From the NCBI GenBank assembly GCA_902628335.1, contig CACOMO010000001.1, positions 45,313 to 109,312 on the forward strand: a stretch of DNA of 64,000 bases. Reading direction: 5' to 3'. Below are positions 1 to 64,000 of this stretch, piece after piece (within the stretch, counting starts at the first letter, position 1; the number at the start of each line of letters is the position of its first letter). The translations under genes were made by a program, and so were the position numbers. Source of the DNA: an uncultured Gammaproteobacteria bacterium (GTDB lineage: Bacteria; Pseudomonadota; Gammaproteobacteria; GCA-002705445; GCA-002716945). The notes under the pieces are model-generated. The model had not been told where the DNA came from. It did not search any database and saw nothing but the letters and a program-made list of their open reading frames with translations.

Positions 1-255
1 AATTAAGTCAAAAGATTTTAATAATTTAATGTCATAAAGTTGCTTTAAATTTCTGACTATAATAGGCTGGCCAAAATTATCTAGCTCGAGGCGATGGTCG
101 ATAAAATAATAAACTTGGTATTTACGAGATTTACTATACTCATTAATAATTGAGTTTATAATTGCCTTTGCTTCTGACAACAATGAGGATGAACATAATT
201 CTTCATTAATAAGGCCACCTCCTGTAAAATATTCATATATAAGAATTTTCTTCAT
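1..255 (-). CDS. Partial CDS (N-terminal 85 codons; runs off the window): ATP-grasp-like ligase of the COG1821/MfnD type associated with methanofuran/H4MPT islands
   Basis: Not in the ORF track because it has no stop in the window. ATG is the reverse complement of 253-255. The translation MKKILIYEYFTGGGLINEELCSSSLLSEAKAIINS... resembles N-termini of MfnD-like ATP-grasp enzymes. It lies next to H4MPT genes. Confidence 0.4.
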   Translation of the reverse strand, partial: MKKILIYEYFTGGGLINEELCSSSLLSEAKAIINSIINEYSKSRKYQVYYFIDHRLELDNFGQPIIVRNLKQLYDIKLLKSFDLI

Positions 256-258
256 ATT

Positions 259-951
259 ATGGATATTATCCCCGTATTAGATATTTATAAACAAAAAGTT
301 GTTACTGCTGTAGAGGGAGACAGACTCTCATACAAACCAATAGTAAGTAAACTATATAGTAGCACAGATCCTAAAGAAATAATTTCTACTATTAAGAGAA
401 GATACAAGCCAAGCATAATATACATAGCTGATCTTGATGCAATAATAGACAAACAAGTCAATAACAAAATTATAAATGATATATTGAAAACCTTCCCAGA
501 AATAAGCTTTTGGATAGACACAGGGCTAAATATGTTGAGATTAAAAAAAAGATTTATAAACTATCATCCAGTTTTTTGTAGTGAGAAATCAGTAGGTTTT
601 GATATTGATAAAAATGATCAGAAGAAATCTATTTGCTCCTTCGACTATAAAAAAAGAATCTTAGGGAATGTTAATTTGCCGAAGCTTCTAAAATATTTAC
701 CAAAAAAAATTATACTTATGGATTTAGAGCAAGTTGGATCATCTAAATGTGCCAATTTTAGGATACTAAAAAAATACCTTAGGTATTTAGGTAAGTATGA
801 TCTTTATTTAGCTGGGGGTATTAAGACTATACTAGATTTACAAAAAGCAAAAAAACTTGGAGCAAAAGGTGTATTAGTTTCATCAATTCTTAAATATGAT
901 GTTTTACCCAAACTTCTAATACAGAAAAGAAAAAACCAGCCTATCCACTAG
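259..951 (+). CDS. HisA/HisF-family TIM-barrel protein (type found in methylotroph H4MPT/methylofuran gene islands)
   Basis: N-terminus MDIIPVLDIYKQKVVTAVEG... and ADLDAI match the HisA/HisF pattern (IPaiDl..G.vV, DLDga). C-terminal LAGGIKTILDLQKAKKLGAKGVLVSS is a typical phosphate-binding strand. Confidence 0.6.
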   Translation: MDIIPVLDIYKQKVVTAVEGDRLSYKPIVSKLYSSTDPKEIISTIKRRYKPSIIYIADLDAIIDKQVNNKIINDILKTFPEISFWIDTGLNMLRLKKRFINYHPVFCSEKSVGFDIDKNDQKKSICSFDYKKRILGNVNLPKLLKYLPKKIILMDLEQVGSSKCANFRILKKYLRYLGKYDLYLAGGIKTILDLQKAKKLGAKGVLVSSILKYDVLPKLLIQKRKNQPIH

Positions 952-978
952 ACTGGTTTGATCAATATTTCGCTTGAA

Positions 979-1500
979 TTAAGCTTGTCCTGAGAATGGG
1001 TGTTGCTTAGCATCTGCATTTGCAACTACTTCATCTGCTGTAGGTGTGCCTTTGACAGCCCTAGCGATTGCCTCTTTAACAGCTTGATAATTATATTCGT
1101 ATATACGTTTATCGTCGTTAGCTTCCCAATGAATGAAAACACCAACACAAATAAAACAATCATTTGCTTCTGCTGCTGGAATTGTTCCATCTTTTACACT
1201 ATCTGCAACTGCCATAGATACCGCAGCTTGTGCAGGACCAAACATTTGCACTGCTTGTTTAGCACCTTTAATTGTTACTTTATTGAACATCACAGTTGCA
1301 GGCTTAACCATTAAGTTTGGTTGAGATACCGCAAGAAGTGAAGTAAAGCCATCTTTGTTGTTACATAATGTGTTGCAGAATGCATCCTCAGCTGCTGAAC
1401 CACGTGGACCCATGATTAAGTCTATATGTGCGATCTCATTATCACCGCCCTCTGTAACGACAAGGCTTTCACCTGTAAGTACTTTATCGATTACTGCCAT
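979..1500 (-). CDS. fae: Formaldehyde-activating enzyme
   Basis: 173 aa. Near-diagnostic strings [44 protein letters not shown] and VGVFIHWEA, with a C-terminal HPF. Higher G+C than its neighbours. Confidence 0.95.
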
Positions 1501-1542
1501 TATTATCTCCTGTTTTTATTGTTAATGGGTGTTCATACAAAT

Positions 1543-2415
1543 CTAAATATCAGAGCAGAATAATCTCTCGATCATAACACCTGAAAGTAATAAATCTGCG
1601 GTAGTCCCCGGATTAATTCCTTTATTCTTATATTCGTAGTCCAATTGGCATATCCTCGATATTGCTCTTTTGCGACTACGTTCCGTATTTATTATTTTAA
1701 TCAAATCCCGTGCTTCATTACTAGTCTTTTTTGCTATTTTTTCGTCAAATTTCCGAGAAATATGTGTATCAGGAATTTCACATAATATCTCCAAAAATAC
1801 TAATGATAGGAGAAAATCAGTATTTTCAATGTTTTTCTTATGCTCTAGTATCCGCGGAACAACAAAATCCAAAATATCACTATATCCAGTTGAATATTGA
1901 TATGACAATCGATCATAGCTAGCAGATTTATCCATGATTGTCTTTAGGGTCACTTTGGGCAAAGAGCGTGTATTCATCTCCTCTCTCTCTCCCAAGCCAC
2001 CAGGGTTGACAAGGTTAATTGTTTTGCAGAGTAAATTAGTATCAGATATTTTTGATGATTTAATTACATCTTTCAGAGCACTTCTGAAGTTATTTTTTGT
2101 TGAATTCAATAAACTATGAACAATCGGTGCAATCAGAATGATTATGCCCAGATTAGTATTAACATTTGTATTTTTTCTCGAGTCCGCTATAGAGTAGTAA
2201 ATTCTCTCACCTAGAGATAGGTCTTTTTTAAAGAGCGAATCACAACTATCATGTGCGCTTCTAAGAAAATCATAGGCTGTAGTATCTGAGTGTGGATAAT
2301 CTATATTTACATTCCCAGGTTTCGTTACCTCCACATCTTTAGAGCATGCATATAAATAACAATTTTTTAGTTTGTCTAAATTGCGGTAAGAGGATTGTAT
2401 TTGATAGTCCCTCAT
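1543..2415 (-). CDS. Triphosphoribosyl-dephospho-CoA synthase-like protein (CitG/MdcB family; H4MPT-island orf5 type)
   Basis: 290 aa. C-terminal NPGTTADLL motif typical of the CitG family. Located between fae and an ATP-grasp gene, as in methylotroph H4MPT islands. Confidence 0.7.
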   Translation of the reverse strand: MRDYQIQSSYRNLDKLKNCYLYACSKDVEVTKPGNVNIDYPHSDTTAYDFLRSAHDSCDSLFKKDLSLGERIYYSIADSRKNTNVNTNLGIIILIAPIVHSLLNSTKNNFRSALKDVIKSSKISDTNLLCKTINLVNPGGLGEREEMNTRSLPKVTLKTIMDKSASYDRLSYQYSTGYSDILDFVVPRILEHKKNIENTDFLLSLVFLEILCEIPDTHISRKFDEKIAKKTSNEARDLIKIINTERSRKRAISRICQLDYEYKNKGINPGTTADLLLSGVMIERLFCSDI

Positions 2416-2424
2416 GATCTATAA

Positions 2425-3333
2425 TTATTTTTCAGATTGTATTTGTTTTTTTTGGTCGATAGATTGAAAAAGAATATCTGTTATTGATTCAGAAATACTA
2501 TCTTTAGTTATCGATTGAAGACCTCTCCATGCTGGCACACTATTAACTTCAATCACATAAATTTTTCCTCTTTTCTTGATAAGGTCTACGCCACAGAATG
2601 GTATTTTAAATAGTTTTGAGACTTGTTTTGATTTTTTGATTATTTCTTTGCTAAGTGCGATAGGCGTACATTTTGCACCAGCAGAAACATTATTAATAAA
2701 TGTTTTACCATATCTAGCCATTGAGTAGACTTTTTGATTCTTCGAATTAGAGATTATTAGAACTCTATAATCGTGAGATGGTTCTGTTTCAATAAACTTT
2801 TGCAAGTAAAAAATATTAGTATTGTTATTAATTTTTTTGAGGTCATTAATATTTCTTATCTTAACTATATTTTCCCCTTGAGATCCAAAAAGAGGCTTAT
2901 AAATAAGAGTATTTTTTTCCAGCAGTTTCTCAACCTTCTCATAAAGATGATTATCACCTCTAAATACCCAAGTATCAGGTGTATCAATATTGTGGTCTCT
3001 GAGAATAAGTGAAGTTAGTGATTTATCTACTGTCCGTTCAATTTGTGTTGCTGTGTTTATAACATTACAGCCATTCATCTCCAATGACCTTAATATATTT
3101 AAATAATGAACGATTTCTTCTAGACTACCACCTGGAATATATCTAACAAATATATTAGAGAACTCTACTTTTTTATTATTACTATCTAATACATAATAAT
3201 TATTATTATCAATATGGAGAGACAATCTTTTAAGATCTTCTATTAATACATGAAATCCTTCTCTTTCTGCAGAATTTTTAAGCTCCTTACAATGCCAGCC
3301 ATTTTTATCGGTTAAGATAGTAAGTTTTTTCAT
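2425..3333 (-). CDS. RimK-type ATP-grasp ligase, probable tetrahydromethanopterin:alpha-L-glutamate ligase (MptN-like)
   Basis: 302 aa with ATP-grasp architecture (KPLFGSQGENIVKI, VIEVNSVPAWRGL). 4-nt overlap with mch. Confidence 0.7.
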   Translation of the reverse strand: MKKLTILTDKNGWHCKELKNSAEREGFHVLIEDLKRLSLHIDNNNYYVLDSNNKKVEFSNIFVRYIPGGSLEEIVHYLNILRSLEMNGCNVINTATQIERTVDKSLTSLILRDHNIDTPDTWVFRGDNHLYEKVEKLLEKNTLIYKPLFGSQGENIVKIRNINDLKKINNNTNIFYLQKFIETEPSHDYRVLIISNSKNQKVYSMARYGKTFINNVSAGAKCTPIALSKEIIKKSKQVSKLFKIPFCGVDLIKKRGKIYVIEVNSVPAWRGLQSITKDSISESITDILFQSIDQKKQIQSEK

Positions 3334-4298
3334 TTATTAAATGATTCATTTACAAGTTCTGTATTTATTTCTCCACCAACAAAAGTCTTACCAGTTTTGA
3401 GCGTTGTCACAATTACCTTTGCTGGGCTGAATAGCAATTTATCAATTTGATAGAAATCATATTTATACTCCTTGAAAATTTCAGCAAATGTTCTCCCATA
3501 ATCTTTTGATGTAGAACTCGGTAATCTTTTGGCAAGCTCATATGCCTCATCATCATCTACATCAACATACAAGTGAACTTGCCCACCGTACAAAATGGCA
3601 TCATTAGTTCTTCCCATTCCAATTAAAAAATCAGGGGCTGGAGGTGGTACTGGTGCTGATCCGAATCCATCAACTACTTTTTTCAGAGGAAAGCCTATCT
3701 CATGGAGTTTATGCATACCAACTTCAAGAACCCTCCCAACCACTTGAACGCAGCCTGAAAGGGATTTTGTAGGTGTCAAAATCAAAGTCAAATTTTTTTC
3801 ACTTATCCCACAGTCAGTTGTTATTTTATCGATTATTTCCTGTGGTGGTCGTCGATCAACCTCTAAAATTACCACCGTAGAAAAAAACTTATCTTTATAG
3901 TTTAAATCTTTAAATATTTCTTCTTTTTGGGCAAGAGCTCTACATGGACCAGACCCGAGGGCATTAAAGTTATCTTCTTCTTTAACAAACGATAAATTCC
4001 AGCCAGCATACTGACTTGCTAAACAGCTTAAAACCGGATTACTGCTATGAACATGGATTGATAGTGGCCACTCTTTGATATTATCGCTCATTGATAAAGA
4101 CACATAACCAAGGCCGCCCATACAAATTTCAGTGATTAATCTTCCTGATTCTAGACAACCTGAGGTATTAATTCCGGCATCAACAATCTTCGCTCCTCCT
4201 TCAGTCGTTTCGATAGATAGATTTAGCTCACTCACCTTTTCAATTAATTTCTCGACGAGTGGCTTGGTAGTTTTATTAATACTTATATCATTACTCAT
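3330..4298 (-). CDS. mch: Methenyl-H4MPT cyclohydrolase
   Basis: 322 aa, the length of Mch. N-terminal LN...A.K.V.E.....L.....GGAKIVDAGI pattern and ICMGGLG. Sits in an H4MPT gene context. Confidence 0.88.
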   Translation of the reverse strand: MSNDISINKTTKPLVEKLIEKVSELNLSIETTEGGAKIVDAGINTSGCLESGRLITEICMGGLGYVSLSMSDNIKEWPLSIHVHSSNPVLSCLASQYAGWNLSFVKEEDNFNALGSGPCRALAQKEEIFKDLNYKDKFFSTVVILEVDRRPPQEIIDKITTDCGISEKNLTLILTPTKSLSGCVQVVGRVLEVGMHKLHEIGFPLKKVVDGFGSAPVPPPAPDFLIGMGRTNDAILYGGQVHLYVDVDDDEAYELAKRLPSSTSKDYGRTFAEIFKEYKYDFYQIDKLLFSPAKVIVTTLKTGKTFVGGEINTELVNESFNK

Positions 4299-5403
4299 GG
4301 CTAAATATTATATCATAAATGTTATAGTGTTCTTTTGTTATTTCAATCTGACGTTGAAGATTATCTATATTTTTATTGTAATCATTTTCTCTAGACAAAA
4401 GCGTAAATATAGGATTTCCACATTTAACTATGTCTCCATTATTTGGTGTATTTATACAATTAATTTCTGCTATTGTTTTTTCTGTGAACACAACATCTTC
4501 TCTCGCAAAAATATGTGCAAAACCTGATATTGGTTTATTCTCAAAGGCAATTTGCTCCCAATTGTATTTACCTAGTATTTGTCCTTTTAGCAATTCATCG
4601 TTATTAATATCGTTATAAAGAAAAAAAGGAGATGTGATTCTGGGATTAATATCAATAATGTAACACTTTTTGCCGTCAAAAATAAAATCTATTCCATTAA
4701 AACCTCTCATTTTTAACCTTCTCGCTAATGCTTCGATTGCTTTATGGAAATTATCTGAGAATCTTTTTTTTGTCATCAAGGCACCAGCATGTATAAACTC
4801 ATTTTCATAATGACTATTAAGATTCAAAAGTCTATTAAACCCAAGTAATCTAAAATTATTATTGTCAATTATAAACGAACAAGAATATGTATCACCACGA
4901 ACATGTTCTTGAATATATGAATTTTTCTTCATAGGATAGACTTGGCTTATATCGTATCCCCCGCAGCTATTCAATGGTTTGAATAAATATCTTTTACCTG
5001 AAGATAATGGCCTTTCTTCCATAGAATATGTTTCCGGATATTTCAGTTCACAATCTCTCAATTCCTCTGCAAAATTTTCTATGAATCCAGATTTATTAAG
5101 TAGAGATAAATTATTTCCACAAATAGAAAATTTTGACTCAATGAGATCATGCAAATATTCTCTTCCCTCTAATCCTGAAGCATAAATACATTTCATATTT
5201 TTATCATATAAAAATTTCTCATCCAAGAAACTAGAAAGGTGTTTCTTTGAATGGAGGGCTTTTGTATTCAGAGATACATTTATTGTGATTGGTTTATACC
5301 CTAATTTCAGAAGTTTTGCTTCTAAATAATCTGTATCATAACCAATGAGTAAGACTGGAAATTCACTATGCATCTTTTTGAGCAAACTCAAATGCATGCT
5401 CAA
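4291..5403 (-). CDS. ATP-grasp domain protein (H4MPT-island orf17 type)
   Basis: 370 aa. The C-terminal half has ATP-grasp features (KPLNSCGGYDI, GFNGIDFIFDGKKCYIIDINPR). The annotated start overlaps the mtdB stop by 38 nt, so the true start may be the downstream Met (MHSEFPV). Confidence 0.6.
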   Translation of the reverse strand: MSMHLSLLKKMHSEFPVLLIGYDTDYLEAKLLKLGYKPITINVSLNTKALHSKKHLSSFLDEKFLYDKNMKCIYASGLEGREYLHDLIESKFSICGNNLSLLNKSGFIENFAEELRDCELKYPETYSMEERPLSSGKRYLFKPLNSCGGYDISQVYPMKKNSYIQEHVRGDTYSCSFIIDNNNFRLLGFNRLLNLNSHYENEFIHAGALMTKKRFSDNFHKAIEALARRLKMRGFNGIDFIFDGKKCYIIDINPRITSPFFLYNDINNDELLKGQILGKYNWEQIAFENKPISGFAHIFAREDVVFTEKTIAEINCINTPNNGDIVKCGNPIFTLLSRENDYNKNIDNLQRQIEITKEHYNIYDIIFSHE

Positions 5404-6256
5404 AATGTAGATAAACTGGTTTATCGCAGGTATACATTAGTTTCAAACAATCATGTTGAGATTTATATTTAACATTGCCTATTGCAAGCGCACCAATTGA
5501 GTAAGTTTTAGATGAAGAATTTTTCATTTCTACAACGTCATCCATTGCATCAACACCCGCAATACCCGCTGGTGGTACCGCATTAACGTCTGCACATATT
5601 TTTAAGCTCTTGGCTGCAGTCACAAGACTATCGTCCATCAATTGTATACCCGCGGCTCCTGTATTGAAAACTACATCAACATCCTGAAGTATTTTCTCTT
5701 TATCAGCATCGACACCAGGAACAACTGAGTCAGATCCGTATCTATCGTTACAAATATTTACTACTTTAGTTGTTTTCTCCTCGCTACGACCAATGAGTGT
5801 TACATTATTTCCTGCTTTGGAACTTATAACTGCGGAGGCAACTCCAACTGGACCTGTTCCACCAAGAATTGCAATCTTAAGTCCCTTGAACTCATAATTA
5901 AATTTTTCTTTCAGTGCTTTTTCCGTTTTTGCAACCATTCCTGCTGCAGTAGTAAATGCACCGCTTGGATCTGCAAAAACTGGCACCTCAAATGGAGGAA
6001 CCATATGTTTTTTTGTTTCATCTAACATATCCATAGCGACATGCGTATCTCTCCCACCAATAAATATCGCTGTTTTCTTTAATGTTGATGGAGAACGTGA
6101 GAAAATCGTGTCTTGTACAAGAGCTTGAATTTCCTCCATAGTCACGTTTGTATATGGTACAACCGATTGCCAACCAGCATCAAAAGCCATGTTAGCATCG
6201 AAGGGACTTATGTTTTTCTCCGGCGTTATCATGTGTAATAGATATGGTTTTTCCAT
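5366..6256 (-). CDS. mtdB: NAD(P)-dependent methylene-H4MPT dehydrogenase (MtdA/MtdB family)
   Basis: 296 aa. N-terminal KPYLLHMITPEKNISPFDANMAFDAGW pattern of the Mtd family and a Rossmann GGTGPVG motif. Position next to mptG and mch fits MtdB. Confidence 0.82.
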   Translation of the reverse strand: MEKPYLLHMITPEKNISPFDANMAFDAGWQSVVPYTNVTMEEIQALVQDTIFSRSPSTLKKTAIFIGGRDTHVAMDMLDETKKHMVPPFEVPVFADPSGAFTTAAGMVAKTEKALKEKFNYEFKGLKIAILGGTGPVGVASAVISSKAGNNVTLIGRSEEKTTKVVNICNDRYGSDSVVPGVDADKEKILQDVDVVFNTGAAGIQLMDDSLVTAAKSLKICADVNAVPPAGIAGVDAMDDVVEMKNSSSKTYSIGALAIGNVKYKSQHDCLKLMYTCDKPVYLHFEHAFEFAQKDA

Positions 6257-6273
6257 CTTATGCTCCTGTAATT

Positions 6274-7227
6274 TTAGATAATTTTATGCTTATAACCTGT
6301 GTTGGTAATGCTAACAATTTGATAATCTAGATTATTATACATTTTAAATTTAGATTCCATAGTTTTTATCAAATCATTAGCCTCTGCTTTGGATTCAACG
6401 AAAATGTAAGATAATGGCCCCCATGAACTTTGGCCGACACCCTTAAATCCAGAATTAGATGCAAATCTAATTATTTTAGAAATATCATTACTAAGATAAG
6501 TATCTTTTTGATTAATTTTATAAAATCTTGATGTCAATTCCTGGTATCGATTTAAGTTATCGCAAAAATTACTGAAATCTTTATAGAGTATTGAAGGGAA
6601 AAGACCTCTCATTAATATAAAACTTAACTCTTTGTTGATTGTTTCTGTTTTATTTTTTTTATTTTCGAAAAAATCACTCTCTTTTTTTCCAAAAGAACCT
6701 CTCTGGGTAGTATCATTTATTAAAATTACATGCCATTCTTTAGGAAATTTTAGATTAAACAATGTTTTTGGATATAGGTGATCTTTCTTACACCCATCAA
6801 CTATAAAGCCGCCATTATAGAATGTTCCAATTCCAATTCCAGATCTTTTGCCTCGTGTTGACAATTTAATACACTCATCTTTGGAAAGATTTAAATTTAA
6901 CAAAATATTAAGTGCATAAATTGAACATAAGGATAACTGAGTACCTGAACCTAAACCAATATGCTTAGGTGGGCTCTTTAAAATTTCAAGCGTATAATTT
7001 TTATTTATATTCTTTTTCTTAAGTAACTGATTTATCTGATTAAGCTTAGCATTACTCTGTGAAGATTCAGATTTTCTAACGTATTGTGCAGACACAACCG
7101 TTCTAAATGCGTTAATCGCCAAGCCTATGCTGCCATATGAATAATCTAAGTCTTTGTTTATTCCATAAAAACCTAAATGTAATCTTGCAGGTGAATCTAC
7201 TACTACTTTTCTACTACTAAAACTCAT
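6274..7227 (-). CDS. mptG: Beta-ribofuranosylaminobenzene 5'-phosphate synthase
   Basis: 317 aa with a GHMP-kinase-like fold and the motif HIGLGSGTQLSL. Divergent from the fhc operon. Confidence 0.78.
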   Translation of the reverse strand: MSFSSRKVVVDSPARLHLGFYGINKDLDYSYGSIGLAINAFRTVVSAQYVRKSESSQSNAKLNQINQLLKKKNINKNYTLEILKSPPKHIGLGSGTQLSLCSIYALNILLNLNLSKDECIKLSTRGKRSGIGIGTFYNGGFIVDGCKKDHLYPKTLFNLKFPKEWHVILINDTTQRGSFGKKESDFFENKKNKTETINKELSFILMRGLFPSILYKDFSNFCDNLNRYQELTSRFYKINQKDTYLSNDISKIIRFASNSGFKGVGQSSWGPLSYIFVESKAEANDLIKTMESKFKMYNNLDYQIVSITNTGYKHKII

Positions 7228-7316
7228 CTATTTATACCATTATTTGAACATATATTCTAAACCTTTTATGTATAAACATATATCGTTTTAATGTAAAATA
7301 AATAGGAAATATTCAC

Positions 7317-8561
7317 ATGAAATCTGATAATAAACGCTATATAACATGTCCTTTCTGCTCATTGCACTGTGATGACATTCAGGTTGAAGTCAATAACAAT
7401 AAATTCAAAATAGTCTCAGAGAACATCAAAGATTGTACTAGTAAAATTGAATATTTTAATATAAAGAAAACTAGCAATCTTACTGCGATAAGTAAGTATA
7501 AAAAAATAAATTTTAATACAGCGATAAATGCTGCTAGAAAGATGATTTCTAGGAGTGAAGATATTACACTTGTAAATCATGGCACAGATGTTAATGGTGT
7601 CAGATCATTATTGAATTTTGCTGCTAGCCATAATTGTGTGGTTGATCATGTGAACTCAAAATATCTATACAGAAATCTTGGTATTATTCAAAGAAAAGGG
7701 TACATGGCAACCTCACTAACTGAGACAAGAAATAGATCTGATGTAGTTATTTTATTTGGAAATAATATACTTAAAAAATCACCTCGACTTATTGATAAAG
7801 TAATATTACCGAAGCATAGTTTATGCACAAACCTGAAAAGTAGAAAGCTTTTATTAGTTGGAGATTTTGATGCTCAATCTGTAAAAATAGCGAAAAAAAA
7901 TAAGCATCATATTGAAAATTTTAAAATAGATCTTAATGATATTCCTGAAATACTAACTAAATTAATGTCTGATGATAAGCTCTCAAAAAATTTAGAAGGG
8001 ATTAGAAAGATTATAAAGAAATCGAAATATCTAGTAGCAAGCTGGATCACATCTGACTTTGATAAATGCAATGATCCTGATTATGTAATTTCTTCAATTT
8101 CTGATTTTATTCTTTCAATGAATCAAACTAGTAGAGCGGCTTGTATGCCCATTGCTGGTTCACTTGCAGATGCAACATCTTCACAAACAATGTCATGGAT
8201 CACTGGTTTTCCATCTCGTGTAAAATTTAATGGGAAATCTTTTTTTCATGATAGGAGTATTTGTGACAGTCAAGAAATCATAAGAAATCGAAACACAGAC
8301 CTTGCCATTCATATTTCTACTGTCAATCATAACAAGGTAGAGTTGAATGACAAAATAAAAAATATCTTTATAGGACATATTAACTCTACATTCAATATCA
8401 AACCAGATATCTTCATACCTGTTGGTAACCCTGGGATAGATCATAGGGGTATTATGTTTCGTACTGATAATGTTGTATCTGTTCTTTTGGATAAGATTAG
8501 AGAGATCGAGCTTCTGTCAACACAAGATGTTATGAATATGCTATCAGAGGTAGATAACTAA
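7317..8561 (+). CDS. fhcB: Formyltransferase/hydrolase complex subunit B (formylmethanofuran dehydrogenase subunit B homologue)
   Basis: 414 aa. N-terminal CPFCSLHCDD cysteine motif of the FwdB/FhcB family. First gene of the fhcBADC run. Confidence 0.85.
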   Translation: MKSDNKRYITCPFCSLHCDDIQVEVNNNKFKIVSENIKDCTSKIEYFNIKKTSNLTAISKYKKINFNTAINAARKMISRSEDITLVNHGTDVNGVRSLLNFAASHNCVVDHVNSKYLYRNLGIIQRKGYMATSLTETRNRSDVVILFGNNILKKSPRLIDKVILPKHSLCTNLKSRKLLLVGDFDAQSVKIAKKNKHHIENFKIDLNDIPEILTKLMSDDKLSKNLEGIRKIIKKSKYLVASWITSDFDKCNDPDYVISSISDFILSMNQTSRAACMPIAGSLADATSSQTMSWITGFPSRVKFNGKSFFHDRSICDSQEIIRNRNTDLAIHISTVNHNKVELNDKIKNIFIGHINSTFNIKPDIFIPVGNPGIDHRGIMFRTDNVVSVLLDKIREIELLSTQDVMNMLSEVDN

Positions 8562-10216
8562 TGAATTTAAAACTACAAGGTGGAAAAGTTTATGACCCAA
8601 TAAATAACGTTTATGGCAAGCGCATGGATGTCTACATTAATGATGGGAAAATAATCAAGAAAAATAAAATAAAAGGAAAAATTAATAAAATTATAGATTG
8701 TAGTGACAAAATAATAATGCCTGGGGCCATAGATATGCATACACATATTGGAGGTGGTAAAGTGAATATTGCTAGAATGATGTTAGAAGAGCTTCATCAT
8801 GATCACAACGATAGTTGTGATTCCTCAGCTATCATCGCTCCTACCACCATTAAAACTGGTATTAAATACATACAAATGGGTTATACCTCGTGCTTTGAGC
8901 CCGCACTTTTGCCAATAAATGCACGTCAGGCCCACTCGGAAATGGCAGATATTCCATTTGTAGATAAAGGTGGCTACGCACTTCTTGGAAATGATGATTT
9001 TTTTCTTGATTTAGTTAAGAAGAAAGCCAGTCAGTCGCTGATTAATGATTATGTCGCATTTATTCTAAATGCATCACAATGCATTGGCATTAAGGTAGTT
9101 AATCCTGGTGGTATAAACGCTTTTAAGTTTAACCAGAGGGCACTCGATGTCGATGAAAAATCAAATTATTATGATATTACGCCAAGAACAATTATCAAAA
9201 TACTCACAAAAGCAATCTATGATTTAGGAATACCACATCCGCTACATGTCCACTGCAGTAATCTTGGCGTTGCTGGTAATTATCTCTCTACGATTGAGAC
9301 TATCAAGGCAGCTGAGAGTCTCCCTATTCACTTAACACATATACAATTTCAAAGTTATGGGAATAATGGAGATAGGAATTTTTCTTCGGCTGCACCCGAG
9401 ATTTCACATTATCTAAATAAAACTAAAAATCTAACATGTGATGTTGGTCAAATTATGTTCGGACAAACCGTAACCATGTCTGGTGATAGTATGTCTCAAC
9501 ATAAAAATCATCATCATGCACATCCAGATAAATGGATGTGTATGGATATTGAGTGTGATGCTGGTTGTGGTGTTGTACCATTTCGTTATAGTGATAAAAG
9601 TTTTGTTAATGGATTGCAGTGGGCAATAGGTTTAGAAGTATTTTTACTAGCAAAAGATCCATGGAAGGTGTTTTTAACTACTGATCACCCAAATGGTGGT
9701 CCTTTCACGTCTTATCCTCATTTAATTAAATTATTAATGGATAGATCATTTAGAAATGATATTTTTGAGAAACTACCTAAAAGTGTTCAAGAGCATTCAA
9801 TATTAAAATCACTGAAAAGAGAATTTACTCTAAAAGAAATCTGCATAATGACTCGATCTGCACCAGCAAAAATTCTGGGTTTAAAAAATAAAGGGTCTCT
9901 TGGTGATAATTGTGATGCTGATATCACTATTTATGACCAAAATAAGAAAGATATAGAAGACTTTTTTGCTAACCCATCTCATGTAATCAAAGACGGTAAA
10001 ATTGTTGTTAAAAATGGTAAAATTGTAAACTATATTTGGGGTAAAACTCAAACAGTTAAGCCTGAATATGATGCAGGTATTGAAAAAATTCTCGGAAAGT
10101 TTTTTGATAAATATCATACAATGAAACTTGATAACTTCAAAATAAGCGATGATGAAATGACTAATGTTATAGGGTCAGAAATTAAAGTTAATGAATGTAT
10201 TCACAAAAGAAAATAA
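8561..10216 (+). CDS. fhcA: Formyltransferase/hydrolase complex subunit A (amidohydrolase, FwdA homologue)
   Basis: 551 aa. Amidohydrolase metal motif PGAIDMHTHIGGG. The start overlaps the fhcB stop by 1 nt. Confidence 0.9.
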   Translation: MNLKLQGGKVYDPINNVYGKRMDVYINDGKIIKKNKIKGKINKIIDCSDKIIMPGAIDMHTHIGGGKVNIARMMLEELHHDHNDSCDSSAIIAPTTIKTGIKYIQMGYTSCFEPALLPINARQAHSEMADIPFVDKGGYALLGNDDFFLDLVKKKASQSLINDYVAFILNASQCIGIKVVNPGGINAFKFNQRALDVDEKSNYYDITPRTIIKILTKAIYDLGIPHPLHVHCSNLGVAGNYLSTIETIKAAESLPIHLTHIQFQSYGNNGDRNFSSAAPEISHYLNKTKNLTCDVGQIMFGQTVTMSGDSMSQHKNHHHAHPDKWMCMDIECDAGCGVVPFRYSDKSFVNGLQWAIGLEVFLLAKDPWKVFLTTDHPNGGPFTSYPHLIKLLMDRSFRNDIFEKLPKSVQEHSILKSLKREFTLKEICIMTRSAPAKILGLKNKGSLGDNCDADITIYDQNKKDIEDFFANPSHVIKDGKIVVKNGKIVNYIWGKTQTVKPEYDAGIEKILGKFFDKYHTMKLDNFKISDDEMTNVIGSEIKVNECIHKRK

Positions 10217-10219
10217 TAA

Positions 10220-11113
10220 ATGAAATCAAAGATAACAATTGACAACACATTTGCAGAAGCTTTCAATATGAAAGCATCTAGAATATTAGTGACAGCTGAT
10301 AATTTAAAATGGGCAAAACATGCTGCTATCTCATTAACCGGCTTTGCAACATCTGTTATTGCATGTGGAGTTGAAGCAGGGATTGAGTGTAAACTATCTA
10401 GAAAAATATCTCCAGATGGAAGGGATGGGTACTCTATTTTATTATTTTCAATGTCAAGGAGCGCTCTAGAGAAGCAACTAGAGACAAGAGTTGGACAATG
10501 TATACTCACTTGCCCTACAACTGCTGTTTTCTCAGGAATGGAGGGTGATGATATGATACCACTCGGAAAAAATTTGAGGTATTTTGGTGATGGTCATCAA
10601 ATTTCTAAAAAAATTGGTCAAAAAAGATTTTGGAGAGTACCGGTTATGGATGGAGAGTTCTTATGCGAAGAATCAACTGGACGAGTTCCAGCTATAGGTG
10701 GTGGGAATATAATTATACTAGCCCAAGATAGAGTATCGTGTCTTAAAGCATGCGAGACAGCAATAGAATCAATTGAAAATCAACCAAACGTCATTACACC
10801 ATTTCCAGGAGGTGTTGTAAGATCTGGTTCAAAAGTGGGGTCTAAATATAAATCTCTTATTGCCTCAACTAATGACGAATTCTGTCCAACATTAAGAAAT
10901 ATTGTTAAATCCAAACTTTCTAAAAATGTTGGGTGTGTTATGGAGATTGTAATAAATGGTCTTACAAGAGATGACATTGAAATTGCAATGCGTACAGCGA
11001 TAAAAGCTATTTCTAAAAATAAAATAAGCGCTAAGATAGTTGCTGTCTCTGCTGGTAACTATGGTGGTAAATTAGGTCAACATAAGTTTTATCTGAAGCG
11101 GATACTTAAATGA
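10220..11113 (+). CDS. fhcD: Formylmethanofuran:H4MPT formyltransferase
   Basis: 297 aa. Ftr-type N-terminus IDNTFAEAFNMKASRILVTA...TGFATSVIACGVEAGIE. Confidence 0.9.
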   Translation: MKSKITIDNTFAEAFNMKASRILVTADNLKWAKHAAISLTGFATSVIACGVEAGIECKLSRKISPDGRDGYSILLFSMSRSALEKQLETRVGQCILTCPTTAVFSGMEGDDMIPLGKNLRYFGDGHQISKKIGQKRFWRVPVMDGEFLCEESTGRVPAIGGGNIIILAQDRVSCLKACETAIESIENQPNVITPFPGGVVRSGSKVGSKYKSLIASTNDEFCPTLRNIVKSKLSKNVGCVMEIVINGLTRDDIEIAMRTAIKAISKNKISAKIVAVSAGNYGGKLGQHKFYLKRILK

Positions 11114-11904
11114 GTCATCTCACATTAAAACCAAAAATAAAATTCAAGTTTCGATTAGACCTTAATAGTATTTCATCATTTCAATCTATGAGTGTCAATA
11201 GAGTTAAAACTTTACCTTTAATGTATGGGAATAAAGAAGTGAGGTATAAAGATTTGTTCAAAATTACTGGTACTGATTCATTAAACATAGTAATAAAATC
11301 CTCGAATGAAATGATGGATAATGTTGGAAAAAATTTTATCAGAGGAAATCTATCTGTTCACGGAAATGTTGGCCATTGTTGTGGCTCGGAAATGAAAGGT
11401 GGCAAGATTACTATATTTGGTAATGCGCTTAATCGTGTTGCTTCAGGTATATCAGGCGGTATCTTGAGAGTTAATGGAAATTGTGGTGATTATCTGTGTG
11501 GTAAATCCAATCATAAGAATGAGGGTATTAACGATGGGTTGGTAATTATCACTGGCAATGCAGGTGATTATGCTATTCAGAGAATGAGAAGAGGTATTGT
11601 AATCGTGAAAGGCAATGTTGGAAAAAATTGTTGTACCGAAATAATATCGGGAACGGTAATTATAACAGGTCAATTAGGTAAAAATTTTGCTAACAAAATC
11701 AAAAGAGGTACTTTTATACTTAAGGAAAGTAAATTTACAAAGAATTACACAAAATCTAACGTGTGTGAATATAATTTCATGCCATTTCTAGTCAAACACC
11801 TCAACCAGCTATCTCAAGACAAGATATTATCACTTAAGAGCTTTCAAAGGTTCAATAGCCATAAAACAGCTAGTAACTTATCAGAGTTATTTCTTATAAG
11901 ATAA
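11110..11904 (+). CDS. fhcC: Formyltransferase/hydrolase complex subunit C (FwdC homologue)
   Basis: 264 aa. Repeated G-x-G beta-helix repeats (GNVGHCCGSEMKGGKITIFGNA, GNAGDYA, GNVGKN). 4-nt overlap with fhcD. Confidence 0.9.
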   Translation: MSHLTLKPKIKFKFRLDLNSISSFQSMSVNRVKTLPLMYGNKEVRYKDLFKITGTDSLNIVIKSSNEMMDNVGKNFIRGNLSVHGNVGHCCGSEMKGGKITIFGNALNRVASGISGGILRVNGNCGDYLCGKSNHKNEGINDGLVIITGNAGDYAIQRMRRGIVIVKGNVGKNCCTEIISGTVIITGQLGKNFANKIKRGTFILKESKFTKNYTKSNVCEYNFMPFLVKHLNQLSQDKILSLKSFQRFNSHKTASNLSELFLIR

Positions 11905-12420
11905 AGATTTCTCTTTATACTCTCTTATTTGAACCCTGAAAAATTCTTCCATTTCAGGTGAGGAGAAGTCACGCTTTCCTACTGCGCGATATAACATTTC
12001 TCCTTCTGGGCTAATTAAAAATGTTGTAGGTAGTCCTGGAACGCCCCAATCATATTCGAGATCCATATCAATAAATATTGGGAAAGTTACTGGGTTGAGA
12101 GATAAATAGTTATTTATAGCATCTGGTCCTGGACCTACATGAATACCAACTACTGTGAAATGGTCATTTTTTAGAGTGTTATGTATACTCTCAAGTGTTG
12201 GCATCTCTGCTTTACATGGTGTACACCATGTTGCCCAGAAATTCACCAAAGCAAATTTGCCTCTAAGTTCAGTTAAGGAATGCTCTTCTCCATCGAGTCC
12301 TGATAGAACAAAATCAGGTGCAGGTTTTTTATTTGGCATAGGGTCCATTAAATAAGGTGATGAGGATAGAGTTTGAGTCGGTAGAATCAACAAGAAAAGT
12401 AAAATTTTAAATAGTTTCAT
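11887..12420 (-). CDS. Periplasmic TlpA/ResA-like thiol:disulfide oxidoreductase
   Basis: 177 aa with a signal peptide and the thioredoxin motif WATWCTPCKAEMP. Last gene of the minus-strand run. Its 3' end overlaps the fhcC 3' end (convergent). Confidence 0.8.
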   Translation of the reverse strand: MKLFKILLFLLILPTQTLSSSPYLMDPMPNKKPAPDFVLSGLDGEEHSLTELRGKFALVNFWATWCTPCKAEMPTLESIHNTLKNDHFTVVGIHVGPGPDAINNYLSLNPVTFPIFIDMDLEYDWGVPGLPTTFLISPEGEMLYRAVGKRDFSSPEMEEFFRVQIREYKEKSLSYKK

Positions 12421-12430
12421 TTCTTATTCC

Positions 12431-14434
12431 TTAGTATCTTGGTTTGTTTTCATGAAACCAGTTTGGGTCGTTTAACGAGATCTCCCCAATCGGAGCTGCC
12501 TTTGCATCTAGAATGAGCTCATCTACATTTGAGCCAGTGAGAGTTTTTAGGAACTCAACTAAATAACCTATTTCTTTCTCACTTAGGTTAAGAGGGAACA
12601 TAAGAGGGCTTAGTACTTCATTTTTTACGCCTCCTTTATTATAGAACTCTACAACCTCTCTAAGCGTTGAAAGAGCTCCGTTATGCATATATGGAGCTGT
12701 AATTGCAACATTCCTGAGGGGTGGGGTTCTGAATTTCCACCTATCATTCGGATCCTGCGTTATAGTATATAGACCAAGGTCATTTGGTGCAATTTCATCT
12801 CTAAATCTAGAATCATCTTTATAACTCGATGTATCAACATCTATCTCTACTCCTGGTGCGAGGATAAGCTTTTTAACAGGAGGTTCAACATACATGGATG
12901 CTTCATAGCCAATACCAGTATTGTGAAGTTTCTCATCTGTAAATAATGCAAATTCATCATTAATTATATGACAGCTTACACAAGCGCCTTTGCCTGTGAA
13001 AATTTCAAAGCCCTTCTGAGCCTCATAAGAAATAGCATTTTTCTCCTTACCATAGTACCACCTATCAAAAGCAGAATTTGCGCTTAATAAGCTATACTGA
13101 TAAGCTGCAAAAGCTCGGCTTATATTATCCATATTAGGTGGTGAGCCGTAAGCTTTTTCAAATTGATTATTATAATCAGGTATGGCTTTAATTTTATTTA
13201 TCAGATAACCAGGTGACGGAATTGCCATCTCATCATGATTAAGTATTGGACCCCAAACTTGATCCTCTAAGCTAGATTCTCTTCCATCATGAAAGAATCG
13301 TGCAAGAAGACCTACATTTAAAACTGTAGGTGCATTTCTTGGCACTGATCTGCCTTCTGTTCCAACTGCAGTTCTTAATTCGTTGTGAGCAAAACCCATT
13401 TCTGGTACATGACATATAGCGCATGAAATTGTATCTGTGTGTGATAGTCTTCGATCGAAGAACATTTTTCTACCAAGGGCTATTTTCTCTTTTGTTAAGG
13501 CGGTGCCTTCTGGGGTTTTCAGTTTTGGTAAGCCAAGATGTTTTTCTGTCGCAATGGCTAAGAGATCTGTGGCTTTGCCAACTCTTTCAAGAGATTGAGC
13601 TTGGGTTGTATAATCCTTGCTGGTGTAACCCTCTTTGTAATCACCGGGTTTTGCTAGTGATGCTCCAGATGCCATTAAAATTGATTGTAAAGAATTAGAA
13701 AATGACTCATCAGACGCAACTAGGATAGGTTCTAATGATGATGATTCAATAGTACCGTTTCTTGTTCTAGGATCTACCAATGTTTTTATATCGTTGATAA
13801 GAACATCTGAATGAAGGTAAGATACACTGTATATATTCCTAACGGTCTTATTTTTGTCTATTAAGAAAACTCTTAATATATGTGATATTGATCCTATGTA
13901 GTTCCCTTCTTCATCATACTCCTTGAGAATTCTCTGACCGTAGCCGTCAAGTATTGGGTTTAAATCTTCAAAAGATGAAGTTGTTAAAAAATTCCAATCT
14001 ACAACGCCTTTGTCAGTTCCGAAACCATAAAGTTTCATTACCTCAGGTGAGTCGTTTTCAGGATCAAAACTCATACTTATAAGGCTAACTTGTTTACCGA
14101 GCTTAGGATCCTTATTTAGCAAGTTCCTAACTTTATGAAAAACAGCAGTAGCTAAAGGGCAACCATTGACATCTGTGCAGGTAGTATACATAAAATTAAG
14201 TAATACAATTTTGTCATCAAACAAATCATGTAATTGTTTTTTATTACCTAGTGAATCTAGGATATTGCCATTAGAAGCAAGATTATATTTTTCTAACGTA
14301 TAAGTGCCTGGCTCAGGAGCTTCAAAATTTAATTGATTATAACCTGGGGCAATTGAATACTCTGTCCTCTGTGCAAAACTTATTGCACAAAACATTACAA
14401 AAAATAGTGATAAATATAGTTTGATTCTCTCCAT
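12431..14434 (-). CDS. SCO1/SenC-like domain fused to a MauG/di-haem cytochrome c peroxidase domain
   Basis: 667 aa with a signal peptide. The N-terminal half is thioredoxin-fold SCO-like (FMYTTCTDVNGCP). The C-terminal half carries two CxxCH haem motifs (CAICH, CVSCH) plus the CCP/MauG strings FHDGRESSLEDQ and FRTPPLRNVAITAPYMHNG. This fusion is the known neighbour of mtoX. Confidence 0.85.
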   Translation of the reverse strand: MERIKLYLSLFFVMFCAISFAQRTEYSIAPGYNQLNFEAPEPGTYTLEKYNLASNGNILDSLGNKKQLHDLFDDKIVLLNFMYTTCTDVNGCPLATAVFHKVRNLLNKDPKLGKQVSLISMSFDPENDSPEVMKLYGFGTDKGVVDWNFLTTSSFEDLNPILDGYGQRILKEYDEEGNYIGSISHILRVFLIDKNKTVRNIYSVSYLHSDVLINDIKTLVDPRTRNGTIESSSLEPILVASDESFSNSLQSILMASGASLAKPGDYKEGYTSKDYTTQAQSLERVGKATDLLAIATEKHLGLPKLKTPEGTALTKEKIALGRKMFFDRRLSHTDTISCAICHVPEMGFAHNELRTAVGTEGRSVPRNAPTVLNVGLLARFFHDGRESSLEDQVWGPILNHDEMAIPSPGYLINKIKAIPDYNNQFEKAYGSPPNMDNISRAFAAYQYSLLSANSAFDRWYYGKEKNAISYEAQKGFEIFTGKGACVSCHIINDEFALFTDEKLHNTGIGYEASMYVEPPVKKLILAPGVEIDVDTSSYKDDSRFRDEIAPNDLGLYTITQDPNDRWKFRTPPLRNVAITAPYMHNGALSTLREVVEFYNKGGVKNEVLSPLMFPLNLSEKEIGYLVEFLKTLTGSNVDELILDAKAAPIGEISLNDPNWFHENKPRY

Positions 14435-14477
14435 TTGGTCTATCTACCTTACATAACAATTTTAAATGTTTTGTTAG

Positions 14478-14512
14478 AAAAAAGAAAGGCCGCTTATCAA
14501 AGATAAGCGGCC
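14478..14512 (-). terminator. Rho-independent terminator downstream of mtoX
   Basis: Perfect 11-bp stem GGCCGCTTATC/GATAAGCGGCC with a 3-nt loop (14488-14512). On the minus strand it is followed by TTTCTTTTTT. Confidence 0.75.
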
Positions 14513-14577
14513 CTACGTCTACAGCCATTTTACGTTATTTACCACCAATGAGGGTGTCTAATAACTATGACCAAATT

Positions 14578-15942
14578 TTACTGACTAAGTTCAGCCAAAT
14601 TTTTATTACTTGGTGTTTTTGCATATAAAGAATATGCGCCAAATCTCATTTGATGAGGCAAACCAAGCTTTTCTTTCAAGAAATCTATTTCAAATTTCTT
14701 AGAAAGTTTACCATTAGCATAATCATATGCTTTGAAGTATTGAGGCATTTTATCTGGTCCGTCAGCTTTATCCCAGTTGGCTAGAAGAGAAGACGTGAAA
14801 TATACACGTTTTCCGTCCCAACTTTGAGAAAGCATATTGATCTGATCACCAATTCTCTCAGTATAAACTTCTTTCGCATTATGTGGATCTGAGATGTCAA
14901 AAACTCTAGTCATGCCATCATTCCATGTATTTACCCAGAGGTGTTTATCATCTGCAGTTATCGAAATATCTACAGGTAAAGGAATTTTAGCAGGATCACC
15001 TATTGTTCCAACAGACTTAGCATTCCACTCATTATCTTTCTCGTAAATGAGCCAGATTTGTGATGTCAATGCAGTTGTTGTAAAACAGTAGTTGTTCTGA
15101 GAACCCCACGCGCATCTAATTTCTAGAGGTGCACCTGGTACATCAAAGATTTTTTTAGGTTTACGTGAATGTAAATCCCAAACAACAACAGTGTTACCGA
15201 ATCTCTTCATCGCTTCACTATCGCCCATTAATTTACCTAAGTTCATCATGTAATTATTCCAACCAGTAAAGGATGAAGTGATCATTACATTTCTTCTTGG
15301 TAATGCACGAACATCGTAACCATAACCATCAGCAAGCTGCCCAGTTTTAACAGCACCTCTAAGGTTACCGTCTACAGGCATATCATGCGTAGCTACGTAC
15401 GTACCATCGTTTGTGTATTCAACTAATGCTGTTCTACCACCAAAATCTTGGTTGTTTGATAATCCTGAGATCATCATTCTTCCAGGTAGTGCATATGTTG
15501 TATGAGGTCCAACTATACCGCCACTTGCTTTAACAAAGTCAGTGATGACTTTATGAAGCTTTGGTTTTTGTGGGTTAGTGTGGACATCAAATATAAAGAT
15601 TTTACTTGTATCTAAAGTTGCTGCCCATAGATAATGCCTATCATCTGTAAACCCAGAGTGATGAGCCTCATTACGACCACCAACAGATATGTGACCAATT
15701 ACATTGCCATAGTGAGGTGATGATGGATTGACAGCAATAGTTACTAATTTATCCTGTTCATCTCCAACACCCACTTGACCAAGTGTCCATACATAAACGT
15801 AATCCTCTTGGCCAACGATCTTAGCCATGTATGGTGACATGCAAGTCTCATCTGAGAATACATGTGTTGGTACAAGTACTAAAGCAAGAAAGCTTGACAT
15901 CAACATACCGTATACGGTTGACATAAGTCTTCTTATTTTCAT
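14578..15942 (-). CDS. mtoX: Methanethiol oxidase, selenium-binding protein (SBP56) family, periplasmic
   Basis: 454 aa. N-terminal signal with an RR (MKIRRLMS...). SBP56 hallmark strings NEAHHSGF, KPKLHKVITDF, RRNVMITS, PLEIRCAW, FDISDPHNAKEV and DGKRVYFTSSLLANWDK. AGGAG Shine-Dalgarno 9 nt upstream. Confidence 0.9.
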   Translation of the reverse strand: MKIRRLMSTVYGMLMSSFLALVLVPTHVFSDETCMSPYMAKIVGQEDYVYVWTLGQVGVGDEQDKLVTIAVNPSSPHYGNVIGHISVGGRNEAHHSGFTDDRHYLWAATLDTSKIFIFDVHTNPQKPKLHKVITDFVKASGGIVGPHTTYALPGRMMISGLSNNQDFGGRTALVEYTNDGTYVATHDMPVDGNLRGAVKTGQLADGYGYDVRALPRRNVMITSSFTGWNNYMMNLGKLMGDSEAMKRFGNTVVVWDLHSRKPKKIFDVPGAPLEIRCAWGSQNNYCFTTTALTSQIWLIYEKDNEWNAKSVGTIGDPAKIPLPVDISITADDKHLWVNTWNDGMTRVFDISDPHNAKEVYTERIGDQINMLSQSWDGKRVYFTSSLLANWDKADGPDKMPQYFKAYDYANGKLSKKFEIDFLKEKLGLPHQMRFGAYSLYAKTPSNKNLAELSQ

Positions 15943-15986
15943 ATTTGTGCGCTCCTATATAATTATATAATTTTCGCTTTAATTAA

Positions 15987-16010
15987 GAGGGCCATCTTTC
16001 AATGACCCTC
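15987..16010 (-). terminator. Possible hairpin terminator after the porin gene
   Basis: 9-bp stem (one G-U pair), GAGGGCCAT/ATGACCCTC, 36 nt downstream of the porin stop. The trailing U-tract is weak. Confidence 0.35.
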
Positions 16011-16045
16011 TATCCGTCTTAATAGTATATATCTCTTCCGTTAAC

Positions 16046-17545
16046 TTAGAAAGTCCAAGTTAATGCTCCACCTAGGTGAAAAGAAGAAACCGTAGCTTTT
16101 GAATGGTCAGCTGCTGCACAACCAGCATCAGCTAAACCGCCAGCAAGAGCTGTACCTCTAACCGCTGCGTTTCCGCCAGCATAGCTAGATGTTACACCTG
16201 CTTGACCAGCACCGAAGCATTTGTCCTCTTCGAGTTGGAAAGCCACGTGTGTATCAAGTGTTAGCATTGGTGCTAAGAATCCATCGATTCCAAGACCTGC
16301 AGATATACGATGTTTGTAGATAACTGGTGTTTCCATAGCTTGGAAATAAGACATAAATAAAGGATACATAGCAGATGTATATGTGCTACCACCTTCGTTT
16401 ACACCACCAATTGTTTTAATTTGAACACCGTCTTGAACACTCGCTCTCAATGGATCATCAGCATATCCATAACCTAGTCTAAATTTCATAGGTCCTTGAG
16501 TAAGCTGTAAACCAACAGAGTAGACTTCTTGGTCTTCATAAAACTCATTAAAGAATCGAGCATCGCTCCATGCTTTATGAGTAAAGTCACCCATCACTAA
16601 GAGATTTCCATTCATCAATCCATCAAAAGCAAATCCAAGACCAATATTCATCGGTTGTTCTACTCTTACGTCTTGACGACATACGCTACCGCTAGTTTGG
16701 TTACACTTAATTTCTGGTTGAAACTGAACGATACCTGATCCAGCACCTAATCCAGCCGAACCATGGTTACTAGTTACATGCAAATTATCATACTCGTGTG
16801 GTTGTTCTGTTTGAACGTAAGCGCCAACTGTCAAGTTAGAGTTTACTTTAGCACGTCCACCAAGAGTTGCACGAAAGCCAATGTCATGTGTCATGCCACC
16901 TGAACCTGTCAAACCAGCTTCAAGCATTGCATAGGTAATTGTCGCAGATACACCAACATCAACGTTAGGAGTCATTGACATACCGATACCGGCATTAACA
17001 CCTAAGTTAATTAGCTCTGCTGCTGCGCCTAATGTGTTTGAATTATGTTTATAATCAACACCGATACCAGATGTAGCTGATACACCTACACCAAGAACTA
17101 CTGGTATACCAAGACCAGTTAAGTCTTGAGTTACCGCAATAGTTGGCACAGCATAAACATCAGCTTTAGATGTAGCATCGAAGTGATAGTATCTTGCACC
17201 AGGTTTACCTGTTGCTCCAGCTGTAATTCTAACTAGGGATGTTGCTTCACCTACCGCATAACCCGCAGATCCATCATGAATCATACGCGCGCGCGGCATG
17301 TAGAATGTTGCACCAAACATAAAGTTAGTACCACCGTAGTAAGTTGTCAATGTTGCTGGATTACCAAAAACAGCGGATACTGGATCTTCTACATGCGCAA
17401 TACTAGTACCAGCCATTGAAGCTGATGCGCCATGAAACACATTATGAAGATCGAACCCATGTGGTCCAGCAACGGCCGCACCAGAACCTAGCGATAAGGC
17501 TGTACCTACCGCAGCTCCGAGCTTCCAATTACTATTTGTTTTCAT
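16046..17545 (-). CDS. Outer-membrane transport protein of the OMPP1/FadL/TodX (XylN-like) family for hydrophobic or volatile substrates
   Basis: 499 aa with a signal peptide ending AVAGP. N-terminal AGTSIAHVEDPVSAVFGNPATL matches the FadL-family NPA motif. Gly/Ala/Thr-rich beta-strand pattern and a C-terminal aromatic (LTWTF). About 45-48% G+C in sampled lines. Confidence 0.7.
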   Translation of the reverse strand: MKTNSNWKLGAAVGTALSLGSGAAVAGPHGFDLHNVFHGASASMAGTSIAHVEDPVSAVFGNPATLTTYYGGTNFMFGATFYMPRARMIHDGSAGYAVGEATSLVRITAGATGKPGARYYHFDATSKADVYAVPTIAVTQDLTGLGIPVVLGVGVSATSGIGVDYKHNSNTLGAAAELINLGVNAGIGMSMTPNVDVGVSATITYAMLEAGLTGSGGMTHDIGFRATLGGRAKVNSNLTVGAYVQTEQPHEYDNLHVTSNHGSAGLGAGSGIVQFQPEIKCNQTSGSVCRQDVRVEQPMNIGLGFAFDGLMNGNLLVMGDFTHKAWSDARFFNEFYEDQEVYSVGLQLTQGPMKFRLGYGYADDPLRASVQDGVQIKTIGGVNEGGSTYTSAMYPLFMSYFQAMETPVIYKHRISAGLGIDGFLAPMLTLDTHVAFQLEEDKCFGAGQAGVTSSYAGGNAAVRGTALAGGLADAGCAAADHSKATVSSFHLGGALTWTF

Positions 17546-17732
17546 ATTTTTTCCTCATTATATATATATAATAAATAACGTCTTAAAATTTTGGGTGAAT
17601 TACTTCTTGTAATCAAATGTGAATTTAACCCCCAATTGTCCTTCCTATAAGACTGTTTTTTATTGTTGTTTTTACTACAGATCTCTCTGTAGTATTTAAC
17701 TTGATGACTCAAAGTCAACAAGTCAAATCCAT

Positions 17733-18005
17733 TTACCCCTCATCTCCTGGTCCGTAGACTCCATCTTCAAACCATTCCCATGGACGGTTACCTGCAACTT
17801 TGATGAACAAATACACGCTAATCATATTTGCAACAATGAGCAAGAATCCAATTAGCAACGCAATTGGCCAACCAGCTAATCCTGGCATTGAACCTGGTGC
17901 GAAATGCCATGTTGGGAACATGCCGCTGAAGAAGTAGTAACAGGCTACCCAGAATGCCACGACAACATATGTGCCTTGAGCAGTTTTCCCGAATAGAAAT
18001 CCCAT
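17733..18005 (-). CDS. Small two-TM membrane protein of unknown function
   Basis: 90 aa with two hydrophobic segments and a Trp-rich acidic tail (RPWEWFEDGVYGPGDEG). Strong AGGAGA Shine-Dalgarno 6 nt upstream. I recognise no family. Confidence 0.55.
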   Translation of the reverse strand: MGFLFGKTAQGTYVVVAFWVACYYFFSGMFPTWHFAPGSMPGLAGWPIALLIGFLLIVANMISVYLFIKVAGNRPWEWFEDGVYGPGDEG

Positions 18006-18139
18006 ATTAATATCTCCTCTGTATAAGCATTTAATGATATAATAATACTTAATATATCTCTTTAACGTTCTTTAAAACTAACACAATTACAGGGTTTGTA
18101 AACATATTTTTGCAGTTTTATGAGGAGTTCTGTGAGCGC

Positions 18140-19228
18140 TTATAAATCCCTAGAATCAGTGAATTTATCATAGAAAATTTCATCACTTTTTATTCCATGT
18201 TTTTCTAGAACAACACAAGCAGCATCTATCATAGGGGGTGGCCCACAAAGATAACCTTGCCAGTCAGAGACATCTAAATTATCTTTTTTTATTATTTCAT
18301 TTTCAAAATAGTCTGTGACTAATCCACGACCACCTTTCCAATCACTATCCTCCGGTTCCATGTTTAGGACAGGGATAAAATCAAATTTATAATCTTTATT
18401 CCATTTATCTTTGAGTTCTTTTATTTCCTTAACACAATATAAATCCTCTTGTGTTCTTGCTCCGAAAAGAAAAACAACATCTCTCTTAACTTGGTCAAGA
18501 ACTCCACCTTCCAGTAGAGCTTTTATGGGTGCTAAGCCACTTCCACCAGCAATGCAAACAATTGGTGATTGTTTTTCTCGAAGGTAAAATGATCCAAATG
18601 GACCATTAACAGTTACTTGTTGACTCATATCTCTGTTGCTACCAAATAACCACTCAGTAAATTTTCCACCAGGAACCTTTCGTATAAAAAATGTAAACTC
18701 ATTTGGTTTTTCATTTTTTGGTGCTGCTGCATAAGAGTATGAACGAGGTCTGTCTAGACCATCTATTGAGAGTTCAGCCCACATACCAGGTAGACCTGCG
18801 TGCTCTACGTTTTGATCTGTTTGTAATACTACTCTCATAATGTCAGAAGTTAACATTTCAGTTTCGCTAATTAATGCGTTGTTTTTGATAGCAGGTACAC
18901 GAACAAGATCACCAAGATCAACTTCTATCTCACAATCCATTACAGGGCGTGCTTGACAGGCGAGAAAGTAACCATCATCAATCTCCTCTTTTGTAAGTAC
19001 TTGTGAATAATCAGATGTAGGTTTAATTTTTCCTTTTAATACTTTTCCCATACACGATGAACAGCTACCAAATTTACAATCATGTGGCCAGTCAAGTCCT
19101 TGCTCAAGAGCGGCATTTAATATCGATTGGTTACTTTTGACAAAAACCTTCTTATTAGAGGGAAGGAGTGTCATAGTTCCATCCTTGGGTTTATTACCAA
19201 AAAACCATAAATACTTATAAATGTTCAT
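18140..19228 (-). CDS. NAD(P)H:ferredoxin reductase with an N-terminal plant-type 2Fe-2S domain and a C-terminal FNR-like FAD/NAD domain (XylA-type electron-transfer component)
   Basis: C-x4-C-x2-C...C motif (CKFGSCSSC ... LACQ), FAD motif RSYSYA and NAD motif IAGGSGLAPI. The likely true start is Met19 (19174), which has AAGGA 7 nt upstream. The first 18 codons look non-coding. Confidence 0.85.
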   Translation of the reverse strand: MNIYKYLWFFGNKPKDGTMTLLPSNKKVFVKSNQSILNAALEQGLDWPHDCKFGSCSSCMGKVLKGKIKPTSDYSQVLTKEEIDDGYFLACQARPVMDCEIEVDLGDLVRVPAIKNNALISETEMLTSDIMRVVLQTDQNVEHAGLPGMWAELSIDGLDRPRSYSYAAAPKNEKPNEFTFFIRKVPGGKFTEWLFGSNRDMSQQVTVNGPFGSFYLREKQSPIVCIAGGSGLAPIKALLEGGVLDQVKRDVVFLFGARTQEDLYCVKEIKELKDKWNKDYKFDFIPVLNMEPEDSDWKGGRGLVTDYFENEIIKKDNLDVSDWQGYLCGPPPMIDAACVVLEKHGIKSDEIFYDKFTDSRDL

Positions 19229-19309
19229 CCTATAAAACCTTTCTTATTACTAATAAATTCTAAATCAAAGTAATCGTATTTACACGGAAATTATAATAAC
19301 ACCATGTAC

Positions 19310-19340
19310 AAAAAAAGAAACCCCAATTAAAATTGGGGTT
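19310..19340 (-). terminator. Rho-independent terminator downstream of the GST-like gene
   Basis: AACCCCAATT/AATTGGGGTT hairpin, followed on the minus strand by TCTTTTTTT. Confidence 0.75.
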
Positions 19341-19367
19341 CCTAATTGATGTTATATCAAATACTAC

Positions 19368-20018
19368 TTAAGCAGTATTGATACGAACTTCCCTGATTGT
19401 GCCTGCGTCAGCATCAGCTTTAGTAGACATACAGCCGTAAGGACTTATACTCTCCTTACTTGTAGATGGATGTGATTGCACAGAACTGAACCAAGCATTC
19501 ACCTTGGCTCTTGAACTTACTGCATCTCCTTTCCCCATATTTGTTGCTACTTGACAAACACCGGCCCACGCGCAATCTGCTAGCGTGTATTGACCACATA
19601 CATAATCCCCTCTCATATTGCCGAGTGACGATCCTAGTGTTTCTTCAAGTTGATCAAGTGATGCGGCTAGGCTTGCATCATCACTAACGTCACAAGCTTG
19701 TGCAACTGTAATTTCGCGCCACATGCGTGCACGAGTTACACCATTTCTGTGAACAAGTGATGGACCAAAGCCTTTGTCATCAATGTACGACATACATGCA
19801 ACTAGACCGTAATTTATACAATCACGATCTTTAAGAATAGGTCCTATTCCTAGTGGCGACATACTGCGTATTGAGCCTGATGGCCCCCAATCTGTCTCCG
19901 CATGACAATTCAAGTCAACACCTTTTTCACCGGCAGCTAATAGCACAGCGTTAGTGTGTGGACAGGCAGGACTACCATATAAGTCTTGTACGTCTCTTAG
20001 GTGATCTCCTATTGGCAT
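19368..20018 (-). CDS. Glutathione S-transferase-family protein with an N-terminal Cys-type site
   Basis: 216 aa. GST N-domain pattern (LYGSPACPHTNAVLLAAGEKGVD, SPLGIGPILKD) and C-domain pattern (GDYVCGQYTLADCAWA). About 47% G+C in a sampled line. GGGGG Shine-Dalgarno upstream. Confidence 0.6.
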   Translation of the reverse strand: MPIGDHLRDVQDLYGSPACPHTNAVLLAAGEKGVDLNCHAETDWGPSGSIRSMSPLGIGPILKDRDCINYGLVACMSYIDDKGFGPSLVHRNGVTRARMWREITVAQACDVSDDASLAASLDQLEETLGSSLGNMRGDYVCGQYTLADCAWAGVCQVATNMGKGDAVSSRAKVNAWFSSVQSHPSTSKESISPYGCMSTKADADAGTIREVRINTA

Positions 20019-20066
20019 AATATTACCCCCTATTATGTTTTTTTGTTTATAACTTAGCTAAGCTAG

Positions 20067-20246
20067 TTATTCTTCTATTTTTAACGCACCAGATGGACAG
20101 TTAGAAACTGTTAACCTGATGTTGTCTTCGCTGTCAGCAGATGTATCAATCACGAATTGTCCGTCTACTACTTTGAAAACGTTTGGTGATCCTTTTACAC
20201 ACTCACCAGCGTGTGTGCAGGTTTCTGCATCATAAGTAACTTTCAT
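20067..20246 (-). CDS. Small divergent 4Fe-4S mono-cluster protein (59 aa; below the ORF-track size cut-off)
   Basis: Hand translation: MKVTYDAETCTHAGECVKGSPNVFKVVDGQFVIDTSADSEDNIRLTVSNCPSGALKIEE. It matches the C-x-H-x3-C ... CPSGAL pattern of the small (4Fe-4S)-binding protein family (Fer4_19-like). AGGAG Shine-Dalgarno 6 nt upstream of the ATG. Confidence 0.72.
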   Translation of the reverse strand: MKVTYDAETCTHAGECVKGSPNVFKVVDGQFVIDTSADSEDNIRLTVSNCPSGALKIEE

Positions 20247-20324
20247 TATTCTCTCCTACTTAACCTATATATTTAATATAACGCAAATTTTAGTAGTTAT
20301 GCTAGTCATATTTTATGTTTTATT

Positions 20325-20357
20325 AAAAAAAATAGGCACCCAATAATGGGTGCCTAT
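20325..20357 (-). terminator. Rho-independent terminator downstream of the alkB-like gene
   Basis: 11-bp stem ATAGGCACCCA/TGGGTGCCTAT with a 4-nt loop, followed on the minus strand by an 8-T run. Confidence 0.8.
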
Positions 20358-20374
20358 CAAAATAAACTGATGGT

Positions 20375-21607
20375 TTACTTTTTAGCTGTTCTTAATCCAA
20401 GATCAACATTTCCAGCATCTTGTAAGACATCACCTGAGAATGGAGTACCTTCGTATCCAACTTCTCTGTTAAGTCTTGCAGCGATTGCTTTTTCTTCGTC
20501 AGTTGCGAAGTGCTCATCCCAAGCAGCTAGTCTTTTTCTCATGTACCAGTGCCATATTGGTGGTACTAGTGCAATGAAGAAGACCACGAAGTATCCCCAT
20601 CCTGTATTAGGGCAACCTACATTCTCGAGCTCCCAGAAATGAGTTTCTCCACGATCATGATGGTCTGCTTGACGACCAATCTCAATGAAGAACCATGCTG
20701 TAAAGCAAGTAGAGTTATCCCAGTTATGGCGATAATCGATTGGCTGATCTTTTAGACGAATCAAGCCATAGTGCTCTAGATAGTTCAACGCTTCTAATTC
20801 GAAGTTTGAAATACCCCAGATTGTAGCTAAACAAGCCATACCAACCCAGCCACCTGCTACGAAGAACAGAGTAACTGTTGGAACAGCCATTAAGTAACCA
20901 CGAATCCAACGGTTTTGCCATGAAATGAAAGGTACGCCCATACGGCCTAGTCTTTCTTTTTCCATGTTAAATAAAAACTTTGATTGACCTAGATATGATA
21001 GTGGGTAGTGACCATAAATTGTGCGACCACGTGGTGCAGTTGCAGGATCATCTTCACTAGCAAGTTCTAAGTGATGGTTGTACACGTGTGCATAGCAGAA
21101 ATGTGCAGAACCAGAAAGTGCCATCATTAGTCTTGAGATTACAAAACCAAAACCTTTGGTATGTGATAGCTCGTGACCATATATAATACCGATACCAATA
21201 AAGATACCAGATGATAATGTAGCACCAATCAAGTTAAGACCTGATATGCCTTCATGCATTGCTAACAGCCCTGGAATAATTTCCATGATGACTGCGCCTT
21301 CAGCTCCGCCTAGTGACATGTAAGAGTAAACTCTCCAAGCCATTACTAATTGGAACAATACGAACACAGGAAGCATAAAGTACATGGTCAAGTTTTGGAA
21401 AGTTGCCCATCCTCTTGTGTTTCCTTCTTCGTCTACTCCTACGCCTGTAGTTTCAAACTTAGTTGCTATGTCTACTAAAAGACCAACAAAAAGTAATACC
21501 ACACCTAACCAAGCCATAATGCCTCCGATTAGGACACCAGCACCAGCTACTATAATTAGTATTGGAGCAAGTAGGTAACGTACGTTTAATAATATGTTTC
21601 CGATCAT
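20375..21607 (-). CDS. Integral-membrane di-iron monooxygenase of the AlkB/XylM (fatty-acid desaturase superfamily) type
   Basis: His boxes HELSHT and AHVYNHH followed by EDDPATAPRG. NYLEHYGL motif and a third box RQADHH. Multiple TM segments. I moved the start to Met47 of the track ORF (ATG at 21607) because GGGAGG lies 6 nt upstream and the first 46 codons look like translated intergenic DNA. Confidence 0.85.
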   Translation of the reverse strand: MIGNILLNVRYLLAPILIIVAGAGVLIGGIMAWLGVVLLFVGLLVDIATKFETTGVGVDEEGNTRGWATFQNLTMYFMLPVFVLFQLVMAWRVYSYMSLGGAEGAVIMEIIPGLLAMHEGISGLNLIGATLSSGIFIGIGIIYGHELSHTKGFGFVISRLMMALSGSAHFCYAHVYNHHLELASEDDPATAPRGRTIYGHYPLSYLGQSKFLFNMEKERLGRMGVPFISWQNRWIRGYLMAVPTVTLFFVAGGWVGMACLATIWGISNFELEALNYLEHYGLIRLKDQPIDYRHNWDNSTCFTAWFFIEIGRQADHHDRGETHFWELENVGCPNTGWGYFVVFFIALVPPIWHWYMRKRLAAWDEHFATDEEKAIAARLNREVGYEGTPFSGDVLQDAGNVDLGLRTAKK

Positions 21608-21632
21608 CTTTACCTCCCAGATAAATCGAACG

Positions 21633-21661
21633 ATTATACTTGTAAACACTAATGTTTCGAA
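21633..21661 (-). promoter_or_regulatory. Putative sigma70 promoter for the alkB-like gene
   Basis: On the minus strand: TTCGAA, a 17-nt spacer, then a perfect TATAAT (reverse complement of 21633-21638). It sits about 25 nt upstream of the start codon. Confidence 0.35.
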
Positions 21662-21770
21662 TCTAAGATTTACTCCTAGAACCAAGCTCCTTAGGGAATA
21701 AATTCCCAATAAAATAATACTAAAAGCTTTTTGAAATCTAGTCAAAACTATTTTGAAATAATTTCTATAT

Positions 21771-21794
21771 ATAAGTATTTGCTTAAATACTTAT
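21771..21794. promoter_or_regulatory. Perfect 10-4-10 palindrome in the divergent alkB-like/SCO1 intergenic region (candidate operator)
   Basis: ATAAGTATTT-gctt-AAATACTTAT. A second palindrome, GGGAAT-aa-ATTCCC, lies at 21694-21707. Confidence 0.4.
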
Positions 21795-21902
21795 CATTTA
21801 GTGATATCCACAAATATGAGATTTTTCAGGCAATTCCTTATATTTTTTGGGGAAAACACATCTTATTTTTATGAGAGAGAATCAAATGTTATCATTAAGA
21901 CA

Positions 21903-22466
21903 ATGTTTAGATTAGTGATACAAAGTTTCATACTCAGTGCGGTATTAGTTCAGAATATTTATGCGATGCCTGACGTCAGCAAAGCTCTTCATGAGGTCTC
22001 TTTTTTTTCTCCGACAGAGAAGTCAGTGAAATTAGATAGGTACGAGGGTAAAGTAATGTTAGTTTTTTTTGGGTACACTCATTGCCCAGATATTTGCCCT
22101 ACTACCATGCTAGATATACGCAAGTCATTAATTGAACTAGGTGATCTCGCTAAGAGAGTTCAACCTGTGTTTATCAGCGTTGATCACCAAAGAGATACAC
22201 CAGAGATTGTCTCAAAATATGTGGATTTTTTTGACAAAAGGATTCTTGGTCTTACCTCATCCAAGGAAATGATCGATAGGATAACAAAATATTTCAAGAT
22301 CCCTTACGAGCTGGTGGACAGTAAAAATAATCCAAACTACATTGTTGAACATAGTTCGAACCTGTACGTAATAGACGAAAACATGGTAGTGAGAAGAATT
22401 ATCCCTAATGGCCTCCCATATACAGAGATTACCAAAACAATTCGCTCTCTAAGCGTAACTAATTAA
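21903..22466 (+). CDS. SCO1/SenC-family copper chaperone
   Basis: FGYTHCPDICP (CxxxCP) motif and a conserved downstream His (VEHSS). The start is set at ATG 21903 (MFRLVIQSFILSAVLVQNIYA signal/anchor) rather than the track's GTG at 21801. Confidence 0.8.
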   Translation: MFRLVIQSFILSAVLVQNIYAMPDVSKALHEVSFFSPTEKSVKLDRYEGKVMLVFFGYTHCPDICPTTMLDIRKSLIELGDLAKRVQPVFISVDHQRDTPEIVSKYVDFFDKRILGLTSSKEMIDRITKYFKIPYELVDSKNNPNYIVEHSSNLYVIDENMVVRRIIPNGLPYTEITKTIRSLSVTN

Positions 22467-22831
22467 TCATATTTTATGTATTTAAATCTTGGGTCATCCG
22501 GGGTTCCTTCAAGTGTGTTGTCCTCGTTTGATGGGTTCCACTGAATAACCTCCTCAATCTTTTTAGCTAATAGGAAGTCTTTATCGGTGATACCTTTTGC
22601 CGCATGATTCTGAAGCTTGACGATAACGAATGCGTAGGATGCTGAAATATCCGGATGATGCCACGCAGCTTCTGCTAGGTGACCTACTGTTGAAATCACC
22701 ATTAACGTCCCTTTCCATCCGCTGGTTTTATACTTTCTTCTAATCCACCCATTTTCATAGTACCAATTACTAAGGTGTGCTTTAAGGTAATCATTTATTT
22801 CGGTCTCAGAATATGTCTTTTCATCAGCCAT
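22463..22831 (-). CDS. Pterin-4-alpha-carbinolamine dehydratase (PCD/DCoH family)
   Basis: 122 aa with the motif AEAAWHHPDISASYAFVIVKLQNH..GITDKD. Confidence 0.78.
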   Translation of the reverse strand: MADEKTYSETEINDYLKAHLSNWYYENGWIRRKYKTSGWKGTLMVISTVGHLAEAAWHHPDISASYAFVIVKLQNHAAKGITDKDFLLAKKIEEVIQWNPSNEDNTLEGTPDDPRFKYIKYD

Positions 22832-22840
22832 TATTGTCTC

Positions 22841-23002
22841 CTAACTTGATTCATTTAATCTTACTTTCTTTACTATGCTTACGAGTAAGTTGAGCTCATC
22901 ATCTGAGAGTTTTTCGAGATCTATTTGCTCAGATGCTACACCACAAATACATAAATCCTCTGCAGATTCCTGAAGAAAATGTAAGCACTCTTTTCTATCC
23001 AT
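22841..23002 (-). CDS. Possible small hypothetical protein (53 aa)
   Basis: Hand-found ORF MDRKECLHFLQESAEDLCICGVASEQIDLEKLSDDELNLLVSIVKKVRLNESS, ending 10 nt before the PCD start. No recognised family and no clear Shine-Dalgarno. Confidence 0.2.
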   Translation of the reverse strand: MDRKECLHFLQESAEDLCICGVASEQIDLEKLSDDELNLLVSIVKKVRLNESS

Positions 23003-23077
23003 TTATACATCCATGAACTTAGTCCTTCCAATAAGATAGCATATTTTTATTGTATTTTAATAAGAATAGTAGTAGCC

Positions 23078-23150
23078 TGTGGGTATGGTGGATGAGAGAT
23101 ACCCACAATTTATTAAAGTTATTACTAAGGTACCCACAATGGTACCCACT
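23078..23150. repeat. Four copies of a TACCCAC(A) motif (one inverted, two in tandem) immediately upstream of the integrase-like start
   Basis: TGTGGGTAT (23078-23086, inverted), ATACCCACAAT (23099-23109), GGTACCCACAAT (23129-23140) and GGTACCCACT (23141-23150). The first two form an inverted repeat with a 12-nt spacer. Confidence 0.6.
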
Positions 23151-23176
23151 AATATTTTGTCGCATAGAGAGAAACC

Positions 23177-23656
23177 ATGTCGAAACTCACTGAAAAAATC
23201 ATAAACAGCGCACAGCCAAGATCAGCTGATTATAGACTTTCAGACGGGTCAGGTTTAGCAGTAATAATTAGAAAAAACGGTAACAAGCACTGGCAATTTC
23301 GTTACCACGTTTACGAGAATGGCAAACGCAAAGAGAGAATATATTCACTAGGTGAATACCCAACACTTAGTATCGAGAAAGCCAGACAAGAACATAGTTT
23401 TTTGAAAAAAAAGTTAGCTGATGGAGAAGATATTCAAAATATTAAAAGAAGGCAAGGTCTCAAGATTGTCAAAAAGCAACCTTCATTTGTTGAAATCGCT
23501 CAAGAGTTAAAGAAAATAAAAGAAAGGAAAAATCAGCTGGATTACAAATCTTGGAAAAAAGAACTCTCAAAATTTGAAAGTTCAATGTTACCTCACCTCA
23601 AAGAACTTAATCTTGAAAACCTTACTGCTGAAGATCTAATGCAAGTTCTTGATCCG
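23177..23656 (+). pseudogene. Remnant of a P4-type tyrosine integrase: Arm DNA-binding (DUF4102-like) plus SAM-like N-domain only, catalytic domain absent
   Basis: LTEKIINSAQPRSADYRLSDGSGLAVIIRKNGNKHWQFRY...GKRKERIYSLGEYPTLSIEKARQEHSFLKKKLADGEDI is the classic integrase arm-domain pattern. SFVEIAQE...NLTAEDLMQVLDP matches the following SAM-like domain. No R..HxxR..Y catalytic region follows. Confidence 0.75.
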
Positions 23657-25399
23657 CACTCAGATAAGAAAGAACAACAAAAAGATGGATTAATACGAGA
23701 AAAGAAATTCAAAAAAAACAAGAGACTTAGAAACAGAGGAAGAAAAGTTAATCTTGATGTAAAAGAAGATTTAATCAAGCTCATAAATACAGATTCCTAT
23801 AGACGTGACCATTTAATAGAATATCTTCATTTAATTCAGGATGCTAAGGGCCATATAAATGAGGAATATATGACGGCTCTAGCTGATTTAATGGATATCT
23901 CTCAAACTGAAGTCTATGAAGTGGCCACATTTTACCATCACTTTGACATTATAAAGTCGGGTGATGAATGTCCGCCCTCACTCACAATAAGAGTGTGCGA
24001 TTCTGTGTCATGTGAATTAAATGGAGCTCATGAATTGGCAGACGAACTAGACAATTATTACAAAGGATCAGTAAGAATACAAAAAGTACCTTGTATTGGA
24101 AGATGTCAGAATGCTCCAGTAGCAGTTGTGAAATTCAATCCTATAGATCATGCAAATTTTAAAAAAATAAAAATTGCAGTAGATCAAAAAAAATATCAAC
24201 CCGAAATCCCAAAGTATATAACTATGTCTGATTATTCCTCCAAAGGAGGTTATGAATTATTAGATGAAATCAAAAAAGGATCCGTTACTAAAGAAAGTGT
24301 ATTGGTCGAACTAGAAAACTCAAATCTTCGTGGCTTAGGTGGAGCAGGTTTCCCAGCAGGAAAAAAATGGAGAATCTTAATCGAACAAGAAGCTCCGAGA
24401 CTATTAGCAGTAAATATAGATGAGGGTGAGCCAGGGACTTTTAAAGATCGTCATTATCTTGAATCAGACCCTCATAGATTTTTAGAGGGTATGCTTATAG
24501 CTTCTGAAGTTGTAGGTATTGATAAGATTTATATTTATTTGCGTGATGAATATGCGGCAGTTCGTAAAATACTCGCTGATGAATTAGATAACATAAGAGA
24601 TAAATTTGCTGGTGATATACCAGATATTGAACTCAGACGAGGCGCAGGTGCATATATATGTGGAGAGGAGTCAGCAATGATTGAATCTATCGAAGGAAAA
24701 AAAGGTATGCCGAGATTAAGACCACCTTTCGTCGCACAAGTTGGTCTATTTGGAAGACCTACCCTTGCTCATAATATGGAGACTCTTTATTGGGTAAGAG
24801 ACATTATTGAAAAAGGAGCAGATTGGTTTACATCTTATGGTCGTAATGATCGAAAAGGTCTTAGATCATTCTCTGTAAGCGGTAGAGTTAAAAAACCTGG
24901 TGTCCATCTTGCACCTGCAGGAATTACCGTTAGGGAGCTAATCGACGAATATGCTGGAGGTATGGAAGAAGGTCATAAGTTCTATGCGTATTTCCCTGGT
25001 GGAGCCTCAGGTGGCATTCTACCTGCGTCTATGGACGATATACCTCTTGATTTTGATACCCTTCATGAATATGGTTGTTTCATTGGATCTGCAGCAATTG
25101 TAATCTTATCTGACAAAGATAAAGTTGCTCAAGCGGCATCAACTACTATGGGATTCTTCCTTCATGAATCATGCGGAAAATGTACTCCATGCAGAGTAGG
25201 TACCTCAAAAGCCACTGAAATGATGAAAGAAAAAAAATGGAATGTGCCATTACTTTCAGAACTCTCTCAAGTTATGTCGGATGCATCAATTTGTGGTCTA
25301 GGTCAAGCAGCATCAAATCCGCTCAAATGCGTTATAAAATATTTCCCTAATGAACCAGAGACAACTCCTATCATTGAATATAAAAAGGTGCAGAATTAA
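23177..25399 (+). CDS. fdsB: NAD-dependent formate dehydrogenase beta subunit (NuoE-like plus NuoF-like domains) carrying an in-frame integrase-derived N-terminal extension
   Basis: From about residue 195: a NuoE-type 2Fe-2S domain (RVCDSVSCE ... VPCIGRCQNAP), the FMN site GLGGAGFPAGKKW and the NuoF 4Fe-4S motif ESCGKCTPCR. There is no in-frame ATG/GTG/TTG between Met155 (23639) and the NuoE-like domain. Confidence 0.85.
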   Translation: MSKLTEKIINSAQPRSADYRLSDGSGLAVIIRKNGNKHWQFRYHVYENGKRKERIYSLGEYPTLSIEKARQEHSFLKKKLADGEDIQNIKRRQGLKIVKKQPSFVEIAQELKKIKERKNQLDYKSWKKELSKFESSMLPHLKELNLENLTAEDLMQVLDPHSDKKEQQKDGLIREKKFKKNKRLRNRGRKVNLDVKEDLIKLINTDSYRRDHLIEYLHLIQDAKGHINEEYMTALADLMDISQTEVYEVATFYHHFDIIKSGDECPPSLTIRVCDSVSCELNGAHELADELDNYYKGSVRIQKVPCIGRCQNAPVAVVKFNPIDHANFKKIKIAVDQKKYQPEIPKYITMSDYSSKGGYELLDEIKKGSVTKESVLVELENSNLRGLGGAGFPAGKKWRILIEQEAPRLLAVNIDEGEPGTFKDRHYLESDPHRFLEGMLIASEVVGIDKIYIYLRDEYAAVRKILADELDNIRDKFAGDIPDIELRRGAGAYICGEESAMIESIEGKKGMPRLRPPFVAQVGLFGRPTLAHNMETLYWVRDIIEKGADWFTSYGRNDRKGLRSFSVSGRVKKPGVHLAPAGITVRELIDEYAGGMEEGHKFYAYFPGGASGGILPASMDDIPLDFDTLHEYGCFIGSAAIVILSDKDKVAQAASTTMGFFLHESCGKCTPCRVGTSKATEMMKEKKWNVPLLSELSQVMSDASICGLGQAASNPLKCVIKYFPNEPETTPIIEYKKVQN

Positions 25400-28159
25400 A
25401 TGGCTACTAATCCAAAAGAAATTTCTGACAGAAGTTTTGTTGCCATTAAGATTAATGGCAAAAATTACTTTGGAAACCCAAATGAGACAATACTTGATGT
25501 GTCAAAGAGGAATGGAATTGAAATCCCGCATCTTTGTTTTAAAGAAGGTATGAGACCTGATGGTAATTGCAGAGCTTGTATGGTTGAAATAGAAGGTGAG
25601 AGAGTTCTTCAACCATCATGCGTGAGAACAATATCTGATGGGATGGTTGTCAATACCAATAACGATCGTGTTATCCACTCGCAAAAACTAGTGCTAGAGC
25701 TTCTAACCTCTGATGTGTCTGATAAAATTTATAAAAAAGATAGTGAACTATCTGATTGGGCTGAGAGATTAAATATCAAAGCAAACAGGTTTCCAACTAA
25801 CGTACAAGAAAAACACGATCTCACACATCCAGCAATTGCAGTCAATCTAGATGCTTGTATTCAATGTACAAGATGTGTTCGTGCATGCCGTGAAGAACAA
25901 GTTAACGATGTGATTGGATATGCAAATCGTGGTTTCAAATCTGAGATTGTTTTCGATATAAATGATTTTATGGGTGAAAGCACATGCGTTGGGTGTGGTG
26001 AATGTGTTCAAGCATGTCCTACCGGCGCCTTGATGCCATCAAAAGAAGTTGCACTAAACATACCGGATAAGAAAGTTGAAAGCGTGTGCCCTTATTGCGG
26101 AGTTGGGTGTTTGCTGACTTATAACGTAAAGGATGAGAAAATTCTATTTGCTGAAGGGAGAGATGGACCTTCTAATTTAAGTAGACTTTGTGTTAAAGGT
26201 CGCTATGGTTTTGATTACATTCATAATGATGGGAGGTTAACTAAACCTCTTATAAGAAAACAAGGGGTTAACAAAAATATTGATCTTCATTCATATGATT
26301 TTAACAATATAAACGAAATTTTCGAGGAGACAACATGGGAACACGCATTAGATGTCGCGATAGAAGGTTTTAAAAAAGTAAAAAAATCTAAAGGTCCATC
26401 TGGTCTTGCGGGGTTTGGCTGTGCGAAAGGCTCCAATGAGGAAGCTTATCTTTTCCAAAAACTAATTAGGACTGGATTCGATACAAACAATGTTGATCAT
26501 TGTACGAGGTTATGTCATGCGTCATCGGTAGTAGCCTTACTTGAGATGGTTGGTTCAGGAGCTGTTTCAAATCAAGTTGCTGACGTCACTGAGGCAGAAG
26601 TAATTATCATTATTGGTTCTAATCCAACTGTTAATCATCCTGTAGCGGCAACGTTTATGAAAAATGCTTCAAAAGAAGGTAAAACTCTAATAGTGATGGA
26701 CCCTAAAAAAACAGATATATCAAGACATGCAAATTATTTTCTTCAGTTTAAACCTGACACAGATGTGGCGATGCTAAACGCGATAATGAAGTCTATTATA
26801 GATCAAGACTTAGTCGATAAAGAGTTTATTAAAACTAGAACAAAAGATTACGACAAACTTAGAAATCATCTTAAAGATTATTCGCCAAAAATAATGTCTA
26901 AAATATGTGGTATACCAGAAGAAACACTTAATGAGGTTGCAAGGCTATACGCATCATCAAAAGGTTCAATGATATTTTGGGGCATGGGTGTCTCACAGCA
27001 TATCCATGGCACTGATAATGCACGGGCATTAATCTCGCTTGCACTAATGACAGGACAAATTGGCAAGCCTGGCACAGGATTACATCCCCTAAGAGGCCAA
27101 AATAACGTCCAAGGCGCCTCTGACGCTGGACTTATTCCAATGGTATTCCCAGATTATCAAAGAGTAGATGATCCAAAAATTAATAAATTCTTTGAAAATT
27201 TTTGGGGCACAAAATTGGATAAAAAGCCAGGCTTAACAGTAGTAGAAATTATGGATGCAATTGTTGCAGGAGATCTCACAGGTTTATACGTGATGGGAGA
27301 AAATCCTGCAATGTCAGATCCAGATTTAAATCACGCTAGGAAAGCCTTATCCAGCCTAGAACATTTAGTAGTACAAGATATATTTGTTACTGAGACTGCA
27401 TTTTTTGCGGATGTTATATTACCAGCATCTGCATTCCCGGAAAAAACTGGTAGTTTCACAAATACCGATAGAAGAGTGCAATTAGGTAGACAAGCTGTTT
27501 ACCCCCCAGGCCAAGCAAAACAGGATCTTTGGATTATTCAACAAATAGCTCGTGGGATGGGTTTAGATTGGAACTATAATGGTCCAAAAGATGTCTTTGA
27601 GGAAATGACTAGATGCATGCCTACTATTGCAGGTATTACCTGGGAGAGACTTGAGCAAGAACATTCAGTTACATATCCATGTAACACAGAGGATGACCCA
27701 GGCCAACCTGTTATTTTCACTCAAGAATTTCCTACATCAGATGGATTAGCCACCTTTAAAGTATCGCCTTTTAAAAACGCCGATGAATTACCAGATACGG
27801 AATTTGATTATATATTAATAACAGGAAGACAACTTGAGCACTGGCATACAGGTAGTATGACAAGACGAGCAAGTATGCTACACCAAATTGAGCCAGATCC
27901 TTTTGCAAATATGTGTTTAGAAGACATGAAAAAAATTGGTGTACAAGATGGTGATCTCATTACCATTGAATCAAGAAGAGGGAAAGTAGATGTCTATGCA
28001 AGAAGAGATGATGGGCTACAGCTAGGTCAAATATTTATACCATTTTGCTACGTTGAAGCAGCAGCAAATGTTTTAACAAACGCAGCTCTAGACCCAGACG
28101 CAAAAATTCCAGAGTTTAAATTCTGTGCTGTTAAAATAAAAAAAACTCACATCAATTAA
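25400..28159 (+). CDS. fdsA: NAD-dependent formate dehydrogenase alpha subunit (molybdopterin, Cys-type)
   Basis: 919 aa. N-terminal 2Fe-2S domain (CRACMVE), two ferredoxin 4Fe-4S motifs (CIQCTRCVRAC, CVGCGECVQACP), CPYCGVGC and the active-site region HCTRLCHASSV. The ATG follows the fdsB stop codon directly (TAAATG, no spacer). Confidence 0.95.
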   Translation: MATNPKEISDRSFVAIKINGKNYFGNPNETILDVSKRNGIEIPHLCFKEGMRPDGNCRACMVEIEGERVLQPSCVRTISDGMVVNTNNDRVIHSQKLVLELLTSDVSDKIYKKDSELSDWAERLNIKANRFPTNVQEKHDLTHPAIAVNLDACIQCTRCVRACREEQVNDVIGYANRGFKSEIVFDINDFMGESTCVGCGECVQACPTGALMPSKEVALNIPDKKVESVCPYCGVGCLLTYNVKDEKILFAEGRDGPSNLSRLCVKGRYGFDYIHNDGRLTKPLIRKQGVNKNIDLHSYDFNNINEIFEETTWEHALDVAIEGFKKVKKSKGPSGLAGFGCAKGSNEEAYLFQKLIRTGFDTNNVDHCTRLCHASSVVALLEMVGSGAVSNQVADVTEAEVIIIIGSNPTVNHPVAATFMKNASKEGKTLIVMDPKKTDISRHANYFLQFKPDTDVAMLNAIMKSIIDQDLVDKEFIKTRTKDYDKLRNHLKDYSPKIMSKICGIPEETLNEVARLYASSKGSMIFWGMGVSQHIHGTDNARALISLALMTGQIGKPGTGLHPLRGQNNVQGASDAGLIPMVFPDYQRVDDPKINKFFENFWGTKLDKKPGLTVVEIMDAIVAGDLTGLYVMGENPAMSDPDLNHARKALSSLEHLVVQDIFVTETAFFADVILPASAFPEKTGSFTNTDRRVQLGRQAVYPPGQAKQDLWIIQQIARGMGLDWNYNGPKDVFEEMTRCMPTIAGITWERLEQEHSVTYPCNTEDDPGQPVIFTQEFPTSDGLATFKVSPFKNADELPDTEFDYILITGRQLEHWHTGSMTRRASMLHQIEPDPFANMCLEDMKKIGVQDGDLITIESRRGKVDVYARRDDGLQLGQIFIPFCYVEAAANVLTNAALDPDAKIPEFKFCAVKIKKTHIN

Positions 28160-29886
28160 TGGTTAAAGAAAAATCTTTAGATACATATCTTGAGGAGATA
28201 CAAGATCATATAAGTCATGGAAGGTTGAATGAGGCTCTTTTGAATGTAAAAGAGGCCATTAGTGATTACCCAACACACACTAAACTTCATATAAACTGTG
28301 GCAACCTCCAACATTATCTTGGTTTATTAGATGATGCGGAAAAATCTCTTATGACAGCAAGAGAATTATATGAAAGCAAAGAGGTTTTAAATAATCTTGG
28401 TGTCGTGTATATCGACAAGCAAATGTACGATAATGCTATAGACCTCCTCGAAAGGTCTCTGGATTTAGATAATTTTTATCCTGATGCATTATATAATCTA
28501 TCTGTTTGTTATGACAGAAAGGGAGATTACGAAAAGACTTTGACTTACCTTGAAAAATGCCTTGATGTAGATGATCACCATTTAAAAGCTAACATGCTTC
28601 TTTTACGTACATGTCAAAATACTTGCAATTGGAAAAGACTAAATGAATTAAAAACTAAGATTGGAAATTTAAATATAAATGGCCTTGAACATCCTTTTCT
28701 AAACGTATCAAGATGTGATGATGAAAAGGCTAACTATGCTAATGCCGTTCAGTGGCACAAAAATAATTTTCAACATAAGACTTCTTCTCAGCAAAAAGAA
28801 ATATCAAAAAAAAATAATAAAAAGAGTGTCGGCTTTATCTGTGGAGAAATTAGGGACCATCCAACATTTTATTTAATCAAGAATATGTTTCAGTATTTAA
28901 ATAAAGAAGTTTTTGATTATTATTTTTTTACATATAATCATGATCAAAATTATTTGAGCTACATTGACAAACATATCACTATGGTTGTGGATATCGATAA
29001 TAAATCTGATGATCAGATAGAAAGTATGGTGCGAGAACATGATCTAGATATTCTTATTGACTTATCTGTTTATATACCTCACAACAAGATGAATGTTGTC
29101 AATAGAAAATTAGCCAGAAAAACAATATCTTATCTTGGATTTCCTGGAAGTAGCGGTTCAGATAACTATGACTATATCATTGCAGATAAAATCGTGATAC
29201 CAGAGGATAAACAGAACTTCTATAGTGAAGATGTTCTTTATCTCCCTAATATTTATCAAGTAAATGATGGTATAAAGAAGTACCCAAATAAAAAAACTAA
29301 GAAGAATGATTACTCTCTTCCAGAGGAGAAAATAATCCTCTCCTGTTTTAATCAATCTTTCAAAATTGAAGAAGATATTTTTAAATGCTGGATAGAGATA
29401 TTAAAAAGAAATGAAAATACAGTTTTATGGCTACTTGAGGATAATGCTTTGATGAAACAATACATAGTCGAATACTTATTAGAGTCAGGGTTAGACGAAT
29501 CTAGAATCATTTTTGCACAAAGAATATCAAGAGAAGCGCATATTGAGAGATTGGGGCTTTCAGATATTGTGTTAGATACAAGAACATATAATGGGCATAC
29601 TACTACTACTGATGCAATTCAATGTGGTGTTCCTGTAATCACAATATCAGGGCAGCACTTTGCTTCTAGAGTAAGTCACAGTATTCTAAATTCTGTCGGT
29701 TTGAATGAACTTGTGACACATAACTTTAAAGATTATACAGAAAAGATCCACTCGTTAGTGAATAATGCAGAGCAAAGATTAGCTTTGTGTGAAAAACTAA
29801 AAAACGAGGAAGTAATGGGGAATCTTTATGATTTACAACAATTCACAAAAGATTTTGAAAAAGTTATGTTATCTGTCACGAATTAA
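28159..29886 (+). CDS. TPR-repeat protein fused to a GT41 (SPINDLY/OGT-like) glycosyltransferase domain
   Basis: 575 aa. N-terminal TPR-like repeats (about the first 150 aa). The C-terminal half has a GT41-like string, YNGHTTTTDAIQCGVPVITISG. The start overlaps the fdsA stop (TAATG). Confidence 0.65.
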   Translation: MVKEKSLDTYLEEIQDHISHGRLNEALLNVKEAISDYPTHTKLHINCGNLQHYLGLLDDAEKSLMTARELYESKEVLNNLGVVYIDKQMYDNAIDLLERSLDLDNFYPDALYNLSVCYDRKGDYEKTLTYLEKCLDVDDHHLKANMLLLRTCQNTCNWKRLNELKTKIGNLNINGLEHPFLNVSRCDDEKANYANAVQWHKNNFQHKTSSQQKEISKKNNKKSVGFICGEIRDHPTFYLIKNMFQYLNKEVFDYYFFTYNHDQNYLSYIDKHITMVVDIDNKSDDQIESMVREHDLDILIDLSVYIPHNKMNVVNRKLARKTISYLGFPGSSGSDNYDYIIADKIVIPEDKQNFYSEDVLYLPNIYQVNDGIKKYPNKKTKKNDYSLPEEKIILSCFNQSFKIEEDIFKCWIEILKRNENTVLWLLEDNALMKQYIVEYLLESGLDESRIIFAQRISREAHIERLGLSDIVLDTRTYNGHTTTTDAIQCGVPVITISGQHFASRVSHSILNSVGLNELVTHNFKDYTEKIHSLVNNAEQRLALCEKLKNEEVMGNLYDLQQFTKDFEKVMLSVTN

Positions 29887-30667
29887 CTGTAGCCCTTACA
29901 ACTTTTACCAAATCGTGAGTTATATCTACATCATGTACTCTCAATATCTCGACTCCTTTATACACTGCAAAACTATGAATAGATAGATCTACATAGATCT
30001 GGTCTTTATCTTTTAAATTATCAAAGATTTTTGAAGAAAATTTTTTGTGGCTCACGCCAAGGCATACTCTCTTAAATTCGCCTACAAAAGTCTCAATATT
30101 CCTGATTATAGTTAAGTTATCACTTCCTGTCTTTCCGAAACTAATGCCTGGGTCTATTATGAGCCTCTCTTCATTTATCCCTCTTTCTATCATTTTGTTC
30201 CTGATTGTATTAAAAAAATTTTTTAAGTAGTCAATAATATTATCTGTAATCATATTCTTTCCTTCAGTATGTTCCTCAGGCATATGAGTAAATATTATAT
30301 CTGATTCACTTGATTCGATAACATCAAGCATACTGTCAACATTATCACCTGATGTAACAGTGTTTATAATTTGACAACCTGCATCAATACACTTAGCTGC
30401 TACAAGATGTGATCTTGTATCAGCACTGATTTGAACATCTGGTACTTGTCTCTTTATAGATTCAATCAGGGGAATTAATTTAAGTAATTGTTCTTCATCA
30501 GATCGTGCTTTAAATTTTGTTTTTGTTGATTCGGCACCAATGTCTACGATTTCACAATATTTTTGCAAATGTTCTTTTGTATAAACTAATGCATCATCAA
30601 TATTAATAAATTTTCCTGTCTCAGAAAAACTATCGTCAGAGAGATTAATTATCCCCATAATTTTCAT
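29876..30667 (-). CDS. Dihydropteroate synthase-family pterin-binding protein (FolP-like; could serve folate or H4MPT biosynthesis)
   Basis: 263 aa with IMGIINLSDDSFSE and DIGAESTKT motifs. 4-nt overlap with the upstream MBL gene. Confidence 0.75.
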   Translation of the reverse strand: MKIMGIINLSDDSFSETGKFINIDDALVYTKEHLQKYCEIVDIGAESTKTKFKARSDEEQLLKLIPLIESIKRQVPDVQISADTRSHLVAAKCIDAGCQIINTVTSGDNVDSMLDVIESSESDIIFTHMPEEHTEGKNMITDNIIDYLKNFFNTIRNKMIERGINEERLIIDPGISFGKTGSDNLTIIRNIETFVGEFKRVCLGVSHKKFSSKIFDNLKDKDQIYVDLSIHSFAVYKGVEILRVHDVDITHDLVKVVRATVNS

Positions 30668-31590
30668 TTTGTATAATCAACTGAGTATGTGTTTACTCTA
30701 TCTGTTAATTCTATAGCTAATAAATCATAACCAAATATCGCCTTGCTATCTTTACTCAAGCTACTATTGATAGATTTTAGGACCTTATCTTCAGTCATGC
30801 CACCAAGCAGAAGTACATGGTTCAGCACTGTAAATTTAGCCTTCGTTTGGTTAATAATCCTAATTAGCTCTCTTGGTGTCGTATGATAATTCATAATCCC
30901 TCTAACTTTCTCTGATTTTTTAACTAAACTCGATGGTGCAGCAGCAATTTCATGAACAAGTAAATCTACATTTTTTGCAGCATTGACTAATTCCTCTGAG
31001 TAATTAGTATCGCCGGAAATAACCACTGATTTGTCTTTATAGTTAATTTTATAGCCATAAGCATGCTCTACTCCACCGCCATGATCTACGTTAATTGCGT
31101 GTACCTCGACATTTTTGCTTTTATAAACTAAGCCATCACTTATCTCTTTTACATAGGTTTTCAACCCAGACATTTTGAGTTCCTCGGGCTTTTTGAGTCT
31201 GATTTTAATGTCTTCATTAAATGCATCTTTTATATTATCTACAAAATTTTTCGTGCCAGATGGACCAAATATATTAAGAGTTTTTTCCCTTTGATAAACC
31301 CAGCCAGTCATCAATACATCAGGGAATCCTACGATGTGATCAGAGTGTAAATGTGTAAAAAAAATGTTATTGACAGAGGACAAATTAACATTCATTTGGC
31401 TGAGCCTTATCGCTGTACCTCGTCCAGTATCAAATAGTAATCTTTCATCACCTGCCTCCACGAGTATAGATTGACTGAATCTATCTATATCAAGTCTAGG
31501 AGTCCCAGATCCAAGTATTACTACCCGCAAGACCTCCGCACTAAGTGTAAAAGGTGTTATTAGAAATATAAAAAATAGGAATAATCTCAT
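30664..31590 (-). CDS. Secreted MBL-fold metallo-hydrolase
   Basis: 308 aa with a signal peptide (MRLFLFFIFLITPFTLSA), the HxHxDH motif THLHSDH and a later DHGG. Confidence 0.7.
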   Translation of the reverse strand: MRLFLFFIFLITPFTLSAEVLRVVILGSGTPRLDIDRFSQSILVEAGDERLLFDTGRGTAIRLSQMNVNLSSVNNIFFTHLHSDHIVGFPDVLMTGWVYQREKTLNIFGPSGTKNFVDNIKDAFNEDIKIRLKKPEELKMSGLKTYVKEISDGLVYKSKNVEVHAINVDHGGGVEHAYGYKINYKDKSVVISGDTNYSEELVNAAKNVDLLVHEIAAAPSSLVKKSEKVRGIMNYHTTPRELIRIINQTKAKFTVLNHVLLLGGMTEDKVLKSINSSLSKDSKAIFGYDLLAIELTDRVNTYSVDYTK

Positions 31591-31628
31591 CGTACAATAT
31601 ATTGATATATAATATAATTTAACAGATT

Positions 31629-32498
31629 ATGACTAATGATAAAATACAAAAGCCTTTGATATCTAAGTCTGTTCGCCCAAATACACGAGAAATTATTGCA
31701 GTGGATGAATATCAGACTGAAAGAAAATTTCCTATTACAGGAGAGTTACCACTAACTATTTATGTAAACAAAAAAGAAGTAGTCACCTTAATGACACTAG
31801 GTCATCATCCAGAGTCACTAGTGATTGGGTATTTAAGGAATCAAGGTTTTGTCAAATCATTTTATGATCTTGAATCTATACAAGTAGATTGGGATACTAA
31901 TACTGCGGTCGCTGTTACAAAAAATAAAAATGATAATTTTGACAATCAACTTACTCACAAAGTTGTAACATCAGGATGTGGTCAAGGTACAACATATGGT
32001 GGGATATGGGATGATCTAAAGAAAAAAAATATTAAAGACACAAAACTTAAACAGTCAACTATTTATAAAATACTAAAACTTTTGCATGAAAAAAACGAGA
32101 TATATCGTCTATCAGGTGCTGTCCATGGTTGTGCACTCTGTTCAGAAGATAGAATAATAGATTTTATAGAAGATGTCGGAAGACATAATGCTGTAGATGC
32201 AATTGCAGGAAATATGTGGATAAATGATATCGATAGCAAAAATAAAATATTCTACACTACTGGGAGATTGACCTCAGAAATGGTCATAAAAGTTGCTCAA
32301 ATGAATATACCGTATTTATTATCAAGGTCTGGTATTACAGAAATGGGTTTCAATGTAGCGAAAGAGACTGGGGTTACTCTTCTCGGGAGGGCAAAAGGTA
32401 AACATTTTCTAATTTATAATGGCTCTGAAAATATTATATTTGACGAAAAACCACGACCTAGAACTGAAAATTCTCCAGATATTTGGAAGAGAAGATAA
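31629..32498 (+). CDS. fdhD: Formate dehydrogenase accessory sulfurtransferase
   Basis: 289 aa. ELPLTIYVNKKEVVTLMTLGHHPESLVIGYLRNQGF and VGRHNAVDAIAG match the FdhD family. Confidence 0.85.
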   Translation: MTNDKIQKPLISKSVRPNTREIIAVDEYQTERKFPITGELPLTIYVNKKEVVTLMTLGHHPESLVIGYLRNQGFVKSFYDLESIQVDWDTNTAVAVTKNKNDNFDNQLTHKVVTSGCGQGTTYGGIWDDLKKKNIKDTKLKQSTIYKILKLLHEKNEIYRLSGAVHGCALCSEDRIIDFIEDVGRHNAVDAIAGNMWINDIDSKNKIFYTTGRLTSEMVIKVAQMNIPYLLSRSGITEMGFNVAKETGVTLLGRAKGKHFLIYNGSENIIFDEKPRPRTENSPDIWKRR

Positions 32499-32503
32499 AA
32501 TCG

Positions 32504-33274
32504 CTACTCGTTATAATTAATAATTACACCTATATTCTCTATTCTCACATCAATAATATCGCCAGATGACATAGGTCCCAATCCAGCATTAGTGCCACAC
32601 GCGATTATATCACCTGGTAAGAGTGTCATGTCTTTAGAGAGAAAACTTACAATTTCATAAACATTAAAAAACATATCGCTAGTATTATAATCTTGAACAA
32701 TTTTTCCATTGAGTCTAGATTGAACTTGAAGATTCATCGGATCAATATCTGTAGCTATGCATGGACCAAATATCCCAAAGGTGTCAAAGCTCTTTGATCT
32801 TGTCCATTGATCAAATGATGGATCTTTTTTTACAATGTCCATCGCAGTGACATCATTAATACAGGTATACCCAAAAATATTTTTTTTAGCTTGAACATTA
32901 TCTATGTCTTTAGATATTTTTCCGATGACAATACCCAACTCTCCCTCATAAAATATTGCCTCTTTATAGGATTTAGGTCGAACAATATGTGCACCAGGTT
33001 CTATGATAGAAGAAATGGATTTATTCAAATACAATGGGTTTTTTGGCTTATCCAAACCTTTTTCTGCTGCGAGAGTCTGATAATTATTCCACAGCGCTAA
33101 AAATTTTGATGGACAGCAGGGATTAAGAATTTCAACATCGTCATAACTCAAAACTTCGCCAGTTTTTTTTGGGTTTGAGAACATATCACCATCACAAACT
33201 GATATATTAATATCATCCTCTAAGATTCCGAAGCATATTTTTCCCTCAAATTTAAACCTTATCCAGCTACTCAT
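32504..33274 (-). CDS. Fumarylacetoacetate hydrolase (FAH) family protein
   Basis: 256 aa with FAH-domain strings YEGELGIVIGK, NDVTA and LLPGDIIACGT. Confidence 0.78.
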   Translation of the reverse strand: MSSWIRFKFEGKICFGILEDDINISVCDGDMFSNPKKTGEVLSYDDVEILNPCCPSKFLALWNNYQTLAAEKGLDKPKNPLYLNKSISSIIEPGAHIVRPKSYKEAIFYEGELGIVIGKISKDIDNVQAKKNIFGYTCINDVTAMDIVKKDPSFDQWTRSKSFDTFGIFGPCIATDIDPMNLQVQSRLNGKIVQDYNTSDMFFNVYEIVSFLSKDMTLLPGDIIACGTNAGLGPMSSGDIIDVRIENIGVIINYNE

Positions 33275-33346
33275 TTGAAAATTTTAATCCTTTTTGTATA
33301 AAATAAATTATATAATAAGTTTAGTAGAATATATTCTAAACTAGAA

Positions 33347-34366
33347 ATGACATTAAAACAAAATAAAAAAGTTTTAGTTATCAGATGTGGACTATTAGGT
33401 GATACGGTAGACGCAACATCGGTTATTGATCCTTTGATTGAACATTTTCAGAATAATGTTGATATCCACTGGGTGACAAAACCAGGAATATCTGAATTGT
33501 TTAAATATGATAATCGTATAAAAAAGATATTTGAGCTCAAACATACACGACTTCCATTCTATTTGAATATTGATAAACAGAAAATTATAATAGATTCAAT
33601 AAAATCACCATATGAGCTAATTCTTAATTTAGAGATAGGAAATAAATTTAATGATATTGTGAAATTTTCAAGAGCAACAAAAAAATGCGGTATGCCATAC
33701 CAATTTGTAAATGATGACATTTTTGAAGAACATCGAGTAGATCATCAGTTAAGGATCTTGGAACTCTTTATTAAAAATTTCAGGAAAGAATCTGCCAAAC
33801 CATCGATAGTCGGAATCAATAAAAAACATTTGATCAATAAGTTTAATCTTAATGAGAAATATATTGTCTTGTGTCCAACAAATAGTCATGTTGGTAAGAA
33901 GAACTACAGAGGTTATAGATCTTGGCCAGCAAATAATTGGAAAGATCTCATGGAAAAAATTCTTAAGCTTACAGATATGAAAATATATCTAGTGGGAAGC
34001 AAAGAAGAAGTGGAGTATTTTTCAGTTTTTCATCCGCTCTCAGATAGAGTTTATGATATCTCAGGCAAAACTACTATCCCAGAATTAATTACTATACTAG
34101 AAAACTCAGAGGTCGTAGTCGCTACCGATAGTGGGAGCGTTCATTTGGCTGGTGCAGTTGCAAAAAATATTATTTCAATACATGGTCCAACGAACTCTCA
34201 CCAATCATCCCCATATCAGACATATAAGAATAACGTGAGAATAGCAACATTAGATCTTGACTGCAGTCCCTGTTATGACACAAAAATTATAAAAACATGT
34301 AAAAAAAATATTTGCATGCATAATCTTGAAGCGAGTAAAATTTTTAATCTTATTCAGGAGTTTTAG
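33347..34366 (+). CDS. Glycosyltransferase family 9 (heptosyltransferase-like)
   Basis: 339 aa. N-terminal VLVIRCGLLGDTVDATSVI and C-terminal TDSGSVHLAGAV are typical of GT9. Confidence 0.72.
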   Translation: MTLKQNKKVLVIRCGLLGDTVDATSVIDPLIEHFQNNVDIHWVTKPGISELFKYDNRIKKIFELKHTRLPFYLNIDKQKIIIDSIKSPYELILNLEIGNKFNDIVKFSRATKKCGMPYQFVNDDIFEEHRVDHQLRILELFIKNFRKESAKPSIVGINKKHLINKFNLNEKYIVLCPTNSHVGKKNYRGYRSWPANNWKDLMEKILKLTDMKIYLVGSKEEVEYFSVFHPLSDRVYDISGKTTIPELITILENSEVVVATDSGSVHLAGAVAKNIISIHGPTNSHQSSPYQTYKNNVRIATLDLDCSPCYDTKIIKTCKKNICMHNLEASKIFNLIQEF

Positions 34367-34610
34367 ATGAAGATATTTTTTTTGCGATAAACCGCCTTAT
34401 AAAACTTATACTGTTTTCGCCGCTATTTTTCACAAAGCCACTGTCCTCTATATCATCGGAAATCTCTTTGAGGATGTTAGAAATACGATCTGACACCTTT
34501 GAATATTTGCCCAGATCCCTAACGATTAATATTATAATAAATATTAGAATTGGTAACATAATTTCTGATGTTGTCGTGTATGCTTTGAGGAAATGTTCCA
34601 TTTGTATCAC
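34350..34610 (-). CDS. Small single-TM hypothetical protein
   Basis: 86 aa with one hydrophobic segment (MLPILIFIIILIV). 4-nt overlap with the upstream gene suggests coupling. Confidence 0.4.
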   Translation of the reverse strand: MIQMEHFLKAYTTTSEIMLPILIFIIILIVRDLGKYSKVSDRISNILKEISDDIEDSGFVKNSGENSISFIRRFIAKKISSSKTPE

Positions 34611-35422
34611 CTTTTATTCTTGAATTTTTGGACGTGTTTTTCCACTGCTAAGTGAATATTGTTTTCATACTCGGTATTTAATTTTCTTGCTTGTTCAAGT
34701 GAGACTCTATTTGATTCATATTTTTTCCATAATTCTATTCTCAATAATAGAGACTTTAATATAGCATCGTGATGTACTAACTGAATTTTTGTCATCTTAT
34801 TCTTAAAACTTGAAAGAATAGAATTTCTACTATCATACCTACACTGCAAATATTTAGATGATTCACCAAGGCTTAATCCTTTTTTTTGCAATTTTGCACG
34901 ATCTGCTAATCCCTCCGTAGAAAATTCACACTGTGTTGACTTTGCATGTTCCTTGGCTCGTGCCTCAGCGAAATTATATTCCGGAAATTGATACAATATC
35001 TCATCGCTAATGAGCTCGTTATTATAAGAGATATCATGGTCCATATTTGTGCTAAGTATTACTTTTATTTCATTCATCCCCTCAGGAAATTGTCTAATAA
35101 ATGTATATGGGCTATAAATTCTAGAAACATACTTACCATTCATGAAAAGTTTACCGTAACCATATCTAAAATTATTATTTCTTCTATCTTCCTCGGGTGT
35201 AAATTTGAAATTCTCAACATCTAATTTAAGTTGGAAATAAGAGCCAATCTTAATTAACTCTATTCTGACAGACGGGATTTTGCTCCCTGAAGCTTCAATT
35301 TTTGGATTGTAGTATTCTTTCCAAAACTTTATTCTAGAATCATTATCTTCATGTGAGATAGCATGACTTAAAAATATAAGATTAGCAAAAAATATTATTA
35401 TTATTCTTTTTGGTGAAATCAT
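34607..35422 (-). CDS. Secreted hypothetical protein
   Basis: 271 aa with a signal peptide (IIIIFFANLIFLSHA). No family recognised. 4-nt overlaps on both sides. Confidence 0.5.
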   Translation of the reverse strand: MISPKRIIIIFFANLIFLSHAISHEDNDSRIKFWKEYYNPKIEASGSKIPSVRIELIKIGSYFQLKLDVENFKFTPEEDRRNNNFRYGYGKLFMNGKYVSRIYSPYTFIRQFPEGMNEIKVILSTNMDHDISYNNELISDEILYQFPEYNFAEARAKEHAKSTQCEFSTEGLADRAKLQKKGLSLGESSKYLQCRYDSRNSILSSFKNKMTKIQLVHHDAILKSLLLRIELWKKYESNRVSLEQARKLNTEYENNIHLAVEKHVQKFKNKR

Positions 35423-35985
35423 CTTTTGTCTATTGTGTCGAAATGTATTCCAAAACTACCCTCTTTCTTATCTTTATAGTATAGCTTGATAGTTCTTTCA
35501 ATAACCGTAAAAGCTATCTCATTCCATGGTATCTCATTTTCTCCAAATAGACGAACTTCTTCGCTCTCTAATCCTGCAGAAAATTCACCGTCAAGTAATT
35601 CGCCGTGGTACATCATATAAACCTGGCTTATATGCGGGAGATTACACATTAAAAATAATTGTATGTGTTTTGTTTTTGCACCTGCTTCTTCCATTGTCTC
35701 TCTAAGTGCTCCTGCTTCAACTGTCTCATAATTTTCAAGGAACCCTGCAGGCAATGTCCAATAACCGGATCTTGGCTCAGTTGCTCTCTTACAAAGCATT
35801 ATCTTGTTCTCCCACGTTAAGAGGCATCCAGAGACAATTTTTGGATTTTCGTAAAAAATTGACCCGCACGATTCGCAAACAGCTCTGTGCCTATTATCGC
35901 CATCGGGTATCTTTATAGTTGTGGGAGAACCACATTTTGAGCAGAATCCTTGTGTTGGTTTTTTATATTCAATTTGCTTATTCAC
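35419..35985 (-). CDS. NUDIX hydrolase with an N-terminal zinc-ribbon
   Basis: Nudix box GYWTLPAGFLENYETVEAGALRETMEEAGA, preceded by CSKCGS...CESCGS. GTG start 17 nt after the tRNA-Glu 3' end. Confidence 0.8.
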   Translation of the reverse strand: MNKQIEYKKPTQGFCSKCGSPTTIKIPDGDNRHRAVCESCGSIFYENPKIVSGCLLTWENKIMLCKRATEPRSGYWTLPAGFLENYETVEAGALRETMEEAGAKTKHIQLFLMCNLPHISQVYMMYHGELLDGEFSAGLESEEVRLFGENEIPWNEIAFTVIERTIKLYYKDKKEGSFGIHFDTIDKR

Positions 35986-36002
35986 TTGAATTAAACGATT
36001 TA

Positions 36003-36075
36003 CATCCCCAAGGGGAGTCGAACCCCTGTTGCCGAGATGAAAACCCGGTGTCCTAGGCCTCTAGACGATGGGGAC
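36003..36075 (-). tRNA. tRNA-Glu (anticodon UUC), no encoded CCA
   Basis: The reverse complement GTCCCCATCGTCTAGAGGCCTAGGACACCGGGTTTTCATCTCGGCAACAGGGGTTCGACTCCCCTTGGGGATG folds as a cloverleaf. Acceptor GTCCCCA/TGGGGAT, anticodon stem CCGGG/CTCGG with loop TTTTCAT, T-arm AGGGG-TTCGACT-CCCCT. Confidence 0.9.
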
Positions 36076-36214
36076 ATAAATCGTATCCTTTCATCACTTT
36101 TTAATACCGAATAATTATACCTATTAATTTAATAAATTGATAATAAATATGATCGATATTGAATAACACAAAAGATTTTATGTGATATTTGTAGGGTTTT
36201 TCTCAATATATATA

Positions 36215-36235
36215 AGACTCAAACATTTTGAGTCT
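36215..36235 (-). terminator. Possible terminator hairpin after the 36244-37356 gene
   Basis: 9-bp stem AGACTCAAA/TTTGAGTCT with a 3-nt loop, 9 nt downstream of the stop. U/A-rich tails on both sides. Confidence 0.4.
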
Positions 36236-36243
36236 ATTTGCTT

Positions 36244-37356
36244 TTAACTACAATCTTTTTTTGAGAATTTGTCAGTAATGCTCTTGATATTCTCTCTAGC
36301 TTGAGAAATATCACTTTCTTTCGCAAAGGACTCAGCGCCAGTGAAGTAAAAAACATATGAGGGCTGATCATCTACATATTTTTCGGTGCATATAATTGAT
36401 TCATTCTCTAATTTACTATTCCATGATAATCTAACTTCATGCCAATAATCTTTTGTAGAACTCCAGTATTTATTTGCAGCTTCAAAATCATAATTTTTTA
36501 TTTTTTGATATCTCGCTATTCCATATTCAGAACCAATATAATCATTCTCCTTGGTAACTTTGTCATTCATTTCTTCCATAACCCAACCCCAAGGTAATAT
36601 TGTTATTTTGTTAACACCAGATAAAAAGTCATAATCATCTCTAACTGAGAATTCTCTCCTAGGTAATGGTCGGGGTGTAATTTGACTAATCCATTTAGAA
36701 CCTCCATCACCATGCACCCATTTACCATAAGATTCATATCTAGGTGTGTCATCAACTTGATAAACTGATTGACTCCAAGTTCCAGATATATCTGATGGTG
36801 TGATATTCTTCCATTTCATATCTGGCTGATAGGTAAATATGTTCTTATCCTCATATCTCCAATCTTGTCTCCAGTGTTTTACAACATGAGAATTAACAAC
36901 TTCACCACTCTCGTCGGTGAAATGCATCATAATAATATGTTGAAGAGAGATAAAATCCTCTTCTACTTTAATTGGAATTACCATTTCAGTGCCCCATGAT
37001 TTGTAAGGGCTATCAAGCTCGTAATCAAACGTGCTTCCAAACATTTCTGTAAATTCAAAGTTAGCTCTAAACTCACCAATCATAGAAAGAATTGCGTATC
37101 TGTCTTTGTCTCTAAGATTTCTAGATTTTGAAAGTTGGGTATAATATTCAGATGGTTTAGAATCAAGTTCTGGCTTAAGTCCTTTAGTTGTGCCACCTCG
37201 TGGTTTTTGAATATGTTGTCTATCTATAACCCAATTAATTTCATTTTGATTTTTTAGAGTTTTAGATTTATTACCGTATGATTGGGCATTAATAATCTCA
37301 GGGTTTGTTAATAAAACCATTAGAAAAAATATGTAAATACGTTTGATCATTAACAT
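36244..37356 (-). CDS. Secreted Trp/Tyr-rich hypothetical protein
   Basis: 370 aa with a signal peptide (IYIFFLMVLLTNPEIINA) and strings such as HWRQDWRYED and LPWGWVMEE. No family assigned with confidence. Confidence 0.5.
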   Translation of the reverse strand: MLMIKRIYIFFLMVLLTNPEIINAQSYGNKSKTLKNQNEINWVIDRQHIQKPRGGTTKGLKPELDSKPSEYYTQLSKSRNLRDKDRYAILSMIGEFRANFEFTEMFGSTFDYELDSPYKSWGTEMVIPIKVEEDFISLQHIIMMHFTDESGEVVNSHVVKHWRQDWRYEDKNIFTYQPDMKWKNITPSDISGTWSQSVYQVDDTPRYESYGKWVHGDGGSKWISQITPRPLPRREFSVRDDYDFLSGVNKITILPWGWVMEEMNDKVTKENDYIGSEYGIARYQKIKNYDFEAANKYWSSTKDYWHEVRLSWNSKLENESIICTEKYVDDQPSYVFYFTGAESFAKESDISQARENIKSITDKFSKKDCS

Positions 37357-37447
37357 TCCATTATTAATTATACGACACTACTATTAGAATCTAACTACTC
37401 ATAAATTGCAAATACTATAGTAGTCAATTGATAGCATAGTCCAGTAT

Positions 37448-37475
37448 CTTGAAAAAAATATAAACGCCCATAAAT
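37448..37475 (+). promoter_or_regulatory. Putative sigma32 (heat-shock) promoter upstream of the hsp20 gene
   Basis: CTTGAAA (37448-37454), a 12-nt spacer, then CCCATAAAT, resembling the CTTGAAA...CCCCATnT consensus. The spacer is slightly short. About 60 nt upstream of the ibpA-like start. Confidence 0.45.
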
Positions 37476-37536
37476 TGTAAAATGAGTGCCTTAATGGACT
37501 CATATTTAACTTTGCTAACTTTAGGAGGTTAGAATT

Positions 37537-37992
37537 ATGACAAGTAGAAATTTATCTATTTTTAATAAACTAAGACCAATTAGTGTTGGATTTGATGATG
37601 TGTTTAATCATTTTGAATCACTATTTAATGATGATTACTTCACACTTTCATCAACTGTTGGAACAAATTATCCACCTTACAATATTGTGAGGTCTGATGA
37701 GAATAAATATGATATCGAAATAGCACTAGCAGGCTTCAATCGCGATGATATCGATGTAAGTGTTGAAGATAGTGTGCTAACTATTGAAACAAAGAGTATT
37801 AATGAATCGTCGCATGATGAGTCAAATGAAGTAATTCATAGAGGAATCTCTAAACGATATTTTAAAAAGTTATTCACATTAGCTTCTGATGTAGAAGTTC
37901 ATAGTGCAGAACTAAAAGATGGTCTTCTCAGAATATCAATGGAAAGAATCATACCTGAAAACAAAAAACGTAAAACAATCGACGTTTCTTAA
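37537..37992 (+). CDS. ibpA: Small heat-shock protein (Hsp20/IbpA family)
   Basis: 151 aa with an alpha-crystallin domain: PPYNIVRSDENKYDIEIALAGFNRDDIDV ... AELKDGLLRI. GGAGG Shine-Dalgarno upstream. Confidence 0.85.
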   Translation: MTSRNLSIFNKLRPISVGFDDVFNHFESLFNDDYFTLSSTVGTNYPPYNIVRSDENKYDIEIALAGFNRDDIDVSVEDSVLTIETKSINESSHDESNEVIHRGISKRYFKKLFTLASDVEVHSAELKDGLLRISMERIIPENKKRKTIDVS

Positions 37993-37998
37993 AAAATT

Positions 37999-38024
37999 AT
38001 GGCGCTATGAAAATAGCGCCATAT
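37999..38024. terminator. Bidirectional terminator between the convergent hsp20 and gltX genes
   Basis: Perfect 11-bp stem TATGGCGCTAT/ATAGCGCCATA with a GAAA loop and A/T runs on both sides. Confidence 0.7.
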
Positions 38025-38025
38025 A

Positions 38026-39381
38026 TTAATTACTCATGAAATCACGTAGCTTAGATAGTCTATCTAGCGTCCTTCTCTTACCCAAAATAAAACAAAGTTC
38101 ATTCACTGCTGGAGCTTTTAATCGACCAGTTAGACCAAATCGTATTATTGGTCCAAAATCCTTAAATTTAAGATTGTTCTCCTCAGCAAAATTAGCAAAA
38201 AAATTGCTCAATGAAGCCTCATCGTCAAAGCCTATCTCTGATAATTGAGCAATTATGTTATCTAGAATAACTATATCTTTTTCAGATTTAAATTTTTTAT
38301 AGATCTCATTATCAAAAGAGATTTCTTCGGTGAAGTAATATCCTAAACCTCCAGCAATATCTTTGAGATTAAAATCTCTCTCTATGCCAAGGGCTAATAT
38401 TTTTTCTAAGTAAGAGTTATCTGTAATTGATATATTCTGACTTTGAAGATATGGTTTAATTAAATCAGCAACATTGCTAATACTCATTTTTTTAATGTAT
38501 TGTTGATTCATCCAATTTAGCTTATCGTAATCAAATATTGCAGAAGATTTAGACACTTTATCAAGAGAAAATAATTTTTTTAACTCGTCAATTGAAAAAA
38601 ATTCTTTGTCTCCATGAGACCATCCAGTTTTGGCTAGATAATTTACAATAGAATCTTTAAGGTAACCATCATCAAGAAAGCTATTAATATCAACAGAACC
38701 ATGCCTTTTAGAGAGTCGCTTACCATCTTTACCATGAATCATTGGTAAATGAGCAAATTTAGGTGTTACATAACCAAGAGCATCAAAAATATTTATTTGC
38801 ACAGGAGTATTATTGAGATGATCATCTCCTCTTATAATATGTGTGATACCCATATAGTTATCGTCAATTACTGAAGTTAAGTTATATGTAGGCATACCAT
38901 TTGATCTTAAGATAACTACATCATTTATTGCTTTCGCGCTAAACTTAACTGTCCCATGAATCATATCTTCTACAATATGTTTTTCTTTTAGAGGATTACG
39001 GAACCTTATAACGTATCCCTGCTTATTTAGCCTATTTTCATATTCAAGTTCTAGATTTGTATCTTTGGTTTTTTCATTTAATTCAACTTGATCATAGTAA
39101 GCCATGTCTTTTTTAAGAAGAATCTCTATGGAGTCGATATACGCATCAAGTCTATTCGATTGATAAACAGGGTCACTATCTGATTTAAGATCTAACCTAC
39201 TAAGTGAGTTTAAAATTGATTGTAAATAATCGCTCTTGCACCTTCCCTTATCTGTGTCATCTATACGCAAAAGAAATTCACCATTTTGACTTTTAGCAAA
39301 CAACCAAGAAAACAGAGCTGTTCTGACTCCACCTATATGTAACCATCCAGTAGGACTTGGTGCAAATCTTGTTTTTATCAT
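38026..39381 (-). CDS. gltX: Glutamyl-tRNA synthetase
   Basis: 451 aa with a HIGH motif (FAPSPTGWLHIGG) and a KMSKS-type motif (KRLSKRHG). Confidence 0.93.
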   Translation of the reverse strand: MIKTRFAPSPTGWLHIGGVRTALFSWLFAKSQNGEFLLRIDDTDKGRCKSDYLQSILNSLSRLDLKSDSDPVYQSNRLDAYIDSIEILLKKDMAYYDQVELNEKTKDTNLELEYENRLNKQGYVIRFRNPLKEKHIVEDMIHGTVKFSAKAINDVVILRSNGMPTYNLTSVIDDNYMGITHIIRGDDHLNNTPVQINIFDALGYVTPKFAHLPMIHGKDGKRLSKRHGSVDINSFLDDGYLKDSIVNYLAKTGWSHGDKEFFSIDELKKLFSLDKVSKSSAIFDYDKLNWMNQQYIKKMSISNVADLIKPYLQSQNISITDNSYLEKILALGIERDFNLKDIAGGLGYYFTEEISFDNEIYKKFKSEKDIVILDNIIAQLSEIGFDDEASLSNFFANFAEENNLKFKDFGPIIRFGLTGRLKAPAVNELCFILGKRRTLDRLSKLRDFMSN

Positions 39382-40701
39382 TTATAGAGTTAACCTAAAA
39401 TCTTCTACTACAGCACCAGGTATCGTAGAGCTATGAACAGAACGTTGCTCATAGGTGCTGGTATCCATGAGTAGCTGTTGTTCATTAGTCAATCCAGCTA
39501 ATTTTGTACCGAAGATGTTGTACATTGTTTCATCGAACCTCATTGTATTAATTGGTCCTATCAATTCACCATCTTTAACATAAAAGCAACCAAAACGAGT
39601 CAATCCTGTTACTCTAGCATTATTCCTATCTGAGAAATTTAAATACCAAAGGTTATTTAAATATATACCTGTGCCTAGGGTTTCAAGAATTTTCTTTGAA
39701 TTAATCTCGCCTGTCTCAAGTTTTATAGAAACTGGAGATTCGTAATCCTCAGCTGCATTATGTTTTACAGAATACTCCAGTGCTGAACGGGGTGAGATTA
39801 GCGATTTCTGGTACTTACCTTCTGTAATTAATTCAGTATTGTTGGGTTTTATGAATCCGTCTGAGTGGAACTTTGGCGAGATACCATTACTTAAGTCTTC
39901 ACTGAATGACACCGATTTATCGAATTCTCTGTCTCCCTTTGCCATAAGATGTAGAGGGCTCGAACCTATCTTATTTGCTTTGTAACTAAAACCGCCCCAA
40001 GACATCATGTCAATTATTTCATTTAAAGCAGATGGTGATAGGTATACCCTATATGAGCCAGGTTCAACTTTCTGCTCGTCGTTACTTATGACTGATAATT
40101 GTTGTGCAGACTCAGCATACAATCTTGTAAAAGTATCTTGATTCCATTTTCTATCTGCATAGTTTTGTTTGACAGCTTTACCATTATCATCATATAGCGA
40201 CCAATCAAAGTTAAATGAGTCGCTCTCGTGCCAATTAAATTGCCCTAATGAATTAGCAAAACCTTTGACGATCTTCCCAGAGGATAATATACCGACCATA
40301 TCATGACTTGATGAAATATCTAGTATTCTGGATGACATATTCTGCGCGTTTAAACCTTGATCATCAATTAGGTTTGAAGAATTTATATTCTTTTCATATA
40401 TTAAATAAGGGTCTTTTGGAAGCTCATTAACCTCTCTTCGCAAAAAAAATAAAGTTCTGACTAACAAGGTTTTATCTCTAGTATATTCAGTACTCAGTCT
40501 CAGGGAAGATCGGAGAGTTTTCCCTTTCTTAATAAGGTTTATGTCGAGGCTTACCTGATGAACTCTTCCCGCCTGACGAATCTTTGATTTGTTATATCGA
40601 ACAAAGTCCGTTTCCTCTGCATCAAAGTTAAGGATGAGTATCTCCGAGCTTTCTAGTGCATTAAAAAGAAGGTCAGAAATTTTTTTAAAATAGTTTCGCA
40701 C
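39382..40701 (-). CDS. pmbA: PmbA/TldE-family protein (partner of TldD)
   Basis: 439 aa. Immediately downstream of tldD with a 1-nt overlap. Sequence is PmbA/TldD-superfamily-like and lacks an HExxxH motif. Confidence 0.72.
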   Translation of the reverse strand: MRNYFKKISDLLFNALESSEILILNFDAEETDFVRYNKSKIRQAGRVHQVSLDINLIKKGKTLRSSLRLSTEYTRDKTLLVRTLFFLRREVNELPKDPYLIYEKNINSSNLIDDQGLNAQNMSSRILDISSSHDMVGILSSGKIVKGFANSLGQFNWHESDSFNFDWSLYDDNGKAVKQNYADRKWNQDTFTRLYAESAQQLSVISNDEQKVEPGSYRVYLSPSALNEIIDMMSWGGFSYKANKIGSSPLHLMAKGDREFDKSVSFSEDLSNGISPKFHSDGFIKPNNTELITEGKYQKSLISPRSALEYSVKHNAAEDYESPVSIKLETGEINSKKILETLGTGIYLNNLWYLNFSDRNNARVTGLTRFGCFYVKDGELIGPINTMRFDETMYNIFGTKLAGLTNEQQLLMDTSTYEQRSVHSSTIPGAVVEDFRLTL

Positions 40702-42134
40702 TATACTCCACCGAAAACATCAATTTCTTTAAAGTGACAAGCAGGTGTTGCGTGACCAACAAAAATAGTTTGATTGGGCTCACCTTTACCACAGTTTGAC
40801 GTCCCAAGAATCTCATATGTGCTCTTGTCGCCAACATTCACCAAGTTATTCCAGAATTTTTCAGTTATACCACGATAATTAACATTTTTAACGATATTGG
40901 TAAACTTGCCATCTTTTATCAATGTTCCTTTCTCACAACCAAATTGAAATTTGTTCCTCTTATCGTCAATAGACCATGAGTTGTTTGTTTCTACGTAAAT
41001 TCCTTCACTAATCGATGATACCATTTCATTTAGACTCGATTTACCAGGCTCGAGATTTATGTTACCCATTCTATCGATAGGGGGCCTATTCCAGTTACAA
41101 GCACGAGAACAAGCCACGTAATCCATCTCTGCTCTCTGTGAGGAAAATAAACCACCAATTGGCCTCAGAAGAATACCATCTTTAATTAAATATTCTCGTT
41201 TAGCCTCAGTACCATCGTCATCATAATTACATGAAGCCAGTTCGCTTGATACGGATGGATCAAAAGTCACGTTTAGGCAATCAGATCCATACTTATACTT
41301 TCCAAACATTTCTTGATTGACAAAACTTGAACCAGCATAATTTCTTTCATCGCCTAAGATTCTGTCTAATTCTAGTGGGTGTCCTATAGATTCATGAATT
41401 TGGAGAATCATCTGGTCTGGAGCAATAATAATATCTGTAATATTATTTTCACAATTTTTTGCTCTCGATAGTTCAACTACATCTTCTGATAATTCTAATG
41501 CTTTATCATGCATTGCAATTGTGTCTATAAAATCATACCCTGCTTGCCTTGCATGAGCATGCCCGCCATACGTACGCGTTTGTATTTCTTTCTTATATTC
41601 AGCAGATACGATCATCTGAGGAAGAATATAAGATAATTTCTGCCTAATGTTAGAGTCAATTGTGTCTATGAACTGAGTTTCAATCGTATTATGTCTAATA
41701 CCTGCTCCCCAATTGGAAATCGATGGCTTAGATTTAAGTGCTCTATTAACCTCTAGGAGAAAATCGGCTTTATCTTTCATTGAAACTTTTGACCATTGTT
41801 CGTTCTCTTTTGTAAAAAAAGATCCATTTTGAGTTTGTATTTTCGAGAGATCTGGATAATAAGTTAGTTTATCCTTAGAGTATCCAGACCAGTTTAAAGC
41901 AAAATCTATAGCAGCTTTGATCCCTGATTTAGTTGTGTTACTTGTAGCACCATAGCCAAAACCACCATCATTAAAGACTGTTACCATTATTCCCTCATCC
42001 TCATAGATAGAAACTGGCTCTACGACGCTCCTTGTTGCATTTATTATGTTACTATATCTGCTCACAAACCTAATGGAGCAATAATCGACATTAGGCAAAA
42101 GTGGTCTAACGATATTAACAAAATCCTCTTTCAT
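40701..42134 (-). CDS. tldD: Metalloprotease TldD
   Basis: 477 aa with the motif HESIGHPLELD (HExxxH) and the typical C-terminal GxC region (GTSNCGKGEP). Confidence 0.88.
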   Translation of the reverse strand: MKEDFVNIVRPLLPNVDYCSIRFVSRYSNIINATRSVVEPVSIYEDEGIMVTVFNDGGFGYGATSNTTKSGIKAAIDFALNWSGYSKDKLTYYPDLSKIQTQNGSFFTKENEQWSKVSMKDKADFLLEVNRALKSKPSISNWGAGIRHNTIETQFIDTIDSNIRQKLSYILPQMIVSAEYKKEIQTRTYGGHAHARQAGYDFIDTIAMHDKALELSEDVVELSRAKNCENNITDIIIAPDQMILQIHESIGHPLELDRILGDERNYAGSSFVNQEMFGKYKYGSDCLNVTFDPSVSSELASCNYDDDGTEAKREYLIKDGILLRPIGGLFSSQRAEMDYVACSRACNWNRPPIDRMGNINLEPGKSSLNEMVSSISEGIYVETNNSWSIDDKRNKFQFGCEKGTLIKDGKFTNIVKNVNYRGITEKFWNNLVNVGDKSTYEILGTSNCGKGEPNQTIFVGHATPACHFKEIDVFGGV

Positions 42135-42169
42135 GATAGTATAATTATTATATCACTGAGGTCTCGATA

Positions 42170-43117
42170 ATGCATGATGTTTACCCACTTTTGAAATATA
42201 CAGATTTTCCGGAAATATATAGAAAGAAGCTCAAGACTGCCCAAGTCAATTTAGGATATAAATGTAATCAAGCCTGCGTTCATTGTCATGTGAACGCAAG
42301 TCCAAAAAGAAAGGAGGAAATGTCAAAAAATGTAATGCTTGATATACTTCACTTTGTAAAAGTTTTTGATATTAAATCTATTGATCTTACTGGGGGTGCT
42401 CCTGAACTAAACAAGAATTTTAAATATTTTGTTAAAGAATTAAAGAAAATGGGATGCCATGTGATTGACCGATGTAACCTGACTATACTCCTAGAAAAAG
42501 ATCAGCATGGTTTAGCAGAGTTTTTAAGTGAAAACGAAGTAGAAATAATTGCCTCTCTACCATGTTATTTAGGAGAAAACGTAGATAAACAGAGAGGCAA
42601 AAATGTCTTTCAATCAAGCATAAAGGCTATGAGAATACTCAATGATTTAGGTTATGGGTTTAGAGAAAAGCTCAAGCTAAATTTAGTTTATAATCCATCT
42701 GGCCCAGAACTTCCTCCGTCACAAGTCAAACTTAAGACAGATTATATTAAATTTTTATCAGATAAATATAATGTCTACTTCAATGATCTTTATACCATTA
42801 CAAATATGCCTATTGCTCGCTTTGGGAGTACGCTCGTTTCAAAAAATAAGTTTAATAGCTACATGAAGTTATTAAAAAATTCATTTTGTGAGGGAACATT
42901 GAAAAATGTAATGTGCAAATCACTCATTAGTATCGACTACAAAGGTTTCATTTATGATTGCGATTTTAATCAAATGTTGAACATAAAAACAAGAAATGGC
43001 TCTCCAAATGTCAGAGATCTACCAGATATTCTTGCTGGTCAGGAAATTTCAACAGGAGATCATTGTTATGGTTGCACCGCTGGTTCAGGAAGTAGTTGTG
43101 GTGGGAGTTTATTATGA
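42170..43117 (+). CDS. arsS: Radical SAM/Cys-rich domain protein of the ArsS (arsenosugar biosynthesis) type, Cys version of the C-terminal selenodomain
   Basis: 315 aa. CNQACVHC (CxxxCxxC) cluster motif and a C-terminal GDHCYGCTAGSGSSCGG tail characteristic of this family. Confidence 0.82.
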   Translation: MHDVYPLLKYTDFPEIYRKKLKTAQVNLGYKCNQACVHCHVNASPKRKEEMSKNVMLDILHFVKVFDIKSIDLTGGAPELNKNFKYFVKELKKMGCHVIDRCNLTILLEKDQHGLAEFLSENEVEIIASLPCYLGENVDKQRGKNVFQSSIKAMRILNDLGYGFREKLKLNLVYNPSGPELPPSQVKLKTDYIKFLSDKYNVYFNDLYTITNMPIARFGSTLVSKNKFNSYMKLLKNSFCEGTLKNVMCKSLISIDYKGFIYDCDFNQMLNIKTRNGSPNVRDLPDILAGQEISTGDHCYGCTAGSGSSCGGSLL

Positions 43118-43788
43118 AAGAAATTTCAATAATAATACCCTGTCTTAATGAGGAGAAAGAGATTAATAAATGTCTAAATTCACTCAACTTCAAATGCATA
43201 AGGAATAAATGTGAAATTATTTTAGTTGATGGTAAAAGTACAGATAACACTGTTTGTAGGGCAAAAGGACTAGTTGATAAATGTTTGATTGTTAGTCCTG
43301 ATAGATCTAATCAACTAATGGCAGGTGCATCAATTGCTAGTGGGTCTATATTAGTATTTCTCCATGCTGACACAATTCTAAGTAAAGAAAATGTCGATGA
43401 AATTTTGAGTAAAGGTGACGCACATAAATGGGGCTTTTTTAATATAAAGTTTGACGTCGTGACTTATAAGTATAAATTTTTATCATATTTAATCAATCTT
43501 AGGTCAAGAGTGCTTGATATCTGCACTGGTGATCAGTGTATGGTGATAAATAAGGGTATATTTGATGAGACTGGTGGTTTTCCTGACATTAGGTTGATGG
43601 AAGATCTTGAAATATGTAGTAATTTAAAAAAGATTAATAAACCATATATTTTCAAGACCTGTGTAGAGACTTCGTCAAGAAGATGGCGTGCTAATGGTTT
43701 CTTGATGACAATATTTAAGATGCAATTCTTGAAGGTTTTATATTATTTAGGTGCCAATACACGAGTCTTGCAGCGATTATATAAATGA
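43114..43788 (+). CDS. Family-2 glycosyltransferase of the rSAM/selenodomain-associated transferase-2 type
   Basis: ISIIIPCLNEE ... VDGKSTDNT GT2 signature. The start is set at the ATG overlapping the arsS stop (ATGA), not at the track's 43096. Confidence 0.72.
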   Translation: MKEISIIIPCLNEEKEINKCLNSLNFKCIRNKCEIILVDGKSTDNTVCRAKGLVDKCLIVSPDRSNQLMAGASIASGSILVFLHADTILSKENVDEILSKGDAHKWGFFNIKFDVVTYKYKFLSYLINLRSRVLDICTGDQCMVINKGIFDETGGFPDIRLMEDLEICSNLKKINKPYIFKTCVETSSRRWRANGFLMTIFKMQFLKVLYYLGANTRVLQRLYK

Positions 43789-44369
43789 ATACATCTATAA
43801 ACTTATTCACCAAATGTCCATATACAGGTAATCCAAAAACAAGATTATCATCCTTTTTTACAAAATCAGAGCGCACATTTATTTCAGAGTACTTATTGAC
43901 TAGTATAATTGACGAGGTCAGTGAATTATCATTAAACAATATCTCTAGGAACATTCATGTCTATCCCGACGTCTCTCAAAGATTTGTAAATTCATTTAAA
44001 AATCTCAATGATTTCAATCTAATAAGACAAAGAGGCAGAAACTTAAACATGAGAATGCTTAATTGCATAAAAGAGCAAGCTCAACAAGCTAGGAAAGTAC
44101 TACTTTTTGGGAGTGATATACCTGGTCTGACTTCTGAAATTATTGAGGACGGGTTAATACGGCTTGATTCTCATGATGCTGTTATAGGGCCTGCGACTGA
44201 TGGAGGTTATTATTTAATTGGGTTCAAAGATTTTCATGAGAAATATACGCATAGTATTAATTTAAAACCGGAAAATATTAGGAGTAGTCTTAGTAATAAC
44301 AAGCTTATATTTTCAGAGTTAGAGCAACTATCGGATATTGATTGTCCGAATGACTTATTGATTATTTGA
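43785..44369 (+). CDS. DUF2064-family protein of the rSAM/selenodomain-associated transferase-1 type
   Basis: 194 aa. N-terminal LFTKCPYTGNPKTRL matches the F.K.P..G.vKTRL pattern, followed by GSDIPGL and GPATDGGYYLIG. ATGA overlap with the preceding gene. Confidence 0.68.
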   Translation: MNTSINLFTKCPYTGNPKTRLSSFFTKSERTFISEYLLTSIIDEVSELSLNNISRNIHVYPDVSQRFVNSFKNLNDFNLIRQRGRNLNMRMLNCIKEQAQQARKVLLFGSDIPGLTSEIIEDGLIRLDSHDAVIGPATDGGYYLIGFKDFHEKYTHSINLKPENIRSSLSNNKLIFSELEQLSDIDCPNDLLII

Positions 44370-45144
44370 TTTTCTTAGGGAAATGAGTTTTTGGATCTAC
44401 ATTTTTATCATACAATTCATTGAGTTTTATATATTTCATGTATGTGTTAAACATAGTCGTGGTAGCAACAGTAAATCCATCTAGCCCCTGGAGGATTCCA
44501 CCTTTTATGATAAGTTTCTTAAAGAAAGCAAATAATGAATGAGTAATCGGCCTTAAATTAGATCTTTTGACACCTTGTGAGTGGAGCGTCTTTGCGCTTT
44601 GAGTACTGTAAAAGTTTATTTTATTAATCCAATCAGTATATGATTGATAAGTATAGTGTCGTATATGCAAATCTAATTTTCGAGACTTTGCATCTATAAA
44701 TGCGTGTGATGTACTAGAATTATAGTTAACATAATTTTTATTGAAAAGTCTTGTAACTCTATCTGGATAAAAGCTAGCAGCTTTAATCCATCTCGATCCA
44801 CAAAAGTTTCTTCTTTTAAATGAATATGCTTTAAATGAGGAAGTGTCTAAGTCTAGACTTTGGACAAAATCAATCAAGTCATCTTCTAATCTCTCGTCTG
44901 AATCTAGACTAAACACCCAGTCATTAGAAGCATAAGATGCTGCTAATTTTTTTTGGGGTCCATCACCGAGAAATTCTTGCTCGTATATTTTTGCGCCTAG
45001 TCTTTTTGCAATACTTGTAGTGTTATCAGAGCTAAGTGAATCTAGAACAATAATCTCATTACATATTTTCTTTAGAGAAATAATGCAATCCTCAATGACA
45101 GCTTCATTATTCAGAGTTATTATAGTTCCTGTTATTTTTTTCAT
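44362..45144 (-). CDS. Family-2 glycosyltransferase (LPS core type)
   Basis: 260 aa with ITLNNEAVIEDCI...VLDSLSSDNT and the later DSDE motif. Confidence 0.72.
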   Translation of the reverse strand: MKKITGTIITLNNEAVIEDCIISLKKICNEIIVLDSLSSDNTTSIAKRLGAKIYEQEFLGDGPQKKLAASYASNDWVFSLDSDERLEDDLIDFVQSLDLDTSSFKAYSFKRRNFCGSRWIKAASFYPDRVTRLFNKNYVNYNSSTSHAFIDAKSRKLDLHIRHYTYQSYTDWINKINFYSTQSAKTLHSQGVKRSNLRPITHSLFAFFKKLIIKGGILQGLDGFTVATTTMFNTYMKYIKLNELYDKNVDPKTHFPKKIK

Positions 45145-46226
45145 AATTTATTTTCAATAATATCTTCAAATTTTCTAAAATGATCATCATAATCATATTC
45201 TTTTCTTACAAAAACGTCAGCATTTTTTACAATTTTATTCCTGAGATCATTTGACTGATACAAAGAGTATATTTTCTCAGCCAAATCAGATGAGCTACGT
45301 GAATGAAATAAAAAGCCATTGATGCCGTCGTTTATTATCTCTGGCACACCACCAGCATTACTTCCTATTACAGGAGTATTAGCCATCATGCCCTCAATAA
45401 CGACCAAACCAAATGTTTCTTCGTATGTAGGTAAAACTATCAGATCTATTGTGGACATAATTTCTTGTGGATTTTCGATAAAAGGTATAAAAAATACTCT
45501 ATTTTTTAAATTATACTGTTCACATTTCATCTCAATATTTCTTTTATAATCATCATCCATGCAATGACCAACTATCACAAGTTGAATGTTTTTCTCAAAT
45601 AATAGATTCATCGCTTCTATCAAGAGATGTTGCCCTTTTTGTTCTTCAATTCTTGAAAATACACCTATCGTAAATTTAGACTTATCTAGACTAAATCTCG
45701 CGTAGACTTTTTCTTTACTAAAAATGTCATTATCAAATTTTTTTACACCATATTTTAAAACATCAATTTGATTTGATTTTAAAGGTAGATATTTATTACA
45801 TTCAAGTGACAGTTTTTTTGTAATTGCCAACACATGATCTATCTTGTTATATATAAATTGATGGTAAAAATCATTTTTTTTTCTAGTTAGTTTCATTTGC
45901 CGATAATAAATTATTTTTAAATTTCGGGTAGAGAATTTTTTTATAAGTGCTGATAAAAGTAAATCTTTTGTCCAGCTAACATGTACAACATCTATGTCAT
46001 TTTCTTCTATGAACTCTAGTATTTTTTTTACATTATTAAATATGTTAATAAAATTATTTTTCTTAATGCTAACGTTATTTGTTTTCACCTTATCCGATAT
46101 GAATGAGTTTCCGCGTGTAGCTGAATACATATTCCCCTTGTCACTAAAATAATTTACTAAAGATATAAAATATAACTCTAAACCTCCTTGGTCAGGAGAA
46201 CTACATATGGCAAGAATCTTTTTCAT
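45141..46226 (-). CDS. GT-B glycosyltransferase (family 4 / group 1)
   Basis: 361 aa with the C-terminal motif EETFGLVVIEGMMANTPVIGSNAGGVPEII. Confidence 0.8.
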   Translation of the reverse strand: MKKILAICSSPDQGGLELYFISLVNYFSDKGNMYSATRGNSFISDKVKTNNVSIKKNNFINIFNNVKKILEFIEENDIDVVHVSWTKDLLLSALIKKFSTRNLKIIYYRQMKLTRKKNDFYHQFIYNKIDHVLAITKKLSLECNKYLPLKSNQIDVLKYGVKKFDNDIFSKEKVYARFSLDKSKFTIGVFSRIEEQKGQHLLIEAMNLLFEKNIQLVIVGHCMDDDYKRNIEMKCEQYNLKNRVFFIPFIENPQEIMSTIDLIVLPTYEETFGLVVIEGMMANTPVIGSNAGGVPEIINDGINGFLFHSRSSSDLAEKIYSLYQSNDLRNKIVKNADVFVRKEYDYDDHFRKFEDIIENKL

Positions 46227-46281
46227 AAAATAACAATTATAGCAAAGAACGTAAGTTTAAGGTATGGTATAATTTTTAATC

Positions 46282-47217
46282 ATGAAAAAAATCTTAATAA
46301 CGGGTGGTGCGGGTTTTATAGGATCTCATCTATGCAAAAGGCTTCTTGACGAGGGCAATGATCTAATATGTGTAGATAATTATTTCACTGGATCTAAGGA
46401 AAATATATCAGGTTTATTTAAAAGCCCATATTTTGAAGTTTTAAGACATGATGTTTGCTTTCCATTGTATGTAGAGGTAGATCAGATTTACAACCTAGCA
46501 TGTCCTGCATCACCAATACATTATCAGCACGATCCTGTGCAAACAACAAAAACTAGTGTTCATGGGGCGATAAACATGCTCGGTTTAGCCAAGAGGATCA
46601 ATGCCAGGATTCTACAAGCGTCTACCTCTGAGATTTATGGGGATCCAGAAATTCATCCACAAAAAGAACAATATTGGGGAAATGTGAATCCAATCGGTCC
46701 AAGAAGTTGCTATGATGAGGGAAAAAGATGCGCAGAAACATTATTTTTTGATTACCAGAGACAGCATAAACTAGATATAAAAGTAGTGAGAATTTTTAAT
46801 ACTTATGGCCCTAACATGCACCCTAACGATGGTAGAGTTGTTAGTAATTTTATAATGCAGGCTTTACAGAATCAGGATATCACCGTTTATGGAGATGGCA
46901 ATCAAACTAGGTCATTCTGTTATATTGATGATCTAGTAAATGGAATGGTAAAAATGATGACCTCTTCACCGGAAGTTCTTGGTCCTATCAATCTAGGAAA
47001 TCCAACAGAGTATAAAATTATTGATTTAGCAGAAATAATTATCAAATTAACTAAATCAAAGTCAAAAATTATTAAGAGAAATTTACCAGTTGATGATCCA
47101 ATGAGAAGAAAGCCAGACATTTCAGAAGCTAAAGAGACTATTGATTGGGAGCCGAACATAGAGCTTGAGGATGGTCTTAGACAGACCATAGACTATTTCA
47201 AAAATAAATTAAAATAA
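46282..47217 (+). CDS. UDP-glucuronate decarboxylase (UDP-xylose synthase)
   Basis: 311 aa with [26 protein letters not shown] and [19 protein letters not shown], a strong UXS signature. Confidence 0.88.
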
Positions 47218-47219
47218 TT

Positions 47220-48245
47220 ATGAATCAAGAAAGTCCCGTAATACTTCTAGTCAGAAATGACAAAATTGGTGATTTGATTTTGTGTATACCAGCAATTACC
47301 TGGTTAAAAAAAAATCTACCAAATGCCAAAATAGTATGGCTTGTAAAAAAAGAATTACGAGACCTGGCTATGTTGTGCGAGCAAGTTGATGACATTTTAT
47401 GTGATGGCAGTTTTAAATCTTTAGAACATAATATCAATTCTTACCAATTTGATGCTGCAATTTCATTCTTCTCAACCTTTAGAATAGGATATCTGATCAA
47501 AAAAGCTGGTATTCCAATCAGACTTGCACCGAAGACAAAGCTGGCACAATTTTTTTATAATCATAAGATAATTCAAAAGAGATCGAATTCTCAAAAACCA
47601 GAGTATGAGTATAATACTGACTTAGTTAATGAGCTTTTTAATATTCTTAAGATTGATAATATTTTAGATATTGACAAGCCTCCATACATAAAATTGGATG
47701 ATGTAAAAAATGATCAAATAAAGAAAGAGTTTATCAAGGATTATAAGATTGATAATAGTAACAAAAATATTATTTTTATTCATCCAGGAACTGGAGGATC
47801 ATCAAACACATTATCATTAGAGGACTTTTCGAGAATTTGCACAGGATTGAGAACCTTTGATAACTATAACTTTATTGTACATTATTCAGTAGAAGAGGAA
47901 GAGATTGCAAATGCTCTTATATCAAAACTTCCAAAAAATATTTCAGTGACAAAAATTAAGCCCACAAAAGATAAAATTAAAATGGTAAAAAATATATCTG
48001 TTTGTGATGTATTTATCTCTGGGTCAACTGGTCCACTTCATATAGCTGGTGCTTTAAATAAAAAAACAGTTGGCTTTTTTCCGTCAAAAAAATCATCGAC
48101 GAGCTTGAGGTGGCAAACTATCAATGATTTTGATAAAAGATTAGATTTTGAGGATACAGGTAAAGGAAAAGGGGTTATCAAAATTGAGCTTAATAAATCC
48201 ATACTCGAAATTCAAAAACATATAAATAAATTAGAGATAGTTTAA
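47220..48245 (+). CDS. Glycosyltransferase family 9 (heptosyltransferase-like)
   Basis: 341 aa with ILLVRNDKIGDLILCIPAI and a C-terminal GSTGPLHIAGAL. Confidence 0.7.
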   Translation: MNQESPVILLVRNDKIGDLILCIPAITWLKKNLPNAKIVWLVKKELRDLAMLCEQVDDILCDGSFKSLEHNINSYQFDAAISFFSTFRIGYLIKKAGIPIRLAPKTKLAQFFYNHKIIQKRSNSQKPEYEYNTDLVNELFNILKIDNILDIDKPPYIKLDDVKNDQIKKEFIKDYKIDNSNKNIIFIHPGTGGSSNTLSLEDFSRICTGLRTFDNYNFIVHYSVEEEEIANALISKLPKNISVTKIKPTKDKIKMVKNISVCDVFISGSTGPLHIAGALNKKTVGFFPSKKSSTSLRWQTINDFDKRLDFEDTGKGKGVIKIELNKSILEIQKHINKLEIV

Positions 48246-49235
48246 GGCTATATCAAAAGTTTCCTCTGCACTGATTGATCGCAGACAGTTTAAATGTGAA
48301 AGTGGGCACTCTTTTTTGAAGCATGGGCTACAACTGAGATCTTTATATATAACTTCACCACTATCCTCAGATATTAAAGGGGGTGTATATATTGGTGATG
48401 ATGAACCATAAATAGCAATTATTTTTGAATTTACGGATCCTGCAATGTGCATTAATCCAGAATCATTGGATATAGTTAAATTAGAAATTGATAATAAGTA
48501 AGTAACATCTAATAATGAGGTTTGACCTATTAAAGATCTCACATCTGATAATCCTTCTTCACAAGATATGCGATCATCGATATGAGTATCTTTGCCAAGA
48601 AAGAAGACAGAAAAATCTTGTTCCCTAAAAAGTTTCGCCAATGATAACCAATGCTCTACTGGCCACTTTTTTGCATTACCAAACTCAGCATCTGGGCAGA
48701 GCATGATTATCTTTTTATCAATCTTGATTTGAAATTTTTCAATTATGGATCTTTGATATTGAGCTGAAATATTTAATTTAGGCTGAATTTGTGAATTATA
48801 TTTACAATTTGCAAGATGTAAATATCTATCTACCATCGTTCTCTCATGTTTCTTATACTTATACTTTTTCGTGAGGAGCATTTGTCTAAATTCAGTCGTA
48901 TAGCCAATTCTGTTTGGTATTCTAGCTAACCATGGGACTATAGCTGATTTGAAGCTGTTAGGAAGGATATATACATCTGTATAATTATTTTTCTTGATTT
49001 CATTTACAAGATTTAATCTTTCTGATAAACCAAAGCTACCATGATTGATATCGAGAAATATTTTTTTATTAATTTCTGGAATCAAATTAATTAGCTCACT
49101 AATATATGGTCTAGCTATTACGTCTATGTTGCAATCCTTATGTATACGTTTTAATTCAAATAGAAGGGATTGAGACATTATCGTATCACCAATCCATGAG
49201 GGCAAAATCACAAGAATGTTTGGTGATGTTTTCAT
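48231..49235 (-). CDS. waaF: ADP-heptose:LPS heptosyltransferase II
   Basis: 334 aa with ILVILPSWIGDTIMSQSL at the N-terminus and NDSGLMHIAG. Adjacent to hldD. Confidence 0.78.
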   Translation of the reverse strand: MKTSPNILVILPSWIGDTIMSQSLLFELKRIHKDCNIDVIARPYISELINLIPEINKKIFLDINHGSFGLSERLNLVNEIKKNNYTDVYILPNSFKSAIVPWLARIPNRIGYTTEFRQMLLTKKYKYKKHERTMVDRYLHLANCKYNSQIQPKLNISAQYQRSIIEKFQIKIDKKIIMLCPDAEFGNAKKWPVEHWLSLAKLFREQDFSVFFLGKDTHIDDRISCEEGLSDVRSLIGQTSLLDVTYLLSISNLTISNDSGLMHIAGSVNSKIIAIYGSSSPIYTPPLISEDSGEVIYKDLSCSPCFKKECPLSHLNCLRSISAEETFDIALNYL

Positions 49236-50179
49236 TTATCATTCTCCAGCCATCTAACGTATTTTTCTACACCCTCCTCTAATGACATGAAACCGCTGTT
49301 ATAGCCGGATTTTATTAAATTATCCAAGTTAGCTTGGGTATATGCCTGATATTGTTCTTTCAAACCATCCGGAAAATCAACATACTCTATGTTTCCTTTT
49401 TTCATTACAGATATCACATTTTTTGCCACATCATTGAAACTTCTACTCTTTCCTGTACCTACATTAAAAATCCCTGATATATTATTTTGCATTAGCCATT
49501 TTTTTACTTTAATAGTATCTTCAACATGTATGAAATCTCTCCTCTGCTCTCCGTCATCATAGCCATGACTACCCTTAAATAATTTAATTAGATTACATTC
49601 CTTTAACTGGTGGAAAAAACTATACATGACACTAAACATACCCTGTTTATGCGACTCTCTTGGCCCATAAACATTAAAATACCTCAGGCCTGACACCTGA
49701 GATTTTATCTTTGCCATATGATCTCTAAAATAATTATCAAATAATAGTTTCGATTCTGCATAATAATTCAGTGATGATTCATTATCAGGATCTTCTTTGA
49801 ATACTTTTCCTTCGCCATAGACTGATGCAGAAGAAGCGTAGATTAGTGGGATACTATTATTTGCACAAAAGTGTAGAATCTTTTTCGAATATTCTAAATT
49901 AGTCTCCATAATATAGCTTCTATCTTTTTCAGTAGTCTTAGAACATGCGCCAAGATGATAAATCATCTCTATGCTCTCAGCGTATTTTTTTTCATCATTA
50001 GTAAGCAAATTGAGAAAAGAGGCTTTATCGATACAATCTAAATATTTAATCTGGCTTATATTATTAAATTTACTCGTCTGCTTATCGAGTTCGTCAACAA
50101 TGAGTAATTCAAAGTCTTTATTTAGATCTGATGCAAGATTACTACCTATAAACCCTGCTCCACCTGTTATAACAATCAT
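49232..50179 (-). CDS. hldD: ADP-L-glycero-D-manno-heptose 6-epimerase
   Basis: 315 aa with [14 protein letters not shown], an SDR extended fold, ASSASVYG and the YAESK region. Confidence 0.88.
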   Translation of the reverse strand: MIVITGGAGFIGSNLASDLNKDFELLIVDELDKQTSKFNNISQIKYLDCIDKASFLNLLTNDEKKYAESIEMIYHLGACSKTTEKDRSYIMETNLEYSKKILHFCANNSIPLIYASSASVYGEGKVFKEDPDNESSLNYYAESKLLFDNYFRDHMAKIKSQVSGLRYFNVYGPRESHKQGMFSVMYSFFHQLKECNLIKLFKGSHGYDDGEQRRDFIHVEDTIKVKKWLMQNNISGIFNVGTGKSRSFNDVAKNVISVMKKGNIEYVDFPDGLKEQYQAYTQANLDNLIKSGYNSGFMSLEEGVEKYVRWLENDK

Positions 50180-50283
50180 TTAAGTATCCTTTGGCTCTAA
50201 TAATTATAATATAACACACGACAATTTGACCATTAAAAGATATTTGGTATTGTTCAATCATAATTTACTGTTACAATCATTTT

Positions 50284-50781
50284 ATGAAAAAATCATTAAT
50301 CCTCGTTGGTATTATTATGGGCTCAAAATCAGATTGGCCAACAATGAAAGAGACTAGCGTAATGCTTGATAAACTTAAAATACCCCATGAGAGTAAAATT
50401 ATTTCTGCTCATCGAACACCTGATCAAATGTATGAATACAGCAAGAAAGCAAGCGACAGAGGAATTGAAGTTATTATTGCAGGTGCAGGCGGGGCAGCAC
50501 ATTTACCTGGGATGACAGCATCTCTTACATCCTTACCTGTAATTGGAGTACCAATAAAGTCTCGAGAATTACAGGGTCTTGACTCTCTTCTCTCAATCAA
50601 TCAAATGCCAAAAGGCATACCAGTTGCTACAGTTGCAATCGGTAAGAGTGGTGCTATCAATGCTGCTTTATTTGCTGCAAGTATTTTAGGGAATAAACAT
50701 GATAATATAAAAAATGAACTTAATAAATTTAGGTCAAAACAATCCAAAGCTATTTTGAAAAATAATAATCCAAGAAAATAA
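50284..50781 (+). CDS. purE: N5-carboxyaminoimidazole ribonucleotide mutase
   Basis: 165 aa with [15 protein letters not shown] and [12 protein letters not shown]. Confidence 0.95.
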
Positions 50782-50782
50782 A

Positions 50783-51865
50783 ATGAGAGTAGGCATACTA
50801 GGTGGTGGTCAACTTGCCATGATGATGATACAATCTTGTATCGACGATAACGTAGAATTCGTTGTTGTCGACCCATCAGATAACCCACCTGCGAACAAAT
50901 ACGTTAAATGTATAAAATCTGAATTTGACAATACAGAAATGTTAGACAGATTATCACGAGAATGTAATGTTGTTACAATAGATTTTGAGAATGTTCCATC
51001 ATCTGCACTAAAATATTTGGAGAATAAAATAGATGTTCATCCAAACTCAAAGGCTGTCGAATTATGTCAGGACAGACTCAAAGAGAAAAAACTTTTTGAA
51101 GAGTGCAAAATACCAGTAACGCGGTATGGCAAGATAGATGATCTGGACAATCTTTACACTTCCAAAGAATCATTTTCAAATGGAGCCATTCTAAAATCTA
51201 GATTTTTTGGATATGATGGGAAAAATCAAGTTGATCTAGATAGTACAGATTTGGAAACTGCTTTTGAAGCTTGTGGTAGTGATAAATTAATTATTGAAGA
51301 AAAAGTTGATTTCATTAAAGAATTATCTCTTATTGGAGCAAGAGACAAAAAAGGTAAAACAGCTTTTTATCCTCTAGTGGAGAATAATCACGTAAATGGG
51401 ATTTTACATACTAGCATCGCTCCATATGATGACGATTACCTCCAAACCAAAGCACAAAGCTATCACAATCTTCTTACAAAAAAAATGAATTATGTTGGTG
51501 TGTTGGTAATTGAATTTTTCTTAGACAGTAAAAACAAACTTATCGCAAATGAAATGGCACCCAGAGTTCATAATTCAGGACACTGGACTATTGAGGGTGC
51601 AAATATAAGTCAGTTCAAAGCACATATCAAATCTGTTACAGGAGAAGAAATAAATCACATTAAAGTAGATAGATGTGCTGTAATGATGAACATACTATCA
51701 ACTATGCCTGATTTAACTCTTTTTGACCAAACTGATCCAGTAAAAATATATGATTATGGTAAAACAGAAAGAAAAGATCGTAAATTAGGTCATATAACTA
51801 TTGTTGATGTGGATAAAAATAACTTATTAAATAGAATAAAGGAACTTGAAAAATATACTACTTAA
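50783..51865 (+). CDS. purK: N5-carboxyaminoimidazole ribonucleotide synthase
   Basis: 360 aa, ATP-grasp fold. VGILGGGQLAMMM and MAPRVHNSGHWTIEG. Confidence 0.9.
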   Translation: MRVGILGGGQLAMMMIQSCIDDNVEFVVVDPSDNPPANKYVKCIKSEFDNTEMLDRLSRECNVVTIDFENVPSSALKYLENKIDVHPNSKAVELCQDRLKEKKLFEECKIPVTRYGKIDDLDNLYTSKESFSNGAILKSRFFGYDGKNQVDLDSTDLETAFEACGSDKLIIEEKVDFIKELSLIGARDKKGKTAFYPLVENNHVNGILHTSIAPYDDDYLQTKAQSYHNLLTKKMNYVGVLVIEFFLDSKNKLIANEMAPRVHNSGHWTIEGANISQFKAHIKSVTGEEINHIKVDRCAVMMNILSTMPDLTLFDQTDPVKIYDYGKTERKDRKLGHITIVDVDKNNLLNRIKELEKYTT

Positions 51866-53372
51866 AGAAATTACCAACAATAGATACTAGCGAACCTTTG
51901 TCTTTGTATTTTTTATCAAGAGATGACTGTATTTTTTTTGCTAGTATTTTACCCTGTTCTACTCCCCATTGATCAAAACTATTAATATTCCAAAGTAATC
52001 CCTCCAAGAAAAACTTATGCTCGTACAGACTCAACAGCATTCCCATACTTTTTGGTGACAAGTTCTTCAATAATATTATATTACTTGGTGTCCCATAATT
52101 AATAGTTTTGAATGAAAATTTATTTTTCTTTCCCAAAAAGCAAAGATCTGCTTGAGCAATCATATTTGATAGTAAAAACTTGGATGCTTCAGGATTATTC
52201 TTATTTATGACGCCAATAAAATCTATTGATAATTCATTATTACCCTGATGAATCATTTGAAAGAAGGAATGTTGACACTCGCTCCCTCTCTGACCAAAAA
52301 CAATAGGTGAGGTTGGGAAATAAACTCTCTTACCTTCCCTATCACACGATTTGCCATTGCTCTCCATTTCTTGCTGCTGAAGGTGATCAACTACATTTCT
52401 CAAACGAAAGTTATAAGGGCAAATTGATAAAACCCTTTTATCTAAAAAGTTTATATTCCAAATAGATATTAATGCAAGAATCAATGGAATATTATTTTCA
52501 TAAGTTGAGGTTCTAACATGCTTATCAATTTGTTGTATTCCTTTGAAAAAATCTAGAAAATTTTTCTTACCAATCTCAAACAAAACAGGTAAACTTATAA
52601 CGCTTGTTAATGAAAAACGACCAGGTATATTTTTAGAAAATGATATAATTTTGGAACTTGTGAAACCCTCTTTTTTTGCATTTGCAACATTAGCTGTAAT
52701 AGCTATAAAATTTGATTTCATAACATCCTTAATATATGTTTTAGGTATGTATGTTGATTTCACGTGAGAGAGATTCATTAAGACCTCTTTAGTTGTGAAA
52801 CTTTTGGAAGCGAATATAAATAACGTTGTACTTAGTTCACAATTTTGTAGGACATCATCTATCTCTGAATAATCAACACTTGATATATAAAAACATTTAA
52901 AAGATTTGGTATGATAATCTTTGAGGGACTCACTAAGGACTTTTGGTCCAATCAAAGATCCACCAATGCCTACATAAACAACATTAGTAAACTTCTCACC
53001 CGTGTTTGATCGTAATAAACCTTTTTTAATATTCTCATACAGATTAATTATTTTCTCTAGAGATTTATTGAAGTTATCTTTGTTTCTCAAATGTACATGT
53101 GACACTTTTTTCGATTCTGATGCGCTAATATACTTGTTGTCAAATAAATCTTGGATGCTCTTATTTAACTCTTGCTGACTAGCCATTTTTATTAAATCAC
53201 GGAGTATATCTTTGTTAATAAAATTTCTACTGATGTCAATAATAAGATTGTCTTTGCTAAAGATATGTTTCTTCAGGTTTTTGTTTTTCTGATGAGTAGA
53301 TAGAGGGATCTTATTATTCAGCTTTATCTCTAGAGCAGAATCTCTGAGACGATTTTCATAGTTATCATCCAT
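51858..53372 (-). CDS. pgi: Glucose-6-phosphate isomerase
   Basis: VGIGGSLIGPKV and the later GQRGSECQHSFFQMIHQG. The start is moved to Met21 of the track ORF (53372), which removes a 68-nt overlap with panD. Confidence 0.85.
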   Translation of the reverse strand: MDDNYENRLRDSALEIKLNNKIPLSTHQKNKNLKKHIFSKDNLIIDISRNFINKDILRDLIKMASQQELNKSIQDLFDNKYISASESKKVSHVHLRNKDNFNKSLEKIINLYENIKKGLLRSNTGEKFTNVVYVGIGGSLIGPKVLSESLKDYHTKSFKCFYISSVDYSEIDDVLQNCELSTTLFIFASKSFTTKEVLMNLSHVKSTYIPKTYIKDVMKSNFIAITANVANAKKEGFTSSKIISFSKNIPGRFSLTSVISLPVLFEIGKKNFLDFFKGIQQIDKHVRTSTYENNIPLILALISIWNINFLDKRVLSICPYNFRLRNVVDHLQQQEMESNGKSCDREGKRVYFPTSPIVFGQRGSECQHSFFQMIHQGNNELSIDFIGVINKNNPEASKFLLSNMIAQADLCFLGKKNKFSFKTINYGTPSNIILLKNLSPKSMGMLLSLYEHKFFLEGLLWNINSFDQWGVEQGKILAKKIQSSLDKKYKDKGSLVSIVGNFFK

Positions 53373-53751
53373 TTCGCAATTTAAATTTCGTATCTGTATT
53401 TTTCGGAATAATTCTATTTTTTGAATCAACATAAATCACTTTTGGAGTGTGATTTGCGATTTCATCTTTTTTTAAATTGGTATACGTACATATAATGACA
53501 TGATCTCCAGTACCTGCCTTATGACATGCTGCGCCATTGATGCAAATCATTCCGCTACCAGGAGGGCCCTCTATTGCATATGTAGAAAATCTCTCACCAT
53601 TAGTAATATTATAAATATCAATTTTTTCATTTGGTAATATACTAACTGCATTGAGAAGCTCTATGTCTATTTGACAAGAGCCTTCGTATTCAATTTTTGA
53701 ATCAGTAACAGTTGCTTTGTGAATCTTTGCATTTAAAAATGATCTGGTCAT
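53365..53751 (-). CDS. panD: Aspartate 1-decarboxylase (pyruvoyl-dependent)
   Basis: 128 aa. KIHKATVTDSKIEYEGSCQID includes the Gly-Ser self-cleavage site; also NGERFSTYAI. Confidence 0.95.
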   Translation of the reverse strand: MTRSFLNAKIHKATVTDSKIEYEGSCQIDIELLNAVSILPNEKIDIYNITNGERFSTYAIEGPPGSGMICINGAACHKAGTGDHVIICTYTNLKKDEIANHTPKVIYVDSKNRIIPKNTDTKFKLRNG

Positions 53752-54617
53752 GATATATCATACCTCTCAACAGGGTAATTGTCTATCAAGCGAACATTAT
53801 CTATTATCAAGGCAATAAATAACCTAAAAATTTTTTGATCAGAATTACTATTGGCCCCTAATCCATGTTTATCATATAAATATTTCTCATCATATATTTT
53901 TACATACTGATAGGTAAGATTGGCAGATTGAGGAATTAAGTTGTTAAAATTTAAAAGACCAGTTTTATGAAAATAATCAACAACAGTACTCTTAATGCTT
54001 TGAAAAGCTAGAGAAGCTTTATTTATTTGCTCATCAGACAATAACGTATTTCTGGAACTAAATGCTAATCCATTATCCATTCTAATGGTGGGTGATAGAA
54101 TAATTTTAATATTAGTTTCTCGGAAATATCGTTCAGCAATGTATTTAATCAGCAGATACTGTTGAAAATCTTTCTCTCCAAATATAGCAAAATCAGGTTT
54201 AATAATCTCAAAAAATTCTCGTATAATCTTCTGGACACCATCAAAATGCCTTCCTCTATAAGCACCACAAAGTAGATTTGTGAATCCCCATGGAAGCTCA
54301 TCTGTATGAATTATATTTCTCATCATTTCCTCTTTTGTTGGCACAAAAACATAATCAATTTTTCGCTTCTCTAATGCTTCTAAATCTTGCTCAAGAGTCT
54401 TTGGATATGATGTGTAATCACTCGAGTCATTAAATTGAAGTGGGTTGACAAAAATACTTACAATCTTCTTAGATAGATAATCCTCTGACTTACTAATTAA
54501 GCTTAAATGTCCTTCATGAAGATTACCCATTGTTGGAATAAGTGTAATTTTATGATTGCACTCTCTATCTCTGCGAAGAATATCAATCAATTCTTTTTTA
54601 GAGTTAATTATTAACAT
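53748..54617 (-). CDS. panC: Pantoate-beta-alanine ligase
   Basis: 289 aa with PTMGNLHEGHLSL and FGEKDFQQ. Confidence 0.92.
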   Translation of the reverse strand: MLIINSKKELIDILRRDRECNHKITLIPTMGNLHEGHLSLISKSEDYLSKKIVSIFVNPLQFNDSSDYTSYPKTLEQDLEALEKRKIDYVFVPTKEEMMRNIIHTDELPWGFTNLLCGAYRGRHFDGVQKIIREFFEIIKPDFAIFGEKDFQQYLLIKYIAERYFRETNIKIILSPTIRMDNGLAFSSRNTLLSDEQINKASLAFQSIKSTVVDYFHKTGLLNFNNLIPQSANLTYQYVKIYDEKYLYDKHGLGANSNSDQKIFRLFIALIIDNVRLIDNYPVERYDIS

Positions 54618-55390
54618 TCGTTCGGAAGTTTCTTCACATACTTAATATACTTTTTAATATTACTCTCTAAAATATCATTACACATATAGTCTCTGTTAAT
54701 AGATTTTGGAAATTTATTAAAACTAATTCCGAGTAAATCATATGAAACAATAATCTGCCCATCACACATTTCACCTGATCCTATTCCTATAATTGGTATT
54801 TTTAATAATTTCTTCAATTCTTTGACAACATTATTACTGACACACTCAAGTAAGATAATTTTTGCACCAAGTTGCTCTGCTAATATTGCATTACGAATAA
54901 TTTCTGACCTTTCTTTTTTCGATTTACCATATATTCTAAATTCAGATTTTCGTTTGACACATTGAGGTCTTAAACCTAAATGAGTACATATTGGTATTTT
55001 TTTATCATTTAATCTTTTAATAGTTCCGATGTTTTTTGTATTAAATTCAATTTTTATCATATCAATTCTTGTGGTATTAAATAACTTAACACTATCAGAT
55101 ATAATTTTTCTATGTGATGAACATGATTCCTTTGGTAAATCCGCAATGACATAAGATTTATTTACAACGTTAGAAACTGACTGAGCATGATATATCATCT
55201 CTTTCAAACTTACATTATGCGTATTTTTGTCACCTTTGATAACCTCACCCAGAGAATCACCTATCAATATAATATCAAATCCCAAATCATCAAAAAATTT
55301 TGCAAAACTAGCATCGTATGCAGTAATTGATGTGATACCGATATGTCTTTTTTTTAAATCATGAATTTTTTTAAGTGAAACTTTATGCAC
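54611..55390 (-). CDS. panB: 3-methyl-2-oxobutanoate hydroxymethyltransferase
   Basis: 259 aa with ITAYDASFAKFFD and LIGDSLGEV. Confidence 0.9.
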   Translation of the reverse strand: MHKVSLKKIHDLKKRHIGITSITAYDASFAKFFDDLGFDIILIGDSLGEVIKGDKNTHNVSLKEMIYHAQSVSNVVNKSYVIADLPKESCSSHRKIISDSVKLFNTTRIDMIKIEFNTKNIGTIKRLNDKKIPICTHLGLRPQCVKRKSEFRIYGKSKKERSEIIRNAILAEQLGAKIILLECVSNNVVKELKKLLKIPIIGIGSGEMCDGQIIVSYDLLGISFNKFPKSINRDYMCNDILESNIKKYIKYVKKLPNEC

Positions 55391-55393
55391 TTT

Positions 55394-56038
55394 CTACTCT
55401 TTAGGACTAATGGGATTAAAGAAACTTTTTCCTTTTAAATCTTTTTTTATTTCCTTTAATAAGAGTGCATAATCATTATCCGTATGAATATTAACCCTTG
55501 ACGTATTTATTATTAATAGTGGTGACTCTTTATAGGAGTAAAAAAATGAGGTGTATGCATCATTTATTTTTTTCAAATATTCAGAACTTATATTTCTTTC
55601 AAATTTATTAGATCTAGATTTTATTCTTTCAATAAGAGTGTCATGATCTGCCTGTAAATAAATTACTAAATTTGGTTGAGGTAAAAATAAATCAAGATTA
55701 TTGCTAATATCAAGATATAAATTAAATTCTTTGTCGTTTAGTATTGTTTTGGCAAATATCTTATCTTTTTGTATAAAAAAATCCGAGACTATATCTTTAT
55801 TAAAGTTATCAATTTTTCTTTTACTAAAATCCTTAGCTCTTTGTAATAGAAAGTATAACTGAGTTCCCAAAGCGTATTTTTCAACATCGCTATAAAAATT
55901 CTCAAGAAAAGGATTCTTTTTATACTCTTCAAGATAAATGTTGTAGCCAAGACTATTTGCTAGTTTTTTGGCTAGGGTGGTTTTCCCAACTCCTATAGGG
56001 CCTTCTATTACTATTAATCCTGCTGATGCATTTCTCAT
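55394..56038 (-). CDS. Deoxynucleoside kinase family protein
   Basis: 214 aa with the P-loop IVIEGPIGVGKTTLAKKLA and a dNK-like ERIKSR region. Confidence 0.78.
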   Translation of the reverse strand: MRNASAGLIVIEGPIGVGKTTLAKKLANSLGYNIYLEEYKKNPFLENFYSDVEKYALGTQLYFLLQRAKDFSKRKIDNFNKDIVSDFFIQKDKIFAKTILNDKEFNLYLDISNNLDLFLPQPNLVIYLQADHDTLIERIKSRSNKFERNISSEYLKKINDAYTSFFYSYKESPLLIINTSRVNIHTDNDYALLLKEIKKDLKGKSFFNPISPKE

Positions 56039-56481
56039 AAATATTTTTTTATTTTACCATAATTGGGAATTATGAAATCGTGATTTGTTACTTCTAGCAA
56101 TGGAATTAAGACGAATTCTCTTTTAACCAATTCACGATGTGGGATTATCAGGTCTCTTGTTCTAAGAACTAATTTACCAAAAAGCAGGATGTCTAAGTCT
56201 AGCGATCTAGGTCCCCATTTGATACCTCGTTTACGACGGTGCTTCTTCTCAATTCCTTGTAGTGTAGAGAGTAAATCAGTTGGCGTTAAATTCGTTTCAA
56301 TTATTGCAACTGCATTAATGTAATCATTTTGATTTTGTGGTCCTATAGGTATTGTCTTATATAAGGATGATAAATTGCAAACTTTTGTACTCTCCAAATT
56401 ATCCATTTGACTAGCAGCTTCGAGGACATGTTCGATGGGGTGATCTAAATTACTACCTAGACTTATAAATGCAGTTTCCAC
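56035..56481 (-). CDS. folK: 2-amino-4-hydroxy-6-hydroxymethyldihydropteridine diphosphokinase
   Basis: 148 aa with AFISLGSNL, WGPRSLDLDILLFG and IPHREL. Confidence 0.85.
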   Translation of the reverse strand: METAFISLGSNLDHPIEHVLEAASQMDNLESTKVCNLSSLYKTIPIGPQNQNDYINAVAIIETNLTPTDLLSTLQGIEKKHRRKRGIKWGPRSLDLDILLFGKLVLRTRDLIIPHRELVKREFVLIPLLEVTNHDFIIPNYGKIKKYL

Positions 56482-56494
56482 ACGAATTCAAGTA

Positions 56495-56845
56495 TTAGTT
56501 GAGCTTTTCTTTAATTCTTGCAGATTTTCCAGATCTTTCTCTGAGATAATATAGTTTTGCTCTTCTCACATCACCTTTTCTTTTTACTTTTATACTGGCT
56601 AAAGACATGCTATGAAGCTGAAAAACTCGCTCTACTCCCTCTCCGTAGGATATTTTACGAACAGTAAATGATGAACTTATTCCACGATTACTTTTTGCAA
56701 TAACAATTCCCTCAAACTGCTGTAATCTCTCGCGTTTACCCTCTTTGACCTTTACAGCTACAACTACCGTATCACCAGGTGAAAAATCTGGATGATTCTT
56801 AAGTTGTTTTGAATTAATTTTTGTAATAATTTTATTGGACTTCAT
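56495..56845 (-). CDS. rplS: 50S ribosomal protein L19
   Basis: 116 aa with [27 protein letters not shown]. Confidence 0.95.
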
Positions 56846-57573
56846 TTCTTCTTTTGCTCATCAACATATTCTTTGAGGAGTTTATCATCTTCTTTTGTAA
56901 GTTTCACGTTTTTTAGTAAATCAGGCCTCTTTGATTGTGTTATGCCAAGGGACATTTTCCTTCTCCATCTTCTAATTTCCTCGTGGTTACCGTTGAGTAA
57001 GACTTCTGGCACTGAAAGTCCATTTATTGTCTCGGGTCTAGAAAATTGAGGATAATCAAGGATACCGTTTTCAAATGATTCGCTTAAAATTGACTCAATG
57101 TCTTCAGGTACTCCTGGTATTCTTCGGACTAAGGCCTCTAAAACCACCATGGCTGCTATTTCCCCGCCTGATATAACATAATCTCCAATGGATATTTCTT
57201 CATCAATATGGTTATCGATGATTCTTTGGTCTATACCCTCATATCTGCCACAGATTAATGTTATTTCTGGCATATTCAAAAAATTACAGATAACCTCTTT
57301 ATTGATTTTTTTTCCCTGTGGTGAAAGGTATATGTTATAGGCGTTATTCCCAAGCGAGTCCATCGCTTTTTTAATTGGTTCATATCTTAATAACATTCCA
57401 GGGCCACCTCCATATGGTTTATCATCTACCCTATTTTGATTATCAGTAGAGTAATCACTGAGTGGGATGATATTAAGCTTTATAATGTTATTTCTTATTG
57501 CTTTTTTAATCAGACCGAAACTTGTAAATGATTCAACAAAATCAGGGAAGATTGTAATGAAATTAATAATCAT
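56842..57573 (-). CDS. trmD: tRNA (guanine37-N1)-methyltransferase
   Basis: 243 aa with [23 protein letters not shown] and [11 protein letters not shown]. Confidence 0.95.
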
Positions 57574-58072
57574 TTTTCCAATCTACTCCTATAGTTTTTT
57601 CTTTTATATTCACTTCCAGTAAGAAATCTTTAACAAACGGAATTAGCAACTCTTTTTTATTTTTATGATTCTTTATAACCAGAATATCACTTGACGGATT
57701 TCTGATAATACTGGTGACTTTTCCTAATAAATGTTTTTCATTCGAGTAGACTGAACAATCAATTAAATCATTCCAGTAATACTCTCCTTCGTTAAGTTTA
57801 CTAAACTGATCACTTTTAGTATATATTTTAAAGTCTACCAATTTCTCAGCTTGATCAATAGAATCAATACTTTTAATTTTGAGTATAATTTTTTTAGGCA
57901 TCATCCTATAATCAGTGATATCGATTATTTTAAACTTATGATCTGTATGCAAATAAAGTTTGTAATCGAAAATATCTTCTTGATTTGACGAATATGACTC
58001 TATAGAAACCCAGCCTTTTACTCCATGGGTAGATGTAATTCTACCTATTACAATGAAATCATTGTTGAGCAT
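57563..58072 (-). CDS. rimM: 16S rRNA processing protein RimM
   Basis: 169 aa with IGRITSTHGVKGWV and a position between trmD and rpsP. Confidence 0.85.
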   Translation of the reverse strand: MLNNDFIVIGRITSTHGVKGWVSIESYSSNQEDIFDYKLYLHTDHKFKIIDITDYRMMPKKIILKIKSIDSIDQAEKLVDFKIYTKSDQFSKLNEGEYYWNDLIDCSVYSNEKHLLGKVTSIIRNPSSDILVIKNHKNKKELLIPFVKDFLLEVNIKEKTIGVDWKNDY

Positions 58073-58080
58073 ATGTCGAA

Positions 58081-58476
58081 TTATTTTTCAGTTTTTTCTT
58101 CAGCTGGTGCTTCAGGTGCAGCAGCTTCTTCAGCTGGTGCTTCAGGTGCAGCAGCTTTCTCTTTTTTCTTAAGACGTTTCTGTTTTGATTTTTCTAGTTG
58201 CGCAGTTTTAATTGTTTTTCTTTTAGACAGATTATCGACATCAAGCGAGTATTTTTTGAGAAGGGAAACGCGATTACTCAGTTGTGCACCTCGTGAAACC
58301 CAGTATTCTAGTCTCTCTAAGTTAAGTGAAATCCTACCAGAATTCTCAATATTAGGGTCATAACTACCTATTTTTTCAAGACATCTCCCATCACGTCTTT
58401 GTCTCTGATCCATAACCACTATATGATAGTAAGGCCTCTTTCTCGCGCCACCCCTAGATAGTCTTATTTTTACCAT
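58081..58476 (-). CDS. rpsP: 30S ribosomal protein S16 with a Lys/Ala/Pro/Glu-rich C-terminal extension
   Basis: MVKIRLSRGGARKRPYYHIVV... is the canonical S16 N-terminus. The C-terminal roughly 50 aa are an extension containing a duplicated AAAPEAPAEE unit. Confidence 0.95.
   Translation of the reverse strand: MVKIRLSRGGARKRPYYHIVVMDQRQRRDGRCLEKIGSYDPNIENSGRISLNLERLEYWVSRGAQLSNRVSLLKKYSLDVDNLSKRKTIKTAQLEKSKQKRLKKKEKAAAPEAPAEEAAAPEAPAEEKTEK
58097..58156. repeat. Perfect 30-nt tandem duplication (2 copies) inside the rpsP 3' extension
   Basis: TCTTCAGCTGGTGCTTCAGGTGCAGCAGCT occurs at 58097-58126 and again at 58127-58156. Confidence 0.9.
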
Positions 58477-58501
58477 ATGTTGTCCTCATAAAATCAGCGT
58501 A

Positions 58502-58510
58502 ATTATAGCA
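58502..58510 (-). promoter_or_regulatory. Putative extended -10 promoter element for the rpsP operon
   Basis: The minus strand reads TGCTATAAT (TGn plus a perfect TATAAT) about 26 nt upstream of the rpsP ATG. The -35 is weak. Confidence 0.4.
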
Positions 58511-58652
58511 TTACTTGCCCTGTAGAGTTAGTTATTTAGAGATAAATTTACTAATATTTGTATAACATAGTACTTTTATCGTGAAATTTTGATATGATTT
58601 ACTATGTTAATGGTAAAACCTGTGTCGGATAAGCAAAACACCATCATCTGAG

Positions 58653-59426
58653 ATGACAGCAATAGCAACCTTGAGTATTATTGGATTTTTTATTTCATCA
58701 TTGTGCATGAAGAAAGTGCTAAGTGAAAACTCCTCCAAACAGTTTTTCTACCCTATTTTCATCTGCACCATATTAATTATGAGCACTTACACATATCAGC
58801 TTATGTCAGAGTACTCAATTAAATCTAACTTTATGATCGCACTTCTTCTGACTTTTCTAATCCTTAATTTTTTACTGCTCTTTCTAATGTTTATTAAGCC
58901 CGCGCACCATCTTGCATTAATCTTATTACCGTTATCAGCATTGGTTGTCTTCTTGACGTTAGTATTTGACTTTAAAACTTCAACAAGCAGCATAAGTTAT
59001 GATTTATTCTTGCATATTCTTGTTTCATTAGTCTCATACGGCCTTCTTGGACTGGCTGCCATGCAAGCACTGCTGCTAAAATTTCAGGAGCAAAAACTTA
59101 AAGATCTTGAAAACTCCTCTCTTAGCAACTTAATGCCATCAATGGACATTATGGAAAATATCATGTTCGATCTAATAGTAATAGGATTCATTTTACTTAC
59201 AATATCCCTACTTACTGGTGCACCATTTGTCTCCTCGAATGCAGATAAAATATTACTTCAAAAAATTACTTTCTCTGTAATTGCATGGGTAGCGTACTTT
59301 TATTTGATATATCAGCGTTTTTCATCAAATGTCATCGGAAAAAAAGCTAACAATCTTGCTATAGGTGGCATGATATTTCTTTTATTTGCTTATCTAGGTA
59401 CAAAAGTGCTATTTGAATTTTTCTAG
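58653..59426 (+). CDS. Inner-membrane protein of the cytochrome c assembly (CcsA/YpjD-like) family
   Basis: 257 aa, polytopic and hydrophobic. Paired with a CorC/YfjD-like gene, as ypjD-yfjD are in E. coli. Confidence 0.65.
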   Translation: MTAIATLSIIGFFISSLCMKKVLSENSSKQFFYPIFICTILIMSTYTYQLMSEYSIKSNFMIALLLTFLILNFLLLFLMFIKPAHHLALILLPLSALVVFLTLVFDFKTSTSSISYDLFLHILVSLVSYGLLGLAAMQALLLKFQEQKLKDLENSSLSNLMPSMDIMENIMFDLIVIGFILLTISLLTGAPFVSSNADKILLQKITFSVIAWVAYFYLIYQRFSSNVIGKKANNLAIGGMIFLLFAYLGTKVLFEFF

Positions 59427-59435
59427 TTATAATTT

Positions 59436-60683
59436 ATGGTCGAGCTAAGCACAGAAAATTTGTTTATTATTTTATTCATACTGCTAATTATGTCTGCTTT
59501 TTTTTCAGGTGCAGAAACCTCTTTGATGAGTGTTAATCGCTACAAACTTAAACATAAGCATAAACAGGGTCATAAGTTAGCAAGTAAAGTAACTTATCTT
59601 ATAAAAAACCCAGACAAGACACTTAGTCTCATATTGCTTATGAATAACTTTGTAAATATACTTGCATCAGCTATTAGTACGATTATAGCAATTAAGTTAT
59701 ATGGTGAGGCTGGTATAGCGATATCTGTAGTGGTCTTGACTGTAGTCATTTTAATATTTGCTGAAGTAACGCCAAAGACTCTTGCTGCTCTTCATGCTGA
59801 CAAAATTGCTTATCCTGTATCTTGGATACTATATCCACTAATGAAAATACTCCGCCCTATCATAATGATAATAAATGTTATTACTAAAGGTATTCTTAGG
59901 ATCCTGGGAATCAGAGACAATAAAATTAACCAAGAACTTTTAACTAAAGACGAGATCAAACTTATCGTGAAAGAATCTAGTCAGCGAATACCAAAAAGTC
60001 ATGAAGATATGATTGTAAACATGTTAGATCTAGAGAAAGTGAAAGTTGAGGATGCAATGATACCAAGATCTGAAGTATATGCAGTTGATATAGATGATGA
60101 ATTGGACGTTGTTACAAAGAAATTAACCAGGTCTAAACATACTCGAATACCTATCTATCAGCAAGATATAAATAAGTTGTTAGGATTTCTCCATAAAAGA
60201 AAAGTAATGGAGATGCTTGTAACTAGTAATTTCTCAAAGGACTTTATCAGAGAGTCTGTCAGTCCACCTTATTACATACCTGAAGATACATCATTAACTT
60301 CTCAACTTATTTCATTTAAAAGAGAAAGAAAAAGAGTGGGCTTTGTAGTGGACGAATATGGAGATGTGAAGGGTCTAGTAACACTCAATGATATATTAGA
60401 AGAAATAGTCGGAGAATTTAATGATTATAACAGGGACCTAGGTATTATAAAAATCCACAATGATTCCTATATAATCGATGGTTCGATACAGATTCGAGAA
60501 ATCAATAAAATTCTTGATTGGAAGATTTCTGAGGATGCAGCTAAAACTATTAATGGTTATATACTTGAGTTTTTGGAAAATATACCAAAAAAAGGTGAGA
60601 CATTTACGAATGAGGGATATGAATTTGAGATAATTGAAATAACTAATAATTTTGTTAACAATGTAAAGGTCACAAAAAAGTAG
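59436..60683 (+). CDS. HlyC/CorC-family transporter (DUF21 membrane domain, CBS pair and CorC_HlyC domain)
   Basis: 415 aa. N-terminal TM domain with FFSGAETSLMS, CBS-like middle region (MIPRSEV...) and C-terminal VVDEYGDVKGLVTLNDILEEIVGE. Confidence 0.85.
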   Translation: MVELSTENLFIILFILLIMSAFFSGAETSLMSVNRYKLKHKHKQGHKLASKVTYLIKNPDKTLSLILLMNNFVNILASAISTIIAIKLYGEAGIAISVVVLTVVILIFAEVTPKTLAALHADKIAYPVSWILYPLMKILRPIIMIINVITKGILRILGIRDNKINQELLTKDEIKLIVKESSQRIPKSHEDMIVNMLDLEKVKVEDAMIPRSEVYAVDIDDELDVVTKKLTRSKHTRIPIYQQDINKLLGFLHKRKVMEMLVTSNFSKDFIRESVSPPYYIPEDTSLTSQLISFKRERKRVGFVVDEYGDVKGLVTLNDILEEIVGEFNDYNRDLGIIKIHNDSYIIDGSIQIREINKILDWKISEDAAKTINGYILEFLENIPKKGETFTNEGYEFEIIEITNNFVNNVKVTKK

Positions 60684-60694
60684 TATTATAGATA

Positions 60695-60895
60695 ATGGAT
60701 AAGAAAAATAAGAGCAAATTCTCTACATTTGAGGAAGATTTGTCAAATATGCAAAAAATATTAGATGATTTAGAGTCATCAGAATTAACTCTTGAGGAAA
60801 TGATAGAGAAGTATCGTCTTGGTGTAGAGCTTGCAAAAAAATGTAAGAAGAAACTTGATGAAGCCGAGACAGAAATAAAAAAAATATCTAGTTAG
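60695..60895 (+). CDS. xseB: Exodeoxyribonuclease VII small subunit
   Basis: 66 aa with FEEDLSNMQKILDDLESSELTLEEMIEKYRLGVELAKKC, the XseB pattern. Immediately upstream of dxs. Confidence 0.85.
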   Translation: MDKKNKSKFSTFEEDLSNMQKILDDLESSELTLEEMIEKYRLGVELAKKCKKKLDEAETEIKKISS

Positions 60896-60899
60896 TAAA

Positions 60900-62783
60900 A
60901 TGGAATATGAAATTTTAGATAGAATCAATGATCCAGCAGATGTAAGAGCACTTGAGAAAAAAGAGCTTGTAAAGTTATCAAGAGAACTAAGACATTTTTT
61001 AATCGACTCAGTTTCAAAAACAGGTGGTCACTTAGCAGCAGGGCTTGGCGCTATAGAAATAACGATTGCACTCCATAAAGTATTCAATACACCGGATGAC
61101 AAACTTGTTTGGGATATTGGACACCAATGTTATCCGCATAAGATTCTTACTGGTAGGAAGCATTTAATGTCAACATTGAGAAAAAAAGACGGTATCTCAG
61201 GGTTTCTCAAAAGAGAAGAGAGCGCATATGATGTATTTGGTGCTGGTCATTCCAGTACCTCAATCAGTGCCGCTGTTGGCATTGATGCTGGAAACAAACT
61301 CAAAAAAGATTCATCACATACTATAGCAATAATTGGAGATGGAGGGTTAACTGCGGGTATGGCGTATGAGGCATTAAGTCATGCAGGTGATATGAGGTCA
61401 AATATTCTAGTTATCTTGAATGATAATGAAATGTCAATATCTCCTAATGTTGGAGCGGTACATAAATATCTCACAAGAATAATGACAAGCAAGACCGTCT
61501 CAACACTCCGAAAAGGTGGAAAGAAAGTCCTGGAAAAAATTAAACCCATAGAGGATCTAGCAAAACGTGTTGAAGGAAGTGCAAAGAATCTAATAGCACC
61601 AGGATTATTCTTTGAAGAACTTGGTTTTAAATATTACGGACCAGTTGATGGACATGATGTACAAGGCCTAATAGAGATTCTTGAAAACCTTAAAGACAAA
61701 GATGGTCCCAGATTCCTACACATTATGACAAAAAAAGGAAAGGGATATAAATTAGCAGAACAAAACCCTATTTCATTTCATGGAGTAAAACCATTTGATA
61801 CAAAAACTGGTAAATCTAGTCCTGAGAAGAAAGTAAAAGAATTAACTTATACAAATGTTTTCAGTAAGTGGATTGAACATTTTGCTCATAAAGATAGTAA
61901 ATTAGTGGCGATCACACCAGCAATGAGAGAAGGCTCTGGTCTTGTTGATTTCCAAGAAAAGTTTCCTGATAGGTATTTTGATGTTGGTATTGCTGAGCAA
62001 CATGCAATGACATTTGCTGCAGGATTAGCTTGTAATGACATAAAACCAATCGTAGCTATTTATTCAACATTCTTACAAAGAGCATATGATCAATTAATTC
62101 ATGATGTTGTTGTTCAAGATCTTGATATCTTATTAGCAATTGATCGAGCTGGGATTGTCGGTGCTGACGGTGAGACTCATCAAGGTATCTATGATATATC
62201 TTTTCTGAGAGTTTTACCGAAAATAGTAATCATGACTCCATCAAATGAATCTGAAATGGTTAAAATGCTAACCACTGGATATAGTCATTACGGCCTAGCT
62301 GCTGTCAGATATCCTCGAGGAAATATCACAGGTATAGAATTCGAAAATGATTTTTTAGCGACGATTGATATCGGAAAAGCGAGAAGTATCAGAAAGGGTG
62401 TTGATATCGCATATCTTGTTTTTGGTACTATGCTCTCAACTATTAAAAAAGTAGCTGAATCGAATAATGCTACAATAATTGATATGAGGTTTGTCAAACC
62501 AATTGACGAAGATGTAATAGTTGAGGTTTGCAATACTCACCGATATGTCTTTACAGTAGAGGATAATACGATACTTGGTGGCGCAGGTTCTGCAGTTAAC
62601 GAAGTACTGGTGAAGTACGGAATTAACAAGATTGTCAAAAATTTGGGCATACCAGACGAAACAATCCCTCACGGTAACCAAAATGATATTTTAGCATCTA
62701 TCGGAATGGATTATAATGGTATATTAGGCACAACAAGCAACCATATAAAATTTATGGAAGAATACGAAAAAAAAGCTCGATAG
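60900..62783 (+). CDS. dxs: 1-deoxy-D-xylulose-5-phosphate synthase
   Basis: 627 aa with GGHLAAGLGAIE, WDIGHQCYPHKILTGR, GHSSTSISAAVG and IIGDGGLTAGMAYEAL. Confidence 0.95.
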   Translation: MEYEILDRINDPADVRALEKKELVKLSRELRHFLIDSVSKTGGHLAAGLGAIEITIALHKVFNTPDDKLVWDIGHQCYPHKILTGRKHLMSTLRKKDGISGFLKREESAYDVFGAGHSSTSISAAVGIDAGNKLKKDSSHTIAIIGDGGLTAGMAYEALSHAGDMRSNILVILNDNEMSISPNVGAVHKYLTRIMTSKTVSTLRKGGKKVLEKIKPIEDLAKRVEGSAKNLIAPGLFFEELGFKYYGPVDGHDVQGLIEILENLKDKDGPRFLHIMTKKGKGYKLAEQNPISFHGVKPFDTKTGKSSPEKKVKELTYTNVFSKWIEHFAHKDSKLVAITPAMREGSGLVDFQEKFPDRYFDVGIAEQHAMTFAAGLACNDIKPIVAIYSTFLQRAYDQLIHDVVVQDLDILLAIDRAGIVGADGETHQGIYDISFLRVLPKIVIMTPSNESEMVKMLTTGYSHYGLAAVRYPRGNITGIEFENDFLATIDIGKARSIRKGVDIAYLVFGTMLSTIKKVAESNNATIIDMRFVKPIDEDVIVEVCNTHRYVFTVEDNTILGGAGSAVNEVLVKYGINKIVKNLGIPDETIPHGNQNDILASIGMDYNGILGTTSNHIKFMEEYEKKAR

Positions 62784-62792
62784 GATAAGACA

Positions 62793-63161
62793 ATTTACAC
62801 ACTTACCACATTTGTAGAATTCTCGTCAGCCCATATACTTAATGGACATAAAGGACAATGTAAACAAATGCATGGCCATAACTGGAAAGTTGAAGTTGAA
62901 GTTTGTGGCAATAAGCTTGATAATATTGGTATGGTTATCGATTTTAAAGATATTAAGAAGTCCACCAATAACATTGTAGACGAATTAGATCATGAGTTTT
63001 TGAATGATCTTGAGCCATTCAAGGATGTAAACCCAACAGCTGAGAATATAGCAAAATATATCTATGGTCGATTGAATGAAATTTTGTCTCCGAAGGACGT
63101 CCATGTTAAATCAATAAAGTTATGGGAGACAGATAGATCAGCTGTAAAATATTCAGAGTAG
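62793..63161 (+). CDS. queD: 6-carboxy-5,6,7,8-tetrahydropterin synthase; start codon uncertain (proposed ATT)
   Basis: The conserved QueD N-terminal core [31 protein letters not shown] begins upstream of the track's ATG (62868). The frame is open back to the dxs TAG (62781-62783) with no ATG/GTG/TTG. AGGA at 62782-62785 lies 7 nt upstream of ATT 62793. Confidence 0.75.
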
Positions 63162-63169
63162 GAGTAATC

Positions 63170-63991
63170 ATGGCAAGCAAGAACTTAAAACGGACAGAAG
63201 TAAATAATAAAGTACTACCAGACACTCAGGGACAGGTAGATACAAGAAATCTACCTATTAACAAAGTAGGTATAAAGGATATCCTTCATCCAATGATTAT
63301 TAAACAAAGATCAGGGAAAAATCAGACTACAGTAGCTAACTTTAACATGTATGTTAATCTTCCACATAATCTGAAAGGTACACATATGTCTCGTTTCGTT
63401 CATATCTTAAATAGTCATGAAGATTATATAACAGTAGACATCTTTAAAAATATGATCAGAGAAATGTTGATTTTACTAGAGGCGGAATCCGGTCATGTTG
63501 AGATGTCATTCCCGTACTTCATCAAAAAAACTGCACCAGTATCCAAGGTACAGAGTTTGCTTGATTATAATGTGTCTCTAATTGGTGAAATTAAAGATGG
63601 AAAATCAAACATGAAGGTCAAAGTAACAATACCCGTCACTAGTTTGTGCCCTTGTTCAAAAAAAATATCAGACTATGGTGCACATAACCAAAGATCTCAT
63701 GTAACAATTACTGTCACAGTAAAAGAGTTCATCTGGATAGAGGAAATAATTGATATTGTTGAAAAAGAAGCCTCATCAGAGTTATACGCTCTTTTAAAGC
63801 GCCCTGATGAAAAATATGTCACGGAAAGAGCTTATGACAATCCGAAGTTTGTAGAAGACATGGTAAGAGATATTGCAGCTCATTTCAAAAATGATGACAG
63901 GGTGTGTGAATATGTAGTAGAGTCAGAGAACTTCGAATCAATCCATAATCACTCAGCATATGCTCAAATTCATCAAGTAAAAGAAGAATAG
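63170..63991 (+). CDS. folE2: GTP cyclohydrolase I type 2 (FolE2/MptA family)
   Basis: 273 aa with [36 protein letters not shown] and HNQRSH. Confidence 0.85.
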
Positions 63992-64000
63992 TTATCTGAA

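What the first reader, a model, noticed from the sequence alone, without database searches (positions are those of the whole stretch)
16046..21607. AlkB/XylM-type membrane di-iron monooxygenase module wired directly to methanethiol oxidase: candidate undescribed dimethylsulfide (or other volatile methyl-compound) monooxygenase
Six co-directional genes sit immediately upstream of mtoX on the same strand. In transcription order they are: an AlkB/XylM-like hydroxylase (20375-21607), a 59-aa mini 4Fe-4S protein (20067-20246), a Cys-type GST (19368-20018), a 2Fe-2S-FNR fusion reductase (18140-19228), a 2-TM protein (17733-18005) and a FadL/TodX/XylN-type porin (16046-17545). The hydroxylase, fusion reductase and FadL porin resemble the xylM-xylA-xylN logic for uptake and methyl-group hydroxylation of a volatile hydrophobic substrate. 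There is no rubredoxin or rubredoxin reductase, and no alcohol or aldehyde dehydrogenase, as a true alkane or xylene pathway would need. The only downstream chemistry encoded nearby is methanethiol oxidation (MtoX with SCO1-MauG), formaldehyde oxidation (fae, mtdB, mch, fhcBADC) and formate oxidation (fdsBA). Hydroxylating one methyl of dimethylsulfide gives a hemithioacetal that collapses to methanethiol plus formaldehyde, which are exactly the substrates of those neighbouring enzymes. The characterised DMS monooxygenase (DmoA) is an FMNH2-dependent luciferase-family enzyme, and nothing like it is present here. A membrane di-iron DMS (or methyl-thioether, methyl-halide or short-alkane) monooxygenase would therefore be new. 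The substrate assignment is inference only.
Basis: partly seen in the sequence, partly recalled or inferred. Interest (0 to 1): 0.85.

Follow-up and report, generated by a model that had tools for sequence, protein, structure and literature searches.

The report
Candidate membrane di-iron DMS monooxygenase
Next to the methanethiol oxidase gene of an uncultured marine methylotroph lies a conserved enzyme set built around an unusual relative of alkane hydroxylase; its counterpart in Methylophaga is switched on about 100-fold by dimethylsulfide, so it is a strong but untested candidate for the missing enzyme that starts bacterial breakdown of this climate-active gas.

Summary
Six co-directional minus-strand genes (hydroxylase, 59-aa ferredoxin, Cys-GST, 2Fe-2S/FNR reductase, 2-TM protein, FadL/TodX-family porin) sit directly upstream of a bona fide mtoX with SCO1-MauG and TlpA. 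They lie between H4MPT formaldehyde-oxidation genes and formate dehydrogenase genes.

The hydroxylase has the AlkB fold but belongs to a sharply separated clade (at least 60% identity inside, at most 38% outside). All 85 members examined replace one of AlkB's nine iron-binding histidines with glutamine (RQxDHH). None of the 85 loci holds a rubredoxin, alcohol dehydrogenase or aldehyde dehydrogenase.

The hydroxylase-ferredoxin-GST-reductase-2TM-porin module recurs in several gammaproteobacterial lineages. mtoX lies within 10 kb only in the window's lineage (10 of 10 loci that reach far enough) and in Methylophaga.

Independent support comes from published M. thiooxydans data. Transcripts whose names match the orthologous module, 7.7 kb from mtoX, rise 29-136-fold on DMS versus methanol. 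That paper read the hydroxylase as a lipid desaturase and left the primary DMS enzyme unidentified.

Best reading (about 0.5): an NADH-dependent membrane DMS monooxygenase producing methanethiol and formaldehyde. No description was found in the searchable literature. The substrate is unproven.

The parts
21633..21660 (-). Promoter-like site (TCGAAA-16-TATAAT) upstream of the hydroxylase start
   Evidence: Consensus scan, 10 of 12 matches. A consensus match only; the count of such sites in the region equals that in shuffles.
20375..21607 (-). AlkB-fold membrane di-iron hydroxylase (410 aa) of a distinct clade with an RQxDHH last histidine box
   Evidence: PF00487. AlkB structures at E 1e-28 and 1e-24. 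AF2 model pTM 0.75, and Foldseek hits only AlkB with TM about 0.7. One 50%-identity cluster, with the next full-length relatives at 34-38% identity. Q313 aligns with FtAlkB ligand H321 in 85 of 85 members.
20331..20358 (-). Terminator-like hairpin (12-bp stem plus T run) just after the hydroxylase stop
20067..20246 (-). 59-aa single-cluster ferredoxin (Fer4_19) with three Cys (C10, C16, C50) and His12
   Evidence: Pfam E 7e-15. It aligns end to end with the T. maritima 4Fe-4S ferredoxin 1rof, with the second cluster Cys replaced. An intact ORF next to the hydroxylase was called in 29 of 85 loci, mainly architectures A, C and D, and tblastn finds a few more.
19368..20018 (-). Cytoplasmic GST-fold protein with an invariant N-terminal Cys
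   Evidence: GST_C_2, FzlA and SspA weak hits. Alignment of 16 orthologues shows the invariant Cys, an SP.G..P loop and an SY(I/L)DDKGFG motif. Present in 53 of 85 loci.
19316..19343 (-). Terminator-like hairpin after the GST gene
18140..19228 (-). 2Fe-2S ferredoxin / FAD / NAD(P)H reductase fusion (BenC/MmoC/XylA-type architecture)
   Evidence: Fer2 + FAD_binding_6 + NAD_binding_1. BenC 217 bits and MmoC 175 bits, both below the equivalog cut-offs.
17733..18005 (-). Small 2-TM protein. A 67-80-aa counterpart with the same C-terminal KVAG..P(F/W)EW motif occupies this position in other lineages.
   Evidence: Sequence inspection plus ORF clusters 12 and 7. No credible Pfam family.
16046..17545 (-). 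FadL/TodX-family outer-membrane channel for hydrophobic molecules, with a signal peptide
   Evidence: The orthologue profile hits CymD, TbuX and TodX at 6e-16 to 7e-10. 13 of 16 members hit Toluene_X. The window protein alone has no Pfam hit.
14578..15942 (-). Methanethiol oxidase MtoX (periplasmic, SBP56 family)
   Evidence: NCBIfam equivalog 715 bits against a cut-off of 650; PF05694.
14486..14514 (-). Terminator-like hairpin (13-bp stem) after mtoX
12431..14434 (-). SCO1-MauG fusion (copper chaperone domain plus di-haem peroxidase), the usual MtoX maturation partner
   Evidence: PF02630 + PF03150. The same pair is described beside mtoX in M. thiooxydans.
11887..12420 (-). TlpA/ResA-like periplasmic thiol-disulfide oxidoreductase
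   Evidence: It is also part of the M. thiooxydans mto clusters.
21801..22466 (+). SCO1/SenC copper chaperone, transcribed divergently from the hydroxylase
   Evidence: PF02630, E 3e-37. Conserved at this position in all loci of the window's lineage.
22463..22831 (-). Pterin-4a-carbinolamine dehydratase-like protein, conserved at the edge of the block; role unknown
   Evidence: PF01329. Conserved in the window's lineage.
7317..11904 (+). fhcBADC (formyltransferase/hydrolase complex of the H4MPT pathway), convergent with the cluster; downstream formaldehyde chemistry
23177..28159 (+). NAD-linked formate dehydrogenase FdsB-like and FdsA-like genes. The first ORF carries an in-frame integrase N-terminal remnant.

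Best explanation
The block encodes a multicomponent, membrane-bound, non-haem di-iron monooxygenase that hydroxylates one methyl group of dimethylsulfide.

**Proposed mechanism** (the whole sequence of steps is inferred, and the biochemistry is untested; only gene identities, folds, synteny and DMS-induced expression of the Methylophaga orthologues are shown)
1. DMS crosses the outer membrane through the FadL/TodX-type channel.
2. NAD(P)H reduces the FAD/2Fe-2S reductase.
3. Electrons pass to the AlkB-fold hydroxylase in the inner membrane, either directly as in XylA-XylM or through the 59-aa three-Cys ferredoxin.
4. The product CH3-S-CH2OH falls apart into methanethiol and formaldehyde.
5. 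Methanethiol is oxidised in the periplasm by MtoX, which is matured by SCO1-MauG, SCO1 and TlpA.
6. Formaldehyde is taken by Fae into the H4MPT pathway (mtdB, mch, fhcBADC). The resulting formate goes to the adjacent NAD-linked formate dehydrogenase.

The Cys-type GST and the small 2-TM protein are conserved parts of the module. Their roles are guesses: thiol or hemithioacetal handling for the GST, and an accessory membrane subunit for the 2-TM protein.
For: 1. Fold and motifs are those of a methyl-group hydroxylase of the AlkB/XylM kind. The channel-lining L274 and the Glu near Fe1 of FtAlkB are conserved.
2. A dedicated reductase, ferredoxin and hydrophobic-substrate porin travel with the hydroxylase across several gammaproteobacterial lineages.
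3. None of the 85 loci holds a rubredoxin, ADH or ALDH, so the product is not a stable alcohol needing further dehydrogenation.
4. In the window's lineage the module lies immediately upstream of mtoX in 10 of 10 loci that reach that far, despite 42-77% divergence of partner proteins. It is bracketed by formaldehyde and formate oxidation genes.
5. In M. thiooxydans DMS010 the orthologous module (hydroxylase 64% identical) lies 7.7 kb from mtoX MDMS009_211.
6. On DMS versus methanol, transcripts for the desaturase-domain protein (1359 vs 10), NAD-binding oxidoreductase (618 vs 12), aromatic-hydrocarbon membrane protein (1469 vs 18) and glbN (601 vs 21) are strongly induced. The locus product MDMS009_82 is 9.3-fold up in the proteome and identical in sequence to L081:15857-16132.
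7. That study found no other candidate for the primary DMS enzyme. It notes that M. thiooxydans and M. sulfidovorans probably share an unidentified one. Both carry this hydroxylase.
8. A June 2026 review still lists DmoA as the only DMS-to-methanethiol enzyme. Literature searches found no AlkB-type DMS enzyme.
Against: - There is no biochemistry.
- DMS monooxygenase activity was reported as not detected in DMS-grown M. thiooxydans (Boden 2010, as cited). A labile membrane multicomponent enzyme could easily be missed in such an assay.
- Induction on DMS could be indirect, through methanethiol, sulfide or H2O2.
- mtoX is within 10 kb in only 13 of 85 loci, from two lineages. Genome-wide co-occurrence could not be tested.
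- The mapping of locus tags 226, 61, 906 and 199 to the L081 genes rests on product names. Only 211 and 82 were verified by coordinates or sequence. The strand column of Table S6 disagrees for 906 and 211.
- The clade lacks one of the nine His ligands said to be invariant and indispensable in AlkB, so its chemistry may differ.
- From my own knowledge, not checked here: AlkB oxidises methyl thioethers to sulfoxides, so S-oxygenation is chemically plausible.
- Terminator-like hairpins separate the hydroxylase, GST and mtoX units.
- The role of the GST is unexplained.
Confidence: 0.5

Rival explanations
1. It is a hydroxylase for some other hydrophobic or volatile compound, such as short or medium alkanes, isoprene, a methyl-aromatic or a methyl halide. 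It merely sits beside mtoX in this lineage.
For: - AlkB fold, and JGI annotations as alkane 1-monooxygenase.
- The porin family's solved members carry toluene or cymene.
- 72 of 85 loci have no mtoX within 10 kb.
- Relatives outside the clade include ferredoxin-reductase-AlkB fusions that were expressed and shown to be active.
Against: - No alcohol or aldehyde dehydrogenase and no rubredoxin in any locus.
- The window context is C1 metabolism only.
- 29-136-fold induction by DMS in a culture fed only DMS.
- The clade is far from characterised AlkB and XylM, at 24-35% identity.
Confidence: 0.15
2. It is an organosulfur oxygenase with a different reaction. It either S-oxygenates DMS to DMSO or attacks another methyl-sulfur compound such as dimethyl disulfide, dimethyl trisulfide or larger methyl thioethers. 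The Cys-GST would handle mixed disulfides.
For: - DMS-linked induction and mtoX linkage do not discriminate C-hydroxylation from other oxidations of methyl-sulfur compounds.
- An invariant catalytic-position Cys in the GST suggests thiol-disulfide chemistry.
- MsrB, a methyl-sulfoxide reductase, lies directly upstream in one architecture.
- From memory, not checked here: AlkB performs sulfoxidation of methyl thioethers.
Against: - DMSO would not feed MtoX or the formaldehyde pathway that flanks the cluster.
- M. thiooxydans grows on DMS as carbon source through methanethiol, and no other DMS-cleaving candidate was induced.
- No DMSO reductase was found among the called genes of the loci that were annotated.
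Confidence: 0.15
3. It is a membrane-lipid desaturase or hydroxylase, with its own reductase, that repairs or remodels membranes under the H2O2, thiol or sulfide stress of methanethiol oxidation. This is the interpretation given in the M. thiooxydans paper.
For: - PF00487 family membership.
- A QxxHH last box. I recall, without checking here, that this is typical of front-end lipid desaturases (for the motif).
- The authors' reasoning.
- A second, solo copy next to an FA_hydroxylase-family gene.
Against: - The fold search returns only AlkB, not desaturases.
- The AlkB-specific NYxEHYG motif is present.
- A dedicated outer-membrane channel for hydrophobic solutes makes no sense for an endogenous lipid substrate.
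- The module is retained beside mtoX in small, low-GC genomes.
Confidence: 0.07

Closest known systems
AlkB alkane 1-monooxygenase (P. putida GPo1; Fontimonas thermophila structures 8f6t and 8sbb)
   Same: - Same fold: TM-score about 0.7, and AlkB is the only significant PDB match.
- HELxH, HxxxHH and NYxEHYG motifs, the Glu next to Fe1 and the channel Leu are conserved.
- Active site on the cytoplasmic face of the inner membrane (by homology).
- Terminal methyl hydroxylation chemistry (inferred).
   Different: - Only 23-24% (structural alignment) to 26-35% (tblastn) identity, and a separate long-branch clade.
- The first His of the last box is Gln in all 85 members.
- No rubredoxin or rubredoxin reductase. 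Instead there is a Fer2-FNR reductase plus a three-Cys mini-ferredoxin.
- No alkJ/alkH-type dehydrogenases.
- Extra conserved GST and 2-TM partners.
- Invariant acidic residues (E270, E272, E309) where FtAlkB has W/Q, T and H near the substrate terminus.
Xylene monooxygenase XylM/XylA with porin XylN (TOL plasmid pWW0)
   Same: The logic is the same: an AlkB-type membrane hydroxylase, a 2Fe-2S/FNR fusion reductase and a FadL-family channel for a volatile hydrophobic substrate, with attack on a methyl group. Hydroxylase identity to XylM is 26-28%.
   Different: - It is no closer to XylM than to AlkB.
- No benzyl-alcohol or benzaldehyde dehydrogenase genes.
- Additional ferredoxin, GST and 2-TM genes.
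- The neighbours are mtoX and C1 oxidation genes.
Ferredoxin-reductase/ferredoxin-AlkB three-domain fusions (ferr_ferrR_AlkB; Nie 2014, Williams 2021, reviewed in PMC8918992)
   Same: They show that AlkB-type hydroxylases can run on ferredoxin and FNR partners instead of rubredoxin. Fused forms of 742-786 aa appear among the nearest out-clade relatives.
   Different: Here the partners are separate genes. The hydroxylase is at most about 31-32% identical to the three long relatives listed (754, 786 and 742 aa), which I take to be such fusions from their length and match position. The nearest out-clade relatives keep RHxxHH (11 sampled, not including these three).
DmoA/DmoB FMNH2-dependent DMS monooxygenase (Hyphomicrobium sulfonivorans)
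   Same: The proposed overall reaction is the same: DMS + O2 + NADH gives methanethiol + formaldehyde, feeding MtoX.
   Different: Unrelated protein family: a soluble luciferase-like flavin enzyme versus a membrane di-iron enzyme. No luciferase-like gene was found among the scanned window ORFs. dmoA is absent from Methylophaga genomes according to PMC6548844.
Front-end fatty-acid desaturases (QxxHH third histidine box)
   Same: They share the His-to-Gln replacement in the last histidine box, within the same superfamily. That front-end desaturases carry QxxHH is my own knowledge.
   Different: Different fold subclass, since Foldseek finds only AlkB. No cytochrome b5 domain. NYxEHYG is present. 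The genomic partners point to an exogenous hydrophobic substrate.

Membership tests
AlkB alkane 1-monooxygenase | AlkB-type fold (six TM helices plus a cytoplasmic cap) | tested here: met
   AF2 model pLDDT 70, pTM 0.75. Foldseek against the PDB: 8f6t E 7e-8 with TM 0.71, 8sbb E 2e-7, and nothing else significant.
AlkB alkane 1-monooxygenase | Nine histidine iron ligands in four motifs, described as invariant and indispensable (PMC10110569) | tested here: not met
   Eight of nine are present. FtAlkB H321 aligns with Q313. RQxDHH occurs in 85 of 85 clade members, against R/W-H-x-x-H-H in 11 of 11 nearest outgroups.
AlkB alkane 1-monooxygenase | NYxEHYG motif with the conserved Glu near Fe1 | tested here: met
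   NYLEHYG at residues 275-281. N(Y/F)(L/M)EHYG in all 85 clade members.
AlkB alkane 1-monooxygenase | Rubredoxin (AlkG) and rubredoxin reductase (AlkT) as electron donors | tested here: not met
   No rubredoxin motif in six-frame translations of 84 related loci; the only motif hits lie in the FdhA Fe-S domain. Among the window ORFs put through family searches, none matched a rubredoxin; ORFs beyond 53.7 kb were not scanned. A Fer2-FNR reductase and a Fer4_19 ferredoxin are present instead.
AlkB alkane 1-monooxygenase | Orthology with characterised AlkBs | tested here: not met
   24-35% identity to AlkB. The clade collapses to one 50%-identity cluster at 625 bits, with the next full-length relative at 188 bits. 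It sits on a long separate branch. No NCBIfam model matches.
AlkB alkane 1-monooxygenase | Alkane hydroxylation activity, with linked alcohol and aldehyde dehydrogenases | not testable with these tools
   Activity cannot be tested here. No ADH or ALDH appears among the conserved neighbours in 85 loci.
XylMA xylene monooxygenase system | Membrane hydroxylase plus a single 2Fe-2S/FNR fusion reductase | tested here: inconclusive
   A reductase of the right architecture is present. Hydroxylase identity to XylM is 26-28%, no higher than to AlkB. An extra ferredoxin gene is conserved, so the electron path may differ.
XylMA xylene monooxygenase system | FadL-family channel (XylN-like) in the cluster | tested here: met
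   The profile of porin orthologues hits CymD, TbuX and TodX. 13 of 16 members hit Toluene_X.
XylMA xylene monooxygenase system | Adjacent benzyl-alcohol and benzaldehyde dehydrogenases (XylB, XylC) | tested here: not met
   None among the scanned window ORFs or in the related loci.
DmoA-type DMS monooxygenase | Luciferase-like FMNH2-dependent monooxygenase with a flavin reductase | tested here: not met
   The hydroxylase is PF00487. No luciferase-like ORF was found among the scanned window ORFs.
DmoA-type DMS monooxygenase | Catalyses DMS to methanethiol plus formaldehyde | not testable with these tools
   Supported only by context and by DMS-induced expression of the Methylophaga orthologues.
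MtoX methanethiol oxidase module (the neighbour) | SBP56-family protein above the NCBIfam equivalog cut-off, followed by SCO1-MauG | tested here: met
   715 bits against a cut-off of 650. SCO1-SenC + CCP_MauG fusion downstream, then a TlpA-like gene. The order is the same as in the M. thiooxydans mto clusters.
Front-end lipid desaturases | QxxHH box together with a cytochrome b5 domain and the desaturase fold | tested here: not met
   A QxxHH-like box is present. There is no b5 domain, and the fold search finds AlkB only.

The most novel reading that the evidence does not exclude
This clade is a new family of membrane-bound DMS monooxygenases. It consists of an AlkB-fold hydroxylase with an RQxDHH box, plus a three-Cys ferredoxin, a Cys-GST, a Fer2-FNR reductase, a 2-TM protein and a FadL-type channel. 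On this reading it is the long-sought primary DMS enzyme of Methylophaga, previously assumed to be a methyltransferase, and of an abundant, small-genome pelagic gammaproteobacterial methylotroph lineage. It would therefore be an unrecognised genetic marker for a substantial part of marine DMS consumption.
Probability: 0.45. Interest if true: 0.9.

Novelty: new variant of a known kind. Interest (0 to 1): 0.8.

Why it matters
Bacterial consumption removes much of the DMS produced in the sea before it can reach the atmosphere. Even so, the only known enzyme that converts DMS to methanethiol (DmoA) is absent from Methylophaga, a model marine DMS degrader. A 2026 review still lists DmoA alone for this step.

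If this module is the enzyme, three things follow:
- A question left open since 2010 for Methylophaga would be closed.
- There would be a sequence marker for DMS-oxidising bacteria. One 90%-identity cluster of the hydroxylase alone has 2784 member sequences.
- The chemistry of the AlkB family would extend to C-S bond cleavage, with a modified His8-Gln iron site and new partner proteins.

It would also correct widespread annotations as 'fatty acid desaturase' or 'alkane 1-monooxygenase', which may inflate estimates of marine alkane degraders.

Tried and rejected
- **Exact look-up of the window's MtoX** in the assembly index found nothing. The source record and the wider genome could not be retrieved. 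The organism is known only from related MAG titles (Gammaproteobacteria, or 'Ectothiorhodospiraceae').
- **Genome-wide co-occurrence of the hydroxylase with mtoX** could not be tested.
- **Locus tags in the paper's supplements.** The sequence of MDMS009_226 is not in the supplementary tables. Its identity with EEF81234.1 therefore rests on product names, on two genes of the same locus that could be anchored (211 by coordinates, 82 by sequence), and on glbN (tag 199) matched by product name.
- **Porin alone.** The window protein gave no Pfam, NCBIfam or PDB hit. Only the orthologue profile revealed the TodX family.
- **A plain single operon** was rejected because of three strong terminator-like hairpins.
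- **A canonical alkane or xylene pathway** was rejected because rubredoxin, ADH and ALDH are absent in 85 loci.
- **Membership in AlkB proper** was rejected on the His-to-Gln ligand change and the phylogenetic gap.
- **Rfam and tRNA scans** added nothing to the cluster.
- **Searches on the sponge-symbiont hosts** (Oxydemutator, Porisulfidus) gave no functional information.
- **The search on Methylophaga with alkB** turned up no paper characterising this gene among those listed.

Full report
**1. Observation**

The six ORFs described lie on the minus strand at the stated coordinates.
- The 410-aa protein (20375-21607) is a PF00487 member (E 9e-27). Its best solved relatives are the two Fontimonas thermophila AlkB structures (E 1e-28 and 1e-24).
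- The 59-aa protein is a Fer4_19 single-cluster ferredoxin.
- The 216-aa protein has a GST fold that is weak on its own.
- The 362-aa protein is a Fer2 / FAD_binding_6 / NAD_binding_1 fusion resembling BenC, AntC and MmoC.
- The 90-aa protein has two hydrophobic segments.
- The 499-aa protein gives no hit alone. A profile of 16 orthologues matches the hydrophobic-solute channels CymD, TbuX and TodX (6e-16 to 7e-10), and 13 of 16 members hit Pfam Toluene_X.

Directly downstream come three further genes:
- MtoX, at 715 bits against an NCBIfam equivalog cut-off of 650.
- A SCO1-MauG fusion.
- A TlpA-like protein.

A SCO1 gene is transcribed divergently from the hydroxylase. The block lies between fhcBADC (with fae, mch, mtdB and H4MPT biosynthesis genes further upstream) and FdsB/FdsA-type formate dehydrogenase genes with FdhD. 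The scanned ORFs between 29.9 and 53.4 kb are housekeeping and LPS genes. ORFs beyond 53.7 kb were named from their first residues only. No luciferase-type monooxygenase, rubredoxin, ADH or ALDH was found among the scanned ORFs.

Strong terminator-like hairpins (12-13-bp stems followed by T runs) follow the hydroxylase, the GST and mtoX. The genes are co-directional and tightly linked, but not demonstrably a single transcript.

**2. The hydroxylase is an AlkB-fold enzyme of its own clade**

- An AlphaFold model (pLDDT 70, pTM 0.75) matches only AlkB in the PDB (TM about 0.7).
- Against plasmid-borne genes it is equally distant from AlkB and XylM, at 26-35% identity.
- In a library clustered at 50% identity, the whole clade collapses to one full-length representative at 625 bits. 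The next full-length relatives score at most 188 bits at 34-38% identity.
- A neighbour-joining tree places all 85 sequences examined on one long branch.
- HELxH, HxxxHH and NYxEHYG are intact. The last box reads R-Q-x-D-H-H in 85 of 85 clade members, but R/W-H-x-x-H-H in 11 of 11 nearest outgroups.
- Q313 aligns exactly with FtAlkB H321. H321 is the first residue of the H321-x2-H-H325 motif, one of the nine His ligands described as invariant and indispensable.
- The channel residue L274 and the Glu beside Fe1 are conserved. L318 becomes Ile and L315 becomes Phe. Invariant acidic residues (E270, E272, E309) surround the site.

The protein works like AlkB/XylM in architecture, but it fails a defining feature of AlkB proper.

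**3. Related loci**

A scan of one genome per GTDB species found 202 relatives. The best 80 loci are all Gammaproteobacteria. They include marine MAGs and SAGs, sponge-associated Ca. Oxydemutator and Porisulfidus, Methylophaga, Cocleimonas and Thiothrix. Synteny was assessed by tblastn and ORF clustering.

- **A, the window's lineage** (hydroxylase 84-94% identical). The full order pcd-sco1|hyd-fer4-gst-red-2TM-porin-mtoX-scoMauG-tlpA is present in all 10 loci that extend far enough. Partner proteins have diverged to 42-77% identity.
- **B, a solo paralogue** (69-78% identical) in the same genomes, with none of the partners.
- **C to F, other lineages.** These keep hyd-(globin)-fer4-gst-red-2TM-porin or subsets of it.
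- **G, another solo copy.** It is often nearly identical to the module-linked copy in the same genome.

mtoX lies within 10 kb in 13 of 85 loci: type A, one Methylophaga MAG and M. thiooxydans. No locus contains a rubredoxin. Neighbour families include globins, an SCO4226-like protein, NMO, MsrB, MerR and LysR regulators and CbbQ/VWA, but no ADH or ALDH.

The GST orthologues share an invariant Cys at the catalytic-loop position and several invariant motifs. The small 2-TM protein has a counterpart with the same C-terminal motif in the other architectures. The ferredoxin has only three Cys, and the second cluster Cys of the T. maritima 4Fe-4S ferredoxin is replaced.

**4. Independent functional evidence**

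The Methylophaga-type hydroxylase is 100% identical to WP_218153271 of M. sulfidovorans. The M. thiooxydans DMS010 protein EEF81234.1, 'fatty acid desaturase domain protein', is in the same family and is 64% identical to the window protein.

Its locus (GG657883.1, L081) reads as follows:

scoMauG - mtoX ... LysR ... VWA - CbbQ | hyd - globin - Fer4_19 - GST - Fer2/FNR - 67-aa TM - Toluene_X porin - globin - SCO4226-like - NMO

Two genes anchor this locus to the published study:
- The mtoX coordinates (256587-257906) coincide with those the authors give for MDMS009_211.
- The 91-aa SCO4226-like product is identical to MDMS009_82, which is 9.3-fold up in the DMS proteome.

In the transcriptome of DMS-grown versus methanol-grown cells (PMC6548844 Table S6):

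| Locus tag | Product name | DMS | Methanol |
|---|---|---|---|
[quoted passage not shown] | 906 | membrane protein, aromatic hydrocarbon degradation | 1469 | 18 |
| 199 | glbN | 601 | 21 |

These names match the L081 genes. The mapping of the four tags is by name only, and the strand column disagrees for 906 and 211.

The authors interpreted the desaturase as membrane repair. They found no candidate for the presumed DMS methyltransferase. They concluded that an unrecognised route, 'such as a hydrolase or monooxygenase', may exist, and that it is probably shared by M. thiooxydans and M. sulfidovorans.

**5. Mechanism proposed**

What is shown: gene identities, folds, conserved synteny and DMS-linked expression of the orthologues. 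The pathway itself is inferred, as follows.
1. DMS enters through the FadL-type channel.
2. NAD(P)H reduces the reductase.
3. Electrons reach the di-iron hydroxylase, possibly through the three-Cys ferredoxin.
4. The hydroxylase oxidises a methyl C-H bond.
5. The hemithioacetal product collapses to methanethiol and formaldehyde.
6. MtoX consumes the methanethiol. The Fae/H4MPT pathway and then formate dehydrogenase consume the formaldehyde.

The roles of the GST and the 2-TM protein are unknown.

Rival readings are:
- Another hydrophobic substrate.
- A different organosulfur oxidation. S-oxygenation to DMSO is chemically plausible for AlkB-type enzymes, from my own knowledge.
- Lipid modification under stress.

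Points against the main reading:
- DMS monooxygenase activity was not detected in M. thiooxydans (Boden 2010, cited).
- mtoX adjacency is restricted to two lineages.
- Induction could be indirect.
- The iron site is altered.

**6. Novelty**

Literature searches and a June 2026 review show no AlkB-type DMS enzyme. DmoA remains the only enzyme listed for DMS to methanethiol. AlkB-type hydroxylases driven by ferredoxin and FNR are known as three-domain fusions, and XylMA/XylN provides the closest system-level analogy.

I classify this as a new variant of a known kind: an AlkB-fold hydroxylase with a His8-Gln site, a new partner set and probably a new substrate.

- Confidence in the DMS monooxygenase reading: about 0.5.
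- Interest: 0.8.

Noticed in passing
window 23177-23700 (start of the 740-aa ORF 23177-25399); also L009:6541-7083: The first ~160 residues of the FdsB-like ORF match the N-terminal domain of a phage-type integrase (NF007246, 59 bits), fused in frame to the NuoE/NuoF-like part. A 51%-identical fragment lies at the same position in L009 but not in the other loci of this lineage. GC is 36-42% over 12-28 kb against 30-34% in the flanks. Together these hint that the pcd-to-tlpA block is an old island inserted between the fhc and fds genes.
   Followed up: partly
L017-L032, L046, L054 (same genomes as L003, L005, L007, L010, L013 and others): Genomes of the window's lineage carry a second hydroxylase copy, 69-78% identical, with the same RQxDHH box. 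It has no ferredoxin, GST, reductase, porin or mtoX nearby. It sits after an L31-like ribosomal protein gene and near an FA_hydroxylase-family gene. Other lineages also have two copies, one module-linked and one solo, that are sometimes nearly identical in sequence.
   Followed up: partly
window 20331-20358, 19316-19343, 14486-14514 (minus strand): Three long, perfect GC-rich hairpins followed by T runs lie right after the hydroxylase, GST and mtoX stop codons. The scan found 9 terminator-like sites against 5.9 ± 2.1 in shuffles. They may be partial terminators or mRNA stabilisers that set different expression levels within the cluster.
   Followed up: no
L081:15857-16132 (M. thiooxydans), and ORF cluster 42 in L033, L035, L037, L041, L062, L068, L073, L077: A 91-aa SCO4226-like protein follows the porin in the Methylophaga and sponge-symbiont architectures. 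It is identical to MDMS009_82, a 'hypothetical protein' 9.3-fold up in the DMS proteome. Its function is unknown, and it is absent from the window's lineage.
   Followed up: partly
L058, L061, L064, L066, L075, L078 (about 9.4-9.8 kb, directly upstream of the hydroxylase): In one architecture the module follows nusA-infB-rbfA-truB-rpsO-pnp and an MsrB (methionine-R-sulfoxide reductase) gene. In the Methylophaga type, one or two truncated-globin genes are interleaved with the module.
   Followed up: no
window 22463-22831: A pterin-4a-carbinolamine dehydratase-like gene is conserved next to SCO1 at the edge of the cluster in all loci of this lineage. No pterin-dependent hydroxylase was found among the scanned window ORFs, and its role is unexplained.
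   Followed up: no
L009:~9581 (minus strand) and L003, L019 throughout the module: L009 has a partial inverted second hydroxylase copy (82% identical) just upstream of the intact one. L003 and L019 show the reductase and porin broken into several short ORFs, most likely frameshift errors in those assemblies.
   Followed up: no
L042-L057, L060 (about 13.8-15 kb): Several lineages carry two additional tandem GST-like genes and a conserved 146-aa protein with no Pfam family, downstream of the module.
   Followed up: no

Follow-up and report, generated by a model that had tools for sequence, protein, structure and literature searches.

Why does a subunit of formate dehydrogenase begin with part of an integrase? 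In the 64,000-nucleotide stretch of DNA analysed here (the window), a single open reading frame joins the N-terminal region of a tyrosine integrase to FdsB, the beta subunit of a formate dehydrogenase. The initial annotation read this fusion as the scar of an integration or deletion event. The locus therefore raises the question of whether the integrase-derived part is debris or a working domain. The features of the gene and its neighbours are as follows.

23177..25399, + strand: Arm-FdsB fusion ORF, 740 aa
23186..23455, + strand: Arm-type DNA-binding domain, aa 4-93 (PF13356, E=1e-17; PDB 3JU0, 3JTZ)
23486..23671, + strand: remnant (about two thirds) of the integrase core-binding/SAM-like domain, aa 104-165 (PF14659/PF22022 sub-threshold; colinearity)
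23689..23690, + strand: fusion junction, codon 171/172 (alignment with unfused 558-aa orthologues)
23690..25399, + strand: Fdh1B-type formate dehydrogenase beta subunit (NuoE-like 2Fe-2S, NuoF-like FMN/NAD, 4Fe-4S)
25400..28159, + strand: formate dehydrogenase alpha subunit, 919 aa, its first base directly after the fusion stop codon
22463..22831, - strand: pterin-4a-carbinolamine dehydratase-like gene, divergent upstream neighbour (PF01329, E=5e-23)
22841..23002, - strand: 53-aa ORF (MDRKECLHFLQESAEDLCICGVAS...), divergent from the fusion gene (ORF reading)

Architecture of the fusion gene

The 740-codon ORF and its integrase-type N-terminus were confirmed by the profile search that the initial annotation had proposed. 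Arm-DNA-bind_3 (PF13356) scored above its Pfam cut-off (64.5 bits against 27), whereas the SAM-type models remained below theirs. The N-terminus also matched solved arm-type binding domains (3JU0, E=1e-12; 3JTZ/3RMP, E=2e-10). The matches of aa 104-165 to Phage_int_SAM_3 (PF14659) and Phage_int_M (PF22022) were weak and sub-threshold; PF22022 covered model positions 1-59 of 96 with 14-17 bits against a cut-off of 27, indicating that the core-binding domain is incomplete. In alignment, the fusion N-terminus is colinear with residues ~2-160 of intact 400-aa integrases. The proposed SAM-like N-domain thus holds in its colinearity, but only about two thirds of it are present. The Pfam search found no PF00589 catalytic domain in the 740-aa ORF; the N-terminal part derives from a P4-type tyrosine integrase and has lost this domain. 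Elsewhere in the genome, PF00589 is confined to two frames of 301 and 308 aa. No tRNA or tmRNA att site was found beside the fusion gene, the sole tRNA of the window being tRNA-Glu at 36002-36076.

The enzyme part carries 2Fe-2S_thioredx (aa 202-336), Complex1_51K (aa 380-540), SLBB and NADH_4Fe-4S (aa 653-728) domains, with PF01257, PF01512, PF10531 and PF10589 each above cut-off in one chain. Its residues 184-725 matched the beta subunit of a tungsten formate dehydrogenase over the full length of the alignment, end to end (7E5Z_B, E=4.9e-204), and the FdsB part is 78-80% identical to unfused orthologues. No other fdsB was found in the genome, and the fusion is likewise the sole fdsB copy in the other genomes that carry it. 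Orthologues of the alpha subunit are annotated with molybdopterin and Fe-S Pfam domains. The complex is probably an NAD-linked formate dehydrogenase, with formate:NAD+ activity predicted from homology and from the dN/dS of 0.04 on the enzyme part. Arm-FdsB resembles Fdh1B of Methylorubrum extorquens FDH1 (7E5Z chain B) in its fused NuoE and NuoF parts and its two-gene alpha/beta arrangement. However, neither Fdh1B nor the 558-aa orthologues of sister genera have the N-terminal extension.

In an AF2 model, the Arm (pLDDT 76-90) comprised four strands and one helix, the core-binding remnant three helices, and aa 158-188, which contain the fusion junction, a disordered stretch. Only per-segment confidence and secondary structure were used, as the whole-protein model had a mean pLDDT of 63 and a pTM of 0.39. 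As modelled, the long forms consist of the Arm and three core-binding helices, a disordered basic tether of ~30 residues, and a complete Fdh1B-type subunit.

Alignment with fdsB orthologues, likewise proposed initially, located the native FdsB N-terminus, which begins at ~REKKFKKNKRLRNRGRKVN and is kept in unfused 558-aa orthologues starting MDIKRKLQKNKKLRNRGRKVNF. The native fdsB Met aligns with Ile172 of the fusion protein. About half of the stretch first described as a Lys/Glu/Arg-rich linker is consequently native FdsB, and only the rest precedes the junction at aa 171/172. Unfused relatives share a conserved promoter, TTGATTAGTCA...TATAAT, which is missing at the fused locus of the window. 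The integrase fragment brought its own upstream region, and this replaced the native fdsB promoter; the loss of both native start and promoter had been suspected from the outset.

Between codons 61 and 223, the only in-frame ATG, GTG or TTG codons are TTG76, ATG137 (23585) and ATG155 (23639). The scan thus agrees with the initial annotation that no in-frame start lies between Met155 and the NuoE-like domain, and that FdsB translation needs integrase-derived sequence. The ATG codons at 137 and 155 could allow only FdsB of unfused size to be made, with the Arm frame little or never translated. We consider this very improbable. The Met codons are not conserved (position 155 is Leu in P0003 and P0006, and the 664-aa forms lack such a start altogether), and the whole upstream frame is under protein-level purifying selection. 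Furthermore, a search of codons 61 to 158 of L027, a 664-aa form, found no in-frame ATG, GTG or TTG, and this gene must therefore make the fusion protein.

The fusion is old and under purifying selection

PF13356 and FdsB domains are combined in 21 protein clusters, with lengths of 740, 732, 729, 725 and 664 aa and identities of 94-67%. Arm-FdsB was present in 6 of the 37 species genomes of the family, belonging to genera g1, g5 and g2, and on many independently assembled contigs (TARA, JGI and NCBI MAGs; SPAdes and MEGAHIT). As the genome is a MAG, an assembly or binning chimera might have joined an integrase fragment to fdsB. This explanation is effectively refuted: six species genomes and dozens of contigs, assembled independently by different projects with different assemblers, share the identical junction, and divergence is spread across both halves of the gene.

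Fused and unfused genomes share the gene order SCO1 - Pterin_4a - fdsB - fdsA - TPR/GT41, and the pterin-4a-carbinolamine dehydratase-like gene lies upstream of fdsB in every locus of either kind. This conserved synteny rules out an island edge, and with it the suggestion that the fusion marks the right-hand edge of an mtoX/monooxygenase block. Homologues of the 53-aa ORF occur in the upstream DNA of genus-g1 fused loci, including a called gene of 68 aa in L032; the ORF has no Pfam match and is missing from g5, 664-aa and unfused loci.

In the 664-aa forms, the core-binding remnant has been cleanly deleted (65 codons) and the Arm kept. These genes are mosaics that look like fused genes as far as ~aa 260 and like the unfused genes of g2 after that point, and the FdsB tree requires at least two changes to explain the distribution of fused and unfused forms. 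Together, these results rule out that every fused form goes back to one origin by vertical descent. The fusion is old and has moved between genera by recombination.

We quantified selection along the gene in close pairs. For L004-L005, dN/dS was 0.046 in the Arm, 0.029 in the middle part and 0.040 in FdsB; for L008-L029, the respective values were 0.096, 0.107 and 0.094; for L024-L027, the Arm gave 0.060 and FdsB 0.046. Over these pairs, the Arm ranged from 0.046 to 0.096 and the core-binding remnant from 0.03 to 0.11. In distant pairs, where synonymous sites were saturated, pN of the Arm was still just 0.17-0.31. An N-terminal alignment of nine fused sequences contained 59 invariant columns among 195, 47 of them within aa 1-93. 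Purifying selection on the integrase-derived part is as strong as on the enzyme part.

These values bear on the possibility that the Arm is a neutral relic, a functionless leader within a fragment that supplies only a promoter, ribosome-binding site and start codon, and whose loss would silence fdsB. The missing native promoter fits this idea, as does the absence of the native start codon from most fused forms, with no in-frame start nearby. However, we regard it as improbable, because a functionless leader should not show a dN/dS (0.03-0.10) that matches the enzyme part, or such a concentration of invariant columns in the Arm. Nor would it explain why the 664-aa lineage dropped 65 codons and yet precisely kept the Arm. 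A recent scar is likewise contradicted by the occurrence of the fusion in six species and three genera, by purifying selection and by the invariant upstream repeats described below. The initial annotation held that an integrase origin would be wrong if FdsB orthologues carried the same N-terminal region. Orthologues do carry it, and the assignment is nonetheless right, the domain having been domesticated.

Repeats upstream of the Arm-FdsB and Arm-PetA genes

The region between the divergent genes and the fusion start contains three conserved elements.

23070..23075, + strand: TAGTAG, candidate -10 element, 2 nt before the palindrome (conservation)
23078..23107, no strand: palindromic pair TGTGGGTAT-N12-ATACCCACA, candidate arm-type sites/operator (invariance in fused loci)
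23130..23149, + strand: tandem direct repeats GTACCCACA / GTACCCAC, period 12 bp, ending 27 nt before the ATG

The palindrome (TGTGGGTAT-N12/13-ATACCCACA) was found upstream in 10/10 distinct fused loci aligned, usually with tandem TACCCAC repeats, and also in the near-identical fused contigs L025, L026 and L028. It was absent from all 14 unfused fdsB loci. Its arms were 100% identical in the 10 fused loci, whereas spacer and flanks were 42-64% identical; a functionless leader would not account for repeats that stay invariant while their surroundings drift. The palindrome is unique in the window and in the genome, and 100 shuffles gave 0 matches. Two tandem repeats occupied the same position in 7 of 8 distinct fused loci aligned for the 725-740-aa forms; L006 has one proximal copy left after an insertion. 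All 10 aligned loci have a TAGTA(G/T/C) block whose spacing to the palindrome is constant, and TAGTAG might therefore be a -10 element. Promoter positions were placed by eye and conservation alone; a scan of 22700-23300 for consensus sigma-70 promoters and terminators gave nothing useful upstream of the fusion gene.

A second fusion, Arm-PetA, was detected in sister species. This 304-aa protein combines PF13356 with UCR_Fe-S_N and Rieske domains, PetA being the Rieske subunit of cytochrome bc1 and the product of the first gene of its operon, and occurs in three species and 24 metagenome clusters. The assembly of the genome that contains the window lacks the petA locus. Upstream lies a cassette of TTGACT-N17-TATyCT, then TGTGGGTAA-N9/10-ATTACCCACA, then tandem TTACCCA, which was conserved in 5/5 fused and in 0/17 unfused petA loci. 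The tandem repeats have the same period and core as in the Arm-FdsB cassette. The dN/dS values were 0.032 for the Arm, 0.242 for the linker and 0.028 for PetA. The cassette before petA, equivalent to that of fdsB and following the same site grammar, was captured independently. That the design arose again, with a fast-evolving linker and a constrained Arm, also speaks against a neutral relic.

In the tree, four integrases group with the FdsB-Arms and the PetA-Arms in one clade (support 100/93), within which the PetA-Arm is sister to integrases including that of genome G048 (99/87). The G048 integrase gene lies 255 bp after a tmRNA gene. From the end of ssrA to the int ATG, we found TTGGGTAAA-N10-TTTACCCAA and TACCCAT..ATGGGTA repeats, and TACCCA repeats are present in the attL of this integrase. 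The short direct and inverted repeats before the fusion start are therefore shared with the att site of a real integrase from this Arm clade. The site variant follows the Arm clade, ATACCCAC occurring with the FdsB-Arm and TTACCCA with the PetA-Arm and the G048 integrase. Genus g1 yielded neither a catalytic P4-type integrase nor an AlpA-type factor, which rules out a role of the sites in recombination in that genus. At tRNA-associated int genes, the promoter commonly overlaps arm-type sites of attL and is subject to negative autoregulation (PMC2951348).

As RNA, the palindrome can pair into a stem of 9 bp, with a loop that varies but keeps its length (-12.9 kcal/mol, z=-2.0). It might thus be a stem-loop acting in the stability or processing of the 5' leader, or the operator of another factor, with the Arm having a protein-protein role. 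This appears quite unlikely, as the 10 aligned loci have arms of invariant sequence, without compensatory changes. The same core also occurs as direct tandem repeats, which are unable to pair, and the variant of the site tracks the Arm clade. An AlpA/Vis-type factor was considered as an alternative binder, and none was found in the genus.

Genome-wide, TACCCACA occurred 17 times against 17.5 expected. This chance frequency rules out a genome-wide regulon, and any regulon must be tiny because the motif is not enriched. In genus g6, the inspected tandem matches (L094 and L095) sit within long open reading frames and look like chance.

Possible autoregulation by the integrase Arm

Selection has retained the integrase Arm, most probably because it lets the enzyme subunit control its own operon. 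The invariant repeats co-occur strictly with the Arm (10/10 fused against 0/14 unfused loci for fdsB, 5/5 against 0/17 for petA). We think it reasonably probable that the domesticated Arm and its arm-type sites form a self-contained autoregulatory cassette, with DNA binding by the Arm presumed. The upstream repeats would be the arm-type sites of this integrase subfamily, and the Arm of the enzyme subunit would bind them at its own promoter or a short way downstream. Binding could then exert negative feedback on the operon; the choice of repression over activation is purely inferential. Such wiring would be that of tRNA/tmRNA-associated integrase genes, which repress themselves via arm sites over P_int, and its outcome would be a PutA-like 'trigger enzyme' built with a domesticated part of a mobile element. 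An Arm on a membrane-anchored Rieske protein or in a large formate dehydrogenase complex may have limited access to DNA.

Alternatively, the Arm might be functional in another way, for example as a decoy on the arm-type sites of incoming ssrA-targeting islands (exclusion or defence) or as a nucleoid tether. Integrases of the same Arm clade do circulate in the family, such as that of G048 at ssrA, and an intact integrase of this type is missing from genus g1. However, a decoy or tether would leave unexplained both the conserved sites right upstream of the two fusion genes, beside their promoters, and the fusion of the Arm to the first gene of energy operons instead of its existence as a stand-alone protein. 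We therefore consider these roles unlikely.

Arm-FdsB has close counterparts among known systems. With the autoregulated integrase genes of IntS of KplE1 and P4 Int, it shares an Arm-type N-terminal domain and short inverted and direct repeats beside the promoter; in those systems the repeats lie between the att core and the int start, and the Arms described here group with real integrases. In contrast, Arm-FdsB lacks a catalytic domain, its core-binding domain is incomplete, it has neither an att core nor a tRNA, and the genus offers it no recombination partner; its predicted target is a redox enzyme operon, not an integrase gene. Trigger enzymes, reportedly described by Commichau and Stulke in 2008, are enzyme-repressor fusions such as PutA, BirA and NadR; PutA is, like Arm-FdsB, a flavoenzyme with an N-terminal DNA-binding domain. 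Like these, Arm-FdsB combines an enzyme and an N-terminal DNA-binding domain in one polypeptide, with candidate operators before its own operon. It differs in having an integrase Arm fold, not RHH or HTH, in that its DNA binding and any ligand or redox switch are putative, and in having acquired the domain together with its sites from a mobile element.

Mobile-element DNA-binding domains acting as host regulators are well documented in eukaryotes, where transposase-derived transcription factors occur, and only recently in bacteria. In TnpB-derived TldR repressors of bacteria, a mobile-element module serves as a transcription factor (PMC10705468). These systems and the Arm fusions have in common the co-option of a DNA-recognition module of a selfish element, apparently with its recognition sites. 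Here, however, the source is a tyrosine-integrase Arm, apparently domesticated with its own candidate binding sites, and it is joined to enzyme subunits instead of standing alone. We found no published description of these Arm-domain fusions in the literature on Arm-domain domestication, DUF4102 and PF13356. Automatic labels such as 'NADH-quinone oxidoreductase subunit F', integrase remnant or island border are misleading for these genes.

The hosts of these two core energy-enzyme fusions are abundant, uncultured marine bacteria with ~1-Mb genomes. Should the Arm bind its sites, a decaying island would have supplied ready-wired negative feedback to a genome almost devoid of transcription factors, and the trigger-enzyme class would have gained a new fold, with Arm-PetA as a membrane-tethered example.

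More speculatively, the whole Arm cassette (promoter, arm-type sites and Arm ORF) could be a portable feedback module that couples transcription to complex assembly or redox state, a proposal we advance only tentatively. Streamlined marine bacteria with very few regulators would have taken such a cassette from ssrA-type islands on two or more occasions, for fdsB and for petA, and passed it between genera by recombination. The Arm of a subunit not yet assembled would bind its own promoter, and entry into the formate dehydrogenase or the membrane bc1 complex would withdraw it; a PutA-like DNA/membrane switch might thereby link operon transcription to assembly or redox state. A tandem TTACCCACA site is conserved upstream of an HPP-family gene in three species, and for a module of this kind it would be a target in trans.

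Domain structure of the Arm-FdsB fusion

Domain searches confirmed the proposal of the initial annotation that FdsB, the formate dehydrogenase beta subunit, carries the arm-type DNA-binding (Arm) domain of a P4-type tyrosine integrase at its N-terminus. The features are as follows.

23177-25399, + strand: fusion gene, a single ORF of 740 aa
aa 4-93: Arm-DNA-bind_3 (Pfam/NCBIfam, E=1e-17, over cut-off)
aa 104-165: Phage_int_SAM_3 and Phage_int_M, both sub-threshold matches
aa 171/172 (nt 23689/23690): fusion junction by alignment with unfused orthologues, native FdsB Met changed to Ile
from 25400: formate dehydrogenase alpha-subunit gene, directly after the fusion gene

Solved structures of arm-type binding domains, 3JU0 and 3JTZ/3RMP, also matched the N-terminus, and intact integrases of ~400 aa were colinear with it over residues ~2-160, the nearest sharing just 33-36% identity. 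Of the SAM-like N-domain reported after the Arm, a remnant was matched, below the threshold. As had been noted, Pfam and NCBIfam searches of the ORF detected no tyrosine-recombinase catalytic domain. The enzyme part was complete in both databases (NuoE-like 2Fe-2S, NuoF-like FMN/NAD, SLBB, and 4Fe-4S) and aligned nearly full-length with the beta subunit of Methylorubrum extorquens tungsten FDH1 (7E5Z_B, E=4.9e-204). Because unfused FdsB orthologues (558 aa, 78-80% identity in the enzyme part) start with MDIKRKLQKNKKLRNRGRKVNF, the later half of the supposed Lys/Glu/Arg-rich linker is the conserved, basic N-terminus of native FdsB. In an AF2 model that was weak overall (mean pLDDT 63), the Arm was folded with confidence (pLDDT 76-90, four strands and one helix), three helices were placed at residues 104-161, and residues 158-188, including the junction, were disordered, which suggests a flexible tether.

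In-frame starts ahead of codon 223 were limited to TTG76, ATG137, and ATG155, so the earlier reading that none lies between Met155 and the NuoE-like domain was correct. Internal initiation of FdsB from such codons was not supported by their conservation. In L027, a locus of the 664-aa form, no start is possible between codons 61 and 158; judging from its reading frame, the translated product must therefore be the fusion protein.

Conservation and spread of the fusion

The same architecture was found in 21 protein clusters of 740, 732, 729, 725, and 664 aa (94-67% identity) from TARA, JGI, NCBI, and other assemblies, too many independent assemblies for a chimera, which is thus excluded. In the species-level set of the family (37 genomes of ~1 Mb each, six genera), six genomes carried the fusion, always as the sole fdsB: four in the window's genus, one in genus g5, and one in genus g2 (664-aa form). 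Fused and unfused loci shared the gene order SCO1/SenC, Pterin_4a, fdsB, fdsA, TPR-GT41, Pterin_bind, Lactamase_B. With this identical synteny, the fusion does not mark the right-hand edge of the mtoX/monooxygenase block, as had been suggested, and no island, for which a search in relatives had been proposed, remained at the fused loci compared. The G+C content of 12000-28000 (0.37-0.42) was somewhat above that of the rest of the window (~0.30-0.34), and this stretch takes in the fdh genes as well as the mtoX/hydroxylase block. The TPR and GT41 (OGT-like) glycosyltransferase gene (28159-29886, + strand) comes immediately after fdsA, whose end it overlaps, and occupied the same place in all fused lineages examined (L024, L027, and L032).

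dN/dS (Nei-Gojobori) in three gene parts of close pairs of fused loci
L004-L005: Arm 0.046; middle 0.029; FdsB 0.040
L008-L029: Arm 0.096; middle 0.107; FdsB 0.094
L024-L027: Arm 0.060; middle -; FdsB 0.046

Within close pairs, dN/dS was alike in the Arm, middle, and FdsB parts. In distant pairs synonymous sites were saturated, yet Arm pN was just 0.17-0.31. When the N-termini of nine fused sequences were aligned, 59 columns were invariant, of which 47 fell in the Arm (aa 1-93). In the 664-aa lineage, the core-binding remnant (aa 107-171) had been deleted exactly and the Arm retained. If the Arm were a functionless leader, kept merely for its promoter and start codon, neither this selection pattern, nor a deletion that spared it so precisely, nor the recurrence of the same design on petA would be expected; that explanation is contradicted. 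The same fusion in 21 clusters and six genomes, under purifying selection, is likewise at odds with the scar of an integration or deletion event first envisaged.

The FdsB tree required at least two changes between the fused and unfused states. The 664-aa forms were mosaic, nearest to other fused genes up to ~aa 260 and to unfused g2 genes past it, and the junction REKKFKKNKK was common to all fused forms. Given these three observations, a single fusion event, followed by movement of the 5' cassette between genera via homologous recombination, would be the most economical history. In one genome of the window's genus, G001 (contamination estimate 4%), fdsB was unfused and present twice, on short contigs (G001:C27 and G001:C24), with a sequence on a long branch beside the fused clade; these may represent contamination or a retained ancestral allele.

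Upstream sites, Arm-PetA, and the origin of the Arm module

Two sets of repeats precede the fusion gene.

23078-23086 and 23099-23107: palindrome arms TGTGGGTAT and ATACCCACA, 12-nt spacer
23130 and 23142: tandem pair GTACCCACA and GTACCCAC, 12-bp period, ending 27 nt upstream of the ATG

The palindrome, which occurs once in the window and once in the genome, was present in all 10 distinct fused loci aligned, representing every lineage, and also in L025, L026, and L028, which are near-identical to L024 and L027; one 664-aa form had two. Across the 10 loci its arms were 100% identical, compared with 42-64% for spacer and flanks, and the spacer between the 9-mers was fixed at 12-13 nt. Both tandem repeats were found in seven of eight distinct 725-740-aa forms aligned; in the remaining one, L006, a single proximal copy is left after an insertion. 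Co-occurrence with the fusion was strict: neither repeat was found at 14 unfused fdsB loci, which have a different conserved promoter in common (TTGATTAGTCA...AAAGAACWTATAAT). From this distribution, the integrase fragment supplied its own upstream region, in which the repeats are under selection. The palindrome could possibly act as an RNA hairpin (-12.9 kcal/mol, z=-2.0), but this would leave unexplained both the tandem direct repeats and the fact that the sequence is invariant, with no covariation.

The interval separating the Pterin_4a gene from the fusion gene contains a 53-aa Cys-containing ORF (MDRKECLHFLQESAEDLCICGVAS..., 22841-23002, - strand), which is divergent from the fusion gene and has no Pfam match. 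A homologue was readable upstream of fused loci of the window's genus, and in L032 it was among the called genes, at 68 aa; there was none at g5, 664-aa, and unfused loci.

The design recurred independently in Arm-PetA (304 aa), found in three species of the window's genus and in 24 metagenome clusters (L046 1501-2415 on G004:C20; L043 on G003:C54; L047/L063 on G005:C20; L096; L097). Here the Arm is followed by a linker of ~20 residues, a TAT signal, a membrane anchor, and the Rieske domain of the bc1 iron-sulfur subunit, and the gene is the first of petABC. No petA was found in the G000 (the window's genome) and G002 assemblies; it was found in 34 of the remaining 35 genomes in the family, the exception being the 69%-complete G041. 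The 31 other genomes with petA had the frame without the Arm extension (~197-228 aa; in G007, fragmented across two contig ends). Five Arm-PetA loci kept the upstream order TTGACT-N17-TATyCT, TGTGGGTAA-N9/10-ATTACCCACA, TTACCCAW-N3/4-TTACCCACA, which occurred at none of 17 unfused petA loci. dN/dS was low in the Arm (0.032) and PetA (0.028) and 0.242 in the linker, the signature of a functional domain attached through a flexible tether. The N-terminus of bacterial Rieske proteins remains cytoplasmic, and the topology is consistent with this.

In the Arm-domain tree, FdsB-Arms, PetA-Arms, and four integrases formed one clade (100/93), within which PetA-Arms were sister to integrases including that of G048, from the same bacterial family (99/87). 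Because of this placement, the two fusions are separate captures from a single integrase subfamily. The G048 gene, from a sister genus, encodes a genuine P4-type integrase (L044 902-1864, G048:C47, cut by the contig end); 255 bp upstream of it is the tmRNA gene, where P4-like elements typically integrate. The DNA separating the end of ssrA from the int ATG, in the presumed attL, contains TTGGGTAAA-N10-TTTACCCAA and TACCCAT...ATGGGTA repeats, placed where arm-type sites are expected and sharing the TACCCA core and palindrome grammar of the fusion cassettes. The site variant follows the Arm clade: FdsB-Arm goes with ATACCCAC, whereas PetA-Arm and the G048 integrase both go with TTACCCA. Both sites and Arm domains are thus akin to those of a real integrase system, and the G048 integrase seems to be an extant example of the kind of element that donated the module. 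Neither an intact integrase of this type nor an AlpA-type factor was found in the window's genus, so the sites cannot serve recombination there.

Proposed autoregulation

Among tRNA-associated int genes, overlap of the promoter with attL arm-type sites is common, and binding of Int via its N-terminal domain subjects such genes to negative autoregulation; the same behaviour is cited for P4 Int (Panis et al., PMC2951348). The fusion cassettes keep this wiring of promoter, arm-type sites, and Arm ORF: a promoter-like element is followed by the palindrome at or just past the expected start site, the tandem sites, and the Arm ORF. Because of this likeness, we propose that the Arm on FdsB, and on PetA, would bind DNA at the sites upstream of its own operon and feed back on it, probably negatively, which could couple regulation to assembly, membrane insertion, or redox state. 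The basis of these functional claims is comparative sequence evidence throughout. The Arm may instead be a decoy or defence against related islands, but this would leave the promoter-proximal sites unexplained.

PutA, BirA, and NadR are trigger enzymes, and given the proposed feedback, Arm-FdsB would be one in the same sense. Enzyme-regulator fusions and domesticated DNA-binding domains of mobile elements are both known; a literature search found no description of Arm-domain fusions to enzymes, and the source (an integrase Arm), the pairing with its own sites, and the targets appear to be new.

A tandem, TTACCCACA-N3-WTTACCCACAA, was conserved in three species between otherwise diverged flanks (G000:C4:86671-86693, i.e. 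L093 1072-1094; G005:C3:36319; G002:C1:80291). The site is in the orthologous spacer that separates a His_Phos_1 gene from an HPP-family (TM_HPP) membrane protein gene, upstream of the latter, and may be targeted in trans by an Arm-fusion protein. Public metagenomes contained further non-integrase Arm architectures, P0121 (839 aa), P0166 (343 aa), P0126, and P0157; one protein consisted of five tandem Arm domains and nothing more, another of an HNH nuclease with two Arm domains, and others had two Arm domains.
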